Of a DNA stretch of 48,652 bases, positions 1-48,652 are shown piece by piece; position 1 is the stretch's first letter, and each line of letters begins with the position of its first letter. Source of the stretch: Nanobdellota archaeon (lineage in GTDB: Archaea > Nanobdellota > Nanobdellia > Pacearchaeales > GW2011-AR1). Location: positions 1-48,652 of the forward strand of contig JAEWUG010000010.1 of NCBI GenBank assembly GCA_023397215.1, written 5' to 3'. The position numbers and the translations under genes are program-made. Below the pieces are notes generated by a model. It was not told the DNA's origin, did no database searches, and saw nothing but the letters and a program-made list of their open reading frames with translations.

Positions 1-42
1 CAATGTAACACCATATGGAATTTGATTAAAACTAGTTATCAT
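1..42 (-). CDS. 5' end (14 codons, MITSFNQIPYGVTL) of an unidentified gene running off the left edge
   Basis: The ATG at 40-42 (minus) overlaps the TGA stop of the SBDS gene (ATGA overlap). The frame stays open to position 1. Too short to identify. Confidence 0.3.
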   Translation of the reverse strand, partial: MITSFNQIPYGVTL

Positions 43-707
43 TTTAATTCCTCGCTTAAAACACTACCATGTGTTGCAGAATTAATTTTATCATAAAAAT
101 CCATAATTAAACCACTTGGAACTTCAACAATACATTCTAAATCTCCATTATTTAACCAAGTTTCTTTACTAATATATTCTTTTAAATATCCATATGCTTT
201 ACCAATATGCATTGATGAAACTCTTAATTTTACTTTTTTTCTTTCAACTTTAATTGGTAAAACTTTATTTAATTGTTCTAAAATTTCATTAATTTGAATC
301 TCAATAGGTTTATTTTTAATATTTACATGAGCTTCATTTAAAGCATTCATAATTCTATCAGGTGTATAAGGTCTTCCTTCTAAACTAATTGCATTTTTAA
401 CTAAAAAATCAACAACTTGTTTATATTTTTGATTTTGTTCTTCTTTTAAAAAATCAGTTGTTTTAACAACTTCACCATTCTTAATTATTTTTTCACAAAT
501 TTCAAAAAAATCAGAACTATCAAAATATTTTTCTAAATCTTCTTTAGAAGCATGTTCCCCACTCTTTAAATTATAAAAAACATCATTTGTTAAAACAGCT
601 TGATTAATATTACCTTCACCTTTTCTTAATTTTAATGCTTCTTCTAAATCCACTAAAATCTCAAAATGTTTTCCTTCTCTTTTAATTCTAGCAGTTGTTT
701 CTACCAT
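39..707 (-). CDS. SBDS/Sdo1-family ribosome maturation protein
   Basis: 222-aa ORF. The N-terminus 'ARIKREGKHFEILVD' and the overall length and architecture match archaeal SBDS proteins. It is adjacent to proteasome alpha, as in the archaeal exosome/proteasome superoperon. Confidence 0.85.
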   Translation of the reverse strand: MVETTARIKREGKHFEILVDLEEALKLRKGEGNINQAVLTNDVFYNLKSGEHASKEDLEKYFDSSDFFEICEKIIKNGEVVKTTDFLKEEQNQKYKQVVDFLVKNAISLEGRPYTPDRIMNALNEAHVNIKNKPIEIQINEILEQLNKVLPIKVERKKVKLRVSSMHIGKAYGYLKEYISKETWLNNGDLECIVEVPSGLIMDFYDKINSATHGSVLSEELK

Positions 708-749
708 AAATTGTTAAATTAAATAGAGTTTATTAATCTTATTATAAAA

Positions 750-1445
750 TTAAAATTCATTTCCTTTAAATCTCTTAAATGAAGAATCTTTTTCTACTAC
801 TCCAATATCAAATCTTTTTTTATCAAATTCTTCACCTTGAACTTCTTTAAAAATTTCTAAAATAAGTTTAATTGCATCCTTAAAACTTAAATTTTCCTTA
901 TATTTTTGTCTTAATTTTTCTTTTATTTTAATATCATTCTCTCCAATAGCATTTGCTTTATATTGTAAATAATTACCTGTAACATCTGTTGTATAAAGAG
1001 ATAATTCTCCATTTATGCCTGCAAACATCATTGAAACACCATATGGTCTCGCACCCCCATAATGAGTAAATTGTTGTTTAATATCAGCAATTTCTTTTAC
1101 TAAAGATTCTGGATTTATTGGAGAATCATATGTTACTCTATGTTGCTGTGCAATTATTCTTGCTTTGTCAATTAAAACTCTTGCATCACTACTAATTCCT
1201 GCACTAACACAAATAATATGATCATCTATTTCATTAATCTTATTTGCAGATTCTTCAACAACTAAAATATCTCTTTGTCTTCTATCACTAACAATAACTA
1301 CACCATCTTTACAAACAAAACCAACAGAAGAACTACCAAGTCTAATTGTTTTTTCTGCATATTCTACTTGCAAAATATGACCATCTGGAGCAAACATAGT
1401 AGCTGCTCTGTCATAACCCATTTGTTGATGTTGTATTTCTTCCAT
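750..1445 (-). CDS. psmA: proteasome subunit alpha
   Basis: Alpha-subunit signature 'YDRAATMFAPDGHILQVEYA' at the N-terminus; 231 aa. Confidence 0.95.
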   Translation of the reverse strand: MEEIQHQQMGYDRAATMFAPDGHILQVEYAEKTIRLGSSSVGFVCKDGVVIVSDRRQRDILVVEESANKINEIDDHIICVSAGISSDARVLIDKARIIAQQHRVTYDSPINPESLVKEIADIKQQFTHYGGARPYGVSMMFAGINGELSLYTTDVTGNYLQYKANAIGENDIKIKEKLRQKYKENLSFKDAIKLILEIFKEVQGEEFDKKRFDIGVVEKDSSFKRFKGNEF

Positions 1446-1466
1446 AATATTATAAAAATAATTTAA

Positions 1467-1474
1467 TTATATAA
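1467..1474 (-). promoter_or_regulatory. TATA box (TTATATAA) for psmA
   Basis: 22 nt from the ATG at 1445. Confidence 0.45.
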
Positions 1475-1483
1475 GTTTATTGT

Positions 1484-1777
1484 TTAGTCTTTTTTCTCTA
1501 AGGTAATTTCAATAGTAGAGACATTTATTCTTTTTCCGTTTTTAGTCTCAAAATCTTCTGAATCTATTTTTATATCTTTAATCTCTATTTTTATTTGTTT
1601 TAAAAATTTTTTTCTAGATACTTCTGCAACATCTACTGCCTTTGAAATAAATTTACCTCTTGATTTTAAAACAACCTCATTAAAATCACATTTAGTAAAT
1701 TGCAAGAGAACACTAGTAACATAATTCATTAAAGGCTTTCCTCCAATAAAAATTATATTATCTTTAGATTCATTCAT
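1484..1777 (-). CDS. albA: Alba DNA/RNA-binding protein
   Basis: 'IFIGGKPLMNYVTSVLLQF...VVLKSRGKFISKAVDVAEVSRKKF' matches the Alba core. The track start at 1786 is TTG, so I use the first ATG at 1777. Confidence 0.85.
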   Translation of the reverse strand: MNESKDNIIFIGGKPLMNYVTSVLLQFTKCDFNEVVLKSRGKFISKAVDVAEVSRKKFLKQIKIEIKDIKIDSEDFETKNGKRINVSTIEITLEKKD

Positions 1778-1782
1778 TTTAC

Positions 1783-1980
1783 TCAAGACTCAATAATATT
1801 TTTATTATTCTTTTTTAATCTAGATATATAACCCGCAACCTTATTTCTTAAACGTTTACTCGGAAGTGAGTTTCCTAATATTTTTTTGTTGTGATCAAAT
1901 TTGACATCATATAAATCTGAATCTGATTCTATTAATTGTTTAGATGTTCTTTTAATCAATGTTGACTTAATTCTTCCCAT
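1783..1980 (-). CDS. rps17e: 30S ribosomal protein S17e
   Basis: 65 aa. 'MGRIKSTLIKRTSKQL...FDHNKK...RNKVAGYISRL' is typical of archaeal eS17. Confidence 0.85.
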   Translation of the reverse strand: MGRIKSTLIKRTSKQLIESDSDLYDVKFDHNKKILGNSLPSKRLRNKVAGYISRLKKNNKNIIES

Positions 1981-2024
1981 AAGCTATTTAAAAAAAATTA
2001 ATTTATAAGTCTTGTGGTAATAAA

Positions 2025-2960
2025 CTAATCAAGATTATCAATTAAAATAAGATTTTTATATTCTTCAAATACCTCTTTTGCTTTCTTTGTTAATTTCCCA
2101 TTAATCAATAAATAAAGTGGATATTTTTCATTACTTGATTTTTGAAAAGCAGTTAATAAATCGCTATCTGAAACTGATTTTTTATTTTTAGCAATAAGCC
2201 TATAATTTAAATCTCCTAAAATAGAATTAATAATTATTAAAGCATTAATTTCATATTTAGAATCATCTAAAACTTCTTTCAAAATTATTTCTTTTTTATT
2301 CAAAAATAATCTAATCTCATCTAAAAAAGAAGATTTAATTATCTTTTTTTCTTTTATCTTATCTTTTAATGTCAAATCTTCAATTAAATTTTTTTGTTCA
2401 ATATTTTCTTTAATTGAATTATTTTCTTCATTATTTCTTATTTCTTCTTCAATAATTTTTTCTTCATCTTTTTTATCTTCTATAATTTCTTTATTTAATT
2501 TTTCATTTTCAATTGGCTTATTTTCTTCTTGAAAATACTTTTCTAAGAGATCTTTATCAATTAAAAAATATTTCCAATAAATTTTGTTATCTTGATTAAA
2601 ACTAAATGCAAAATCTCTTAAATTTCTAAAAGCAACTCTAAAAACAGGAGTTTGTTCTTCATCTAATAAAATTTTATTTTTCTTAAGAAACAAAAAAGCT
2701 TCTTTTTCAACACCCTTTAAATAAAATTCTGCTTTTTCTTCTAATAAATTCTCTTGACCTTCTAAATAATATAAACAAGAAGAACCAACTTTTAATTGAG
2801 TAGTTTTAATTCTTTTTTCATTAGATAATTCAGCTAAAATTGCAGAAACAAAAACAGGTTCCAAACCCAAGAACTTTACAATACTTATTGGTAAAGTAGG
2901 ACCATTCTGATTTATAAAATCAATAATCTTTCTTTTTATTTCACCAACATCTATCATCAT
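2025..2960 (-). CDS. hypothetical protein: two N-terminal winged-helix-like segments, a Glu/Lys/Asn-rich linker and a C-terminal alpha/beta domain
   Basis: 311-aa ORF with an ATG start and its own TATA box 23 nt upstream. No catalytic motif recognised. The WH-like segment is 'NGPTLPISIVKFLGLEPVFVSAILAELSNEKRIK'. Confidence 0.7.
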   Translation of the reverse strand: MMIDVGEIKRKIIDFINQNGPTLPISIVKFLGLEPVFVSAILAELSNEKRIKTTQLKVGSSCLYYLEGQENLLEEKAEFYLKGVEKEAFLFLKKNKILLDEEQTPVFRVAFRNLRDFAFSFNQDNKIYWKYFLIDKDLLEKYFQEENKPIENEKLNKEIIEDKKDEEKIIEEEIRNNEENNSIKENIEQKNLIEDLTLKDKIKEKKIIKSSFLDEIRLFLNKKEIILKEVLDDSKYEINALIIINSILGDLNYRLIAKNKKSVSDSDLLTAFQKSSNEKYPLYLLINGKLTKKAKEVFEEYKNLILIDNLD

Positions 2961-2982
2961 AAATTAAGAGAAGACCTTTAAT

Positions 2983-2990
2983 ATTTTAAA
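2983..2990 (-). promoter_or_regulatory. TATA box (TTTAAAAT) for the winged-helix ORF
   Basis: 23 nt from the ATG at 2960. Confidence 0.4.
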
Positions 2991-3005
2991 CCTTATTACA
3001 AAAAA

Positions 3006-3602
3006 TTATCTTGCTGCATCAGCTTGTTTTTCTATTTCATTTTTCTTAGAAATAGCATATGATTCACTAGAATTATCAGCAGCAGCAATTATTTCTTTTG
3101 CTAAACTCTCAGTAATATTCATTTTTTTATTAAATGCCTTATCATAAGAACCATTAACAATAAACCTTAAAACAAGATTAAGTCTCCTACGAGGAGAAAC
3201 ATCAACAGCTTGAGGATATCTTGCTCCACCATATTCTATTGAAGTAATTTCATCTCTTGGTGCAGCATTTTCTAAAGCTTTAACAAAAATCTTTAAAGGA
3301 TTTTCTTTTGTTTTTTCTTCAATAATTTTAAATGCATCCATTACAATTTTTGTACATTTAGAGTGTTTTCCTGTAATCCAAGAAGTAATAATTCTATGTT
3401 TCTTACCTCTAGAACCTGGAACTTGTAAAATATTAATTAATCTTTCAACAACATTTACTTTTGCTTTAGTTGGATCCCATTTAATTCTACCATGTGATTT
3501 TAAAATTAACTTTGGGCTTAAATTAATAACTTTTTTTAAAGAAGGATCTGTTACTCTAACTTCACTAGCATCATATAAACCAAAGACTTTCATTTCTTTC
3601 AT
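3006..3602 (-). CDS. rps7: 30S ribosomal protein S7 (uS7)
   Basis: 198 aa. It follows S12 as in the conserved S12-S7 pair. Conserved 'GGARYPQAVDVSPRRR' and the C-terminal '...EKQADAAR'. Confidence 0.95.
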   Translation of the reverse strand: MKEMKVFGLYDASEVRVTDPSLKKVINLSPKLILKSHGRIKWDPTKAKVNVVERLINILQVPGSRGKKHRIITSWITGKHSKCTKIVMDAFKIIEEKTKENPLKIFVKALENAAPRDEITSIEYGGARYPQAVDVSPRRRLNLVLRFIVNGSYDKAFNKKMNITESLAKEIIAAADNSSESYAISKKNEIEKQADAAR

Positions 3603-4024
3603 TATCTTCTTCCTTTTTCAATCTTACCTTGCCATAATCGACTAAGAGGTTGATCATTTACTTTAATAATTTGAAATCTAACACCAGACAAATCTCCTTT
3701 TGTTCTACCTTGTTTTCCACCAATTCTTTCAATTAAAACTTCATCATGTTCTTCTATAAATTTTTGTGCTAAATTACCTGGAATAAATGCAGTAACCTCT
3801 TTACCAGAACGAATTAATTGAACTCTACAACATTTTCTCATTGCTGAATTAGGTTGTTTAGCTTCTTTTTGAACCTTTTTAGTAACTATTCCTCGAGCTT
3901 GACTACTTCTACTCAAAGGATCAAATTTTAAAGTAATACCTAATCTTTTCTTTTTAAGAGGCAATTTATTATCTCTAAATGTCTTTCTATTCTTTTTCAA
4001 TTTTCTTGCATTGTTTAATCCCAT
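3602..4024 (-). CDS. rps12: 30S ribosomal protein S12 (uS12)
   Basis: 140 aa. 'KQPNSAMRKCCRVQLIRSGKEVTAFIPG' is the uS12 core. 1-nt overlap with S7. Confidence 0.95.
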   Translation of the reverse strand: MGLNNARKLKKNRKTFRDNKLPLKKKRLGITLKFDPLSRSSQARGIVTKKVQKEAKQPNSAMRKCCRVQLIRSGKEVTAFIPGNLAQKFIEEHDEVLIERIGGKQGRTKGDLSGVRFQIIKVNDQPLSRLWQGKIEKGRR

Positions 4025-4068
4025 CTTATATTAATATTTTGGAGAAATCCTTTAAAAAGATTTCCATT

Positions 4069-4488
4069 CTATCCTATTTTTAGTTCATATCCAAAGATAT
4101 CTTTAATTATCTTAGACAATTCCTTTTCTTTAAGTCTATCTCTACCAATAAGAGTTGCTTTATTAATTCTACTAGCGTCGATAGATAAAATATCTTTTTT
4201 TAATTCAACTTTATTTAATTCAATAGGATTTAACAATTTTTCAATAAAACTAATAACTTCTTTTTCTTCTTTATTAGGTAAGGAAATTATTTTAATTTTT
4301 TTTCCAATAATTTTATTTATTTTTCTAACATTATCTGCATCCTTCCCAATGGCTTTTGAAACAGCAGACTTATTTACTAAGAAAATTATTTGATTATTAT
4401 ATTTAAAACAATGTTTTGCTTCAATTTTAGTTACTTTATTAAAAATATTAATATATCTAATAAACTGCATATCAATAACTTTTACCAT
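4069..4488 (-). CDS. nusA: archaeal NusA-like KH-domain transcription termination/antitermination factor
   Basis: 139 aa with two KH-like segments ('VSKAIGKDADNVRKINKIIGKKIKII'). It holds the canonical position between L30e and S12. Confidence 0.85.
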   Translation of the reverse strand: MVKVIDMQFIRYINIFNKVTKIEAKHCFKYNNQIIFLVNKSAVSKAIGKDADNVRKINKIIGKKIKIISLPNKEEKEVISFIEKLLNPIELNKVELKKDILSIDASRINKATLIGRDRLKEKELSKIIKDIFGYELKIG

Positions 4489-4489
4489 T

Positions 4490-4729
4490 TTATTTAACTA
4501 TAGAAAAAACTTCACAATTAAAATCTAAGTTTAACAATTTAATAACTTCTTTTTTTGGTTTCAAAAAACTAAATTTAATCTTATTTTCATTAAGTTGGTT
4601 TACAATTTCTTCTCTTGCATCCTTTACTAAATAAACTTCTTTTAAATTTTTTTTATGTTTAATACATTCCTTTAAACCAAAATATGCTTTTTTTGATTCA
4701 ACAGCATCTTTAATTTCTTTAATTCCCAT
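4490..4729 (-). CDS. rpl30e: 50S ribosomal protein L30e (short form)
   Basis: 79 aa. It lies directly after rpoA, as in the archaeal rpoH-B-A-L30e-nusA-S12-S7 cluster. 'GLKECIKHKKNLKEVYLVKD' aligns with the L7Ae/L30e fold. Shorter than usual. Confidence 0.7.
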   Translation of the reverse strand: MGIKEIKDAVESKKAYFGLKECIKHKKNLKEVYLVKDAREEIVNQLNENKIKFSFLKPKKEVIKLLNLDFNCEVFSIVK

Positions 4730-7700
4730 TTACTTTTTTTTCTCCTTATTTTTATTTGCAAGTGGGCCAGTTACTTTAACTAAAAGACCTGGTAAACCAG
4801 TTCCAACAGGCACAGGTTGATTTAAAATAATATTCTCAATAACAGATGCAACATTATCTTTTATTCCAGTCTTTGTAGCTTGAACAAATTGCTTATCAGG
4901 TGTTTCAAAAGAAGCTCTAGCTAAAATTGAATTTTTATCTGAGATAATACCCATTCTTGTAATACCCTTAACAATTCCAGAAGCAGTCATTGTGTCTGCA
5001 ACTAAATTTGCATGTTTATCATCTAAATCTAAACCTTGAGATATTAAAACTTTTTGAATTTCATTAATTACAACTTGACGAGCAGCTTCAATACCTAAGA
5101 CATTTGCTACTTCATGTAAATCATTAGAACTAACTTTATTTACATCTACTCCTTTAAACTTTAAGATGTCCTTTAAATTAGAACCAGCTGTTAAAATAAC
5201 AAAATCTTTACCTTTTTTAACTACTAATACTTGAGATACTTTTTTAACCCCAGAAAAAATAACTTCTTTTATCTTTTCCTTAATCTTATAAATTGTTTTA
5301 AAATCTTCTTTAGACATATCAAAAATCATACCACTTTCTGACTTTTTAACATCATAACCTTTATCATTTAATGTAGTAATAACAGTATCTAAAGTAGTAT
5401 GTGCTGATCTTAATGATTTAGAATCAACACTAATTTTAATTTGTTTAGTACCAAAATCAATAGAAATATCTGACATAATTTCTTTTAATTTCCTTTCTTT
5501 AATTTTTTCAGCAATAATTCTAGCATCATTTTCATTATTAAATTCTTTATCTAAATAAATTTCCATAGTAGGTAATTTTGGTTGTTTTCTTGCATCTAAT
5601 ATCTCAATTAATCTAGGTAAACCAGTTGTAACCTGCATTTCAGCAACACCAGCAGCATGGAATGTATTCAATACCATTTGAGTAGATGACTCACCAAATG
5701 ATTGAGCTGTAACTAATCCAACAGCTTCACCTGGAGCAATCTTCTCACTTTTATGTAAACCAGCAACATCAAAACCGTCAGTACCATAAATAAATTCTAT
5801 AATTTTACCAGAAGCATCTCTAATTGTACCATCATAAGCTACAATTAAATCTTGAAGTGCATTTGCAAGTCTTCTATATAAATAACCTGATTTAGGTGTT
5901 CTAAGAGCAGTATCCATTAAACCATCTCTACCAGTTATTGCACCAAAGAAAAATTCTACAGGCCCTAAACCGCCCATAAAAGAACTTTCAATAAAACCTC
6001 TAGCTTTAGGAGATAAATCACCTTTCTTAAAAAAAGGTAATGTTCTTTGAGTATAACCAAAATCAATTCTTTTACCATTTAAAACCTGTTGTCCAACACA
6101 ACAAGAGATCTGAGTTACATTTAACATACTACCCCTAGCTTTAGAACTGATCATATTATTTACATTATTATCCTTAGGGAAATTATTTTTAACAACATCA
6201 CCAATTTGAGTTCTAACTTCATTTAAAATTTGTAAAATTTTTAATTCTCTTGTTTCTTCAGCACTTCTACCAGGTAATAATTCTAAAGAATCATTATAAA
6301 AAGATTCGATTACTTCTTGAGTCTTTTTATCAGCAGTATCTATTATTTTTTTAGTTTGTTTTTGAGTTTCTTCTCCAACATGTAAATCATCTAAAGAAAT
6401 AGTAAAACCATTTCTAGATAAAAATGTAACACCCAAAGCAAAAACTTTTCTTAATGTTTCCATTGCTTCTGTTCTACCCATCTCTTTATCAATAATTTTT
6501 AAATCATTACCAGATTCTTTTCTAAAACCAAGAGGTTTCATACTTTGATTTTTATATTTTTCTGGTAAAACTTTTGAAAATATTGATTCTCCAGAATTAT
6601 TTTTATTTAAATTAAAGTTTTTAACTCCAGCTGAATAAAGTAATTGGGAACTTTCTGCATAATCTAAATCTGTTTGAAGTAATAAATGATTTCCAGTAGC
6701 AGCATCATCAATACATCCCATTAAATTCATATTATTTTTAGGAGAAAATAAATTATTATTTACATTTAATAATATTTCAGATTCTGCTCTTGCTTCTTCA
6801 TTTTGAGGACCATGAATATTCATTTCATCACCATCAAAATCAGCACCATAAGGATTACAAGAAGAAGGATGCATTCTAAAAGTTCTAAAAGGTAAAACTC
6901 TTACAAAATGAGCCATTAAAGAAGCTCTATGTAATGAAGGATGTCTATTAAATAAAACAATATCACCATCAACTAAATGTCTTTCAACAATATAACCGGG
7001 TTCAATTTCTTCAGCAATATTATCTCTTAAGTCTTCGGTAATTCTTTTTCTTTTTCCATCAGGTCTAATTACATAATTAGCACCGGGATAATCTACAGAT
7101 AAAATTAATTTTTTACATCTTTCGAGATTAAATGTAGTTACTCTTTCTGCAACAGTAATTATTTTTGCAATATCTAAAGGAACACCAACTTCATTAATTT
7201 TTAAATTTGGATCTGGAGAAATAACAGTTCTAGCAGAAAAGTTAACTCTTTTACCTGCTAAATTCTTTCTAATTCTACCTTCTTTACCTTTAATTCTCTC
7301 AGTAATAGTTTTTAATGGTTGACCACTTCTATGTCTTGCAGGAGGAACTCTTGCAATAGAATTATCAAAGAAAGTAGTTATATGGTATTGTAATAAATCC
7401 CATAAATCTTCAATAATAACCTCAGGAGCACCTGCATTTAAGTTTTCCCAAAGTCTTTGATTTGCTCTAATTATATCTGATAACTTATGAGTTAAATCGT
7501 CTTCACTTCTTTCACCTGATTCTAATGTAATAGAAGGTCTAACAGTTACAGGAGGAACCATTAATAAAGTCAAAATTGCCCATTCAGGTCTTAATGTTTT
7601 TGCATTTATTCCTAAAATTTTTAAATCTTCATCAGAAACTTTTGCTAATCTTTCTCTAATCTCACTTGGGAATAATCTTCTTTTACCTACTTTAAATGTA

Positions 7701-8143
7701 GAAGGTTTTTCTAATTTAACTCTTTCTTGAACAATACCACAATGAGGACACTTTTTACCATCTTTTGCTTTTTTAATTCTATCTTTTAATGGTTTTTTTA
7801 AATCATTTTCATCTTTAATTAAAACTTTACCACAAGCTTCACAAGTACTTCTTAACACTACATCAAGAATTGGGATATATTTTATATGAACAACAGGACG
7901 AGCAAGTTCAATCATACCAGGATGACCTAAACATTCTTTTAATCTACCACCACAGGTTCTACATCTAACACCAGGATCAATTGCACCAAGTCTTAAATCC
8001 ATTAAACCACCGTCAACAGGATAACCATCAACATCATAAAGCTCAGGTGTAACAATTTTTGCAACACTAAGTTTTTTAATTTCCTCAGGACTCAAAAGTC
8101 TAAAACTCATTGCATTAATTTGTTTTCTTATTGTTTCAACCAT
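4730..8143 (-). CDS. rpoA: DNA-directed RNA polymerase subunit A, with A' and A'' fused in one ORF
   Basis: 1137 aa. Zn clamp 'CRTCGG...C', catalytic 'YGADFDGDEMN' and bridge helix 'GRDGLMDTALRTPKSGYLYRRL'. The trigger loop 'AQSFGESSTQMVLNTFHAAGV' and the A'' C-terminus 'VLGIEAARQVVINEI' then follow in the same frame without a stop. Confidence 0.95.
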   Translation of the reverse strand: MVETIRKQINAMSFRLLSPEEIKKLSVAKIVTPELYDVDGYPVDGGLMDLRLGAIDPGVRCRTCGGRLKECLGHPGMIELARPVVHIKYIPILDVVLRSTCEACGKVLIKDENDLKKPLKDRIKKAKDGKKCPHCGIVQERVKLEKPSTFKVGKRRLFPSEIRERLAKVSDEDLKILGINAKTLRPEWAILTLLMVPPVTVRPSITLESGERSEDDLTHKLSDIIRANQRLWENLNAGAPEVIIEDLWDLLQYHITTFFDNSIARVPPARHRSGQPLKTITERIKGKEGRIRKNLAGKRVNFSARTVISPDPNLKINEVGVPLDIAKIITVAERVTTFNLERCKKLILSVDYPGANYVIRPDGKRKRITEDLRDNIAEEIEPGYIVERHLVDGDIVLFNRHPSLHRASLMAHFVRVLPFRTFRMHPSSCNPYGADFDGDEMNIHGPQNEEARAESEILLNVNNNLFSPKNNMNLMGCIDDAATGNHLLLQTDLDYAESSQLLYSAGVKNFNLNKNNSGESIFSKVLPEKYKNQSMKPLGFRKESGNDLKIIDKEMGRTEAMETLRKVFALGVTFLSRNGFTISLDDLHVGEETQKQTKKIIDTADKKTQEVIESFYNDSLELLPGRSAEETRELKILQILNEVRTQIGDVVKNNFPKDNNVNNMISSKARGSMLNVTQISCCVGQQVLNGKRIDFGYTQRTLPFFKKGDLSPKARGFIESSFMGGLGPVEFFFGAITGRDGLMDTALRTPKSGYLYRRLANALQDLIVAYDGTIRDASGKIIEFIYGTDGFDVAGLHKSEKIAPGEAVGLVTAQSFGESSTQMVLNTFHAAGVAEMQVTTGLPRLIEILDARKQPKLPTMEIYLDKEFNNENDARIIAEKIKERKLKEIMSDISIDFGTKQIKISVDSKSLRSAHTTLDTVITTLNDKGYDVKKSESGMIFDMSKEDFKTIYKIKEKIKEVIFSGVKKVSQVLVVKKGKDFVILTAGSNLKDILKFKGVDVNKVSSNDLHEVANVLGIEAARQVVINEIQKVLISQGLDLDDKHANLVADTMTASGIVKGITRMGIISDKNSILARASFETPDKQFVQATKTGIKDNVASVIENIILNQPVPVGTGLPGLLVKVTGPLANKNKEKKK

Positions 8144-8144
8144 T

Positions 8145-11100
8145 TTATTCGTATTTATTCTTTAATTCAAATTTAGTTGATAAATGTAACCCTTGTAATT
8201 CTTCCATTAATAACTTAAATGCATATGATAATTCAACTGGTTCAACTTGATTAGAATGACATAAGCTACAAACTTTTTTATTATGTATCTGGTCATCAAT
8301 AACTAAGTTACCACATCTTGAACAAACATGAACCACAACTTTATCAGAATCATATCTTTCTTTTAATAATAATGATGCACCATGACATACTAATGCTTGT
8401 TGTTCCATTTCACCAAGTCTTAAAGCACCACCACGAGATCTACCTTCAATAGGTTGTCTTGTTAATAATGCAATCTTACCACTAGCTCTAGCATGCATTT
8501 TATCAGCAACCATATATTTTAATTTCAAATAGAACATATTTCCAACATAGATTTTAATTGGAAGTCGCTTACCAGTTATTCCATGATAAAATACTTCTTT
8601 ACCACTTTCTCTAAATCCTAATTTTCTTAAATTATTTTCCAAACTATCTAATGATTCTCCTGAGAAAGGAGATGCATCAACAATTCTACCAGATAAAGCA
8701 GCAACCTTACCAGCTAATAAATCCATTAAATAACCAACAGTCATTCTAGACGGAATTCCATGAGGATTAAAAATAACATCAGGTCTAACACCTCTACTTG
8801 TAAATGGAATATCAAATTCTGGGACAATTCCACCAACAACACCTTTTTGACCATGAGGAACAGAAAATTTATCTCCTAATTCAGGAATTCTTAAATCTCT
8901 TGTTCTAACTTGAACAATTTTATTTCCTTCTTGATCTTGAGTAATAAATACAGAATCAATAACACCTTTTTCTTCTTGTCTAATTGCAGTTGAATTTTCT
9001 TTTTTAGTTTGAATAGAAATTTCTCTTGCTTCACTTAAAAATTTAGGAGGAGAAATTTTTCCAATTAAGACTTCAGCTTCATTTAATTCTGCTTCTGGGA
9101 ATACAATACCATCATCTTCTAAAAATCTATAACTCTCTTCAGTTCTATAACCACTTGTATCTTTTTCAGGAATACAAATTTCATCTTTTAAACCACCAGC
9201 ATAATTTAACTCAATTGAACTATAGGGTCTAAATCTAGAACTTCTACCAAATCCTCTATCAATTGAACCTTGATTTAAAACTACAGAGTCTTCAATATTA
9301 TATCCATCATAAGGCATAACCGCAACAACAACATTTTGACCAACAGGATTCACATCTAAATTATCATAAATAAAACTTCTAACAATTGGTTTTTGAGGAT
9401 AATGTAACATAGAAACATCAGTATCCATTCTAACTAAATAATTAGCAGCATAAATTCCTAGTCCTTGTCTATATGCTCTAGAACCACCTTTAACCATACG
9501 TGCAGGAGGATTATGATTTGCAAAAGGAATCATAGCAACACTAACACCTAAACAATCAATTTTATCAATTTCTAAATGAGTATGTTCTTTTGTTAATTCA
9601 TTTTCATCAACAGCAATGTAACAATCATCTTCTTCACTAGCATCTAAATATTCAATAACTCCTTCTCTTAATAATTCATCCCAACTCAAAATTCCCTGAC
9701 TAATTCTAATCAAATGATCTCTTGTTAATCTTGATTCTCCATTTTCTACAACAATTAAAGGTCTCAAAACTCTACCAACTTCAGTAGAAAAAAAGATAGT
9801 ATCTAATGATTTATCAAATTTAATAGATGATTCTATTGGTAAATTATTTCTTCTTCTTTCTTTTCTCATAACCTCCGCAAAATGTAAACCATCTTGTGTA
9901 ACACCTACAAAATGGCCATTATAAAAAACATCAATAATACCAGATTCTTTTGTTAAACCTGCTTGTTGCATTATTTTCATTATTTTATCTTCATCAAATT
10001 CAGCTTGAGTTGAAATTCTTGCTAATAAAGCTAAATTTTTTCTTAAACCAATTTCAGTACCTTCAGGTGTTTCAACAGGACAAAATCTTCCATAATGAGT
10101 TGGGTGAACAGTTCTTGCAGGAAAATTTTCTTGTTCACCAGGCAAATTAGAAGTAACTCTTTGTAATTGTGAAATCAAAGCAAAAGAATTATTTTTATCC
10201 ATATTTTGTGTAACACCAGTTCTTTCACCAATCCAAGAACCTGTTGCAATAGCAGATTCAATTCTTTGAGAAAATAAAGTAGATTTAGCTAAAGTTTTAA
10301 TTGAATAAAATTTTCTTCTTTTTACTGTTTTTTGTAAAGTATGTTGAATTTCTCGAAGTAAAATATTCATATTCACTCTAAATAAATCAGCTAATAAATC
10401 TCCAGAAAGTCTAACTCTTTTATTTGCATAATGATCTTTATCAGTTATAGCATCTTGTGGTTTTTCTTTAGCAATATAAAATTGTTTAATAAATTTACAA
10501 AGAGTTCTTGCTTTCTCAAGTCTAGCATCTTTATCTAAACCAATATGAGGTAAAAAATAAAAATCAATTCTTTGCTTTACTCTATCTAAAATCTCTTTAG
10601 TTGTACCTTGTAATGCATTTTTCTCAGCAATCCACATTAAAGCTTCATTTTGATTAGAAATATTTGCATGTTCATATAAATTTACAATTAAACTATCTGT
10701 TTCCTTTCCTATTAATTGAGAAATCTCTGCATCACTTGTTAAACCTAATGCTTTTAATAAAATAATTGCAGGAATATCTCTAAATCTTGAAAAAGAAATT
10801 TCTAAAATACCTTCAGCATTTTCAACTAAAGACATAGGAATTTTATAAGAACCTCTTTGTGAAAAAAGTCTTAACATTAATCTATGTTTTGCTTTGTGAA
10901 ATTCAATAAAAGTTTGGTTACTAGCTAAATCTTCAGCCATAATCATAACTCGCTCATTACCATTAATCAAAAAATAACCACCAGTATCTTTTGGATCAAT
11001 ATAATTTTCTAATAATTCTTCTTCATTTAAACCATGTAAATTACAAACATTACTCTTAACTAAAACAGGAATTCTTCCTAATTGAACTGTAGCACTTTCT

Positions 11101-11402
11101 GTTTGACCTGCAAAATTAATATTCATATCTAAATAAATTGGTGCAGAATAAGTTAAATTTCTTAATCTTGCCTCAGCAGGCGTAATTAATTTAACAGAAC
11201 CATCTGATTCAATAATATTTGGTTTTTCAACTTTGATTTTACCAAGTTTAATTTCAAAGTCTTCAGTAGGTAATGAATCAGATAATTCATTTACAATTTT
11301 TTGCATTCTTCTATCAATAAAATCATTAAAAGACAATAAATTTGATTCAACTAAAGAATGATTCTTAAAATATTCTTTAACTAATGTATGTTCTTCAACC
11401 AT
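8145..11402 (-). CDS. rpoB: DNA-directed RNA polymerase subunit B (unsplit)
   Basis: 1085 aa. 'GYNIEDSVVLNQGSIDRG', 'PHGQKGVVG', 'GEMEQQALVCHGA' and a C-terminal Zn ribbon 'CSRCG...CSLC'. Confidence 0.97.
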   Translation of the reverse strand: MVEEHTLVKEYFKNHSLVESNLLSFNDFIDRRMQKIVNELSDSLPTEDFEIKLGKIKVEKPNIIESDGSVKLITPAEARLRNLTYSAPIYLDMNINFAGQTESATVQLGRIPVLVKSNVCNLHGLNEEELLENYIDPKDTGGYFLINGNERVMIMAEDLASNQTFIEFHKAKHRLMLRLFSQRGSYKIPMSLVENAEGILEISFSRFRDIPAIILLKALGLTSDAEISQLIGKETDSLIVNLYEHANISNQNEALMWIAEKNALQGTTKEILDRVKQRIDFYFLPHIGLDKDARLEKARTLCKFIKQFYIAKEKPQDAITDKDHYANKRVRLSGDLLADLFRVNMNILLREIQHTLQKTVKRRKFYSIKTLAKSTLFSQRIESAIATGSWIGERTGVTQNMDKNNSFALISQLQRVTSNLPGEQENFPARTVHPTHYGRFCPVETPEGTEIGLRKNLALLARISTQAEFDEDKIMKIMQQAGLTKESGIIDVFYNGHFVGVTQDGLHFAEVMRKERRRNNLPIESSIKFDKSLDTIFFSTEVGRVLRPLIVVENGESRLTRDHLIRISQGILSWDELLREGVIEYLDASEEDDCYIAVDENELTKEHTHLEIDKIDCLGVSVAMIPFANHNPPARMVKGGSRAYRQGLGIYAANYLVRMDTDVSMLHYPQKPIVRSFIYDNLDVNPVGQNVVVAVMPYDGYNIEDSVVLNQGSIDRGFGRSSRFRPYSSIELNYAGGLKDEICIPEKDTSGYRTEESYRFLEDDGIVFPEAELNEAEVLIGKISPPKFLSEAREISIQTKKENSTAIRQEEKGVIDSVFITQDQEGNKIVQVRTRDLRIPELGDKFSVPHGQKGVVGGIVPEFDIPFTSRGVRPDVIFNPHGIPSRMTVGYLMDLLAGKVAALSGRIVDASPFSGESLDSLENNLRKLGFRESGKEVFYHGITGKRLPIKIYVGNMFYLKLKYMVADKMHARASGKIALLTRQPIEGRSRGGALRLGEMEQQALVCHGASLLLKERYDSDKVVVHVCSRCGNLVIDDQIHNKKVCSLCHSNQVEPVELSYAFKLLMEELQGLHLSTKFELKNKYE

Positions 11403-11596
11403 TAAGCTACAACACGATAATAAAAACCGTTCTCCCTTTTAATTTCAATAACATCACCTTTATTACATCCTTCTGGTAATGCAGGATCACTTGAAGAAAT
11501 AATAGGTAATTGAGTTAAACCAATATTATATTTATCTAAAACTTTCTTAGCCTCTTCTTGAGTCAGTCTTTTGTGGGGTGGTTGTAAGATATGCAT
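11402..11596 (-). CDS. rpoH: DNA-directed RNA polymerase subunit H (Rpo5)
   Basis: 64 aa. 'LTQEEAKKVLDKYNI...QLPIISSSDPA...GDVIEIKR...YYRVV'. 1-nt overlap with rpoB. Confidence 0.85.
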   Translation of the reverse strand: MHILQPPHKRLTQEEAKKVLDKYNIGLTQLPIISSSDPALPEGCNKGDVIEIKRENGFYYRVVA

Positions 11597-11624
11597 TTTT
11601 GAATATTAGAATATTTTCTTTTAC

Positions 11625-11632
11625 TTTAAAAA
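11625..11632 (-). promoter_or_regulatory. TATA box (TTTTTAAA) for the rpoH-rpoB-rpoA operon
   Basis: 29 nt upstream of the rpoH ATG at 11596. It is the first A/T box upstream of the operon. Confidence 0.4.
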
Positions 11633-11703
11633 TGAAAAAAACTGGGTTTAAAAACCTTTTGTTTTTAATCCCTTAATGTTTTTTCATTAAATATATTCTT
11701 TTA

Positions 11704-11778
11704 TGGCCTCGACGGGATTTGAACCCGCGACACCTGGGTTAAAAGCCCAGTGCTCTAGCCAAACTGAGCTACGAGGCC
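11704..11778 (-). tRNA. tRNA-Lys: tRNA-Lys (anticodon UUU), 75 nt, no encoded CCA, no intron
   Basis: This is the only GC-rich island outside coding sequence. The reverse complement folds as GGCCTCG/TA/GCTC-AGTTTGGCTA-GAGC/A/CTGGG-CTTTTAA-CCCAG/GTGTC/GCGGG-TTCAAAT-CCCGT/CGAGGCC/A. Confidence 0.9.
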
Positions 11779-11828
11779 GAATATAATATTATAAGAATAA
11801 TTTTAATTTAAAAATGTTTGCTTCAAAT

Positions 11829-12830
11829 TTACTTAAACAAAAATTGTCTTGTTTTTACGCCTGCTTGTTTAAATAGCCTTATAGCAGCTTTAACACCGTC
11901 ACTATCCTTGTATTTATTATCAAGATAAATAACTTCTATAATACCAGCTTGGATAATTAATTTAGCACATTCATTACAAGGAAATAGAGTAACATACATT
12001 TTACAATTTTTAGTTTCTCTTGTAGAATTTAAAATAGCATTAGGTTCAGCATGAACAACATAAGCATATTTAGTCTCTAAAAATTTTCCTTCTCTTTCCA
12101 TAGGTAATTTTGTGTCATCACATTTCTTTGGAAAACCATTATATCCCAAGCCTATAACTCTTTTATCATTATCTACAATACATGCCCCTACTTTTGTAGA
12201 AGGATCTTTACTTTTTTGAGCTGCAACTTGTGCAAATGTCATAAAATATTCATCCCAAGTTAAAGGAGGAATTAATATTTTAATATCTTGATATAACTGT
12301 TCAATCTTTTCTTTAATCTCATTTAAATCTCCTTCATTTAATAAGATAAATTTAGCTAGCTTCATACATTTACCAACACCTTGTCCTGACTCTTTTTCTC
12401 CAATACCTTTATCTTTTTTATCCACTTTCAAAAATTCTTCCCAAGTAATTGGATCACTTTCTCTATTTCTCGAAATCATTCTTTCAAAACGAATTTTAGG
12501 ATTAGCATCAACTGCAACTAAAAAAAAATCTTTTAATTGATTTAACTCTTCAATTTCAGCAGGATTTCTAATACCATCAACAATAGCTTTTTTATATTCT
12601 TGATTTTTTATTTTTTTAATAACCAATTTTGCTAAAACACCACTTCCACTTTCTTCTCTAAGTTTATTTCCTAAATTTTGCAAATTTTCTCGTGTAATTT
12701 CAATTTTTCGCTCTTTTGCAATTTGTCTTAATTCATCCGATAATGATAAATAAACAAAACCTTTTTCTTTAAAATAATCACTAACAACACCCTTACCTGC
12801 AGCTAAACTTCCTGTTAAACCAATTATCAT
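11829..12830 (-). CDS. fusion protein: N-terminal P-loop nucleotide-kinase-like domain plus C-terminal dCMP deaminase (ComEB type)
   Basis: Walker A '[12 protein letters not shown]' at the N-terminus. The C-terminus has the zinc deaminase motifs 'VHAEPNAI' and '[14 protein letters not shown]'. The track start at 12851 is GTG. The ATG at 12830 has a TATA box 22 nt upstream. Confidence 0.85.
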
Positions 12831-12851
12831 AAAAAGATTAGAAAAAATCAC

Positions 12852-12859
12852 TTTATAAA
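12852..12859 (-). promoter_or_regulatory. TATA box (TTTATAAA) for the kinase-dCMP deaminase gene
   Basis: 22 nt from the ATG at 12830. Confidence 0.45.
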
Positions 12860-12885
12860 AAAAATTAAACTCTATTATATATTAT

Positions 12886-13311
12886 TTACAATCCAGTTGA
12901 ACCAAAACCACCATCTCCTCGAACAGTATTACTTAGTTCATTAACTTCTTCAAATTCTGCTCTTTCAACTGGTTGAATTAATAATTGTGCTATTTTTTGA
13001 TTTTTCTTAATAACTAAATCATCATAACCCGTATTCAAAATAATTACAGCATATTCTCCCCGATAATTAGAATCAATGACCCCCCCTAAGATTGCAAGCC
13101 CTTTATTTAAAGCAAGACCACTTTTTCCTTTAATTAAAGCAACATAACCTTTTGAGAATTCCATAGAAAAACCCAATGGGACTAATATTCTCTGGTTTTG
13201 TTCTAAGCAAATATTCATAGTAGAATATAAATCCATACCAGCATCTTCTTCATGAACATAATGGGGTAAAATTATATCATCTCTTAATCTTTTTATTTTA
13301 ACTTTAACCAT
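12886..13311 (-). CDS. dut: dUTP diphosphatase (trimeric Dut type)
   Basis: 'DAGMDLYS', 'GKSGLALNKGL', 'GVIDSNYRGE' and the C-terminal 'RGDGGFGSTG' motifs. Confidence 0.93.
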   Translation of the reverse strand: MVKVKIKRLRDDIILPHYVHEEDAGMDLYSTMNICLEQNQRILVPLGFSMEFSKGYVALIKGKSGLALNKGLAILGGVIDSNYRGEYAVIILNTGYDDLVIKKNQKIAQLLIQPVERAEFEEVNELSNTVRGDGGFGSTGL

Positions 13312-13333
13312 AAAAAAGAAATTAATTCTATAG

Positions 13334-13341
13334 TTTAAAAA
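13334..13341 (-). promoter_or_regulatory. TATA box (TTTTTAAA) for dut
   Basis: 23 nt from the ATG at 13311. Divergent partner of the box at 13365. Confidence 0.45.
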
Positions 13342-13364
13342 GTATCCTAAAAAATCACAAAAAC

Positions 13365-13372
13365 TTATAAAG
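13365..13372 (+). promoter_or_regulatory. TATA box (TTATAAAG) for the PC4-like gene
   Basis: 21 nt from the ATG at 13393. Confidence 0.45.
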
Positions 13373-13392
13373 CCAAGTTAAATATTTAATTT

Positions 13393-13683
13393 ATGGAAAA
13401 AGATATTGGAAGAATACAAAAAAATCCAGAAACAGATATTTTAATTAGAATAGATGACTTTGGTGGAAAAACAGGTTTAACAATTAGAGAATTTGTTCAA
13501 AGTCAAAAGTATACTGGTTTCACAAAAGCAGGAACAAGAATTCCAGCAGATAAATTTGAAGATTTCAAAAAATTGATTAATTCAATAAATTCAGAAGACT
13601 TAAAGAATTCAGAACAAGAAACATTAAATCAAACAAAGATACAAGATAATAATTCTGGAATCAACGAAGAAGGATATTTATAA
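13393..13683 (+). CDS. PC4/Sub1-like (YdbC-like) putative ssDNA-binding protein
   Basis: 'ILIRIDDFGGKTGLTIREFVQSQKYTGFTKAGTRIPADKFEDFKKLINSI' follows the PC4 C-terminal domain pattern (xxVRxFxGKxxIDIREyw...KGIsLxxeqwxxL). Recognised by eye only. Confidence 0.55.
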   Translation: MEKDIGRIQKNPETDILIRIDDFGGKTGLTIREFVQSQKYTGFTKAGTRIPADKFEDFKKLINSINSEDLKNSEQETLNQTKIQDNNSGINEEGYL

Positions 13684-13700
13684 TTTTAGAAACAATAACT

Positions 13701-13708
13701 TTTATATA
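13701..13708 (+). promoter_or_regulatory. TATA box (TTTATATA) for acdA
   Basis: 22 nt from the ATG at 13730. Confidence 0.5.
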
Positions 13709-13729
13709 CAAATCAAACATTTATTTTCT

Positions 13730-15040
13730 ATGAAAGAGGTTATAAAAAATATATTTGATGCTAAAACATATGCTGTTATTGGTGTAAGTAGAAATGAAAA
13801 AAAAGTAGGTCATATTATTTTTAAAAATTTATTAAATTCTCACAAAAAAATAATTGGAATAAACCCTAATACAAAAAAAATACTCAATCAAGAAATTTTT
13901 TCAGATTTAATTGAAACACCTTATAATATAGATGTAATAATTATTGCTAGCCCTCCAAAAACAATACCTTTAATATTAAGACAAGCAGGAAAAAGAAAAA
14001 TAAAATATGCTATTATTATTTCAGCTGGATTCTCAGAGAGTAATAATAAAGAATTAGAAGAACATATTAAAAGAGTTGCAATAGAAGAAAATATAAGAAT
14101 ATTAGGACCAAATTCTTTTGGAATAATAGACACTTATCAAAATCTAAATACAACATTTTATTCTGGAAATTTAAACAGAGGAAATATAGGTTTTATTTCT
14201 CAATCAGGAGCAATAGCTTCAGCAATGTTAGATAAAATAAATTCTTTTTCCAAATTTATATCACTAGGAAATTCAATAGATATAAATTTTAATAACTTAA
14301 TTGATTATCTTATTTATGACGATAAAACAAAGATAATTTGTCTTTATGTAGAAAGTTTACAAAAAAATAGTGGAAGAGAATTTATTGAAATTTGTAAAAA
14401 GTCAAAAAAACCTATTATTGTCTTAAAAGGAGGTAATTCAAAATCAGGACAGGATGCAGCCAAATCACACACTGCAGCTCTTGCAACAGATTCAGAGATT
14501 TATAAAGGAGCATTTAAACAAGCAAGATTAATTCAAGTAGATTCAGTAACAGAGCTTTTTGATGTTGCAAGAATATTAGAAAAATTTCAAAGGATTAACA
14601 AGAATACAACAATAATAACAAATGCAGGAGGATTTGGTGTTTTATCTGCAGATTATTGTGAAAGATATAATATCCCATTAACAAAACTATCTCAAAAGAC
14701 AATAGAATCATTAAATAAAATATTACCTTCTAATTGGTCAAAGAATAATCCAATAGACATTATTGGAGATGCAATACCAGAAGACTATAAGAAAGTATTA
14801 GAGATTATTGAAAAAGATAAAGAAACAGAAAATATTATTTTGATTTTAACACCACAACATACAAGTCAACCAGAAAAAGTCGCAAAAATTTTAAACACAA
14901 TAAAAAAACCATTATTTACTTGTTTTATTGGAGGAGAAAAAATAAATGAAGCAAAAAAAATATTAAACCAAAATAAAATAATCAATTATTCAGAACCTGA
15001 ATATTTATGTAAAACACTAAGTAAAATAATTAGATCTTAA
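13730..15040 (+). CDS. acdA: acetyl-CoA synthetase (ADP-forming), alpha subunit (CoA-binding/ligase-CoA domains)
   Basis: 'YAVIGVSRNEKKVGH', 'GPNSFGII', 'FISQSGAIASA' and 'AAKSHTAALA' (catalytic His loop). Confidence 0.85.
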   Translation: MKEVIKNIFDAKTYAVIGVSRNEKKVGHIIFKNLLNSHKKIIGINPNTKKILNQEIFSDLIETPYNIDVIIIASPPKTIPLILRQAGKRKIKYAIIISAGFSESNNKELEEHIKRVAIEENIRILGPNSFGIIDTYQNLNTTFYSGNLNRGNIGFISQSGAIASAMLDKINSFSKFISLGNSIDINFNNLIDYLIYDDKTKIICLYVESLQKNSGREFIEICKKSKKPIIVLKGGNSKSGQDAAKSHTAALATDSEIYKGAFKQARLIQVDSVTELFDVARILEKFQRINKNTTIITNAGGFGVLSADYCERYNIPLTKLSQKTIESLNKILPSNWSKNNPIDIIGDAIPEDYKKVLEIIEKDKETENIILILTPQHTSQPEKVAKILNTIKKPLFTCFIGGEKINEAKKILNQNKIINYSEPEYLCKTLSKIIRS

Positions 15041-15593
15041 TTCTAGCATCAACAATAAATGGCCCTTTATTAGATAAAATTATTGGATTTAAATCCATTT
15101 CTTTAATATTAACCTTTTCAACTAAAAAACAAATCATTTCAATAAAACTAATTAATTTTTCTTTATGAATATAATTTCTTAAGATGTTTTCATTAAATTC
15201 ACTTAAAGCATTACTTATTTCACTTCTATTTAATTTTAAAATTCTAAAAATTAAATTTTCTTTAGAAAGATTTTTTCCACCAAACCCAAGCATCAAAACA
15301 AATCCAAAAACATCGTCTTTTTTTATACCTAAAATTAATTCAGTTCCTTTAATTTCTTCTTGAATTATAATTTTATTATTGAATTTATTTTTTAAAAGAT
15401 TATAATTCTCTTTAGCTTTTTCTAAATTTTCACAAAATAAAACTCCTCCCAAGCTTAATTTGTGTTTCTCTGAATCTATTTTCATATAATAAGGAAAATT
15501 TAAATTATTTAAATCAGAAACAGATTCAATAATAGAATATTTAGCAATATTAAAATCTTCTAATATTTTAAAAGAACTAATTAATCCCTCCAT
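15030..15593 (-). CDS. acdB: acetyl-CoA synthetase (ADP-forming), beta subunit (ATP-grasp), short form
   Basis: 'PYYMKIDSEKHKLSLGGV' (HKSDxGGV-like), 'LGFGG' and the C-terminal 'EMDLNPI...VDARIKI'. The 3' end overlaps acdA by 11 nt. Confidence 0.75.
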   Translation of the reverse strand: MEGLISSFKILEDFNIAKYSIIESVSDLNNLNFPYYMKIDSEKHKLSLGGVLFCENLEKAKENYNLLKNKFNNKIIIQEEIKGTELILGIKKDDVFGFVLMLGFGGKNLSKENLIFRILKLNRSEISNALSEFNENILRNYIHKEKLISFIEMICFLVEKVNIKEMDLNPIILSNKGPFIVDARIKI

Positions 15594-15674
15594 CTTTTAT
15601 CTTATTAAGATAATTAATCATCCTTTATTAAAGTTTAGTTAATTTAAATAATAAAAATAAAGTTTACCAACACA

Positions 15675-15710
15675 TTTATATAATTAAAATAAATTAAGAT
15701 ATAGAGGTGA
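15675..15710 (+). promoter_or_regulatory. TATA box (TTTATATA, 15675-15682) plus Shine-Dalgarno-like GAGGTGA (15704-15710) for the oxidoreductase operon
   Basis: The TATA box is 31 nt from the ATG at 15713. This is further than at the leaderless-looking genes and fits a short SD-bearing leader. Confidence 0.45.
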
Positions 15711-15712
15711 AA

Positions 15713-17221
15713 ATGAGATTAAATATTTTAATAGGTGGCTCTGCAGGACAAGGAATTAATAAAATTTCTCAAATTATTTCAGAAGTTTTAACTTCATATG
15801 GATATTATACTTTTAATTATAGAGATTATCAAAGTCTAATTAGAGGTGGACATAATTTTAATATATTATGTATCAGTAATCAAAAAATTCAAAGTAACGA
15901 CGAAAAGATAGATTTTCTAATTGCATTAGATAAAAATACATTAAATTTGCATAAAAATAAATTAAAAGAAAAAGCAATTATTCTAGAAAGTGATAAATTT
16001 TTAGAATTAAAAAAAGATATGAATCTTGCATTAGCTGGTTCTTTAATAAAGATATTAGGTATACCTGAATCATACCTAATTAAAGAAATAAAAAAACATT
16101 TTAATAATATTAATTCAATAAATGCTGCTAAACAAGGGTATACTTATCAAAAAGAGAAATATAATTTAAAAAGATTAAATAATAAACCAAAGATTATCTC
16201 AGGAAGTCGTGCTATTGCTATTGGAGCAAAAAATTCAAAATTAGATTTTTATTTTGCTTATCCAATGACACCGGCAACAGGGGTAACAAATGAAATTTGT
16301 TTAATGAATGATAAAAAGTTAAAATTCTTTCAACCTGAAAATGAAATTGCAGTCGCAAATATTGCTCTAGGAGCTAGTTTTGCAGGGAAAAAAGTAATGA
16401 TTGGTTCTAGTGGAGGAGGAATTGATTTAATGGGCGAAGCAATTAGTATGCAAGGAATAAGTGAAATTCCATTAACAGTTTATTTAGCTTCTCGTCCAGG
16501 ACCTGCAACAGGAGTACCAACTTATACATCTCAATCAGACCTAAATTTAGCATTAAACATAGGACATGGAGAATTTACAAGAATTGTCGCAGCACCTGGA
16601 GACCCAATACAAGCAATTGAATTAACAAATCAATTAATTTATTTAGCTGAAAAATATAATTCATTATCAATAATCTTATCTGACAAACACTTAGCAGAAA
16701 GTGAATTTTCTTTAAAATTAAACTATAAAAAACCATTAATAGTTTCTAAACATTTCCCAAACCAAATAACAAAAAAATCAAGTTATGAAACAAATGAATT
16801 TGGAAATTCAACAGAAGAGAAAAATCAAATTATTAAAAATATAAACCAAAGGTTAGCAAAAGAAAAAGATATTGAAAATCAAGTAAAAAATTTTAAAACA
16901 TATGAAATTTATGGAAAAAAAAGTTCTAAAAATTTAATAATAGGATGGGGTTCAACTAAAGGAGCAATAATCGATGCAATAGAAGATATAGATGCTAAAT
17001 TTTTACAAATATTGTATCTAAATCCATTCCCAAAAAGTATTAAAAAAGAATTACAAAACTCAAAAAAGATAATTATTATTGAAAACAATGCAACATCTCA
17101 ATTAAGAGAACTAATCAAACAAAAAATACAAATAAATATTGAAAACAGAATTCTAAAATATGACGGAAGACCTTTTTTTACTGATGAATTAAATAAAAAG
17201 ATTAAGGAAATTATAAAATGA
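15713..17221 (+). CDS. 2-oxoacid:ferredoxin oxidoreductase, fused gamma-alpha subunit
   Basis: N-terminal gamma-type 'GGSAGQGINK...IRGGHN', then alpha-type 'AYPMTPATG'. The track start at 15707 is GTG. The ATG at 15713 is preceded by the SD-like GAGGTGA. Confidence 0.85.
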   Translation: MRLNILIGGSAGQGINKISQIISEVLTSYGYYTFNYRDYQSLIRGGHNFNILCISNQKIQSNDEKIDFLIALDKNTLNLHKNKLKEKAIILESDKFLELKKDMNLALAGSLIKILGIPESYLIKEIKKHFNNINSINAAKQGYTYQKEKYNLKRLNNKPKIISGSRAIAIGAKNSKLDFYFAYPMTPATGVTNEICLMNDKKLKFFQPENEIAVANIALGASFAGKKVMIGSSGGGIDLMGEAISMQGISEIPLTVYLASRPGPATGVPTYTSQSDLNLALNIGHGEFTRIVAAPGDPIQAIELTNQLIYLAEKYNSLSIILSDKHLAESEFSLKLNYKKPLIVSKHFPNQITKKSSYETNEFGNSTEEKNQIIKNINQRLAKEKDIENQVKNFKTYEIYGKKSSKNLIIGWGSTKGAIIDAIEDIDAKFLQILYLNPFPKSIKKELQNSKKIIIIENNATSQLRELIKQKIQINIENRILKYDGRPFFTDELNKKIKEIIK

Positions 17222-18009
17222 ATACAAAAGATAAAATAAAAACAAATGAACCAATAACATGGTGTCCAGGTTGTCCTAATTTTTTAATATTAGAAGCAAT
17301 CAAACAAACAATTACAAACCTAATAGAAAAAGAAAAAATAAATCAAAAAGATTTTGCCATGACAACAGACATTGGTTGTAATTCAAAAATATTTGATTAT
17401 CTAAACTTAAGTGGAATCTATGGTCTTCATGGTAGAGCACTCCCAACAGCATTTGGAATAAAATTAGCAAATCCAAAATTAAATGTATTAAGTTTTGCAG
17501 GAGATGGAGCAATTTATTCAGAAGGAATCTCTCACCTTATTCATGCATTTAGATATAATCAAGATATGACATTATTTGTACACAACAATCAAAACTTCTC
17601 ACTTACAACAGGACAATCAACACCCACTTCTCAAAAAGGATATATTATACGAGGGGAAAATAAAATAGAAGAAAATAATCCCATTAACCCAATCAAATTA
17701 GCCTTAGCATCAAATGCAACATTTATTGCAAGAACAAATGCAAAAGATATACCCCATATGGTTGAAATATTTACTAAAGCAATAAAACATAAGGGATTTA
17801 GTTATGTAGAAATAATGCAAGACTGTCTTATTTTTAATAAAGATGTAAACAATAAAGACAAATTAATGTATAAAATAAAAGATAATTATGATTACAAAAA
17901 AGCAATTTCACTTGCTGAAGAATTTGATTATAATTCAAAAAATAAAAAAATACCCCTAGGAATTATTTATCAAAAAAAAGAACCAACATTTTTAGAAAAA
18001 TTTAAATAG
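17218..18009 (+). CDS. 2-oxoacid:ferredoxin oxidoreductase, beta (TPP-binding) subunit
   Basis: 'WCPGCPNF', 'TDIGC' and 'GDGA...N' TPP motifs. ATGA start/stop overlap with the alpha gene. Confidence 0.9.
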   Translation: MNTKDKIKTNEPITWCPGCPNFLILEAIKQTITNLIEKEKINQKDFAMTTDIGCNSKIFDYLNLSGIYGLHGRALPTAFGIKLANPKLNVLSFAGDGAIYSEGISHLIHAFRYNQDMTLFVHNNQNFSLTTGQSTPTSQKGYIIRGENKIEENNPINPIKLALASNATFIARTNAKDIPHMVEIFTKAIKHKGFSYVEIMQDCLIFNKDVNNKDKLMYKIKDNYDYKKAISLAEEFDYNSKNKKIPLGIIYQKKEPTFLEKFK

Positions 18010-18014
18010 ACTTC

Positions 18015-18028
18015 AAGTCCACATTAAA
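18015..18028 (+). repeat. 14-bp exact direct repeat AAGTCCACATTAAA, copy 1
   Basis: Identical to 19977-19990. It lies just after the oxidoreductase beta stop. Confidence 0.6.
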
Positions 18029-18054
18029 ATTAAAAAAAATAAAAACAAAACTAT

Positions 18055-18420
18055 TTAATTTGCAAAAGGACAATCTTCTGAATTCATATTTGTTCTATGC
18101 ATTCCTTTTCCCATACCAAATTCAGATTTTAATTCTTGCATTTTTTCAAAATCTTGATTTTCTCTAGCTTCTTGAATTAAAGTTCTATATTCTTCTCTTT
18201 CTAAATATCTAGATTTTGCTTGATTAAATACATCTTCATTAATTTGAGATTGCATAATTTCTTTCCAAGAATCATAATCATTGTTCTCAAGAGCTAATTG
18301 AATTTCTTCATGATTTTCAGAAGACATTTTACTACCAAAACCATATGCAGATGCCAAACTAACTCCTAAAATAAGAACCAAAGAAAATGCAAAAATACCA
18401 ATTACTTTTTTATTTTCCAT
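18055..18420 (-). CDS. small secreted helical protein, unknown function
   Basis: Signal-peptide-like 'KKVIGIFAFSLVLILGVSLASA', followed by a charged helical region. Confidence 0.6.
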   Translation of the reverse strand: MENKKVIGIFAFSLVLILGVSLASAYGFGSKMSSENHEEIQLALENNDYDSWKEIMQSQINEDVFNQAKSRYLEREEYRTLIQEARENQDFEKMQELKSEFGMGKGMHRTNMNSEDCPFAN

Positions 18421-18502
18421 TTTTAAAAAATATTACCTCCTTTCATTTGTATCATAAACTTAAAATAAGTAATTTGATTTATAAGAACGATGGATTTTTA
18501 GT

Positions 18503-18712
18503 CTACTTTTTTAATTCTTTTTCACTAAAGAAAAAAACTTCATTGACATTGCTCTTCAGAACTTTTGAAATTTGAAATGCAAGTTTTAAAGAAGGATTAT
18601 ATTTCCCAGATTCAATAAATAAAATAGTTTCTCTTCTAACACCAATTTTATTTGCTAATTGTTCTTGTGTTAGATTATATTTAGCCCTTAATTCTTTAAT
18701 TCTCGTCTTCAT
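18503..18712 (-). CDS. XRE-family helix-turn-helix transcriptional regulator (YozG-like, 69 aa)
   Basis: '[48 protein letters not shown]'. Confidence 0.85.
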
Positions 18713-19107
18713 TCTGCATCGCCTTTTTTATATAATAATCTCTGAAAAACAATTGCAGAAAGAATCATTGTAACAAAAACAATACTATAATATTGTTGCG
18801 TATTTACATTTACTAAATTAAAATAATCAAACCAAAAAAATATTGTAATAACTAAAAAAGTTGTAATCCAAGAATAACCTAATCCATACATTGATAACTT
18901 TTTTATTCTCTCATCTTGAATTTGAGGGTATTTTTTTAATCTTCTTTTTCTAAAAATAGATATTATAATTAGAGTTATACCAAAACTTAAAATTGAAGAA
19001 GAAATAGAGGGTTCAAGAAGTTGTAAAAAAATCATAAAAAAACCTGCTAAGAAAAAAGCAATTCCTAATATTATTAAAAAGTCCTCTTTATTATTTATTT
19101 TTTTCAT
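18709..19107 (-). CDS. membrane protein (4 TM), resembles the DUF2178-type partners of YozG-like regulators
   Basis: Hydrophobic segments. 4-nt overlap with the HTH gene. The track start at 19134 is TTG, so I use the first ATG at 19107. Confidence 0.6.
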
Positions 19108-19258
19108 TTTGTTTAACAGGTATAAAATAAACAAACCAAATTAGCCAAGTTAACCAACTTAACCAGATTAACTCTCCTCTTAAGACTCCTGGAATAGCAA
19201 AGAATGCAAAAAAACCAAAAAATCCAAGTTTCCAATTTTGTCTTAGTTGTTTATTCAT
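19091..19258 (-). CDS. small (55 aa) Phe/Trp-rich membrane protein, not in the ORF track
   Basis: My own translation is [55 protein letters not shown]. It overlaps the next gene by 17 nt, which suggests a three-gene operon with the HTH. Confidence 0.4.
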   Translation of the reverse strand: MNKQLRQNWKLGFFGFFAFFAIPGVLRGELIWLSWLTWLIWFVYFIPVKQNEKNK

Positions 19259-19384
19259 GTGTTTTACCTAATATTTAGTTATACAAATATAACCTAATGT
19301 TAATTATATATAACATTTACTATTTAAATCTTTTGATTAAACATTAAACTAAAAGTTTAAATAAATCAGAAAAATTAATATTTC

Positions 19385-19717
19385 ATGAAGAGTGAAACAG
19401 GCTCAACACTTTCCCTGATTGCAGGGATATTAAGTTCAATAATCTTATTCTTAGTTTTAATAGTTTTAATTGCAAATATTTCTTATCAAACAAATTTTCC
19501 AATAAAATTATTTCTATTTCTATTTTTTATTTTTTTAATAGGATTAACAATAACCCTATTATTCTTTTTAGCTTCTAAAAAAATGAGAAACAAAAAGACA
19601 ACTAAAGAAGGTGCAATAATTTCCTTAGTAACTGGAATTTTAACATTTAATCTATTCGCAATAATTGGAGGAGCTATTGGACTTTCAGACAGTAAGAAAA
19701 ATGAAAACAAAAAATAA
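19385..19717 (+). CDS. membrane protein (3-4 TM), unknown function
   Basis: Hydrophobic ORF with an ATG start and a TATA box (TTTAAATA, 19356-19363) 22 nt upstream. Confidence 0.6.
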   Translation: MKSETGSTLSLIAGILSSIILFLVLIVLIANISYQTNFPIKLFLFLFFIFLIGLTITLLFFLASKKMRNKKTTKEGAIISLVTGILTFNLFAIIGGAIGLSDSKKNENKK

Positions 19718-19958
19718 AACTGATTATTATAATTTATTTGTTTTGGGATGTATTTTCTTTTTCACAGGATTATTTACACAATTATATGCTTTAATGGGAT
19801 TAGGATTTGTTTTCATAATTAGTGGTTTTACTAATAAAAATCAATGGTATAAAAATCCAAATTCTTGGGTATATTTGAATAAAAAACAAAAGAACAATAT
19901 AAAAATCCTTTTAATCATAATTTTAGTCTTATTAATTATTTTAAGAATCTATTTCTAG
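19701..19958 (+). CDS. small membrane protein (3 TM), unknown function
   Basis: The track start at 19665 is TTG. The ATG at 19701 overlaps the stop region of the upstream gene. Confidence 0.5.
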   Translation: MKTKNKTDYYNLFVLGCIFFFTGLFTQLYALMGLGFVFIISGFTNKNQWYKNPNSWVYLNKKQKNNIKILLIIILVLLIILRIYF

Positions 19959-19976
19959 AATAACATGGATTTAAAA

Positions 19977-19990
19977 AAGTCCACATTAAA
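19977..19990 (+). repeat. 14-bp exact direct repeat AAGTCCACATTAAA, copy 2
   Basis: Identical to 18015-18028. It abuts the TATA box of the gene starting at 20020. Confidence 0.6.
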
Positions 19991-19998
19991 TATAAATA
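19991..19998 (+). promoter_or_regulatory. TATA box (TATAAATA) for the membrane-protein/wHTH pair
   Basis: 22 nt from the ATG at 20020. It is immediately preceded by the repeated 14-mer AAGTCCACATTAAA. Confidence 0.45.
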
Positions 19999-20019
19999 TC
20001 AAATTAAGATAATATTATT

Positions 20020-20727
20020 ATGATTAGACAAATTTCAAGTGGTATGGGAAAAATGATAATAGCAAACTTATCTACAGAAATAATTTATTCATTTATTATA
20101 ATTGTCTGTAGTCTAATGATTTATTTTGGAACAAAAGAATTATACGAATTAAGTTCTCATAAAGGGATAAAATATTTTAGGAAATCATTTCTACTTTTTG
20201 CATTAGCTTATTTTTTTAGAACATTCATAAAATTTTTTGTATTTTATTTTAATTCTCAAGGAATATTATCTATTTCTCCAAGATTATTAAATCCTATAAT
20301 TAGTCAAATAACACTAATTTTTTTTATGTATTTTAGTTCAATGGCAATTTTTTATTTATTATATAGTGTAAATTGGAAAAAGTGGAATCATGAAAACAGA
20401 ATTTATTTATTTCATTTAATTTCAATAATTCTTTCTTTATTTAGTATACTCTCATCAAATCCTTATTCTTATTTAATTGTAAATTTCTTATTATTAATTT
20501 TTGTAATTATTGCAGTTTATACATCATATAAAGAATCAAAGAAAAAAATTAAGAAGAATCATAATTTATATATCATCTATGTATTATTATTATTCTTTTG
20601 GATACTAAATATAGTTGAAATTTTTGTGCCTAGTTTTTTACAAACATTTCAATTATTTCTTTATTTATCATCATTAGGAGTTTTTCTAACAATTTTATAT
20701 AAAGTAATTAAAAAAACAGGAAATTAA
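20020..20727 (+). CDS. polytopic membrane protein (about 7 TM), unknown function
   Basis: 235 aa and strongly hydrophobic. TATA box 22 nt upstream. Followed 1 nt later by a wHTH gene. Confidence 0.65.
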   Translation: MIRQISSGMGKMIIANLSTEIIYSFIIIVCSLMIYFGTKELYELSSHKGIKYFRKSFLLFALAYFFRTFIKFFVFYFNSQGILSISPRLLNPIISQITLIFFMYFSSMAIFYLLYSVNWKKWNHENRIYLFHLISIILSLFSILSSNPYSYLIVNFLLLIFVIIAVYTSYKESKKKIKKNHNLYIIYVLLLFFWILNIVEIFVPSFLQTFQLFLYLSSLGVFLTILYKVIKKTGN

Positions 20728-20728
20728 A

Positions 20729-20998
20729 ATGATTAAAAGAGGAAAATTAGAAATAATAAAAGATATTTTAAAAATCATTCAAGAAAATCATAATTTAATA
20801 AAGCCTACACCACTTTTAAGAAAATCAAATATGTCTTCTACAAGATTTAAAGAATATTTTAATGAATTAAAAGAAAAACAATTAATTATAGAAACAAAAA
20901 AAGAAAAAAGTAAACAGATAGCATTAACAGAAAAAGGAAATAGATTTTTAGAAAGATATCATACAATGATTAATTTTATTGAAGAATTTGAGCTTTAA
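20729..20998 (+). CDS. winged-helix DNA-binding protein (archaeal HTH_45-like)
   Basis: 'RGKLEIIKDILKII...KPTPLLRKSNMSSTRFKEYFNELKEKQLI...ALTEKGNRFLERY'. Confidence 0.75.
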   Translation: MIKRGKLEIIKDILKIIQENHNLIKPTPLLRKSNMSSTRFKEYFNELKEKQLIIETKKEKSKQIALTEKGNRFLERYHTMINFIEEFEL

Positions 20999-21438
20999 TT
21001 CTTTAAAATAATCTTATTTTGTTTTAAAGTTAAATAAAAATTAATTTTATCAAAGACCACTTCGCTAATAAATGCAAATGGAATAGCAACAATAATTGTA
21101 ACAACTAAAACATTCAAAGTAATTGCATTTCCTATTGCAAAATAAAAAGCAGTTAAATCTTCAATTACACCTAACAAAACACCAAAGAATAAAAATTCGA
21201 CAAAAATTTCTAATTTCTTATATTTCTTATTTAACTTAAACATCTTCAAAAAATCAATTCTATCCACAACATATTCACCTAAAAAAGCAAAAGGTAAAGT
21301 AACTAAAAATATAATTATAAAAATTGAAAAAGTAATTGGCTCATCAGTTAATAATTTAATCAATATAATATCTTCAATAATACCAAGAATAATACCACCA
21401 ATTAAAAATTCCAAAAAAATAGAAAACCTGTGATTCAT
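20995..21438 (-). CDS. membrane protein made of two tandem 2-TM repeats
   Basis: Repeat 1 is 'FLEFLIGGIILGIIEDI...LPFAFLGEYVVDRIDF'. Repeat 2 is 'FVEFLFFGVLLGVIEDL...IPFAFISEVVFDKINF'. The track start is TTG, so I use the first ATG at 21438. Confidence 0.65.
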   Translation of the reverse strand: MNHRFSIFLEFLIGGIILGIIEDIILIKLLTDEPITFSIFIIIFLVTLPFAFLGEYVVDRIDFLKMFKLNKKYKKLEIFVEFLFFGVLLGVIEDLTAFYFAIGNAITLNVLVVTIIVAIPFAFISEVVFDKINFYLTLKQNKIILKN

Positions 21439-21454
21439 AAAATAATATATTTTC

Positions 21455-22168
21455 TTAGTATTTAAAACTTTTTTTATTGAATAAATGTTTATTTTCTTTT
21501 TCAAATCTTTTAATAAATCTCTGAAATAAAAAAGACTTCCCCTTACTCAAATAAAAATAACCTGCAAAAGAAGCTACTAAGGCACCAAAAGCATCTAAGA
21601 TTAAATCTACCATACTATCAATTACTCCAATTCTACTATCACAATATCCTTGACTAGAACATAAATATCTTGCTTTTTGCATATTATAACCAAAAATTTG
21701 ATCAATACCAAATTCAAAAATTTCCCAAGTAGTTCCCATAGCTAATGCAAAACAAAATGTAAATAATACAATTGTTTTTGGGCTTGCTTTAAATTTATTA
21801 GTTTTATATAAAGTATACAAAATTAAAAAACCAATAAAACCAAGAGCTAAACCTGAAATTGCATGTAATAAAGAATCCCACCACCAATATCTATAATAAA
21901 AATCTCTAACACCACCTAAAAAAATTCCTGCATAAATAAATAAAACAATAATTATTTCAAGTTCAGATGGAATATCTATATTATATTTCCTTTCAATAAT
22001 TTTAGGTAAAAAAGTTAAACAAAAAGATAAAAGACTTAAAAAAACAAATAAAAAATTATTTTCCCAAACACTAATAGGAATTGCAATAATCAAAACAATT
22101 CTTAAAAAAATTAAAACAAAAAAATTAATCTTATCAATTTTGTTATTATTTTTCACACTTCTCTTCAT
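21455..22168 (-). CDS. polytopic membrane protein, YjdF/DUF2238-like (tentative)
   Basis: 237 aa and hydrophobic. 'WEIFEFGIDQIFGYNMQ...DSMVDLILDAFGAL' resembles the YjdF-type acidic motif pattern. Confidence 0.65.
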   Translation of the reverse strand: MKRSVKNNNKIDKINFFVLIFLRIVLIIAIPISVWENNFLFVFLSLLSFCLTFLPKIIERKYNIDIPSELEIIIVLFIYAGIFLGGVRDFYYRYWWWDSLLHAISGLALGFIGFLILYTLYKTNKFKASPKTIVLFTFCFALAMGTTWEIFEFGIDQIFGYNMQKARYLCSSQGYCDSRIGVIDSMVDLILDAFGALVASFAGYFYLSKGKSFLFQRFIKRFEKENKHLFNKKSFKY

Positions 22169-22209
22169 AATAATTATTTAATTATAAAAGATTATAAACT
22201 TTTTTAATT

Positions 22210-22647
22210 CTAATCACCAGAAACGACATCAACAACTTTAATTCTGAAATTAAGATTTTTTCCTGCTAAAGGATGATTTAAATCAATTTTAATAAATTCG
22301 TCTTTTATTTCAACAATTGGAGCAGGAAATGTTTCTCCTTCAAGAGTTTGTAATCCTAAAAACATTCCAATTTTTGGTTCAATATTTCCAGGTAATTTAT
22401 TCTTTGGAATTTCTTTAATTAATTCTTCATTCTTTTCACCATATGCTTCTTTTGATTCAATCTTAATTTGTTTTTCTTCTCCTTTTTCCATACTTAAAAC
22501 TGCTTTTTCAAAACCTTGAATAACTTGATTTGCCCCTATTTCAAACTCTAAAGGCTGACCACTCTTTTCAGAACTATCAAAAACTTCACCACTATCTAAA
22601 GTTCCTTCATATTCTATTTTCACTTTATCTCCAGATTTTATAACCAT
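22210..22647 (-). CDS. FKBP-type peptidyl-prolyl cis-trans isomerase (SlyD-like, with IF insert)
   Basis: 'GDKVKIEYEGTLDSGEVFDSS', 'PLEFEIGANQVIQGFEKAV' and 'HPLAGKNLNFRIKVVDV'. Confidence 0.92.
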   Translation of the reverse strand: MVIKSGDKVKIEYEGTLDSGEVFDSSEKSGQPLEFEIGANQVIQGFEKAVLSMEKGEEKQIKIESKEAYGEKNEELIKEIPKNKLPGNIEPKIGMFLGLQTLEGETFPAPIVEIKDEFIKIDLNHPLAGKNLNFRIKVVDVVSGD

Positions 22648-22697
22648 ATTAAAGTAAAATAAAAATCTTTTATAAGTGTTATGTAAAAAAATAAATT

Positions 22698-22973
22698 TTA
22701 TGCTTCAATTTTTATAGACATTCCATTAATTAAAGCATTTGAAACTTTTTTTCTAGCTAAAACAACAAGCCTATGAAATGTTGGCTGAGAAATATTCATT
22801 TTTTCTGCACAAACAGATTGATCAAGACCTTCTAAATCTTTAAGCCTTAAAGCTTCTAATTCATCCTTCTGAAGAACAACTTCATCTAAATTTCTCATAG
22901 GAACACCACGAGGTTTAAAATAAGTAACACTTGGAATAAAATTAATATTTCTACAAATACGAGGTCTTACCAT
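22698..22973 (-). CDS. DUF134 (UPF0251) family DNA-binding protein
   Basis: 'RPRICRNINFIPSVTYFKPRGVP...LEALRLKDLEGLDQ..CAEKMNISQPTFHRL'. Confidence 0.85.
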   Translation of the reverse strand: MVRPRICRNINFIPSVTYFKPRGVPMRNLDEVVLQKDELEALRLKDLEGLDQSVCAEKMNISQPTFHRLVVLARKKVSNALINGMSIKIEA

Positions 22974-23038
22974 AAGAATTAATACCTATAATAATATTTA
23001 AAGTTTCTCAAAAAAAGGAAAAAAGAAAAACAAAAAAT

Positions 23039-23281
23039 CTAATTTATTTCTTTAAGTCTTTTCTCAATTTCTTGTTTTTCTAAACCAATCTCTTCTAATT
23101 CAGATTCAAGAATTTTCTTTTCTTCATCTTTAGTTAAAGGAATTGATCTTCTAAAACCATAACCTCTACCAAAGCCTCTTTTACATCCAAATCCTTGACT
23201 TCTTCCATTACCACAAAGTCCTAATCCTCTTCCAGTTAAAGGTCCTTGTCCTAATGGTCCTGTTCTATCTTGTCCGGCCAT
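23039..23281 (-). CDS. DUF5320-family protein (Gly/Arg-rich N-terminus, coiled-coil C-terminus)
   Basis: 'MAGQDRTGPLGQGPLTGRGLGLCGNG...' followed by 'EEKKILESELEEIGLEKQEIEKRLKEI'. Confidence 0.75.
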   Translation of the reverse strand: MAGQDRTGPLGQGPLTGRGLGLCGNGRSQGFGCKRGFGRGYGFRRSIPLTKDEEKKILESELEEIGLEKQEIEKRLKEIN

Positions 23282-23353
23282 ATTTATTTTCTTCCATTTA
23301 GTTATGAATATATATTCATTATACTATTTAAATCTTTTTATTAAATTAAAAAC

Positions 23354-24496
23354 TCAAATTAAAACCTTTATTTTTTCAACCATATCTAACCTTTCCCAAG
23401 GAAAATAATTGTCATAAGAATCTCTACCAAAATGTCCAAAAAAGGAAGTTGGTTCATAAATTGGATTTTTCAAATTTAATGTTTTAATAATTCCACTAGG
23501 AGTTAAATCAAATAATTTATTTATTATTTCTAAGATTTTTTCTTTACTTATTTTCTCAGTATTAAATGTATCTAAATAAACACTTAGAGGTTTTGAATAA
23601 CCAATAGCATAACTTATTTGAATTTCGCATTTATCACAAATTCCTGAAGCAACAATATTCTTAGCAATATAACGAGCAATATATGCTCCAGACCGATCTA
23701 CTTTTGAAGGATCTTTCCCAGAAAAACAACCTCCACCATGACGAGAAACACCACCATAACTATCAACAATAATTTTTCTACCTGTAAGTCCTGTATCTGC
23801 ACAAGGTCCACCTTTTACAAATCGTCCTGTAGGATTAATAAATATCTTTGTTTTATCATTAATATACTCTTTACAAACAGGTAAAATTATTTTATTTTTT
23901 ATTTCTTGTTTTAATTCATTTAAATCTTTAGAAGCAAAATGATGTATTGAGAAAACAACTGAATCAATATACAAAGGTAAATTATCCTCATAATAAAAAC
24001 AAACTTGAGATTTACAATCTACATTAATACCTTTAATTTCTTTATTATCTCTAACTTCTTTTGCTTTTTTAACCAATTTATGAGATAAGTCTAAGGTTAT
24101 AGGAATATATGAATCTGTTTCATTACAAGCATACCCAAACATAATTCCCTGATCTCCTGCACCTTGATCTTCCTTATCAACACCTTGATTAATATCTTCA
24201 CTTTGTTTTGAAATGTTTAAAATAATTTTAACTTTATCTGAATCAAAATCATCATCAATACCCGTATATCCAATATTTTTAATAGTCTTTCGAATTAAAT
24301 TTTTATAATTTAAATTTGCTTTAGTATTTATTTCTCCAGCACAAATTACCAAATTTTTACATACCATTGTTTCAATTGCAACATGTGAATTATTATCTTG
24401 TCTTAAACATTCATCTAGTAAAACATCACTAATTCTATCTGCAATCTTATCAGGATGCCCAACACCAACAGATTCTGAAGTAAAATAATAACCCAT
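23354..24496 (-). CDS. metK: S-adenosylmethionine synthetase, bacterial/eukaryotic MetK type
   Basis: 'FTSESVGVGHPDKIADRISD', 'GAGDQGIMFGYA', 'GLTGRKIIVDSYGG', 'HGGGCFSGKDPSKVDRSGAY'. It is collinear with E. coli MetK along its whole length. Confidence 0.97.
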   Translation of the reverse strand: MGYYFTSESVGVGHPDKIADRISDVLLDECLRQDNNSHVAIETMVCKNLVICAGEINTKANLNYKNLIRKTIKNIGYTGIDDDFDSDKVKIILNISKQSEDINQGVDKEDQGAGDQGIMFGYACNETDSYIPITLDLSHKLVKKAKEVRDNKEIKGINVDCKSQVCFYYEDNLPLYIDSVVFSIHHFASKDLNELKQEIKNKIILPVCKEYINDKTKIFINPTGRFVKGGPCADTGLTGRKIIVDSYGGVSRHGGGCFSGKDPSKVDRSGAYIARYIAKNIVASGICDKCEIQISYAIGYSKPLSVYLDTFNTEKISKEKILEIINKLFDLTPSGIIKTLNLKNPIYEPTSFFGHFGRDSYDNYFPWERLDMVEKIKVLI

Positions 24497-24516
24497 AAAA
24501 TTTAATTATAATTTAA

Positions 24517-24524
24517 GTTTATAA
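24517..24524 (-). promoter_or_regulatory. TATA box (TTATAAAC) for metK
   Basis: 21 nt from the ATG at 24496. Confidence 0.45.
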
Positions 24525-24556
24525 TAATTATTGAGAATAATATTCTTATCAGAATA

Positions 24557-24564
24557 TTTATATA
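24557..24564 (+). promoter_or_regulatory. TATA box (TTTATATA) for the HTH-CBS regulator
   Basis: 22 nt from the ATG at 24586. Divergent from the metK box 33 nt away. Confidence 0.5.
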
Positions 24565-24585
24565 ATTGCTTATATTAAAAATAAT

Positions 24586-25134
24586 ATGTTCTTCCCAGAA
24601 ATTGAATCTATAAAACAAAAAAGACAAAAATTGAATTTAACGCAAAAAGAATTAGCTAAAATTACTAAAGTATCACAAAGTTTAATTGCTAAATTAGAAA
24701 AAGGAGCAATTGAACCTTCATATTCAATAATAAAAAAAATATTTATTGAATTAAATAATTTAGAAAATAAAAATCAAAAAAAATGTTTTGAAATAATGAC
24801 AACAAAAGTTATTACAATCAACTTTTCACAAAAAATATCTAAAGCAATAGAATTAATGAAACAGTACAATATATCACAAATACCTGTTAAAAAGAACAAT
24901 CAAATAATTGGAGTTATCTATGAAAATACAATCCTCTCTAAGTTAAATGACAAAAAAGATTATTCTGAATTAATAAATTTAAAGGTAGGAGATATTATAA
25001 AAGAATCATTACCAACTGTAGATAAAAACACATTAGTAATAAATATCATTCCAATAATAAAAGAAACAAGTGCTATATTAATTACAGACAAAAATAAAAT
25101 AAAAGGAATTATATCAAAATCAGATTTATTATAA
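24586..25134 (+). CDS. transcriptional regulator, XRE-type HTH fused to a CBS-domain pair
   Basis: N-terminus 'LNLTQKELAKITKVSQSLIAKLEKG'. The C-terminal CBS-like segments are 'IMTTKVITI...ISQIPV' and 'LPTVDKNT...AILITDKNKIKGIISKSDLL'. Confidence 0.85.
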   Translation: MFFPEIESIKQKRQKLNLTQKELAKITKVSQSLIAKLEKGAIEPSYSIIKKIFIELNNLENKNQKKCFEIMTTKVITINFSQKISKAIELMKQYNISQIPVKKNNQIIGVIYENTILSKLNDKKDYSELINLKVGDIIKESLPTVDKNTLVINIIPIIKETSAILITDKNKIKGIISKSDLL

Positions 25135-25138
25135 AAAA

Positions 25139-25447
25139 TTATTCTCTTCTACTTAACAAATAATCTCGAACATAAAATCTATTATCTCTATTCTCTAAAA
25201 GATATTTCATATCATTTTCTACTTTTTCTTCTTCATAAGAACCTAAATTAATACATTCAATATTATGATAATAATAATGTAACATCTCATGAACAAAAGT
25301 TTCAACATATTCACTTTTATAAACAGGATTTAAATGAATTATCTTCTTACCTAAATGAATTCCACCCTTTCTATCTTCAATTGCCATTTTAATTCTAAAT
25401 TCATCAGCTAAATCACAAATTTCTTCAATTATATCATCTACTGTCAT
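25139..25447 (-). CDS. small HExxH protein (putative minimal zinc-metallopeptidase-like)
   Basis: 'FVHEMLHYYYH' motif. The ATG at 25447 is preceded by AGGAG. The track start at 25471 is TTG. Confidence 0.55.
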   Translation of the reverse strand: MTVDDIIEEICDLADEFRIKMAIEDRKGGIHLGKKIIHLNPVYKSEYVETFVHEMLHYYYHNIECINLGSYEEEKVENDMKYLLENRDNRFYVRDYLLSRRE

Positions 25448-25546
25448 TTTGTATCTCCTAATAAGTAACAAATAACTTAACTATTTAAATCTTTTTATTG
25501 TTTCAAATTAACAAAACTTAAAAACTAAATAAAATAAAAAAATAGA

Positions 25547-25996
25547 ATGGTAACTTCAATTGATGATTATTTAACATTTGAAAAAAGAAAAAAAATAAAA
25601 AACTTATTAATTAAATCAATAATAGATAATGATCTTGGTAGAAGAGTGCTTAAACTTTATTCAAAAAGAAGTTTAATCTATAAAAGATATGACGAGAACA
25701 TATTATTAAATAACAAGTTAAAATTATTTATTAAAGAGCAAGATAATTATTTAGGAGGACTAGCTGAATCAATCTTAACATATAGAGAAAGAGAAATGCA
25801 ATTACCCCAATCTATTTTTGAGTATAAAAGACCTTTTGGAGGTGCATTTTTAATTAATGAAAAATCACAAGGTTCATTTAAGAGATTTTCTGCAAAAGAT
25901 GCAGGAAGTTATCAATTACACATAGGTAAGAAAGCAGGATTAAATCAAATAAAATTAGACAAAAATGCTTGTAGATATCAAAGAAGAATAAACTAA
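25547..25996 (+). CDS. hypothetical protein (149 aa, basic)
   Basis: ORF with an ATG start. No motif recognised. Confidence 0.55.
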   Translation: MVTSIDDYLTFEKRKKIKNLLIKSIIDNDLGRRVLKLYSKRSLIYKRYDENILLNNKLKLFIKEQDNYLGGLAESILTYREREMQLPQSIFEYKRPFGGAFLINEKSQGSFKRFSAKDAGSYQLHIGKKAGLNQIKLDKNACRYQRRIN

Positions 25997-26056
25997 AAAA
26001 CTTTAAAATTGTCACATCACATAAAAAGTTAAAAAGTTTAATATTATTATTCTATT

Positions 26057-26866
26057 ATGAAGGTCTATACAAGTTTATCTGGTCAAGAATTTATCAAAAA
26101 ATTATTATCTGGCGAAAGAGATTTTTCAAGAATAAAATTAGAAGAAGGATATAATATCTCGAATAATGGACAATTCCCAGAACTAATGAATTTTTTACAT
26201 AAACAAGATTTAAAACAAGAACCAATAATATTAAACAATTCCGAGTTAAGAAATATTACAATCAATGGAATTTACTTACCATATTTAGAATGTAAAGGAA
26301 CAAATTTATACAGATTAAATGCACTAGGTGCTACATTTGACCATGCCAACTTTTCAGATACATCACTATTAAGAGCACTGTTAAATAATTCTAGTTTAGA
26401 AAACGTCTTATTTGAAAATGCAGATTTAGATAAAGTAAGATTAAACAATTCTAAAATAAATAAAACAAATTTCAAAAAAGCTTTTCTTTTAGACTTATCT
26501 GCAGAAAAATCAGATTTAAGAAATTCTTATTTTGAAGGAGCATATATGAAAAGAGCAAAATTTGGTAATTCAGATCTTTCAGAATCTTATTTTAAAGATA
26601 TAGAAACATATGAAGCAGATTTTGGAGGTTCTACCTTAGATAGAATAATATTATTAAATTCAAATTGTCAAAGAACAAATTTTGGAGGCTCAAGCATACA
26701 AGATTCAGTAATACAACAAACATTATTACTTCAGTCCAATTTCTATGGTTGTAACTTAGAAAAATCTAAAATTTTAAATTCACAATTATACGGAACAAAT
26801 TTTTCTAAATCTAATACAGAAAAGGCAATTTTTGACAAATCAAAACTAAAAGATTCAATAATATAA
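26057..26866 (+). CDS. pentapeptide-repeat protein
   Basis: N-terminal 'LLSGERDFSRIKL', then many A(D/N)LxX-type repeats ('ANFSDTSLLRALLNNSSLENVLFENADLDKVRLNNSKI...'). Confidence 0.85.
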   Translation: MKVYTSLSGQEFIKKLLSGERDFSRIKLEEGYNISNNGQFPELMNFLHKQDLKQEPIILNNSELRNITINGIYLPYLECKGTNLYRLNALGATFDHANFSDTSLLRALLNNSSLENVLFENADLDKVRLNNSKINKTNFKKAFLLDLSAEKSDLRNSYFEGAYMKRAKFGNSDLSESYFKDIETYEADFGGSTLDRIILLNSNCQRTNFGGSSIQDSVIQQTLLLQSNFYGCNLEKSKILNSQLYGTNFSKSNTEKAIFDKSKLKDSII

Positions 26867-26894
26867 TAATTTTAGTGAGATAAGCTTTTCTTAA

Positions 26895-28241
26895 TTAATT
26901 ATTTCTTCTAGGTCGAGAATTATTATTTTGTCTTAGAGATTTTTCACTCCCAAATTTTCTAAAAGACCTACTCCCTCTAGTTCTTTGAAAAGGCCTTGCT
27001 CTATCACCTGTTCTAGAATTACTTCTTCTGTCGCTAGATCTAGAATTACCTCTCCTCTGAAAAAATTTCTTTCCATTAGAGCTATTTCTATTTGCATTAT
27101 TTCTAGAGGATACAGATTTTTGTAAATAAAGTTCTTTAAACTCTGGTTTTTCAACTCTCTCAATATTCAAAGTACCATCTTTATTCACATTTCTAAAGTT
27201 ATCATAATCTTTACTTCCTAATATTGTAATAGCAACTCCTTCTTTACCTGCTCGAGCGGTTCTACCAATTCTATGAATATAATCTTCTTTTGTTTTTGGA
27301 CAATCATAATTATAGACATGAGAAACATTTTTAATATCAAGACCACGCGCAGCAACATCAGTACAAACTAAAACAAATTTTTCACTCTCATGAAATTTTC
27401 TTAAAACATTACTTCTTGTATTTTGACCCAAGTCTCCATGAAAACTCATAGCATCAATTCCTTGATTTTTTAAATTTCTAGCAACAAAATCAACATTTCT
27501 TTTTGTATTTGAAAAAACTAAAACTAAATTTGAAGTTTCTTTTTTTAATAAGTGGACTAAAAGTGAAAACTTTTCATTATCTGAGACATCATAAAAAATT
27601 TGTTTTAATTTAGACGGATCAACATAACTTTTCACAAAAACATTTATTGGTTTTAACATATGTTTATCAATAATTCTTTTAATTTCCCAAGAAACAGTAG
27701 CAGAAAAAAGTAAAGTTTGTCTTTTTTTAGGACACTCTTTTATTATTCTTTCAACATCAGGTAAAAAACCCATATCAAGCATTCTATCAGCTTCATCTAA
27801 AACTAAGGTTTTAATCTTAGACAAATCAATTGTTCTTCTACTAATATGATCTAAAATTCTACCAGGTGTTCCAACAACAATTTCAGCACTAAAGAGATCT
27901 TTAATTTGATTTTCTATTGAAACTCCACCATAAACAGAAGTAATTTTAAGATTTTTATATTTACCAAAATTCTTAAGAGAACTAGAAACCTGTTCTGCAA
28001 GCTCTCTTGTAGGAGTTAAAATTAACGCTTGTATTCCTTTCTTTTCAACACTATTCTCTATAATAGGATAACCAAAAGCCAAAGTCTTACCACTACCAGT
28101 AGCAGAACTACCTATAACATCTTTCCCAGCCAAAACTAAAGGAATTGCTTTCTCTTGAATTTCACTTGGTTCTTTAAAGTTCATCTTTTGAATAATTTTC
28201 AAAAAATCTTCATTAAGTCCAAGTTCTTTAAATTTTTCCAT
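26895..28241 (-). CDS. DEAD-box ATP-dependent RNA helicase with an Arg/Ser/Asn-rich C-terminal tail
   Basis: 'F..PSEIQ', 'GSGKTLAF', 'PTRELA', 'DEADRMLDMGF', 'SAT', 'HRIGRTARAGKEG'. The track start is TTG, so I use the ATG at 28241. Confidence 0.95.
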   Translation of the reverse strand: MEKFKELGLNEDFLKIIQKMNFKEPSEIQEKAIPLVLAGKDVIGSSATGSGKTLAFGYPIIENSVEKKGIQALILTPTRELAEQVSSSLKNFGKYKNLKITSVYGGVSIENQIKDLFSAEIVVGTPGRILDHISRRTIDLSKIKTLVLDEADRMLDMGFLPDVERIIKECPKKRQTLLFSATVSWEIKRIIDKHMLKPINVFVKSYVDPSKLKQIFYDVSDNEKFSLLVHLLKKETSNLVLVFSNTKRNVDFVARNLKNQGIDAMSFHGDLGQNTRSNVLRKFHESEKFVLVCTDVAARGLDIKNVSHVYNYDCPKTKEDYIHRIGRTARAGKEGVAITILGSKDYDNFRNVNKDGTLNIERVEKPEFKELYLQKSVSSRNNANRNSSNGKKFFQRRGNSRSSDRRSNSRTGDRARPFQRTRGSRSFRKFGSEKSLRQNNNSRPRRNN

Positions 28242-28325
28242 TATTTTCAAAAAAGAATTGATAAATCTGTTCTTTAATATAAATTAAACAAAAAATATGC
28301 TTTTAAAGCTTTGGTAAAAGAAAAT

Positions 28326-30425
28326 TTATTCTGTACTAAATAGTTTTCTAAACCAATCTAAGATTTTTTGTAAAAAACTGATCCCAACACACTTTTCATC
28401 AACACATAAATTAGAATCACATTCAAAATTATTATCACAAAATTCTCCTTCTCCTTTTTGAAGAACAAAATTATATCTATCATCAGAACAATATTTACGA
28501 TCCTTTCTATATCCTAAATTATAACATTTTTGGTTAAGGATACATTGATCCTTATCACAATTAGTATATCTTAAATCTTCAGGGCTTAAATAACCTAACT
28601 CTTCTTGACTAAAAATCTTATGATATATCTTACTATCTTTACATTTAACAAGATGATAATTTCCATTTTTTGAGGTAGGTACAATCTCTACAAAAACTAC
28701 TTCAACATAATTATCAGATTCACTCCCACCTAAATAATAATCTTTTAAAAAAATTAAAAATTTACCATCTTTTAATTTTTCCTGATAGATTAAAGGTGAC
28801 TGTTTATTAAATTGAATAACATTCCCTTCTACAGTAAATTTCACAGAACCGTCTTTAAATACTTCCAAATTATATCTATCATCATTATCTTTTGAAGACA
28901 ATTCTACAAATTCAAAACTATTTAAACCTAAATCAACAATTAAAAAAACTGCAGAATTAAAAAAATTATCTATTGAATCAAAATTAGAATAAATCAATGC
29001 TAATTTAACATCAATTTCATCTTCATCAGGACCAGAAAAACCAATTGTCTTAAGTAAATTATTATCATTTAAATCAAATCTTATCTTTAAATCATCTTTA
29101 ATTAACAACCCTTTAGTATTACTAGGTAATACTTGATAATCCCAAACATCATCGTTAGAAATATTTATTTGCTTATTATAATAATTATTCTCAGATATTT
29201 TAACATCTTCTCGACCATTTTCATAAAATTTAGTTACCTTTGTTTTAAGAATCATTTTATTGAAAGATCTACTAAAGGTTTCCATTTCAGGAAGACCCGC
29301 CTCAAAAATTTGATAAGACTTATTATCATAAGCAAAATAATATAATTCACCTACATCTAAACATTTTTCCAGACCTAAATTCGAATCATAGTAATGACAG
29401 GTTGAACACACTTGAGTCTTAGAATTATCATAAACGGTAGAATCATTATCTAAATAATCATTTGATATATTAGTAGGATACTGAATCTCAGAACGAATAG
29501 CAGTATAAGCTCTATTATAGTATATATCTTCAATATATTTCTGGAAAGATTCAAAATTAACAAAATCATCCTTAATAAGATAATCTTTATTAAGTTCATG
29601 CCCTTCCTTATTCCTTATATGAACAAGAATAATAGGAAGGATATTAGATTTAGGATGATTAAAATGTTCTAAATCAATATAAATATTATAATTAAATTCT
29701 TTAGTAAAATCATTATAAAATTGAATACCTTCTTTAGAAGAAAGATCTACAAATATAAATCCATCTGAATTCCCATAATTAAAGAAATTTTGAATATCTT
29801 GATCTTCTTTAGAACCATCTTGTATATTTCTTTTATTACTATCAATATACTGATAAAGACTAGAGTTTTGGTTATATCCATTTATAAAAATAATATGAGA
29901 CCCATCATTAATTACTTTATTAATTAGTCTATTTTCGGGTTTAGAACAATTTTTCTTTTTCTCAAAGATAAGACTATTTAATTTAGGATAAAAATAACAG
30001 TTTAACTCACAATTACTACTAAGATAATTTACTCTATCTTCAGTTTCAAGCTCAATAATAGTGTCTTCATTGTAAAAACGATTACTAGGAAGAACAAAAG
30101 TAAAATTAAAAAGATAAGGTATATCATCAAAATAAGTAAAATAACTATTAGAAACATCATGAGTCTCATTTGAGAATAAATAATAACTTCCTTTAATTAA
30201 AACAGAAACAGAATATATAGTAAAATTAGAATTAGTTAAATTATAAACTTCTAAAAATTCTATAGAATTAATAGAATCAACATCTAAGTTTATAGATTCA
30301 CTTATATTTAGGAAAAAGTAATCATAATAATGATACAGAGACTTATTAAGACTATCAAAAGTAGTAGCTGAAGAAAAAAATAAGTAAAAGACAAATAGAA
30401 AAATAAATAATAAATATTTTTTCAT
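28326..30425 (-). CDS. secreted 699-aa Asn/Tyr-rich protein with a Cys-rich C-terminal domain
   Basis: Signal peptide 'MKKYLLFIFLFVFYLFFSSA'. Many N-x-S/T sequons. The C-terminus is 'C..DQC...QKCYNLGYRKDRKYCSD...GEGEFCDNNFECDSNLCVDEKC'. Confidence 0.75.
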   Translation of the reverse strand: MKKYLLFIFLFVFYLFFSSATTFDSLNKSLYHYYDYFFLNISESINLDVDSINSIEFLEVYNLTNSNFTIYSVSVLIKGSYYLFSNETHDVSNSYFTYFDDIPYLFNFTFVLPSNRFYNEDTIIELETEDRVNYLSSNCELNCYFYPKLNSLIFEKKKNCSKPENRLINKVINDGSHIIFINGYNQNSSLYQYIDSNKRNIQDGSKEDQDIQNFFNYGNSDGFIFVDLSSKEGIQFYNDFTKEFNYNIYIDLEHFNHPKSNILPIILVHIRNKEGHELNKDYLIKDDFVNFESFQKYIEDIYYNRAYTAIRSEIQYPTNISNDYLDNDSTVYDNSKTQVCSTCHYYDSNLGLEKCLDVGELYYFAYDNKSYQIFEAGLPEMETFSRSFNKMILKTKVTKFYENGREDVKISENNYYNKQINISNDDVWDYQVLPSNTKGLLIKDDLKIRFDLNDNNLLKTIGFSGPDEDEIDVKLALIYSNFDSIDNFFNSAVFLIVDLGLNSFEFVELSSKDNDDRYNLEVFKDGSVKFTVEGNVIQFNKQSPLIYQEKLKDGKFLIFLKDYYLGGSESDNYVEVVFVEIVPTSKNGNYHLVKCKDSKIYHKIFSQEELGYLSPEDLRYTNCDKDQCILNQKCYNLGYRKDRKYCSDDRYNFVLQKGEGEFCDNNFECDSNLCVDEKCVGISFLQKILDWFRKLFSTE

Positions 30426-30471
30426 GGAAGATTAAAGATACACTCATTTATAAATCTTCTCCAAAAAATCT

Positions 30472-31071
30472 TCACTTCAAATTAAACTTTTTTATTTTTA
30501 CTAAAAGAAAATTAACAATTCCAATCATAATAAAAAAAGCCAAAAACCAGGAAATAGGATATAAAACAGGAATTATTTCAAAAGGCAAACAATTCTTAAA
30601 AACACAATTTACATTTTCAATAGGTTTGGTAAAAAGTCTAGTTAAAATAAAAAACATACTTATTAAAATTAAACTAAGCTTCCAGAAGTCTTTTTTTTGT
30701 AGTTTAATAAAATAAATTGATAAAAGAGCTATAGGAATAATAAAAATATGCTGAATAGAAACTATTTGAGAAATTAAAACTCTGGAAACAAACATATAAT
30801 CTGTAATTCCCCACAAACTTTTGTTGGAAAATAAATGATATAAAAAATCAATAGACCAAATTAAATAAGGAATAAAAATAATATTAAACCAAGCTCCAAT
30901 TAAATAAGAATTCTTAATTAATATTCCTAAACCTATGAAAAAAAATGCAAAATAAGAAATCCACAATACAGAAGCAGAATCTAAACCTATTATAACATTA
31001 AATATTGCAACAATTCCTATAACAATATAAAATATTCCAAAAAATTGTAGATAAAAATCTTTAAAGTTCAT
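30472..31071 (-). CDS. polytopic membrane protein, unknown function
   Basis: About 6 hydrophobic segments. The track start is TTG, so I use the first ATG at 31071. Confidence 0.6.
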   Translation of the reverse strand: MNFKDFYLQFFGIFYIVIGIVAIFNVIIGLDSASVLWISYFAFFFIGLGILIKNSYLIGAWFNIIFIPYLIWSIDFLYHLFSNKSLWGITDYMFVSRVLISQIVSIQHIFIIPIALLSIYFIKLQKKDFWKLSLILISMFFILTRLFTKPIENVNCVFKNCLPFEIIPVLYPISWFLAFFIMIGIVNFLLVKIKKFNLK

Positions 31072-31123
31072 AAAATAAAAAATCAATTAAACTATTTAAA
31101 TTTAAAATAAAATTTCAAAAGCC

Positions 31124-31131
31124 TTATATAT
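31124..31131 (+). promoter_or_regulatory. TATA box (TTATATAT) for the HydA-like gene
   Basis: 25 nt from the ATG at 31156. Confidence 0.4.
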
Positions 31132-31155
31132 TACACAAACTAAAATAATTCAAAG

Positions 31156-31998
31156 ATGGTGAAAAATAAAAATAATATTTTAGAAATTGAAAAACTAATT
31201 AAAAGTGAAAAAAAATGTTTAGCAATGATTGCTCCAAGTTTTATTACAGACTTTAAATATCCCTCAATAATTAATCAACTAAAAGAATTAGGATTTGATA
31301 AAGTAGTAGAATTAACATTTGGTGCAAAAATGATTAATAGAGAATATCATCGAAAATTAAAAAAAACTAAAAAATTACTTATATCCTCAACTTGTCCAGG
31401 AATAACAACTTATATTGAAAATAACTTTCCAGAATATAAAAACAATATAATTAGAATAGACTCTCCAATGATTGCAATGGCTAAAATTAGTAAAAAAATT
31501 TATCCTAATCATAAAATATTTTTCATTTCACCATGTAATTTTAAAAAAATAGAAAGTCAAAATAAAAAAGAAATTGATTATATTATTGATTTTCATCAAT
31601 TAAAAGAATTATTTAAGAAAAACAATATATACGAAAATAATAAAAAAATTCAATTTGATAAATTTTATAATGATTACACAAAAATATATCCTTTAAGCGG
31701 AGGACTTTATCATACAGCCCATATTAAAGGAATTTTAAATAAAAACCAAGTTAAAATAATTGATGGAATTGAAAAATTAAATAAATTTTTAAATAAACCA
31801 AATAAAAATATATTATTCTTAGATTGTTTATTTTGTCAAGGAGGTTGTATTGGAGGACCTCATACAAATCAAGAAATAACAATAAATCAAAAAGAGAAAT
31901 TAATAAATAAATATTTAAAATTAGCAAAAAAAGAAGATATACCTGAATCAAAAAAAGGTTTATTAAAATGTGCAAAAGAAATTGATTTTAAATATTAA
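31156..31998 (+). CDS. [FeFe]-hydrogenase large-subunit C-terminal (H-cluster) domain-like protein, minimal 280-aa form
   Basis: Collinear with the HydA H-domain: 'MIAPSF', 'LGFDKVVELTFGA', 'SSTCPG' (TSCCPGW site), 'ISPCNFKKIE' (MPCxxKxxE), 'LSGG', 'LDCLFCQGGCIGGP' (CxxGCxxGG). Confidence 0.75.
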   Translation: MVKNKNNILEIEKLIKSEKKCLAMIAPSFITDFKYPSIINQLKELGFDKVVELTFGAKMINREYHRKLKKTKKLLISSTCPGITTYIENNFPEYKNNIIRIDSPMIAMAKISKKIYPNHKIFFISPCNFKKIESQNKKEIDYIIDFHQLKELFKKNNIYENNKKIQFDKFYNDYTKIYPLSGGLYHTAHIKGILNKNQVKIIDGIEKLNKFLNKPNKNILFLDCLFCQGGCIGGPHTNQEITINQKEKLINKYLKLAKKEDIPESKKGLLKCAKEIDFKY

Positions 31999-32034
31999 CA
32001 AAAAGTTTATAACTACTATAAAATAGTATTCTTT

Positions 32035-32514
32035 ATGAAAAGTTTAAGAAAAATCGTTTCAGGAATTTTAATTTTATCTTCACTAATTACACCACAAAAA
32101 GTAATTAGCCAAATGAATGGTATTTACATACCAAAATATGTTTTTATTTATTTAAATGAGAATAATGAGATTGAAAATGTCACAAAAAATAATTCTGGAT
32201 ATATTTATGATTCTGACCAAACAATTTTAATAGTAAATAAACAAGGAGAGATGTTACCTTGTTCTTCTGAAATAAAATATAAATTAAATAAATTTAACTG
32301 CAAAAGAAATGAAAAATTAAATGAAACAGAAATAAAAATAGCAGACCAAATTTGTAAAGAGATTGATTTTCCCTTAAAAAGCATTGAAGATACATTATCT
32401 AAATATAAAGTTCCAAATGATTTCCTCAAAAGATTATACCAAATTAAAATAGAAATAGACGGAGATACAAATTATAAAAATATAAAAAATATAGAATATA
32501 AATTAAAAACTTAA
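32035..32514 (+). CDS. small secreted protein, unknown function
   Basis: Signal-like 'LRKIVSGILILSSLITPQKVISQ'. TATA box 22 nt upstream of the ATG. Confidence 0.55.
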   Translation: MKSLRKIVSGILILSSLITPQKVISQMNGIYIPKYVFIYLNENNEIENVTKNNSGYIYDSDQTILIVNKQGEMLPCSSEIKYKLNKFNCKRNEKLNETEIKIADQICKEIDFPLKSIEDTLSKYKVPNDFLKRLYQIKIEIDGDTNYKNIKNIEYKLKT

Positions 32515-33309
32515 TAATTTTTTAGCATTATTAAAAATATTCTTTTTTACTTCTCCAAAACTTAAATTTTTTATTTTAGCTATTTCTTCAATACTAATTA
32601 AAACATTTTTTGGTTCATTTCTAGTCATTGCAACAGGAGATAAATATGGAGAATCTGTTTCAGTTAATAATTGATTTAAAGGAACTATATTAACTAACAT
32701 TTTAAAATGTTCTAAACGAGTAATAACTGCAGGAACAGTTAAAAACCAACCATTATCAATAATTCTTTTAATTAAAGATTTTTTACCATTAAAACAATGC
32801 ATAATTACTTTTTTACAAGAATATTTTTCTAATAATTCAATACATTCAAGTTCAGCTCCACGAGAATGAATTAATAAAGGTTTATCAATTTTATTTGCTA
32901 ACTGAATAATTTTTTCAAAATTCTCTTTTTGAGCATTTTTAATTTCTTCATTAACTTTGATGACTTTAAAATCAAGCCCCACTTCACCAATAAAAAGACA
33001 GTCATTTTTATGTTCAAAAATCCAATCAAGTTCTAAATCAATATCTAAAGGTAAAATTTCTCTAGGCCCATCATCTTTTAAATTAGGAAATTGTTTAATA
33101 ATTCCATCAATTGGATAAATCCCAAAAGAAGCAAAAACATTCTCATACATTTTCGACAACTCTAAAACTTTTCTATTCGCAGAACTATTAATTCCAGAAC
33201 TAACAATCAAAACACTAGACTTTCTTGCATTACTAATAACATCTTCCAAATCTTCTTGAAAATGGTTCATATCTAAATGAGCATGAATATCAATAAATTC
33301 ATAATCCAT
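32503..33309 (-). CDS. tatD: TatD-family metal-dependent hydrolase/DNase
   Basis: 'FIDIHAHLD', 'IGEVGLD', 'LLIHSR', 'VIMHCF', 'LLTETDSPYL'. Confidence 0.9.
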   Translation of the reverse strand: MDYEFIDIHAHLDMNHFQEDLEDVISNARKSSVLIVSSGINSSANRKVLELSKMYENVFASFGIYPIDGIIKQFPNLKDDGPREILPLDIDLELDWIFEHKNDCLFIGEVGLDFKVIKVNEEIKNAQKENFEKIIQLANKIDKPLLIHSRGAELECIELLEKYSCKKVIMHCFNGKKSLIKRIIDNGWFLTVPAVITRLEHFKMLVNIVPLNQLLTETDSPYLSPVAMTRNEPKNVLISIEEIAKIKNLSFGEVKKNIFNNAKKLLSF

Positions 33310-33385
33310 AAAAATAAAAACAAAAACATATTTAAAAAATTAAGTAATCCAAAAGCTATAAAAACAAATCTCAATTTTAAATTAA

Positions 33386-33667
33386 ATGACAACAATATTA
33401 ATTATTTTAATATTATTATGTGCAATACCTTTAGGTCTAATCTTATCTTTAATTACAAAAGATGAAAAAGAAATTTACACAAAATATTTTTACACAATAA
33501 AATGGATTTTATTAATATTAACAGCATTTTTTTTAACAACAAATAAAACATATGCACTTTCAACAAGTTTTATTTTAATTACAATTATTTTTTGGGATTC
33601 TTCTGAAAAAGTTATAAATTTTATAAAACAAAGACTTAAAAAAGGAAAATTCTTAATAAAAAGGTAG
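33386..33667 (+). CDS. small membrane protein (3 TM)
   Basis: Hydrophobic 93-aa ORF with a TATA-like CTATAAAA 24 nt upstream. Confidence 0.5.
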   Translation: MTTILIILILLCAIPLGLILSLITKDEKEIYTKYFYTIKWILLILTAFFLTTNKTYALSTSFILITIIFWDSSEKVINFIKQRLKKGKFLIKR

Positions 33668-33740
33668 GTTAAAATATGTTATGCAAAGTTTGTTTCAATA
33701 AAGATTTCTCTCAAGATATTAAATTAAACAGGAGGATAAA

Positions 33741-33986
33741 ATGAAGTTATATGTAGGTAATTTACCTTGGAGTATTGACAATAAAGGTTTACAAGATCTT
33801 TTTTCACAATATAATGCTGAAGAAGCATCTGTAATCCAAGATAAGTATACAAGAAGATCAAAAGGTTTTGGTTTTGTTACAATTTCAGATGATGATTCTG
33901 CTAACAAAGCAATTTCAGAAATGAATGAAAAAGAAATTGAAGGCAGAAAAATCAAAGTTAGTGAAGCTCAACCAAGAAGAGAATAA
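33741..33986 (+). CDS. RNA-recognition-motif (RRM/RNP-1) RNA-binding protein
   Basis: RNP-2 'LYVGNL' and RNP-1 'KGFGFVTI'; 81 aa. A strong SD (AGGAGG) lies 5 nt before the ATG. Confidence 0.9.
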   Translation: MKLYVGNLPWSIDNKGLQDLFSQYNAEEASVIQDKYTRRSKGFGFVTISDDDSANKAISEMNEKEIEGRKIKVSEAQPRRE

Positions 33987-34003
33987 ATCTTCTAAAATAA
34001 AAA

Positions 34004-34016
34004 TTTTTATTTTTTT
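34004..34016 (+). terminator. oligo-T tract (T5-A-T7) after the RRM gene
   Basis: Archaeal-type intrinsic termination signal in the 48-nt gap between convergent genes. Confidence 0.4.
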
Positions 34017-34034
34017 ATTAATTTTAATTAAAAT

Positions 34035-34262
34035 CTATCTATTAAAATAAGGACATTCATCATATTTCTTAGGCAAAGGGTATATAGGTGAAATAGAATT
34101 GTCAAAATCTTCTTCCATAAAAGTAAAACCATGGCAATTTAACCCTTTTTTAGTATAAGCTTTTTCTCCTGGAGAAAAAATACAAATAGAACAAAAACTT
34201 TGATAATATTCATTTTTTAAGAAATCTTCTTGTTTACCAAGTTTATCATCTAAAGTTACCAT
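34035..34262 (-). CDS. small 4-Cys protein (75 aa), unknown function
   Basis: The ATG at 34262 lies 1 nt after the EF-2 stop (the track start at 34277 is GTG). Cys residues occur as 'FCSIC', 'NCH' and 'ECP'. Confidence 0.5.
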   Translation of the reverse strand: MVTLDDKLGKQEDFLKNEYYQSFCSICIFSPGEKAYTKKGLNCHGFTFMEEDFDNSISPIYPLPKKYDECPYFNR

Positions 34263-34263
34263 T

Positions 34264-36435
34264 TTATTGATTTTCACTTAAACCTTTTCTAGTTCTAATT
34301 TGAGTAATAATTTTATCTTGAAATTCAATTGGTAATTTCTTAAAACTTTGATTAACTAAACTACTAACACCCCTACCTTCAGTAGTACTTCTTAAATCAC
34401 TTGTCCAACCAATCATTTCACCAACAGGTAATTCTCCTTTAATTGTAACTCCAGAAGTATCTTGTTCAACATCAATTAAATTTCCTCTTTTTTGTGTAAC
34501 CAAAGAAGTAATTGCACCCATAAAATCAACTGGAGCCTCAATTTGATGTGTTTGAACAGGTTCATAGATTACAGGATTTGCTTCTTTCATTGCTAATTTA
34601 ATAGAATCTCTTACAGCAGGATAAACTTGTGCAGGACCTCTATGAATTGCATCTTCATGTAATTTTAAGTCAACTAAACTAACTTTCATCTTTAAACAAG
34701 GCTCTCTAGCTAAAGGACCTGCTTTCATTACTTCTTCAAAAGCATCTAATACTAATTCAATAACTTCACCAATATGAACTTCACCTTTTGTTTTATCTAA
34801 AAATATATTTCCTTGAAAAATATCCCTATATTGGCCTGCTTCTTCTCTACTAATTCCTAAACCTACTAAAGTTTCATCTAAAGTTTTGTCTTTTTTCTTC
34901 ATTCTTCCTTCAGGTAAAACACCTTCACTAATTGCTTTAGAAACACTTTCTTCTAAAGGTTCAACTGTCAAGAAGAAACTATTATGTTTATTTGGAGAAC
35001 GGCCTTCGGCAGGAGTAGAAACTTTTCCAACAGACTCTCTATAAACAATAATTGGAGGACCCATTTGAACATCTAAACCTTTTTCAGTTTTAATTCTATT
35101 TTCAATAATTTCTAAATGTAATTCACCCATACCAGAAATAAGTGATTCACCTGTTTCTTCATTAATTTCAATACGTAAAGAAGGGTCTTCTTTTCCAACT
35201 TGTCTTAATACTTCAATTAATTTTGGTAAATCAGCAGTTCTTTTAGCAGTAATACTCTTAGTAACAACAGGCTCAAATAAATGTGTAATAGCATCAAAAT
35301 GATCTATTGGATGTGTACTAACAGTCTCACCAACAACAACATCTCTTAATCCAACAAGACCAACAATATTTCCAGCAACAACTTCATCTAATTGAATTCT
35401 TTGTGCACCTTTGTAAATTGAAACTTGTTGTGCTCTTACTTTTTTATTTGCAATATTCATAAATAATTCATCACCTTGCTTAATTTTACCAGCAAAAAGT
35501 CTTCCAGCAGCAACCTCACCTGCATGAGGATCAATTACAATCTTAATAGGAACAAATGCAACTTCTCCATCAATATTACAATTAACTAAATCTTTACCAG
35601 CATCAGATTCTAAATCACCATGCCAAATTTTTGGAATTCTATATTTTTGAGCCACTTTAGGATTTGGGTGATGTCTAATAACCATATTTAATATAACTTC
35701 ATGGATTGGAGCTTTTTTTGCTAGAATTTTATAATTTTCTTCACCAGATTCATATGCTTCAATAATTTCTTTAAATGTAATTCCATGTTTTTGCATATAA
35801 GGGACACTTAATGCCCAATTATGAAAAGCACTACCAAATGCAACAGTACCATCAGCAACACCTACTTGCCATTTTTGTTTATATTCATCTTCAGCAATTT
35901 CAGCAATTAAACGATTTACATCATTAATAATCTTAATAAATCTTTTTTGCATTTCTTCAGGAGTTAATTTAACTTCTCGAATTAATCTATCAACTTTATT
36001 AATGAATAAAATAGGTCTAACTCTTTCTTTTAATGCTTGTCTTAAAACAGTTTCAGTTTGAGGCATAATACCTTCACTAGCACAAGAAAGAACAATTGCA
36101 CCATCAACAGCTCTCATTGCCCTTGTTACATCACCACCAAAATCAACATGACCGGGAGTATCAATTAAGTTAATTAAATAATCTTCTCCTTCTAAATGGT
36201 GAACCATAGAAACACTAGCAGAATCTATAGTAATACCTCTTGCTGCTTCATCTTCATGAAAATCTAAACTTCTAGCTTTACCAGCTAAATTTTCACTCAT
36301 CATACCCGCACCTGCAAGTAAATTATCTGAGAAAGTTGTCTTTCCGTGATCAATATGAGCACAGATAGCAATATTTCTAATATGCTCAGGATTTTTTTGT
36401 AACTCTTTTACTTTTGAAGTTAAATCAATAACCAT
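34264..36435 (-). CDS. fusA: translation elongation factor 2 (aEF-2)
   Basis: G motifs 'AHIDHGKTT', 'DTPGH' and 'NKVD'. The diphthamide site 'HEDAIHRG' is present. Confidence 0.97.
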   Translation of the reverse strand: MVIDLTSKVKELQKNPEHIRNIAICAHIDHGKTTFSDNLLAGAGMMSENLAGKARSLDFHEDEAARGITIDSASVSMVHHLEGEDYLINLIDTPGHVDFGGDVTRAMRAVDGAIVLSCASEGIMPQTETVLRQALKERVRPILFINKVDRLIREVKLTPEEMQKRFIKIINDVNRLIAEIAEDEYKQKWQVGVADGTVAFGSAFHNWALSVPYMQKHGITFKEIIEAYESGEENYKILAKKAPIHEVILNMVIRHHPNPKVAQKYRIPKIWHGDLESDAGKDLVNCNIDGEVAFVPIKIVIDPHAGEVAAGRLFAGKIKQGDELFMNIANKKVRAQQVSIYKGAQRIQLDEVVAGNIVGLVGLRDVVVGETVSTHPIDHFDAITHLFEPVVTKSITAKRTADLPKLIEVLRQVGKEDPSLRIEINEETGESLISGMGELHLEIIENRIKTEKGLDVQMGPPIIVYRESVGKVSTPAEGRSPNKHNSFFLTVEPLEESVSKAISEGVLPEGRMKKKDKTLDETLVGLGISREEAGQYRDIFQGNIFLDKTKGEVHIGEVIELVLDAFEEVMKAGPLAREPCLKMKVSLVDLKLHEDAIHRGPAQVYPAVRDSIKLAMKEANPVIYEPVQTHQIEAPVDFMGAITSLVTQKRGNLIDVEQDTSGVTIKGELPVGEMIGWTSDLRSTTEGRGVSSLVNQSFKKLPIEFQDKIITQIRTRKGLSENQ

Positions 36436-36457
36436 AATATTAAAATTGAATAGATGG

Positions 36458-36465
36458 TTTAAAAA
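36458..36465 (-). promoter_or_regulatory. TATA box (TTTTTAAA) for EF-2
   Basis: 23 nt from the ATG at 36435. Confidence 0.45.
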
Positions 36466-36490
36466 GTTTTGGATATCAAAAGACTAAAGA

Positions 36491-36498
36491 TTTAAAAT
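36491..36498 (+). promoter_or_regulatory. TATA box (TTTAAAAT) for the agmatinase-like gene
   Basis: 22 nt from the ATG at 36520. Confidence 0.45.
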
Positions 36499-36519
36499 TT
36501 ACAAATAAATAATCAATTC

Positions 36520-37260
36520 ATGAAAGAAATAATATCTATTCCAAGAATCAATGCATTAGGTCTAAAAGGCCCAGAAAAAACACCTGAAATTTTATTAAAA
36601 AAAATAAATCATACAAAAATCAATACTGAAAACCAAAATATTTCAAGAGATGAAAAAGAAATTTTTAAAAGAATAAAAGAGAGTTTATCAAAAGATAAAA
36701 GAATATTTATATTAGGTGGAGATCATTCAATAACTTATCCATCTGCAAAAGCTTTCTTACAAAAATACAAGCAAAAATCATTTATTATAATCTTTGATGC
36801 ACATGCAGACTGCATGCCTCCAATGAAAGAACCAACTCATGAAGAATTTTTAGCAGGCTTAGTTAAATTTGGTTGGAATCCTAAGAATATTTGCTTAATA
36901 GGTGTTAGAAAAATAGAATCAGAAGAAAAAGAATTTTTAGAAAAGAATAAAATTAAATATTTTAAGACAAAAATTAAAACAGAAGAGATATTAAATTATT
37001 TAAAACAAAAAACAAAAAACAAAAAAGTATACTTCTCAATTGATATAGATGTAATCGACCCTAAATTTGCACCTGCTGTCAATTATCCTGAAAAAAAAGG
37101 ATTAACAAAAAGAAAATTTTTCAAATTATTTAAAAAAATATTAAGTTTAGAAAATTTAAGATTAATAGATCTAGTTGAAATTGTTCTACCAAAAGATAAA
37201 AAAAATAAAACAAAAAGAATATCAAAAAAGATAATATATTTAATTAATCACAGTTTTTAA
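36520..37260 (+). CDS. speB: arginase-family ureohydrolase, probable agmatinase (short form)
   Basis: 'GGDHSITYP', 'FDAHADC' and 'SIDIDVIDPKFAP' Mn-binding motifs. Confidence 0.8.
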   Translation: MKEIISIPRINALGLKGPEKTPEILLKKINHTKINTENQNISRDEKEIFKRIKESLSKDKRIFILGGDHSITYPSAKAFLQKYKQKSFIIIFDAHADCMPPMKEPTHEEFLAGLVKFGWNPKNICLIGVRKIESEEKEFLEKNKIKYFKTKIKTEEILNYLKQKTKNKKVYFSIDIDVIDPKFAPAVNYPEKKGLTKRKFFKLFKKILSLENLRLIDLVEIVLPKDKKNKTKRISKKIIYLINHSF

Positions 37261-38277
37261 TTTAGTATACCCAAAAAAATCAGTAGTATAATTATAAGCT
37301 CCTGCATTAAGAAATACAATTTTATCACCAACTTTAGGATTCTTTAATTTAACATTATACCTAAAAATATCATCTCGAGTAGGAGAATTGCCCTTAATCA
37401 AATAATAATCTCCTTCTTCATTATCATTTAATTCACCCTCGATAATCATCTTAGTTCCAGTTAAAATAGTATCTAAAGCACAATTATATATTGTCGTATT
37501 CAAAATAATATTCTTATCTTGAATTTGAATAATTTCTGTTTCTAATTTTATTGAAGGAGCAGCAATATATCTTCCAGGTTCAATAAATACTTCAACTTGT
37601 CTTTCTTTTAACCATTCAATTGTTTCTTTTAATTTTTTAAAAATATAATTTAAAATATCAGAACTATAACTTTTATATTTTACAGGAAGTCCACCACCCA
37701 AATTAATAAAATCAAGTCTATCAAAAACTTCACTTAAAATAGAATCATTTAATTCAGAGATCATTTCCCATTCAGAAGTATTTTGACTTTTTCTATGAAT
37801 ATGAATTCCAAATTTATCAATAAATTTATTTTCTTTTTCACGAATAATTAATTCATTAACTCTTTTTGAAGGCAAACCATAAACAAAGTATTTTCCAGTA
37901 CCAATCCTATTTTCTTGAAATTTCATACGAATTGAAAGATTTATTTTAATATTCAAACTTTTTGCAACACTTAAAATATTATTAAAATCAATTTCATTAT
38001 CTACTACAAAATTTAGTATACCTTGATGAATTATCCCTTCTAATTCTTCAAAGGATTCTGCTTGTATAAAAAAAATAATTTTAGATTTATCTTTAATCAT
38101 ACAAATTTCATCTTTTGAATGAATAGAAAAAAAAGTTCCTAAATTCAAATTTTGTAGTACATCACCCACTTCATGATTTGTTTTATATGAATAAGAAACA
38201 CTCAAACCCAAATCAAATAAAGACTTCACTTTTTCTTCAACAATATTCCTATTTAAAATAAATTTAGCATTTGTCAT
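37240..38277 (-). CDS. PLP-dependent fold-III (Orn/DAP/Arg) decarboxylase, compact form
   Basis: 'SYSYKTN' (PLP Lys), 'GIHIHRKS', 'NLGGGLPV', 'EPGRYI' and 'NAGAYN'. Substrate not assignable from the sequence. Confidence 0.8.
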   Translation of the reverse strand: MTNAKFILNRNIVEEKVKSLFDLGLSVSYSYKTNHEVGDVLQNLNLGTFFSIHSKDEICMIKDKSKIIFFIQAESFEELEGIIHQGILNFVVDNEIDFNNILSVAKSLNIKINLSIRMKFQENRIGTGKYFVYGLPSKRVNELIIREKENKFIDKFGIHIHRKSQNTSEWEMISELNDSILSEVFDRLDFINLGGGLPVKYKSYSSDILNYIFKKLKETIEWLKERQVEVFIEPGRYIAAPSIKLETEIIQIQDKNIILNTTIYNCALDTILTGTKMIIEGELNDNEEGDYYLIKGNSPTRDDIFRYNVKLKNPKVGDKIVFLNAGAYNYTTDFFGYTKLKTVIN

Positions 38278-38638
38278 TCAATTCAATTCTCGGATTTAAT
38301 TCTCTACAAAACGGAAAATTCTCATTCATATTAATAACTTCTCCACAATAAACATCTAAACTTATCAATGTAGGATCTTTAATAGTATTTCCATCAATAT
38401 CTAATCTTTCCAAACGAATTTTACACTCTAAATAGGGTTTATTCCAATAATATCCTAAAGCTAAATAATTTCCGACCTCTTGCCTTTTTTTATCACATTC
38501 AGTTATTGACATTCCTCTCTGAACAGCTATAGGCATATATGGTCTTGAAACATATTCACTAACCGTACTCCCAAAAGTTGCATGTTCTTGTGGAGTATAT
38601 AAAGAATTAATAGGCTCATTCATAATTTTACCTTCCAT
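38264..38638 (-). CDS. hypothetical 124-aa protein, translationally coupled between deoxyhypusine synthase and the decarboxylase
   Basis: It overlaps the DHS stop by 11 nt (alternative ATG at 38623, 4 nt after the stop). It overlaps the decarboxylase start by 14 nt. Five Cys residues. No family recognised. Confidence 0.6.
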   Translation of the reverse strand: MEGKIMNEPINSLYTPQEHATFGSTVSEYVSRPYMPIAVQRGMSITECDKKRQEVGNYLALGYYWNKPYLECKIRLERLDIDGNTIKDPTLISLDVYCGEVINMNENFPFCRELNPRIELNDKC

Positions 38639-39572
38639 AAATCAATCCCTCAGCTTTCATTTCATCTAAACAAGCACTCATTAATAAAGGAAATACAATA
38701 CTAACATCTCCATTAACTGTCGCAGCTTGACCATCATCTTTTATTTTTCCCCAACTTTTAGCCTCTTGTGTTGTCGCCCCACTTAAAGAACCAGAAGTTG
38801 AATGAGAGGTTGTAAGGTATACTGCATAATCAAAACCACCAGAAAGTAAAGCTGCAAAAATAGCATAATGTTTTGAGATAGAACCACCTAAAGAAATTAA
38901 ACCTTTTTTTTCGTCAAAACTTAAATCAGTTACAATTCTATTCATATCATAAATAGTATCCACAATAAAATCAGGATTCTTTTGTTGAAACATAAACAAT
39001 TGAAATCCAAAAGCAGAATCAACAATTCCAGGACAATAAATAGGAATATTATTTTTAGAAGCTTGATAAAGAATAGAATTCTCATCATCAATTAATAAAC
39101 CTAATTCATAAAGTAACTCTGAAGAAGATAATCTCTTTTTTTTATTATAAATTTGTAAAAGTAATTTTGACATCAAGTCCTCAAACTTCATATAACTTTC
39201 ATTTCTAATTGTTAAATTCCCAACCCTATTCTCACCCCTCTCATGTAATGCATTATCATCTACATAAAAACTTGAAATTTCAAAAGATTCCCCTGTTGAT
39301 TTAATTAGATCTTCCTCAATAGAACCAGATGTTGTAACTAAAATATTTGGTATACCTAAATGACATAACTGAGCAAAAAAACCTCTTAAACCAGATGTAA
39401 CCATATTAGACGTAAAAGTAAGAAAAACTTTAGCTTTATCTCTTTTCATTTTCAGAATAACATTTTTAGCTTCATATAACTCTAAAGCTTGAAAGCCTAA
39501 ATTCCCAAAAGTCTCAACTAATTCAGAAATATTCATTCCTTCTTTCCATAAAAAATCTTTAACTTTTTTCAT
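38628..39572 (-). CDS. dys: deoxyhypusine synthase
   Basis: 'FLTFTSNMVTSGLRG', 'ILVTTSGSIEEDL', 'GGSISKH' and 'EAKSWGKI' (catalytic Lys motif). Confidence 0.93.
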   Translation of the reverse strand: MKKVKDFLWKEGMNISELVETFGNLGFQALELYEAKNVILKMKRDKAKVFLTFTSNMVTSGLRGFFAQLCHLGIPNILVTTSGSIEEDLIKSTGESFEISSFYVDDNALHERGENRVGNLTIRNESYMKFEDLMSKLLLQIYNKKKRLSSSELLYELGLLIDDENSILYQASKNNIPIYCPGIVDSAFGFQLFMFQQKNPDFIVDTIYDMNRIVTDLSFDEKKGLISLGGSISKHYAIFAALLSGGFDYAVYLTTSHSTSGSLSGATTQEAKSWGKIKDDGQAATVNGDVSIVFPLLMSACLDEMKAEGLIYGR

Positions 39573-39720
39573 AATAAAATATAGAAATTAGAGTAAAAAC
39601 TATGCAATTTAAAATAAAATTGGAATAGCCATTACAACATTCATAAAAAATAATATAAAAAAGAGTTTTTAAGATTTATGTTTTAGAAAAATTAATAAAC
39701 TTAATTAAAAGAAAAAGAAT

Positions 39721-40338
39721 ATGAATATTATTTTTATTGGGATTCAAGGTTCAGGAAAAGGAACACAAGCAAAAGAAGTAGCCAAACAATTAAATTTAGT
39801 TCATATTTCTACAGGTGATTTATTAAGAGAACAAAAAGGAAAACTGAAAAAAGAAATAGATAATATAATCAACAAAGGAAAACTTATCCCAGATGAATTA
39901 ATGATAAAATTACTTAAAGAAAAAATAAAAAAAGAAAATAATAAAGAAGGAATAATTTTAGATGGTTTCCCTAGAACAATTCAACAAGCAAAAAAATTAA
40001 CAAAAGAAATTAAAATAGATAGAGTAATAGAAATTAAAATTTCAGATAAAGAATCAATTAAAAGATTAATTAATCGTAGAACATGTGAAAATTGCAAAGA
40101 AGGCTATAACTTAATTACTCAACCAAAACCTAAAAATCCTAAATTCTGTGACAAATGTGGGGGAAACTTAATTCAAAGAAAAGATGATAATTTAGAAGCT
40201 ATTAAACAAAGAATAAAAACATATCATAATCAAACAAAACCAATTTTAGATTATTATAAAGAAAAGATAATAAAAATTAATGGAAAAAAGAAAATAGAAA
40301 AAATTACAAAGAAAATAATTAAAAAAATTAAAAAATAA
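39721..40338 (+). CDS. adk: adenylate kinase, bacterial-type long form with a Zn lid
   Basis: 'IFIGIQGSGKGTQA', 'ISTGDLLRE', 'ILDGFPRT', and the lid 'CENC...CDKCGG'. Confidence 0.93.
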   Translation: MNIIFIGIQGSGKGTQAKEVAKQLNLVHISTGDLLREQKGKLKKEIDNIINKGKLIPDELMIKLLKEKIKKENNKEGIILDGFPRTIQQAKKLTKEIKIDRVIEIKISDKESIKRLINRRTCENCKEGYNLITQPKPKNPKFCDKCGGNLIQRKDDNLEAIKQRIKTYHNQTKPILDYYKEKIIKINGKKKIEKITKKIIKKIKK

Positions 40339-41062
40339 TCTTTTCTTTTATTTCATTTAAGAATTCCTCTTCTAAAAAATGCAATTTTGAAGGAAGAATA
40401 AAACAAAAAGGCAAGTGAATTGAGTTTATATTTCTTAAGGACTCAACAGTTTCATAATAAATTTTTTGTTTATTTGTTCCAGAATTACTAATAACAATAA
40501 ACTTCTCTAAATTAAAGTTTTTTAAATTACAAGATTTTTCAAGTTGTGTTAAAGCATCATCAAATTTTAAGCCAATGTCTATTAATAATAAAGAATGAGC
40601 ATTTATTTTTTTATTTTCAAGAATATAGTCTAAAAAAGAATCAGGTTCATATGACTTTTCCCATTTAGGCATAGAAGAAATTTTACCAAATTTATATAAT
40701 TGTAAACCTGTTTGAGAAATAGATAATAAAATAGATGCATTATGGTAAATTTGATAATCTATTTTATTCTTTTTACAGTCTAAGATAAGAGAACTATGAG
40801 TTGTAGCAGACAAAACATCTCCGTAAACTAATAAAGCAATTTTTTTATTCAAAGCTTTTTTTATTAAAAAATCATTTTCAACATTATTCCTATTTAAAAC
40901 TTCAAAGTCTAAATTTAGTGATTCTTTTAAATTTTCGAGTTCATAAGGAAAATCAACAGTATAACCTTCTAAATAGATTTCATCACATTCATTTAATTTT
41001 TCTCTAGCATCACAACTAATAGAATTTAAGTTTAAACCTAATCCTATTAAATAAAGAGTCAT
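40328..41062 (-). CDS. dphB: diphthine synthase (Dph5/DphB)
   Basis: 'MTLYLIGLGL....IS..A...L..CDEIYLEGYT' N-terminus of the tetrapyrrole-methylase fold; 244 aa. Confidence 0.9.
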   Translation of the reverse strand: MTLYLIGLGLNLNSISCDAREKLNECDEIYLEGYTVDFPYELENLKESLNLDFEVLNRNNVENDFLIKKALNKKIALLVYGDVLSATTHSSLILDCKKNKIDYQIYHNASILLSISQTGLQLYKFGKISSMPKWEKSYEPDSFLDYILENKKINAHSLLLIDIGLKFDDALTQLEKSCNLKNFNLEKFIVISNSGTNKQKIYYETVESLRNINSIHLPFCFILPSKLHFLEEEFLNEIKEKIIF

Positions 41063-41201
41063 AATATATTAATTAAAAAAACCTTTTTAGATTTTTCTAG
41101 TTTTAACACACAATAAACTTTTTAAACCAACATTCCTCTTAAATTATATGCTAAGATTAATTTCTTAGTATAAGACGTTTAACTAAATTAAATATATTAA
41201 T

Positions 41202-42488
41202 ATGGCAAAAGAAAAACCAATAATGAATGTTGTCTTTGTTGGACACGTAGACCAAGGTAAATCTACTACTGTAGGTAGAGTTTTTTATGATGGTGGTGCT
41301 GTGTCTGAACAAGAGATGAAGAAATTCAGAGAAGAAGCAGAAAAACATGGTAAACAAGGTTTTGAATTCGCATATGTAATGGATAACCTTAAAGAAGAAA
41401 GAGAAAGAGGAGTTACAATTAACTTATCTTATAAGAAATTGATGACTCAAAATTATGAGGTTACTATTATTGATGCCCCTGGCCATAAGGATTTTGTTAA
41501 AAATATGATCACAGGTGCTTCACAAGCAGATGCAGCTTTTTTAGTTGTTGGTTGTGAAGATAGTGTTCAACCTCAAACAAAAGAACATGTTTGGTTACTT
41601 AGAACTATGGGTGTAAAAAACTTAGCAGTTTTAATTAACAAAATGGATGTTGTTAAATATGACGAAGCAAGATTTAACAAAACAGTTGAGGAAGTAAAAT
41701 CTGTTGTTCAAAAAGCAGGCTATAAAACAGACAATGTTGTTTTTATCGCTGGTTCAGCTTTAATGGGTGACAATATTGCTAAGAGAAGTGAAAATATGGC
41801 TTGGTATAAAGGACCAACTGTATTAGAAAAAATCGACAAATTTCCTGCACCAGAGAAACCTACAAATTTACCAATGAGAATGCCAATCCAAGATGTTTAT
41901 GATATCACTGGAATTGGTACAGTACCTGTTGGAAAAGTTGAAACTGGAGTAATGAAGGTTGGCCAAAAAATAGTTGTATTACCTGGTAGAAGTGGAACAG
42001 GTGTTCAAGGTGAAGTTCGTTCAATTGAAGCTCATCATGAACAACTTAAAGAAGCTGAAGCTGGAGATAACGTTGGAGTAAATTTACGAGGCGTTGGTAA
42101 AAAAGATATGGCTAGAGGAGATGTTATTTGTGATGCATCAGCTCCTGCAAAAATTGTAGAAGAATTTGAAGCACAAGTAGTAGTTATTAATCACCCAACT
42201 GTAATTGCAAAAGGTTATACACCTGTATTCCATGTTCACACAGCACAAGTTCCATGTCAATTTGTAGAACTAGTTTCAAAATTAGATCCTGCAAGTGGAC
42301 AAGTAATGCAAGAACACCCTGATTTTTTAAAGAATGGGGATGCTGCTATTGTAAAAATTAAGCCAATTGGAAACCTTGTACTTGAAACAGTAAAAGATAA
42401 TCCATACATGGCAAGATTTGCAATCAGAGATGCTGGTGTAACTGTAGCTGCTGGAGTCTGTAAATCTCTTGTAGAAAAGAAAAAATAA
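41202..42488 (+). CDS. tuf: translation elongation factor 1-alpha (aEF-1A)
   Basis: 'GHVDQGKST', 'DAPGHKDF' and 'NKMD'; 428 aa. Confidence 0.97.
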   Translation: MAKEKPIMNVVFVGHVDQGKSTTVGRVFYDGGAVSEQEMKKFREEAEKHGKQGFEFAYVMDNLKEERERGVTINLSYKKLMTQNYEVTIIDAPGHKDFVKNMITGASQADAAFLVVGCEDSVQPQTKEHVWLLRTMGVKNLAVLINKMDVVKYDEARFNKTVEEVKSVVQKAGYKTDNVVFIAGSALMGDNIAKRSENMAWYKGPTVLEKIDKFPAPEKPTNLPMRMPIQDVYDITGIGTVPVGKVETGVMKVGQKIVVLPGRSGTGVQGEVRSIEAHHEQLKEAEAGDNVGVNLRGVGKKDMARGDVICDASAPAKIVEEFEAQVVVINHPTVIAKGYTPVFHVHTAQVPCQFVELVSKLDPASGQVMQEHPDFLKNGDAAIVKIKPIGNLVLETVKDNPYMARFAIRDAGVTVAAGVCKSLVEKKK

Positions 42489-42502
42489 ATTTTTATTTTA
42501 TT

Positions 42503-42542
42503 GGGAATCTTTATTATTTTATTCCCTTATTCTCTTTTTTTT
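42503..42542 (+). terminator. hairpin (GGGAAT-12 nt-ATTCCC) followed by a T8 run, downstream of EF-1alpha
   Basis: Stem arms at 42503-42508 and 42521-42526. T8 at 42535-42542. Confidence 0.45.
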
Positions 42543-42583
42543 ATGAAGAGAAAATGAAAAATAGATACTATTTTTAGAGAATA

Positions 42584-42591
42584 TTTATAAA
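42584..42591 (+). promoter_or_regulatory. TATA box (TTTATAAA) for the giant surface-protein gene
   Basis: 22 nt from the ATG at 42613. Confidence 0.5.
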
Positions 42592-42612
42592 CATAAATAG
42601 ATAGTTATTTGT

Positions 42613-45600
42613 ATGAAAAAAGAGATGAAAAAATTCTTTATAATATTGATTTTTTTAGCAATTTTAACATTTACAATTTCTTATAATTTAGAAAATAAAT
42701 ATAACATAACTGGACAAGTATTTAGAACATTAGATTTAGAACAACCAACAATTGATAGTTGTGCATCACAAAATCAAGGACTAGAAAATAATAAAATATA
42801 TGATTTAACATTAAATGTAAATGCAGAAAATATTTGTATAAATTTAACAAATAAGAATAATATAACAATTGACTTAAAATCACATACAATAATAGGAAAA
42901 CAAAATTACCCAACAATATACTTAGATAATTGTCAGAATATAACTTTTTTAGGAGGAAAAATAACAAATTCATCAAATGCTATTCACATAAAAAATTCAG
43001 AAGAAATTAATTTTATGAATACAATAATAGAAAACACATCTATTGAAGGTATAAAATTAGAAAATAGTGAAGAAATTAATTTAACAAATATTATTTATGA
43101 TAATAAAAATTTGGGTGATCTAACTAAATTAAATAATTGGGATGAAATTTCTCCTATTGATGTTGGAACACTCTCTTCTATTTCAATTTCAAGTGATGGA
43201 CAAAAAATATTAATTAGTAGTAAAAATGGTAAAGTTTATCTATCTGAAAATTTTGGTCAAACTTGGAATGAAAAACAGACTATAGGAGATTGGGTTGCAA
43301 CAGCAATGAATAGTAATGGTTCAACTATGTTATTGGCTAAAAATGGTTCATCCATTTATTTATCAACAGATTCTGGTTCTACATGGTCAACACCAAGTAT
43401 AACAAATACTATTAACTCAAATTGGGCAGCAATTGGAGTAGCAAAACAAGTTAATACAATAATAGCATTAGAAAAAAGTGGACAAGTTTACAAATACAAC
43501 GGAACTCATTTTAATAATGTAACAAATGAAACAAAAGATTGGAGAGATTTAACAATAACAGGATTACATAATTTGATTTTTGCAGTAGCATATAATGATA
43601 AAATTTACAAATCTACAAATAGTGGAGATACTTTTGAAAATATAACTAATGAATCAAAGAATTGGTATACAATATCTATGTCATTTGATGGATCAAAAAT
43701 AATTGCTGGAGAAAATCCTGGAAGACTTTGGTATTCAAATAATACAGGAATAAATTGGTATGAATTAAAACCTGCAGGAGATGTAAATATGAATTGGGAA
43801 ACAACATCTATTTCTGAAGACGGAAATAAAATTCTTGCAGGTTCTGGAACAAATAATGCAAGAATTTATTTATCTGAAGATTCAGGAAAAACATGGACAG
43901 AGATGCAACCATTAGGGGATACTGACCAAAACTGGAAAGCATCAGCAGTCTCAAATAAAAGTAATATTTATCTAGGAATTCAAGACGGGTCAATATATCA
44001 ATATTCAAAAAAAGGAATTATAATAGAAAACACGAATTCATCTTTAATCAAAGATAATACTATTTCAAATATTGACCAAGCAATAAAATTAACAGGTTCA
44101 TCAAATCAGAATATAATTGAAAATTTAAAAACACAAAATACTATTTATTCTATAAAAGATTTAACAACATTATCATATCAAAATTATTTAAAATTTTCAA
44201 ATGAATATGGTAATTTTATTTGGGCAAATGATTCTATAAACCAAGATTTAACAACAACAAAACAATTTAATATTTTAAATCCTCAACAAATGAAAATATC
44301 CCAAAATAATATTTATGTTAATGATACATACTATAATTTATTAAATGAATCAATAAATATTACTTTTTATAGAACCGATGATTGGCAAGATTATATTTTT
44401 ATTTTAAAAAGCAGTGAAACTTGTATGCCTGATTGTATTGAAAGATTTAGAAATGTAGAGAATATATCTTTTAAAACAACATCACTAGGGAATTATTCTA
44501 TTAATGGACCTATAGAAATTAATAGTTGTCAAAGTCAATACTTCTTCAAAGATTATAGAGTTTATACATTAAGTCAAAATATTGATAACTTTAATAGTGC
44601 TCAAAATTGTTTTATGATTGAAGATAATAATAATATAACTTTAGATTTAAAAGGACATTTTGTGAGATCAACACATTTATCTGCAGGAAGTGGAATATTA
44701 ATATTAAGATCAGAAGGAATAAATATTAAAAATGGTGAATTAATTAATTTTACACAAGGAATTAAAATAGAAAATTCAAAAGATAGTTTAATAGAAAATG
44801 TAACTCTTAAACAAGGAAGAAAATATGGAATTAATTTATTTGACACAAACTCAAATACTGAGAACAATATCTTATCTAATTTAAATTTTGAGGATAATAA
44901 GGAATTTTCTATATTTGACGAGACACAAATAACCGACTTAAATTATTTAATATACAATAACTCTTATGGTACTGTCGAATGGGCAAATAATAATCTTTAC
45001 CAGAATTTAAGTTTTGAGAATAATTTAACAAAGGAAAAAAATATATTAATTAAACCATCAAACATTTTTTTAAATTTTACAAATGTAGATGAAAAAATAA
45101 ATTCAACAATAAATTTAACATTTTATAATGTAGGAACAGATAATTATAAAAGAAATAATGAAACTTGTTTAATATGTAATGATATTGCAGTTGGATTAGA
45201 AATTGCAACAATAAAGTTCAATACAACTAATGATGGAAATTACACAGTTGAAGAAATTGGTTATATTAATCAATGTGGTTATTCTAATTGGTTTAATGGC
45301 GGGAAATATATCATTAATCAAAGTATAGAGTCAGAAGGAGATTTATGTTTTAATATAACAAATAATAATGTTTTATTAGATTTAAATAATACAATAATAA
45401 ATTCAACTATTCCACAAACAAATAATGGGATTAGAACAAATAAAACAAATATAACTATTAAAAATGGAATATTAAAAAACTTCAATGAATCAATAAAGAT
45501 AGAGAATGCTACAAACATTTATTTACAGAATATAACTTTTAACAATAATTCAAATGATTTAATAATAAACAATTCAACAAATATAACTTTGAAAGATTCG

Positions 45601-48150
45601 CATTTTCAAAACACCTTCAATAAAATAATTTATTCTACTAAATCTGTTTTATTAGATATCACAAAAATAAAAATAGATAGTTTTTTAGGTGATTCAAAAA
45701 ATATAATTGACTTAAATCAAGTAATAAACTCAAGCATATCTCAAATTAATTTTACAGACAATAGAACAGGAAATACTTTTTTATATTTAGAACAAGTAAA
45801 TAATACTATAATAGAAAAAATAAATTTAGAAAACATAAGCCTAATAGGAATCAATATAAAAGAATCAAATGAGAATCACATAAAAGAAATTAATATTACT
45901 GAAAAAGAATTTGATCAAACAACAGCAATAAAACTTAATCAATCTAATGAAAATTTAATTGAATCAATAAAAATAGAAAATGTTGAATATAATTTTAATA
46001 TTTCAAATTCAGAAAAGAATTTGTTTAAAGATATAAATTTAATAAATCCAAAAAGAATTGGAATTTTCTTATTAAACTCAATTAATAACACTTTAAATAA
46101 TACTATTATAACTAATAATTTAGAAAATGAAAATACAGGAATTGTTTTATATAATTCATCTTACAATAATTTAAATTCAACAAATATAAATAATTTATCA
46201 GTAAGTATTAAATTAGAAACAAATAGCCAAAATAACCAAATTAAGAACTTAAACTCAATTTCTAAAGAAAATTCAATAATAGATAATTCTGGATTAGATA
46301 AACAAAATTATTTTTATTATGAAAATATTTATGGAAAAATAAACTGGATAAATGAAACTTTCTTAAAAGATTTATCTTTAGAAGAGGATATTACTTTTCC
46401 AGGAATAATCTCTCTTGGAGAATTACAAGCCAATATTTCATCAAGTATTTTAAAATTAAATACTACAATGGAAATTTTATTGAAGAATACTAAAGGTTAT
46501 ACAGAATTATTTCATTTTAATTTAACCCGAAATAATATAGAAGATACTGAATCTGAAATAAAATCTCTTGATACAAATGAAATAATATTTAATACAACAA
46601 CAAGTGGAAATTATTTAATTAAAGATACAATAGTAGATACATCAATAGAATCTTGTCAAGAAATAATCCACCCAAATAAAATTTATCAAATAATGAATAA
46701 TATTAATAGTGAAGAAGAAAAATGTTTAATATTAAATGCAAATAATATAACAATTTTAGGAAATAATAAAAGAATTAATGGAACTAATGGTATTGCAATT
46801 TATGTTAATGCATCTAATATCACAATTCAAGATTTTTATTTAATAGAAAATTTTGAAACAGCGATTTATATTTCTCCAAATGTTAAAAATACTTTAATTA
46901 AAAATTTATACACAAATAATGTCTCTTACTCAATCTTAGATGAAAGTTTAGATGAAAATAAAAATAATATTACTTATGAATCATCATACTCTAAAATTAA
47001 GTGGTTAGATGAAGATTTATCTCAAGATTTAACAATCACAAACGAAATTCAAAGAGGAAATGATATTTCTTTAAATGAAAATTATATCTTTCTAAATAAT
47101 ACTAAATTATCTAAATTAAACAGACAATCTAAAATTATTTTTAGTTTATGGAATAATGAAGTTCTTAATTTAAATATTTTAAAAAATGGTTCTACTTGTA
47201 GTAGCAGTATATGTTTAGGAGTCGAAAATGATAATAATAATTTAATTTTAGATGTTAATGAATGGGGAAATATTTCATTTAGTGGTTGTGGTGATAGAAT
47301 AATTAATGGAGATGAAGAAGAATGTGAAGCATCAGACTTTATTGATGATAAAACATGTTATGATTATGGTTTTAATTCAGGTAGTTTATCTTGCTTTGAT
47401 AATTGTACTATTGATATTTCAGATTGTGAATTAGTAGAAACTATTACTCCACCAAGTTCAGGTGGAAGTACTGGAACAACTACAAATACAACAACACCAA
47501 CTACAGGAACAAATACAACAACACCAACTACAGGAACAAATAATCAACCTTCATCAGGAGAAAACTTAGAAAATCCTAATTCATTAAATTTATCTCTAAT
47601 AATTGGTATTTCTATCGGAATTTTAATATTAATAACATTATCATTAGTGATTATTTATACAAAAAAGAAATCTAAAAATAAAAACAATACACAAAAAAAT
47701 AATACACAAAATATTCAAAGAAAACCAATTGTATTATCTCCTCCAAAAGCCCCACAAATTATGAAAACAGTAAACCAAAAAAATATGACAAATAATCAAC
47801 TACCAAGAAATAATATTCCAAGGAATAGAATACCACCAAGAAATCCCTTACCACCGCAAATTCAAAATAAAATAAATGAAATGCCAAAACCTAAGCCAAT
47901 AATAGAAGAAAAAAAAGAACTCACAAATGAAGAATTTAAGAAAAATAAAGAAAATGATATTAAAGTAAAACAAAAAATCAAAGAATTATTATTAAATGGA
48001 CTAAATCAAATAAAATCAAGAGATATAAACCAAGCAATAGAAACTTATAAAAAAATAAATATTGAATATCAGAATATGTCTGAACATAATGATGCAGTTT
48101 ATGATACAGTAGTAGAGTTTTACAAAAGAATAAGAGATTTAAAAGAATAA
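42613..48150 (+). CDS. giant (1845 aa) modular surface protein: signal/anchor, four beta-helix modules, Asp-box beta-propeller, Cys-rich domain, Thr-rich stalk, TM helix, cytoplasmic tail
   Basis: A single uninterrupted ORF with a TATA box 22 nt upstream. N-terminal 'FFIILIFLAILTFTI'. Repeats of 'NIT(I/L)DLK.H' plus 'I.I.NS..I' beta-helix rungs. Five 'S.(D/N).G.(T/N)(W/F)' motifs. 'CGDRIINGDEEEC'. 'TTPTTGTN' x2. TM 'LSLIIGISIGILILITLSLVIIY'. Confidence 0.9.
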   Translation: MKKEMKKFFIILIFLAILTFTISYNLENKYNITGQVFRTLDLEQPTIDSCASQNQGLENNKIYDLTLNVNAENICINLTNKNNITIDLKSHTIIGKQNYPTIYLDNCQNITFLGGKITNSSNAIHIKNSEEINFMNTIIENTSIEGIKLENSEEINLTNIIYDNKNLGDLTKLNNWDEISPIDVGTLSSISISSDGQKILISSKNGKVYLSENFGQTWNEKQTIGDWVATAMNSNGSTMLLAKNGSSIYLSTDSGSTWSTPSITNTINSNWAAIGVAKQVNTIIALEKSGQVYKYNGTHFNNVTNETKDWRDLTITGLHNLIFAVAYNDKIYKSTNSGDTFENITNESKNWYTISMSFDGSKIIAGENPGRLWYSNNTGINWYELKPAGDVNMNWETTSISEDGNKILAGSGTNNARIYLSEDSGKTWTEMQPLGDTDQNWKASAVSNKSNIYLGIQDGSIYQYSKKGIIIENTNSSLIKDNTISNIDQAIKLTGSSNQNIIENLKTQNTIYSIKDLTTLSYQNYLKFSNEYGNFIWANDSINQDLTTTKQFNILNPQQMKISQNNIYVNDTYYNLLNESINITFYRTDDWQDYIFILKSSETCMPDCIERFRNVENISFKTTSLGNYSINGPIEINSCQSQYFFKDYRVYTLSQNIDNFNSAQNCFMIEDNNNITLDLKGHFVRSTHLSAGSGILILRSEGINIKNGELINFTQGIKIENSKDSLIENVTLKQGRKYGINLFDTNSNTENNILSNLNFEDNKEFSIFDETQITDLNYLIYNNSYGTVEWANNNLYQNLSFENNLTKEKNILIKPSNIFLNFTNVDEKINSTINLTFYNVGTDNYKRNNETCLICNDIAVGLEIATIKFNTTNDGNYTVEEIGYINQCGYSNWFNGGKYIINQSIESEGDLCFNITNNNVLLDLNNTIINSTIPQTNNGIRTNKTNITIKNGILKNFNESIKIENATNIYLQNITFNNNSNDLIINNSTNITLKDSHFQNTFNKIIYSTKSVLLDITKIKIDSFLGDSKNIIDLNQVINSSISQINFTDNRTGNTFLYLEQVNNTIIEKINLENISLIGINIKESNENHIKEINITEKEFDQTTAIKLNQSNENLIESIKIENVEYNFNISNSEKNLFKDINLINPKRIGIFLLNSINNTLNNTIITNNLENENTGIVLYNSSYNNLNSTNINNLSVSIKLETNSQNNQIKNLNSISKENSIIDNSGLDKQNYFYYENIYGKINWINETFLKDLSLEEDITFPGIISLGELQANISSSILKLNTTMEILLKNTKGYTELFHFNLTRNNIEDTESEIKSLDTNEIIFNTTTSGNYLIKDTIVDTSIESCQEIIHPNKIYQIMNNINSEEEKCLILNANNITILGNNKRINGTNGIAIYVNASNITIQDFYLIENFETAIYISPNVKNTLIKNLYTNNVSYSILDESLDENKNNITYESSYSKIKWLDEDLSQDLTITNEIQRGNDISLNENYIFLNNTKLSKLNRQSKIIFSLWNNEVLNLNILKNGSTCSSSICLGVENDNNNLILDVNEWGNISFSGCGDRIINGDEEECEASDFIDDKTCYDYGFNSGSLSCFDNCTIDISDCELVETITPPSSGGSTGTTTNTTTPTTGTNTTTPTTGTNNQPSSGENLENPNSLNLSLIIGISIGILILITLSLVIIYTKKKSKNKNNTQKNNTQNIQRKPIVLSPPKAPQIMKTVNQKNMTNNQLPRNNIPRNRIPPRNPLPPQIQNKINEMPKPKPIIEEKKELTNEEFKKNKENDIKVKQKIKELLLNGLNQIKSRDINQAIETYKKINIEYQNMSEHNDAVYDTVVEFYKRIRDLKE
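47482..47542 (+). repeat. perfect tandem repeat, 27 bp x about 2.2 (ACAAATACAACAACACCAACTACAGGA), in-frame within the giant gene
   Basis: Copies at 47482-47508 and 47509-47535 are identical, followed by a partial third copy. They encode TNTTTPTTG twice (Thr-rich stalk). Confidence 0.9.
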
Positions 48151-48652
48151 TTAACTCTTTTCTAAGATAAATTTTAAATCATCCCAATTTGAGATTAAAT
48201 AATCAGGCTTTTCTTTAAGTAAGATTTTTTTACTAGACCAAGAACATTTATTATAAATTGCTATAGAATTCATTTTGACAAAATGAGCATAATTAATATC
48301 ACTAAATCTATCCCCAATATAGAAAGTTTCTTTTCCTTTAATATTATACTTTTTTAAGAGTTTCTTTAACATTTCATCCTTAGTCTTAAAAGACTCAGAT
48401 CCAAAGATATCATAAAATAAACCTTCTAATTTTAATTGTTTAATTGATGCTTTCAAAAAAGAAGATTCTGAATTACTTACAATAATCAACTGATAACCCT
48501 TCTTTTTTAAATCCCACAATGGTTTTACATCACAACACAATTTTAATTTTGATAATTTCTTTTTATTAATAATAGCAGAATAAAATTTTCTTCTAATTTT
48601 ACTTGCAGAGACCCTTTTAATTCCTAATCTCATTAAAATCTCTTGAATTTTA
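48151..48652 (-). CDS. HAD-superfamily hydrolase (phosphatase-like), N-terminus off the right edge
   Basis: 'LIIVSNS' (motif II) and 'K...GDRFSDI' (motifs III/IV). The frame is open upstream of the listed Met to the window end, and the DxD motif I is not yet seen. Confidence 0.8.
   Translation of the reverse strand, partial: KIQEILMRLGIKRVSASKIRRKFYSAIINKKKLSKLKLCCDVKPLWDLKKKGYQLIIVSNSESSFLKASIKQLKLEGLFYDIFGSESFKTKDEMLKKLLKKYNIKGKETFYIGDRFSDINYAHFVKMNSIAIYNKCSWSSKKILLKEKPDYLISNWDDLKFILEKS

Follow-up and report, generated by a model that had tools for sequence, protein, structure and literature searches.

A predicted C-terminally anchored beta-helix giant with a nested propeller in a Pacearchaeota genome, a candidate adhesin or receptor fibre

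What does an archaeon of the Nanobdellota do with a single gene that takes up more than a tenth of the DNA around it? The window analyzed here, the whole 48,652-nucleotide stretch of contig JAEWUG010000010.1, carries one very long open reading frame, which an initial annotation had presented as an uninterrupted ORF of about 11% of the window and as a candidate host-attachment machine of a DPANN-type episymbiont. The ORF is intact and its share of the window is 11.4%. The DPANN assignment also held, with members of its 90% cluster named Candidatus Nanoarchaeia and a GTDB orthologue in a Candidatus Pacearchaeota MAG. The neighbours of the giant gene encode an adenylate kinase, a diphthine-synthase-like methylase, EF-1alpha and a HAD hydrolase.

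42613..48150, + strand: complete ORF of 1845 aa; an in-frame ATG at codon 5 is the start in some annotations

One could argue that so long an ORF comes from a chimeric assembly or from a gene in decay, and in a related low-coverage contig (2.3x, L002) the gene is indeed broken into several ORFs. Against this, eight full-length copies at 99% identity were found in assemblies from ENA, JGI and NCBI, and intact collinear copies of 1832-1854 aa are present in at least eight independent assemblies. Full-length collinear copies come from at least three diverged lineages, at 99%, 77% and 55% identity. The 77% orthologue (L003) is intact and sits in conserved gene order, flanked by the same genes on either side; the 55% orthologue (L001), intact as well, has EF-1alpha upstream. 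These copies exclude mis-assembly, and the dN/dS of 0.19 shows selection over the full length; with both explanations refuted, we leave next to no chance to either. Scanning genomes with the whole protein as a single query returned one orthologue, that of the Candidatus Pacearchaeota MAG in GTDB, and a metagenome scan returned just the two lineages already known.

Upstream of the gene, two putative expression signals were read from the sequence.

42503..42543, + strand: hairpin GGGAAT-N12-ATTCCC followed by a T-run, directly 3' of the EF-1alpha stop codon
42584..42591, + strand: TTTATAAA box, 22-29 nt 5' of the ATG

The hairpin is unchanged in three orthologous loci, among which the intergenic region is 92% identical, and it is probably a terminator that separates the upstream gene from the giant gene. 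The TTTATAAA box is kept in all three loci. From its position and consensus we infer an archaeal TATA-type promoter, with a spacing that would give a leaderless or near-leaderless mRNA.

Regarding the topology of the product, a hydropathy scan of the 1845 residues gave two hydrophobic segments only, at residues 8-26 and 1660-1684.

42613..42690, + strand: basic stretch and hydrophobic segment, residues 1-26, from the hydropathy scan
47590..47664, + strand: single transmembrane (TM) helix, residues 1660-1684, from hydropathy and as a helix in AF2, with KKKSKNK after it

The first segment agrees with the N-terminal hydrophobic signal or anchor described before; it is 94% and 76% identical to its orthologues and may act as a Sec-type signal peptide or else stay on the protein as an uncleaved anchor. 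The second one is followed by positive charges (KKKSKNK) and a 161-aa tail, in line with the single TM helix and the cytoplasmic tail of about 160 aa that had been claimed. All 21 cysteines lie in the ectodomain. The predicted protein is, on these features, a C-terminally anchored type I membrane glycoprotein with an ectodomain of about 1620 aa. Its glycosylation is suggested by 83 N-glycosylation sequons, 77 of them in the ectodomain, where shuffled sequences gave 48.6 +/- 5.6 (a 1.6-fold excess); cytoplasmic proteins of the same window showed no excess. Besides, the 55%-identical orthologue keeps 67% of all 83 sequons, versus 19-38% for control motifs, so that the very high sequon density noticed at first is both real and preferentially retained.

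The ectodomain is built from modules. The initial annotation had counted four diverged copies, starting near residues 50, 636, 885 and 1345, each opened by a Cys...Cys pair, running through parallel-beta-helix-like rungs and closed by a conserved element. Whole-protein self-BLAST gave the identity match alone, while BLASTP between segments made the repeats visible, with E-values from 1e-8 to 1e-12 that establish four internal modules. Cys...Cys openers were found in all of them, at residues 50/75, 639/666, 888/912 and 1348/1371, as were closers of the form F/Y-x-N/S-x-Y-G/S-x-I/V-x-W at residues 528, 781, 1236 and 1455. The part of the layout that did not stand is the continuity of module 1, which is interrupted at residues 177-470 by a propeller: the front of module 2 aligns with residues 47-176, whereas its back aligns with residues 471-634.

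42751..43140, + strand: module 1 front half, residues 47-176, with the Cys50...Cys75 cap and the first rungs
43141..44022, + strand: seven-bladed Asp-box (BNR) beta-propeller inside module 1, residues 177-470, from Pfam, AF2 and Foldseek
44023..44514, + strand: module 1 back half, residues 471-634, holding the last rungs and the closer FSNEYGNFIW together with a beta-rich closing domain
44518..45264, + strand: module 2, residues 636-884, a complete minimal module and the first sequence of the module profile
45265..46644, + strand: module 3, residues 885-1344, a variant with a long beta-helix and no Cys pair in its closing domain
46645..47286, + strand: module 4, residues 1345-1558, a short variant with AF2 pLDDT of about 70-77 for cap and rungs

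The front half of module 1 matched residues 636-724 of module 2 with an E-value of 1.7e-8, and the back half, whose closing domain carries Cys604/Cys608, matched modules 2, 3 and 4 with E-values of 9e-12, 8e-6 and 1e-10, respectively. In Pfam, the modules stay below gathering scores, with 23.3 bits against 25.9 for Beta_helix (PF13229, module 3) and 18.3 against 23.6 for NosD (PF05048, module 1). A profile of ten module copies, in turn, retrieved 54 proteins, nearly all with PF13229 and most also with PF05048. Compared with PDB sequences, this profile matched the polygalacturonase 7b8b (E 1.7e-5) and, weakly, the NosD protein 7o0y (E 0.087). The first AF2 model, of moderate confidence and built on a shallow MSA, places regular short strands at about residues 75-170 and 465-515 (pLDDT 71-92), reaching 76-92 in the front half. 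By profile and predicted fold, then, the modules are NosD/pectin-lyase-like right-handed parallel beta-helices, as the rungs had suggested, and they share the rungs of NosD and CASH PbH1 families, whose domains are both carried by their profile relatives. The giant differs from NosD in being multi-module and membrane-anchored, and no nos genes (nosZ, nosF or nosY) were found among its neighbours.

Each module ends in a closing domain of about 110 aa, beta-rich and conserved, with 254 copies in 90 of the proteins retrieved. Its profile found no credible relative among PDB sequences or in Pfam, and on these searches it belongs to no curated family. The Ig-like fold first read into this stretch was supported neither by these searches nor by the two AF2 models, in both of which its pLDDT is below 50; for the first model we attribute this to the paralogous module fragments left out of the MSA of module 1, from which they were dropped because MAFFT stretched them across the propeller. 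The second model, of residues 1345-1845 and built from three sequences, reaches usable confidence only at the cap and rungs, in the TM helix and in the helices of the tail, and all its Foldseek matches had E-values above 1.

The propeller, which the initial annotation had made part of the giant protein, is well supported. It exceeds the Pfam gathering scores of Sortilin-Vps10 (58.1 bits versus 33) and PSII_BNR (32.2 versus 27), it falls below that of BNR_2 (20.1 versus 31.4), and Asp-boxes (S-x-D-x-G-x-T-W) recur along its translation. AF2 folds it into seven groups of four strands with pLDDT mostly of 75-96, and the best Foldseek matches were structures of Ycf48 (5ojp, 5oj3 and 2xbg), with target TM-scores of 0.72-0.75 and E-values of about 5e-13. 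It shares the seven-bladed Asp-box fold with Ycf48/HCF136, although nothing connects it here to photosystem II. A propeller nested within a beta-helix module, as both alignment and model place it, is a less expected arrangement. The domain is not a Vps10/sortilin domain proper: the Pfam match spans positions 2-134 of 446 in the profile, it has 294 residues and seven blades, and the Cys-rich segment lies more than 1000 residues further on. The sequence signature of a sialidase or BNR glycosidase is missing too, residues 177-470 containing no RIP/FRIP motif and only three Arg.

Could the protein be a cell-bound enzyme, either one with the pectin-lyase fold or a BNR glycosidase, that degrades or modifies polysaccharides, digesting polymers or the host wall? 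The polygalacturonase match of the module profile speaks for it, as does a sub-threshold match of the propeller, which scores 62 bits with the F510_1955 "glycosylhydrolase" family where the cutoff is 175. Degradation has also been put forward, as a speculation, for the pectin-lyase-like proteins of Nanobdella (10.1101/2023.10.27.564410). The polygalacturonase matches, however, span generic rung positions only. When the module consensus was aligned with 7b8b, it showed n-g-n at NTD, e-q at DD and k-k-G at GHG, and in modules 1 to 4 the GH28 positions hold S/T/N, TQ/SN/NE/ET and Y/E, so none of the four has kept the catalytic residues at the Asp, Asp-Asp and His positions. A GH28 enzyme was rejected on these motifs, which would still accommodate other beta-helix enzyme chemistries. 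Together with the non-enzymatic Ycf48 as the best structural match of a propeller devoid of the FRIP motif, and with no enzyme family reaching a curated threshold in Pfam or NCBIfam, this makes an enzymatic role decidedly improbable.

Between the last module and the membrane we found the Cys-rich domain and the Thr-rich stalk that had been read from the translation.

47287..47430, + strand: six-cysteine segment CGDRIINGDEEEC...C...C...C...C, residues 1559-1606, defined by its Cys positions
47431..47589, + strand: Thr/Pro/Gly-rich stalk, residues 1607-1659, with a 27-bp tandem repeat inside
47482-47542, + strand: perfect 27-bp tandem repeat encoding TNTTTPTTG (TRF: 2.3 copies, 100% match)

The six-Cys segment is 83% and 65% identical to its orthologues, with a dN/dS of 0.09; it matched no Pfam or NCBIfam family and gave no confident AF2 structure. 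By eye, its CGD-x6-EEC recalls a DUF4215-type repeat. Searching residues 1555-1656 alone against Pfam and NCBIfam, with E-values up to 10, gave neither DUF4215 nor the myxococcal repeat TIGR02232, and DUF4215 membership was rejected. The stalk is the least conserved part of the protein (dN/dS 0.69) and strain variants carry one, two or three units of its repeat. These variants are 99% identical, their length differing only by the called start codon (4 residues) and the 9-aa stalk repeat. The dN/dS of the whole protein is like that of the neighbouring enzymes, and the propeller, at 0.31, is the fastest-evolving folded part. Neither hypervariability, which the initial annotation had proposed to look for, nor positive selection appeared among orthologues or strains. 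This is a pattern that suits a structural envelope protein as well as an adhesin.

Behind the membrane, the tail divides into two parts.

47665..47904, + strand: basic Pro/Asn/Gln-rich linker, residues 1685-1764, with RKPIVLSPPKAPQ and PKPKPII motifs
47905..48147, + strand: C-terminal three-helix end-domain, residues 1765-1845, helices at about 1772-1842

AF2 leaves the linker disordered, its two motifs being conserved in the alignment of three orthologues. The end-domain (pLDDT 76-89) is the most conserved part of the protein, with 88% and 75% identity to the orthologues and a dN/dS of 0.10. A database search with the tail alone returned one near-identical fragment; the tail family emerged from an iterated local HMM run over the proteins retrieved by the module search. 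It places the end-domain also at the extreme C-terminus of P0118, P0134, P0132 and P0187, behind their TM helix. Leave-one-out HMM tests gave 31-48 bits, compared to 6.5 bits for the best match in a reversed database; P0163 passed weakly and P0150 failed. This undescribed end-domain is, according to these profiles, common to a subset of beta-helix giants. Its fold may, rather weakly, be called TPR-like: four relatives matched TPR_6, TPR_8 or TPR_2 with E-values of 0.002-0.15, all below gathering scores, and most weak matches of the tail profile in PDB were TPR proteins (best, HOP TPR1, E 0.017). The end-domain of this protein itself had no TPR match in Pfam, and in Foldseek the tail found archaeal Vps4 MIT domains, at E-values above 1 only. 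One could go further and propose that the end-domain is the hallmark of archaeal surface receptors of a class not described so far, with a coupling through the membrane like that of integrin or sortilin tails. By means of this domain the fibre would dock on a partner in the cytoplasm, such as a protein of the cytoskeleton, of division or of trafficking, and contact with the host would be positioned by the symbiont interior or relayed to it. We consider this proposal quite unlikely.

The remaining alternative is that the protein has a structural role in the cell envelope, building or supporting the wall as a spacer glycoprotein of the S-layer or associated with it, instead of being a specific attachment device. 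In haloarchaeal S-layer glycoproteins a C-terminal TM anchor comes after a Thr-rich stalk, an arrangement that the end of this ectodomain resembles. Purifying selection like that of housekeeping neighbours, the near identity of the strains, the strong conserved TATA box, the place of the gene next to EF-1alpha and the dense, conserved sequons all fit this idea, and the conserved end-domain could set the spacing of a lattice. Yet whole-protein Pfam and NCBIfam scans gave no S-layer family, and with 161 residues behind the TM helix there is no PGF-CTERM-type end. Membership in an S-layer family was rejected on the lack of an HMM match and of a PGF-TM-basic C-terminus. The full architecture, besides, turned up only in a narrow clade, and module-bearing proteins vary from 1 to 43 matched profile stretches and reach 7,434 aa, a range that accessory surface fibres fit better than lattice subunits. 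An envelope role is hence rather unlikely.

By comparing these readings, we favour a non-enzymatic adhesin or receptor fibre of the kind proposed for the pectin-lyase-like proteins of cultivated DPANN archaea, with a probability of roughly one in two. The protein would stand out from the Pacearchaeota cell as a semi-rigid fibre. Since the anchor is C-terminal, module 1 and its propeller would form the distal tip. Its ligand would most likely be a glycan or a protein on another surface, be it a host cell, a partner cell or a polymer. The beta-helix modules, with their glycosylation, would act as a spacer and as secondary lectin-like surfaces, and the end-domain would probably serve as a tether to some partner inside the cell that positions or clusters the fibre, and not as an enzymatic signalling device. 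Of the host-attachment machine first proposed, the surface-exposed, anchored ectodomain and the tail stand; the attachment role itself is plausible by analogy, and the hypervariability that an arms race might leave on an adhesin is missing.

The closest analogies come from other DPANN archaea. Pectin-lyase-like proteins with 36-52 sequons have been proposed at the host interface (10.1101/2023.10.27.564410), and pectin lyase domains in host recognition (10.1101/2023.02.24.529834). MJ1_0451, MJ1_0701 and MJ1_0776 of Nanobdella aerobiophila are similar in their described features, namely a signal peptide, a beta-helix, extra beta-rich domains and dozens of sequons (10.1101/2023.10.27.564410). The protein described here, by contrast, strings four modules together, nests an Asp-box propeller in one of them and adds a six-Cys knot, a stalk of variable repeat length and a long tail with a conserved end-domain. 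The SPEARE proteins and SVXNc_0300 of Nanohaloarchaeota also combine a Sec signal, a propeller, a beta-rich ectodomain, an anchor and a cytoplasmic part, with a proposed host role (PMC10266531; PMC6642349). They reach 5-9 thousand residues and carry a cytoplasmic VirB4/TraG-like ATPase, whereas the cytoplasmic part of this protein is a tail of 161 aa that includes a small helical domain. SPEARE membership was rejected, as Pfam and NCBIfam scans detected no ATPase domain anywhere in the protein. Sortilin shares the combination of propeller, Cys-rich segment, one TM helix and cytoplasmic tail, but it has ten blades with the 10CC directly after them, and here seven blades are nested in a beta-helix. 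Fibrocystin/PKHD1, a type I protein with a short cytoplasmic tail (PMC13424714), and the bacterial adhesins FHA and pertactin are analogies only, with long PbH1 ectodomains used for contact. No homology to them was detected beyond the rung repeat, and their secretion and anchoring systems differ. A Pacearchaeota meta-omics preprint makes no mention of surface proteins.

If the adhesin reading is true, the protein is a well-delimited candidate for the contact of Pacearchaeota with partner cells or polymers, with the propeller as its tip domain. To our knowledge, this group has no cultured representative. Lying outside curated databases are the closing domain, the propeller nested in a module and the shared end-domain; naming them as families would improve the annotation of many "hypothetical" archaeal surface proteins.

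As a locus, the gene is an ordinary representative of a common surface-protein class. The initial statement that its architecture is not a named system overstates the novelty because the whole-module profile, closing domain included, matches 30,634 protein clusters, which include many giants with several modules, because members of the 90% cluster bear the NCBI label "right-handed parallel beta-helix repeat-containing protein", and because DPANN surface proteins of giant size that combine a membrane anchor with cytoplasmic domains are on record (PMC10266531). Among 150 screened proteins (the 147 best module-bearing matches plus P0002, P0022 and P0053), 46 have a C-terminal TM helix, 16 of these with a tail of more than 100 aa. 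The single-module relative P0053 shows the same order in its simplest form, with a signal peptide, one module, a CGDG motif and a TM helix.

The frame that the initial annotation had described as uninterrupted proved to be so: the ORF at 42613-48150 (+) codes for 1845 aa, and the strand opposite carries short ORFs only. Since the G+C content of the window is around 25%, at which stop codons are frequent, chance does not account for an open frame of 5.5 kb. By a 19-residue hydropathy scan, the protein has exactly two hydrophobic segments, one at residues 8-26 and the other at 1660-1684; after the latter come KKKSKNK and a further 161 residues up to the C-terminus. All 21 cysteines lie N-terminal to this TM helix, mostly in neat pairs, which open the modules (50/75, 639/666, 888/912 and 1348/1371) or stand near their ends (604/608, 852/855 and 1529/1534), with a six-Cys group between residues 1559 and 1605. 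Cys107 has no partner and is absent at that position in the 55%-identical orthologue. The features of the gene and its upstream region are:

42489-42612, intergenic region (124 nt)
42503-42543, hairpin and T-run after the EF-1alpha gene
42584-42591, TTTATAAA box, 22-29 nt before the ATG
44176-44514, closing domain of module 1
44941-45264, closing domain of module 2
46300-46644, closing domain of module 3
46957-47286, closing domain of module 4
47482-47542, stalk tandem repeat
47905-48147, C-terminal end-domain

Members of the protein cluster carry the name Candidatus Nanoarchaeia. Among GTDB species representatives, the sole orthologue was found in a Candidatus Pacearchaeota MAG (locus L003; 1851 aa, 77% identity), where the gene has the same neighbours as in the window: adenylate kinase, a diphthine-synthase-like gene and EF-1alpha upstream, and a HAD hydrolase downstream. 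A second orthologue (L001; 1850 aa, 55% identity) also has EF-1alpha upstream. Both are intact and collinear with our protein across the four modules and the propeller, and a metagenome scan returned already known lineages only. According to these results, the ORF is not an assembly artefact, and its exact architecture is limited to a narrow clade. In a third locus (L002, an ENA contig with 2.3x coverage), the gene is split into at least five ORFs over positions 1-5122, breaks that are probably due to sequencing errors. Around 6.5 kb downstream, the same contig encodes an 835-aa Laminin_G_3 protein (11617-14124); such proteins are another class proposed for the DPANN surface or for host recognition.

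BLASTP between segments recovered four diverged copies of one module (E 1e-8 to 1e-12), and the motifs described in the initial annotation are all present in the translation, the four openers reading IDSC.., INSC.., INQC.. and IESC.. and the four closers FSNEYGNFIW, YNNSYGTVEW, YENIYGKINW and YESSYSKIKW. The four-module layout stands, with the correction that module 1 is split: residues 47-176 align with the front of module 2, residues 471-634 with the back of modules 2-4, and the 294 residues in between make up a domain of their own, inserted into the helix. Beta_helix and NosD Pfam scores of the modules were slightly below thresholds, and nearly all proteins retrieved with a profile of ten module copies have PF13229, most of them also PF05048. 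Against the PDB, this profile matched polygalacturonases, at best with E 1.7e-5, and gave a weak match to NosD. The nested domain is a propeller, a fold already named in the initial annotation. It scored above the Pfam gathering values for Sortilin-Vps10 (58.1 bits vs 33) and PSII_BNR (32.2 vs 27), and AF2, run with an alignment of the orthologue and propeller homologues, gave seven four-stranded blades (pLDDT mostly 75-96) with regular beta-helix rungs on both sides (pLDDT 71-92). In Foldseek, Ycf48 structures ranked first (TM-score 0.72-0.75 on the target). An enzymatic role, which the polygalacturonase matches might bring to mind, is less likely: all four modules carry other residues at the GH28 catalytic positions (NTD, DD and GHG), a FRIP motif is missing from the propeller, and so no enzyme signature is present.

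Each beta-helix is followed by a closing domain of about 110 aa, with the consensus NYLxYNNSYGEIxW...INSSANITL...ILKDG..C..C.NFT...V.FNVSSWSNYSI. We counted 254 copies in 90 fetched proteins, and the domain is widespread and strongly conserved elsewhere. Profile searches turned up neither a Pfam model for it nor a relative among PDB sequences, and it was of low confidence in both AF2 models, so that the Ig-like fold suggested in the initial annotation is putative.

The high density of sequons noted at the outset was confirmed, with 77 in the ectodomain (4.7 per 100 aa) vs 48.6 ± 5.6 in shuffles; six further proteins of the window, cytoplasmic ones among them, showed no excess. The 55%-identical orthologue keeps 67% of all 83 sequons of the protein, in comparison with 19-38% of control motifs (reverse sequon, N-x-acidic/basic and N-x-aliphatic). 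Excess and retention fit selection for N-glycosylation, and part of the signal could come from the N-x-T/S pattern of the beta-helix rungs.

The Cys-rich segment matched no Pfam or NCBIfam family, including the DUF4215/myxo repeat suggested for it. In the stalk, a perfect 27-bp tandem repeat (2.3 copies) codes for TNTTTPTTG, and strain variants of 99% identity, which come from different metagenomes (ENA, JGI and NCBI), have 1, 2 or 3 units; this number and the called start codon (4 residues) are their sole length differences. Relative to L003, dN/dS was 0.19 for the whole gene, 0.12-0.21 for the modules, 0.31 for the propeller, 0.69 for the stalk, 0.09 for the Cys knot and 0.10 for the end-domain, with 0.08-0.20 for neighbouring enzymes; no region showed signs of diversifying selection. 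The intergenic region is 92% identical among three orthologous loci whose proteins are 55-77% identical, and its TTTATAAA box is placed as would be expected for a leaderless archaeal transcript.

In the cytoplasmic tail, a basic, Pro-rich and disordered linker leads to a C-terminal domain for which three helices are predicted (AF2 pLDDT 76-89). No part of the protein is better conserved than this end-domain, which shares 88% and 75% identity with the two orthologues (77% and 55% for the whole protein). By iterating an HMM over the fetched proteins, with leave-one-out as a check, we found it (~60-70 aa) in four other multi-module beta-helix giants (P0118, P0134, P0132 and P0187), after the TM helix and 1-7 residues from the C-terminus. 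Scores were 31-48 bits, with a reversed-database best of 6.5 bits; P0163 was weaker (21 bits), and P0150 was not validated by leave-one-out. No curated family covers the domain. Because TPR matches were sub-threshold only and MIT or three-helix Foldseek matches non-significant, 'TPR-like' describes it and does not denote membership.

The best-supported reading is that the protein is a type I surface fibre with heavy glycosylation, acting as a non-enzymatic adhesin or receptor. Distal module 1 would bear a ligand-binding propeller, and the end-domain would link the fibre to something inside the cell; binding at the tip, the ligand class and docking by the tail are all putative. The data show the topology, the order of domains and the pattern of conservation. 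They support the proposal of a host-attachment machine in part, and the adhesin role is one that we infer. The main rival, a structural glycoprotein of the envelope or one associated with the S-layer, accounts for the slow evolution and the strong promoter just as well.

Proteins of this kind are common. Of 1.84 billion representative clusters, the module profile matched 30,634 when the cutoff was E <= 1e-3 and 645 when it was E <= 1e-30; many of these are giants (3,000-7,400 aa) in which up to 43 stretches match. We screened 150 proteins (the 147 best matches plus P0002, P0022 and P0053). With a strict hydropathy cut, a C-terminal TM helix is present in 46, of which 16 have tails of more than 100 aa; only three, the orthologue P0002 among them, have several Asp-boxes. 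P0022 differs in having six modules before its Cys-rich region, TM helix and tail, and P0053 is a single-module version (signal peptide, module, CGDG motif, TM). Related DPANN surface proteins are already in the literature: pectin-lyase-like proteins of Nanobdella with 36-52 sequons, for which interaction with the host wall is discussed (10.1101/2023.10.27.564410), pectin lyase domains in a host-recognition step of Nanohaloarchaeum (10.1101/2023.02.24.529834), giant membrane-anchored nanohaloarchaeal proteins with cytoplasmic domains (PMC10266531), and large extracellular proteins that may serve attachment in Pacearchaeota and Woesearchaeota (PMC8204110). Three features are worth recording here: the propeller set inside module 1, the closing domain that no curated family covers, and the end-domain shared with other giants.

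Elsewhere in the window, a 699-aa ORF (28326-30425, -) has a signal-like hydrophobic segment at its N-terminus and is rich in Cys at its C-terminal end; with 12 sequons and no Pfam match, it may be another secreted protein. At 23354-24496 (-) lies an S-adenosylmethionine synthetase with three MetK-type Pfam domains (S-AdoMet_synt_N/M/C, up to 215 bits), which we take to be of the bacterial/eukaryotic and not the usual archaeal type; bacterial-like genes are reported in DPANN, and it would fit among them. Finally, a 340-aa ORF (11829-12851, -) joins an N-terminal P-loop kinase-like region (AAA_17, AAA_18 and CoaE matches) to a C-terminal dCMP/cytidine deaminase domain, an apparent kinase-like/deaminase fusion.
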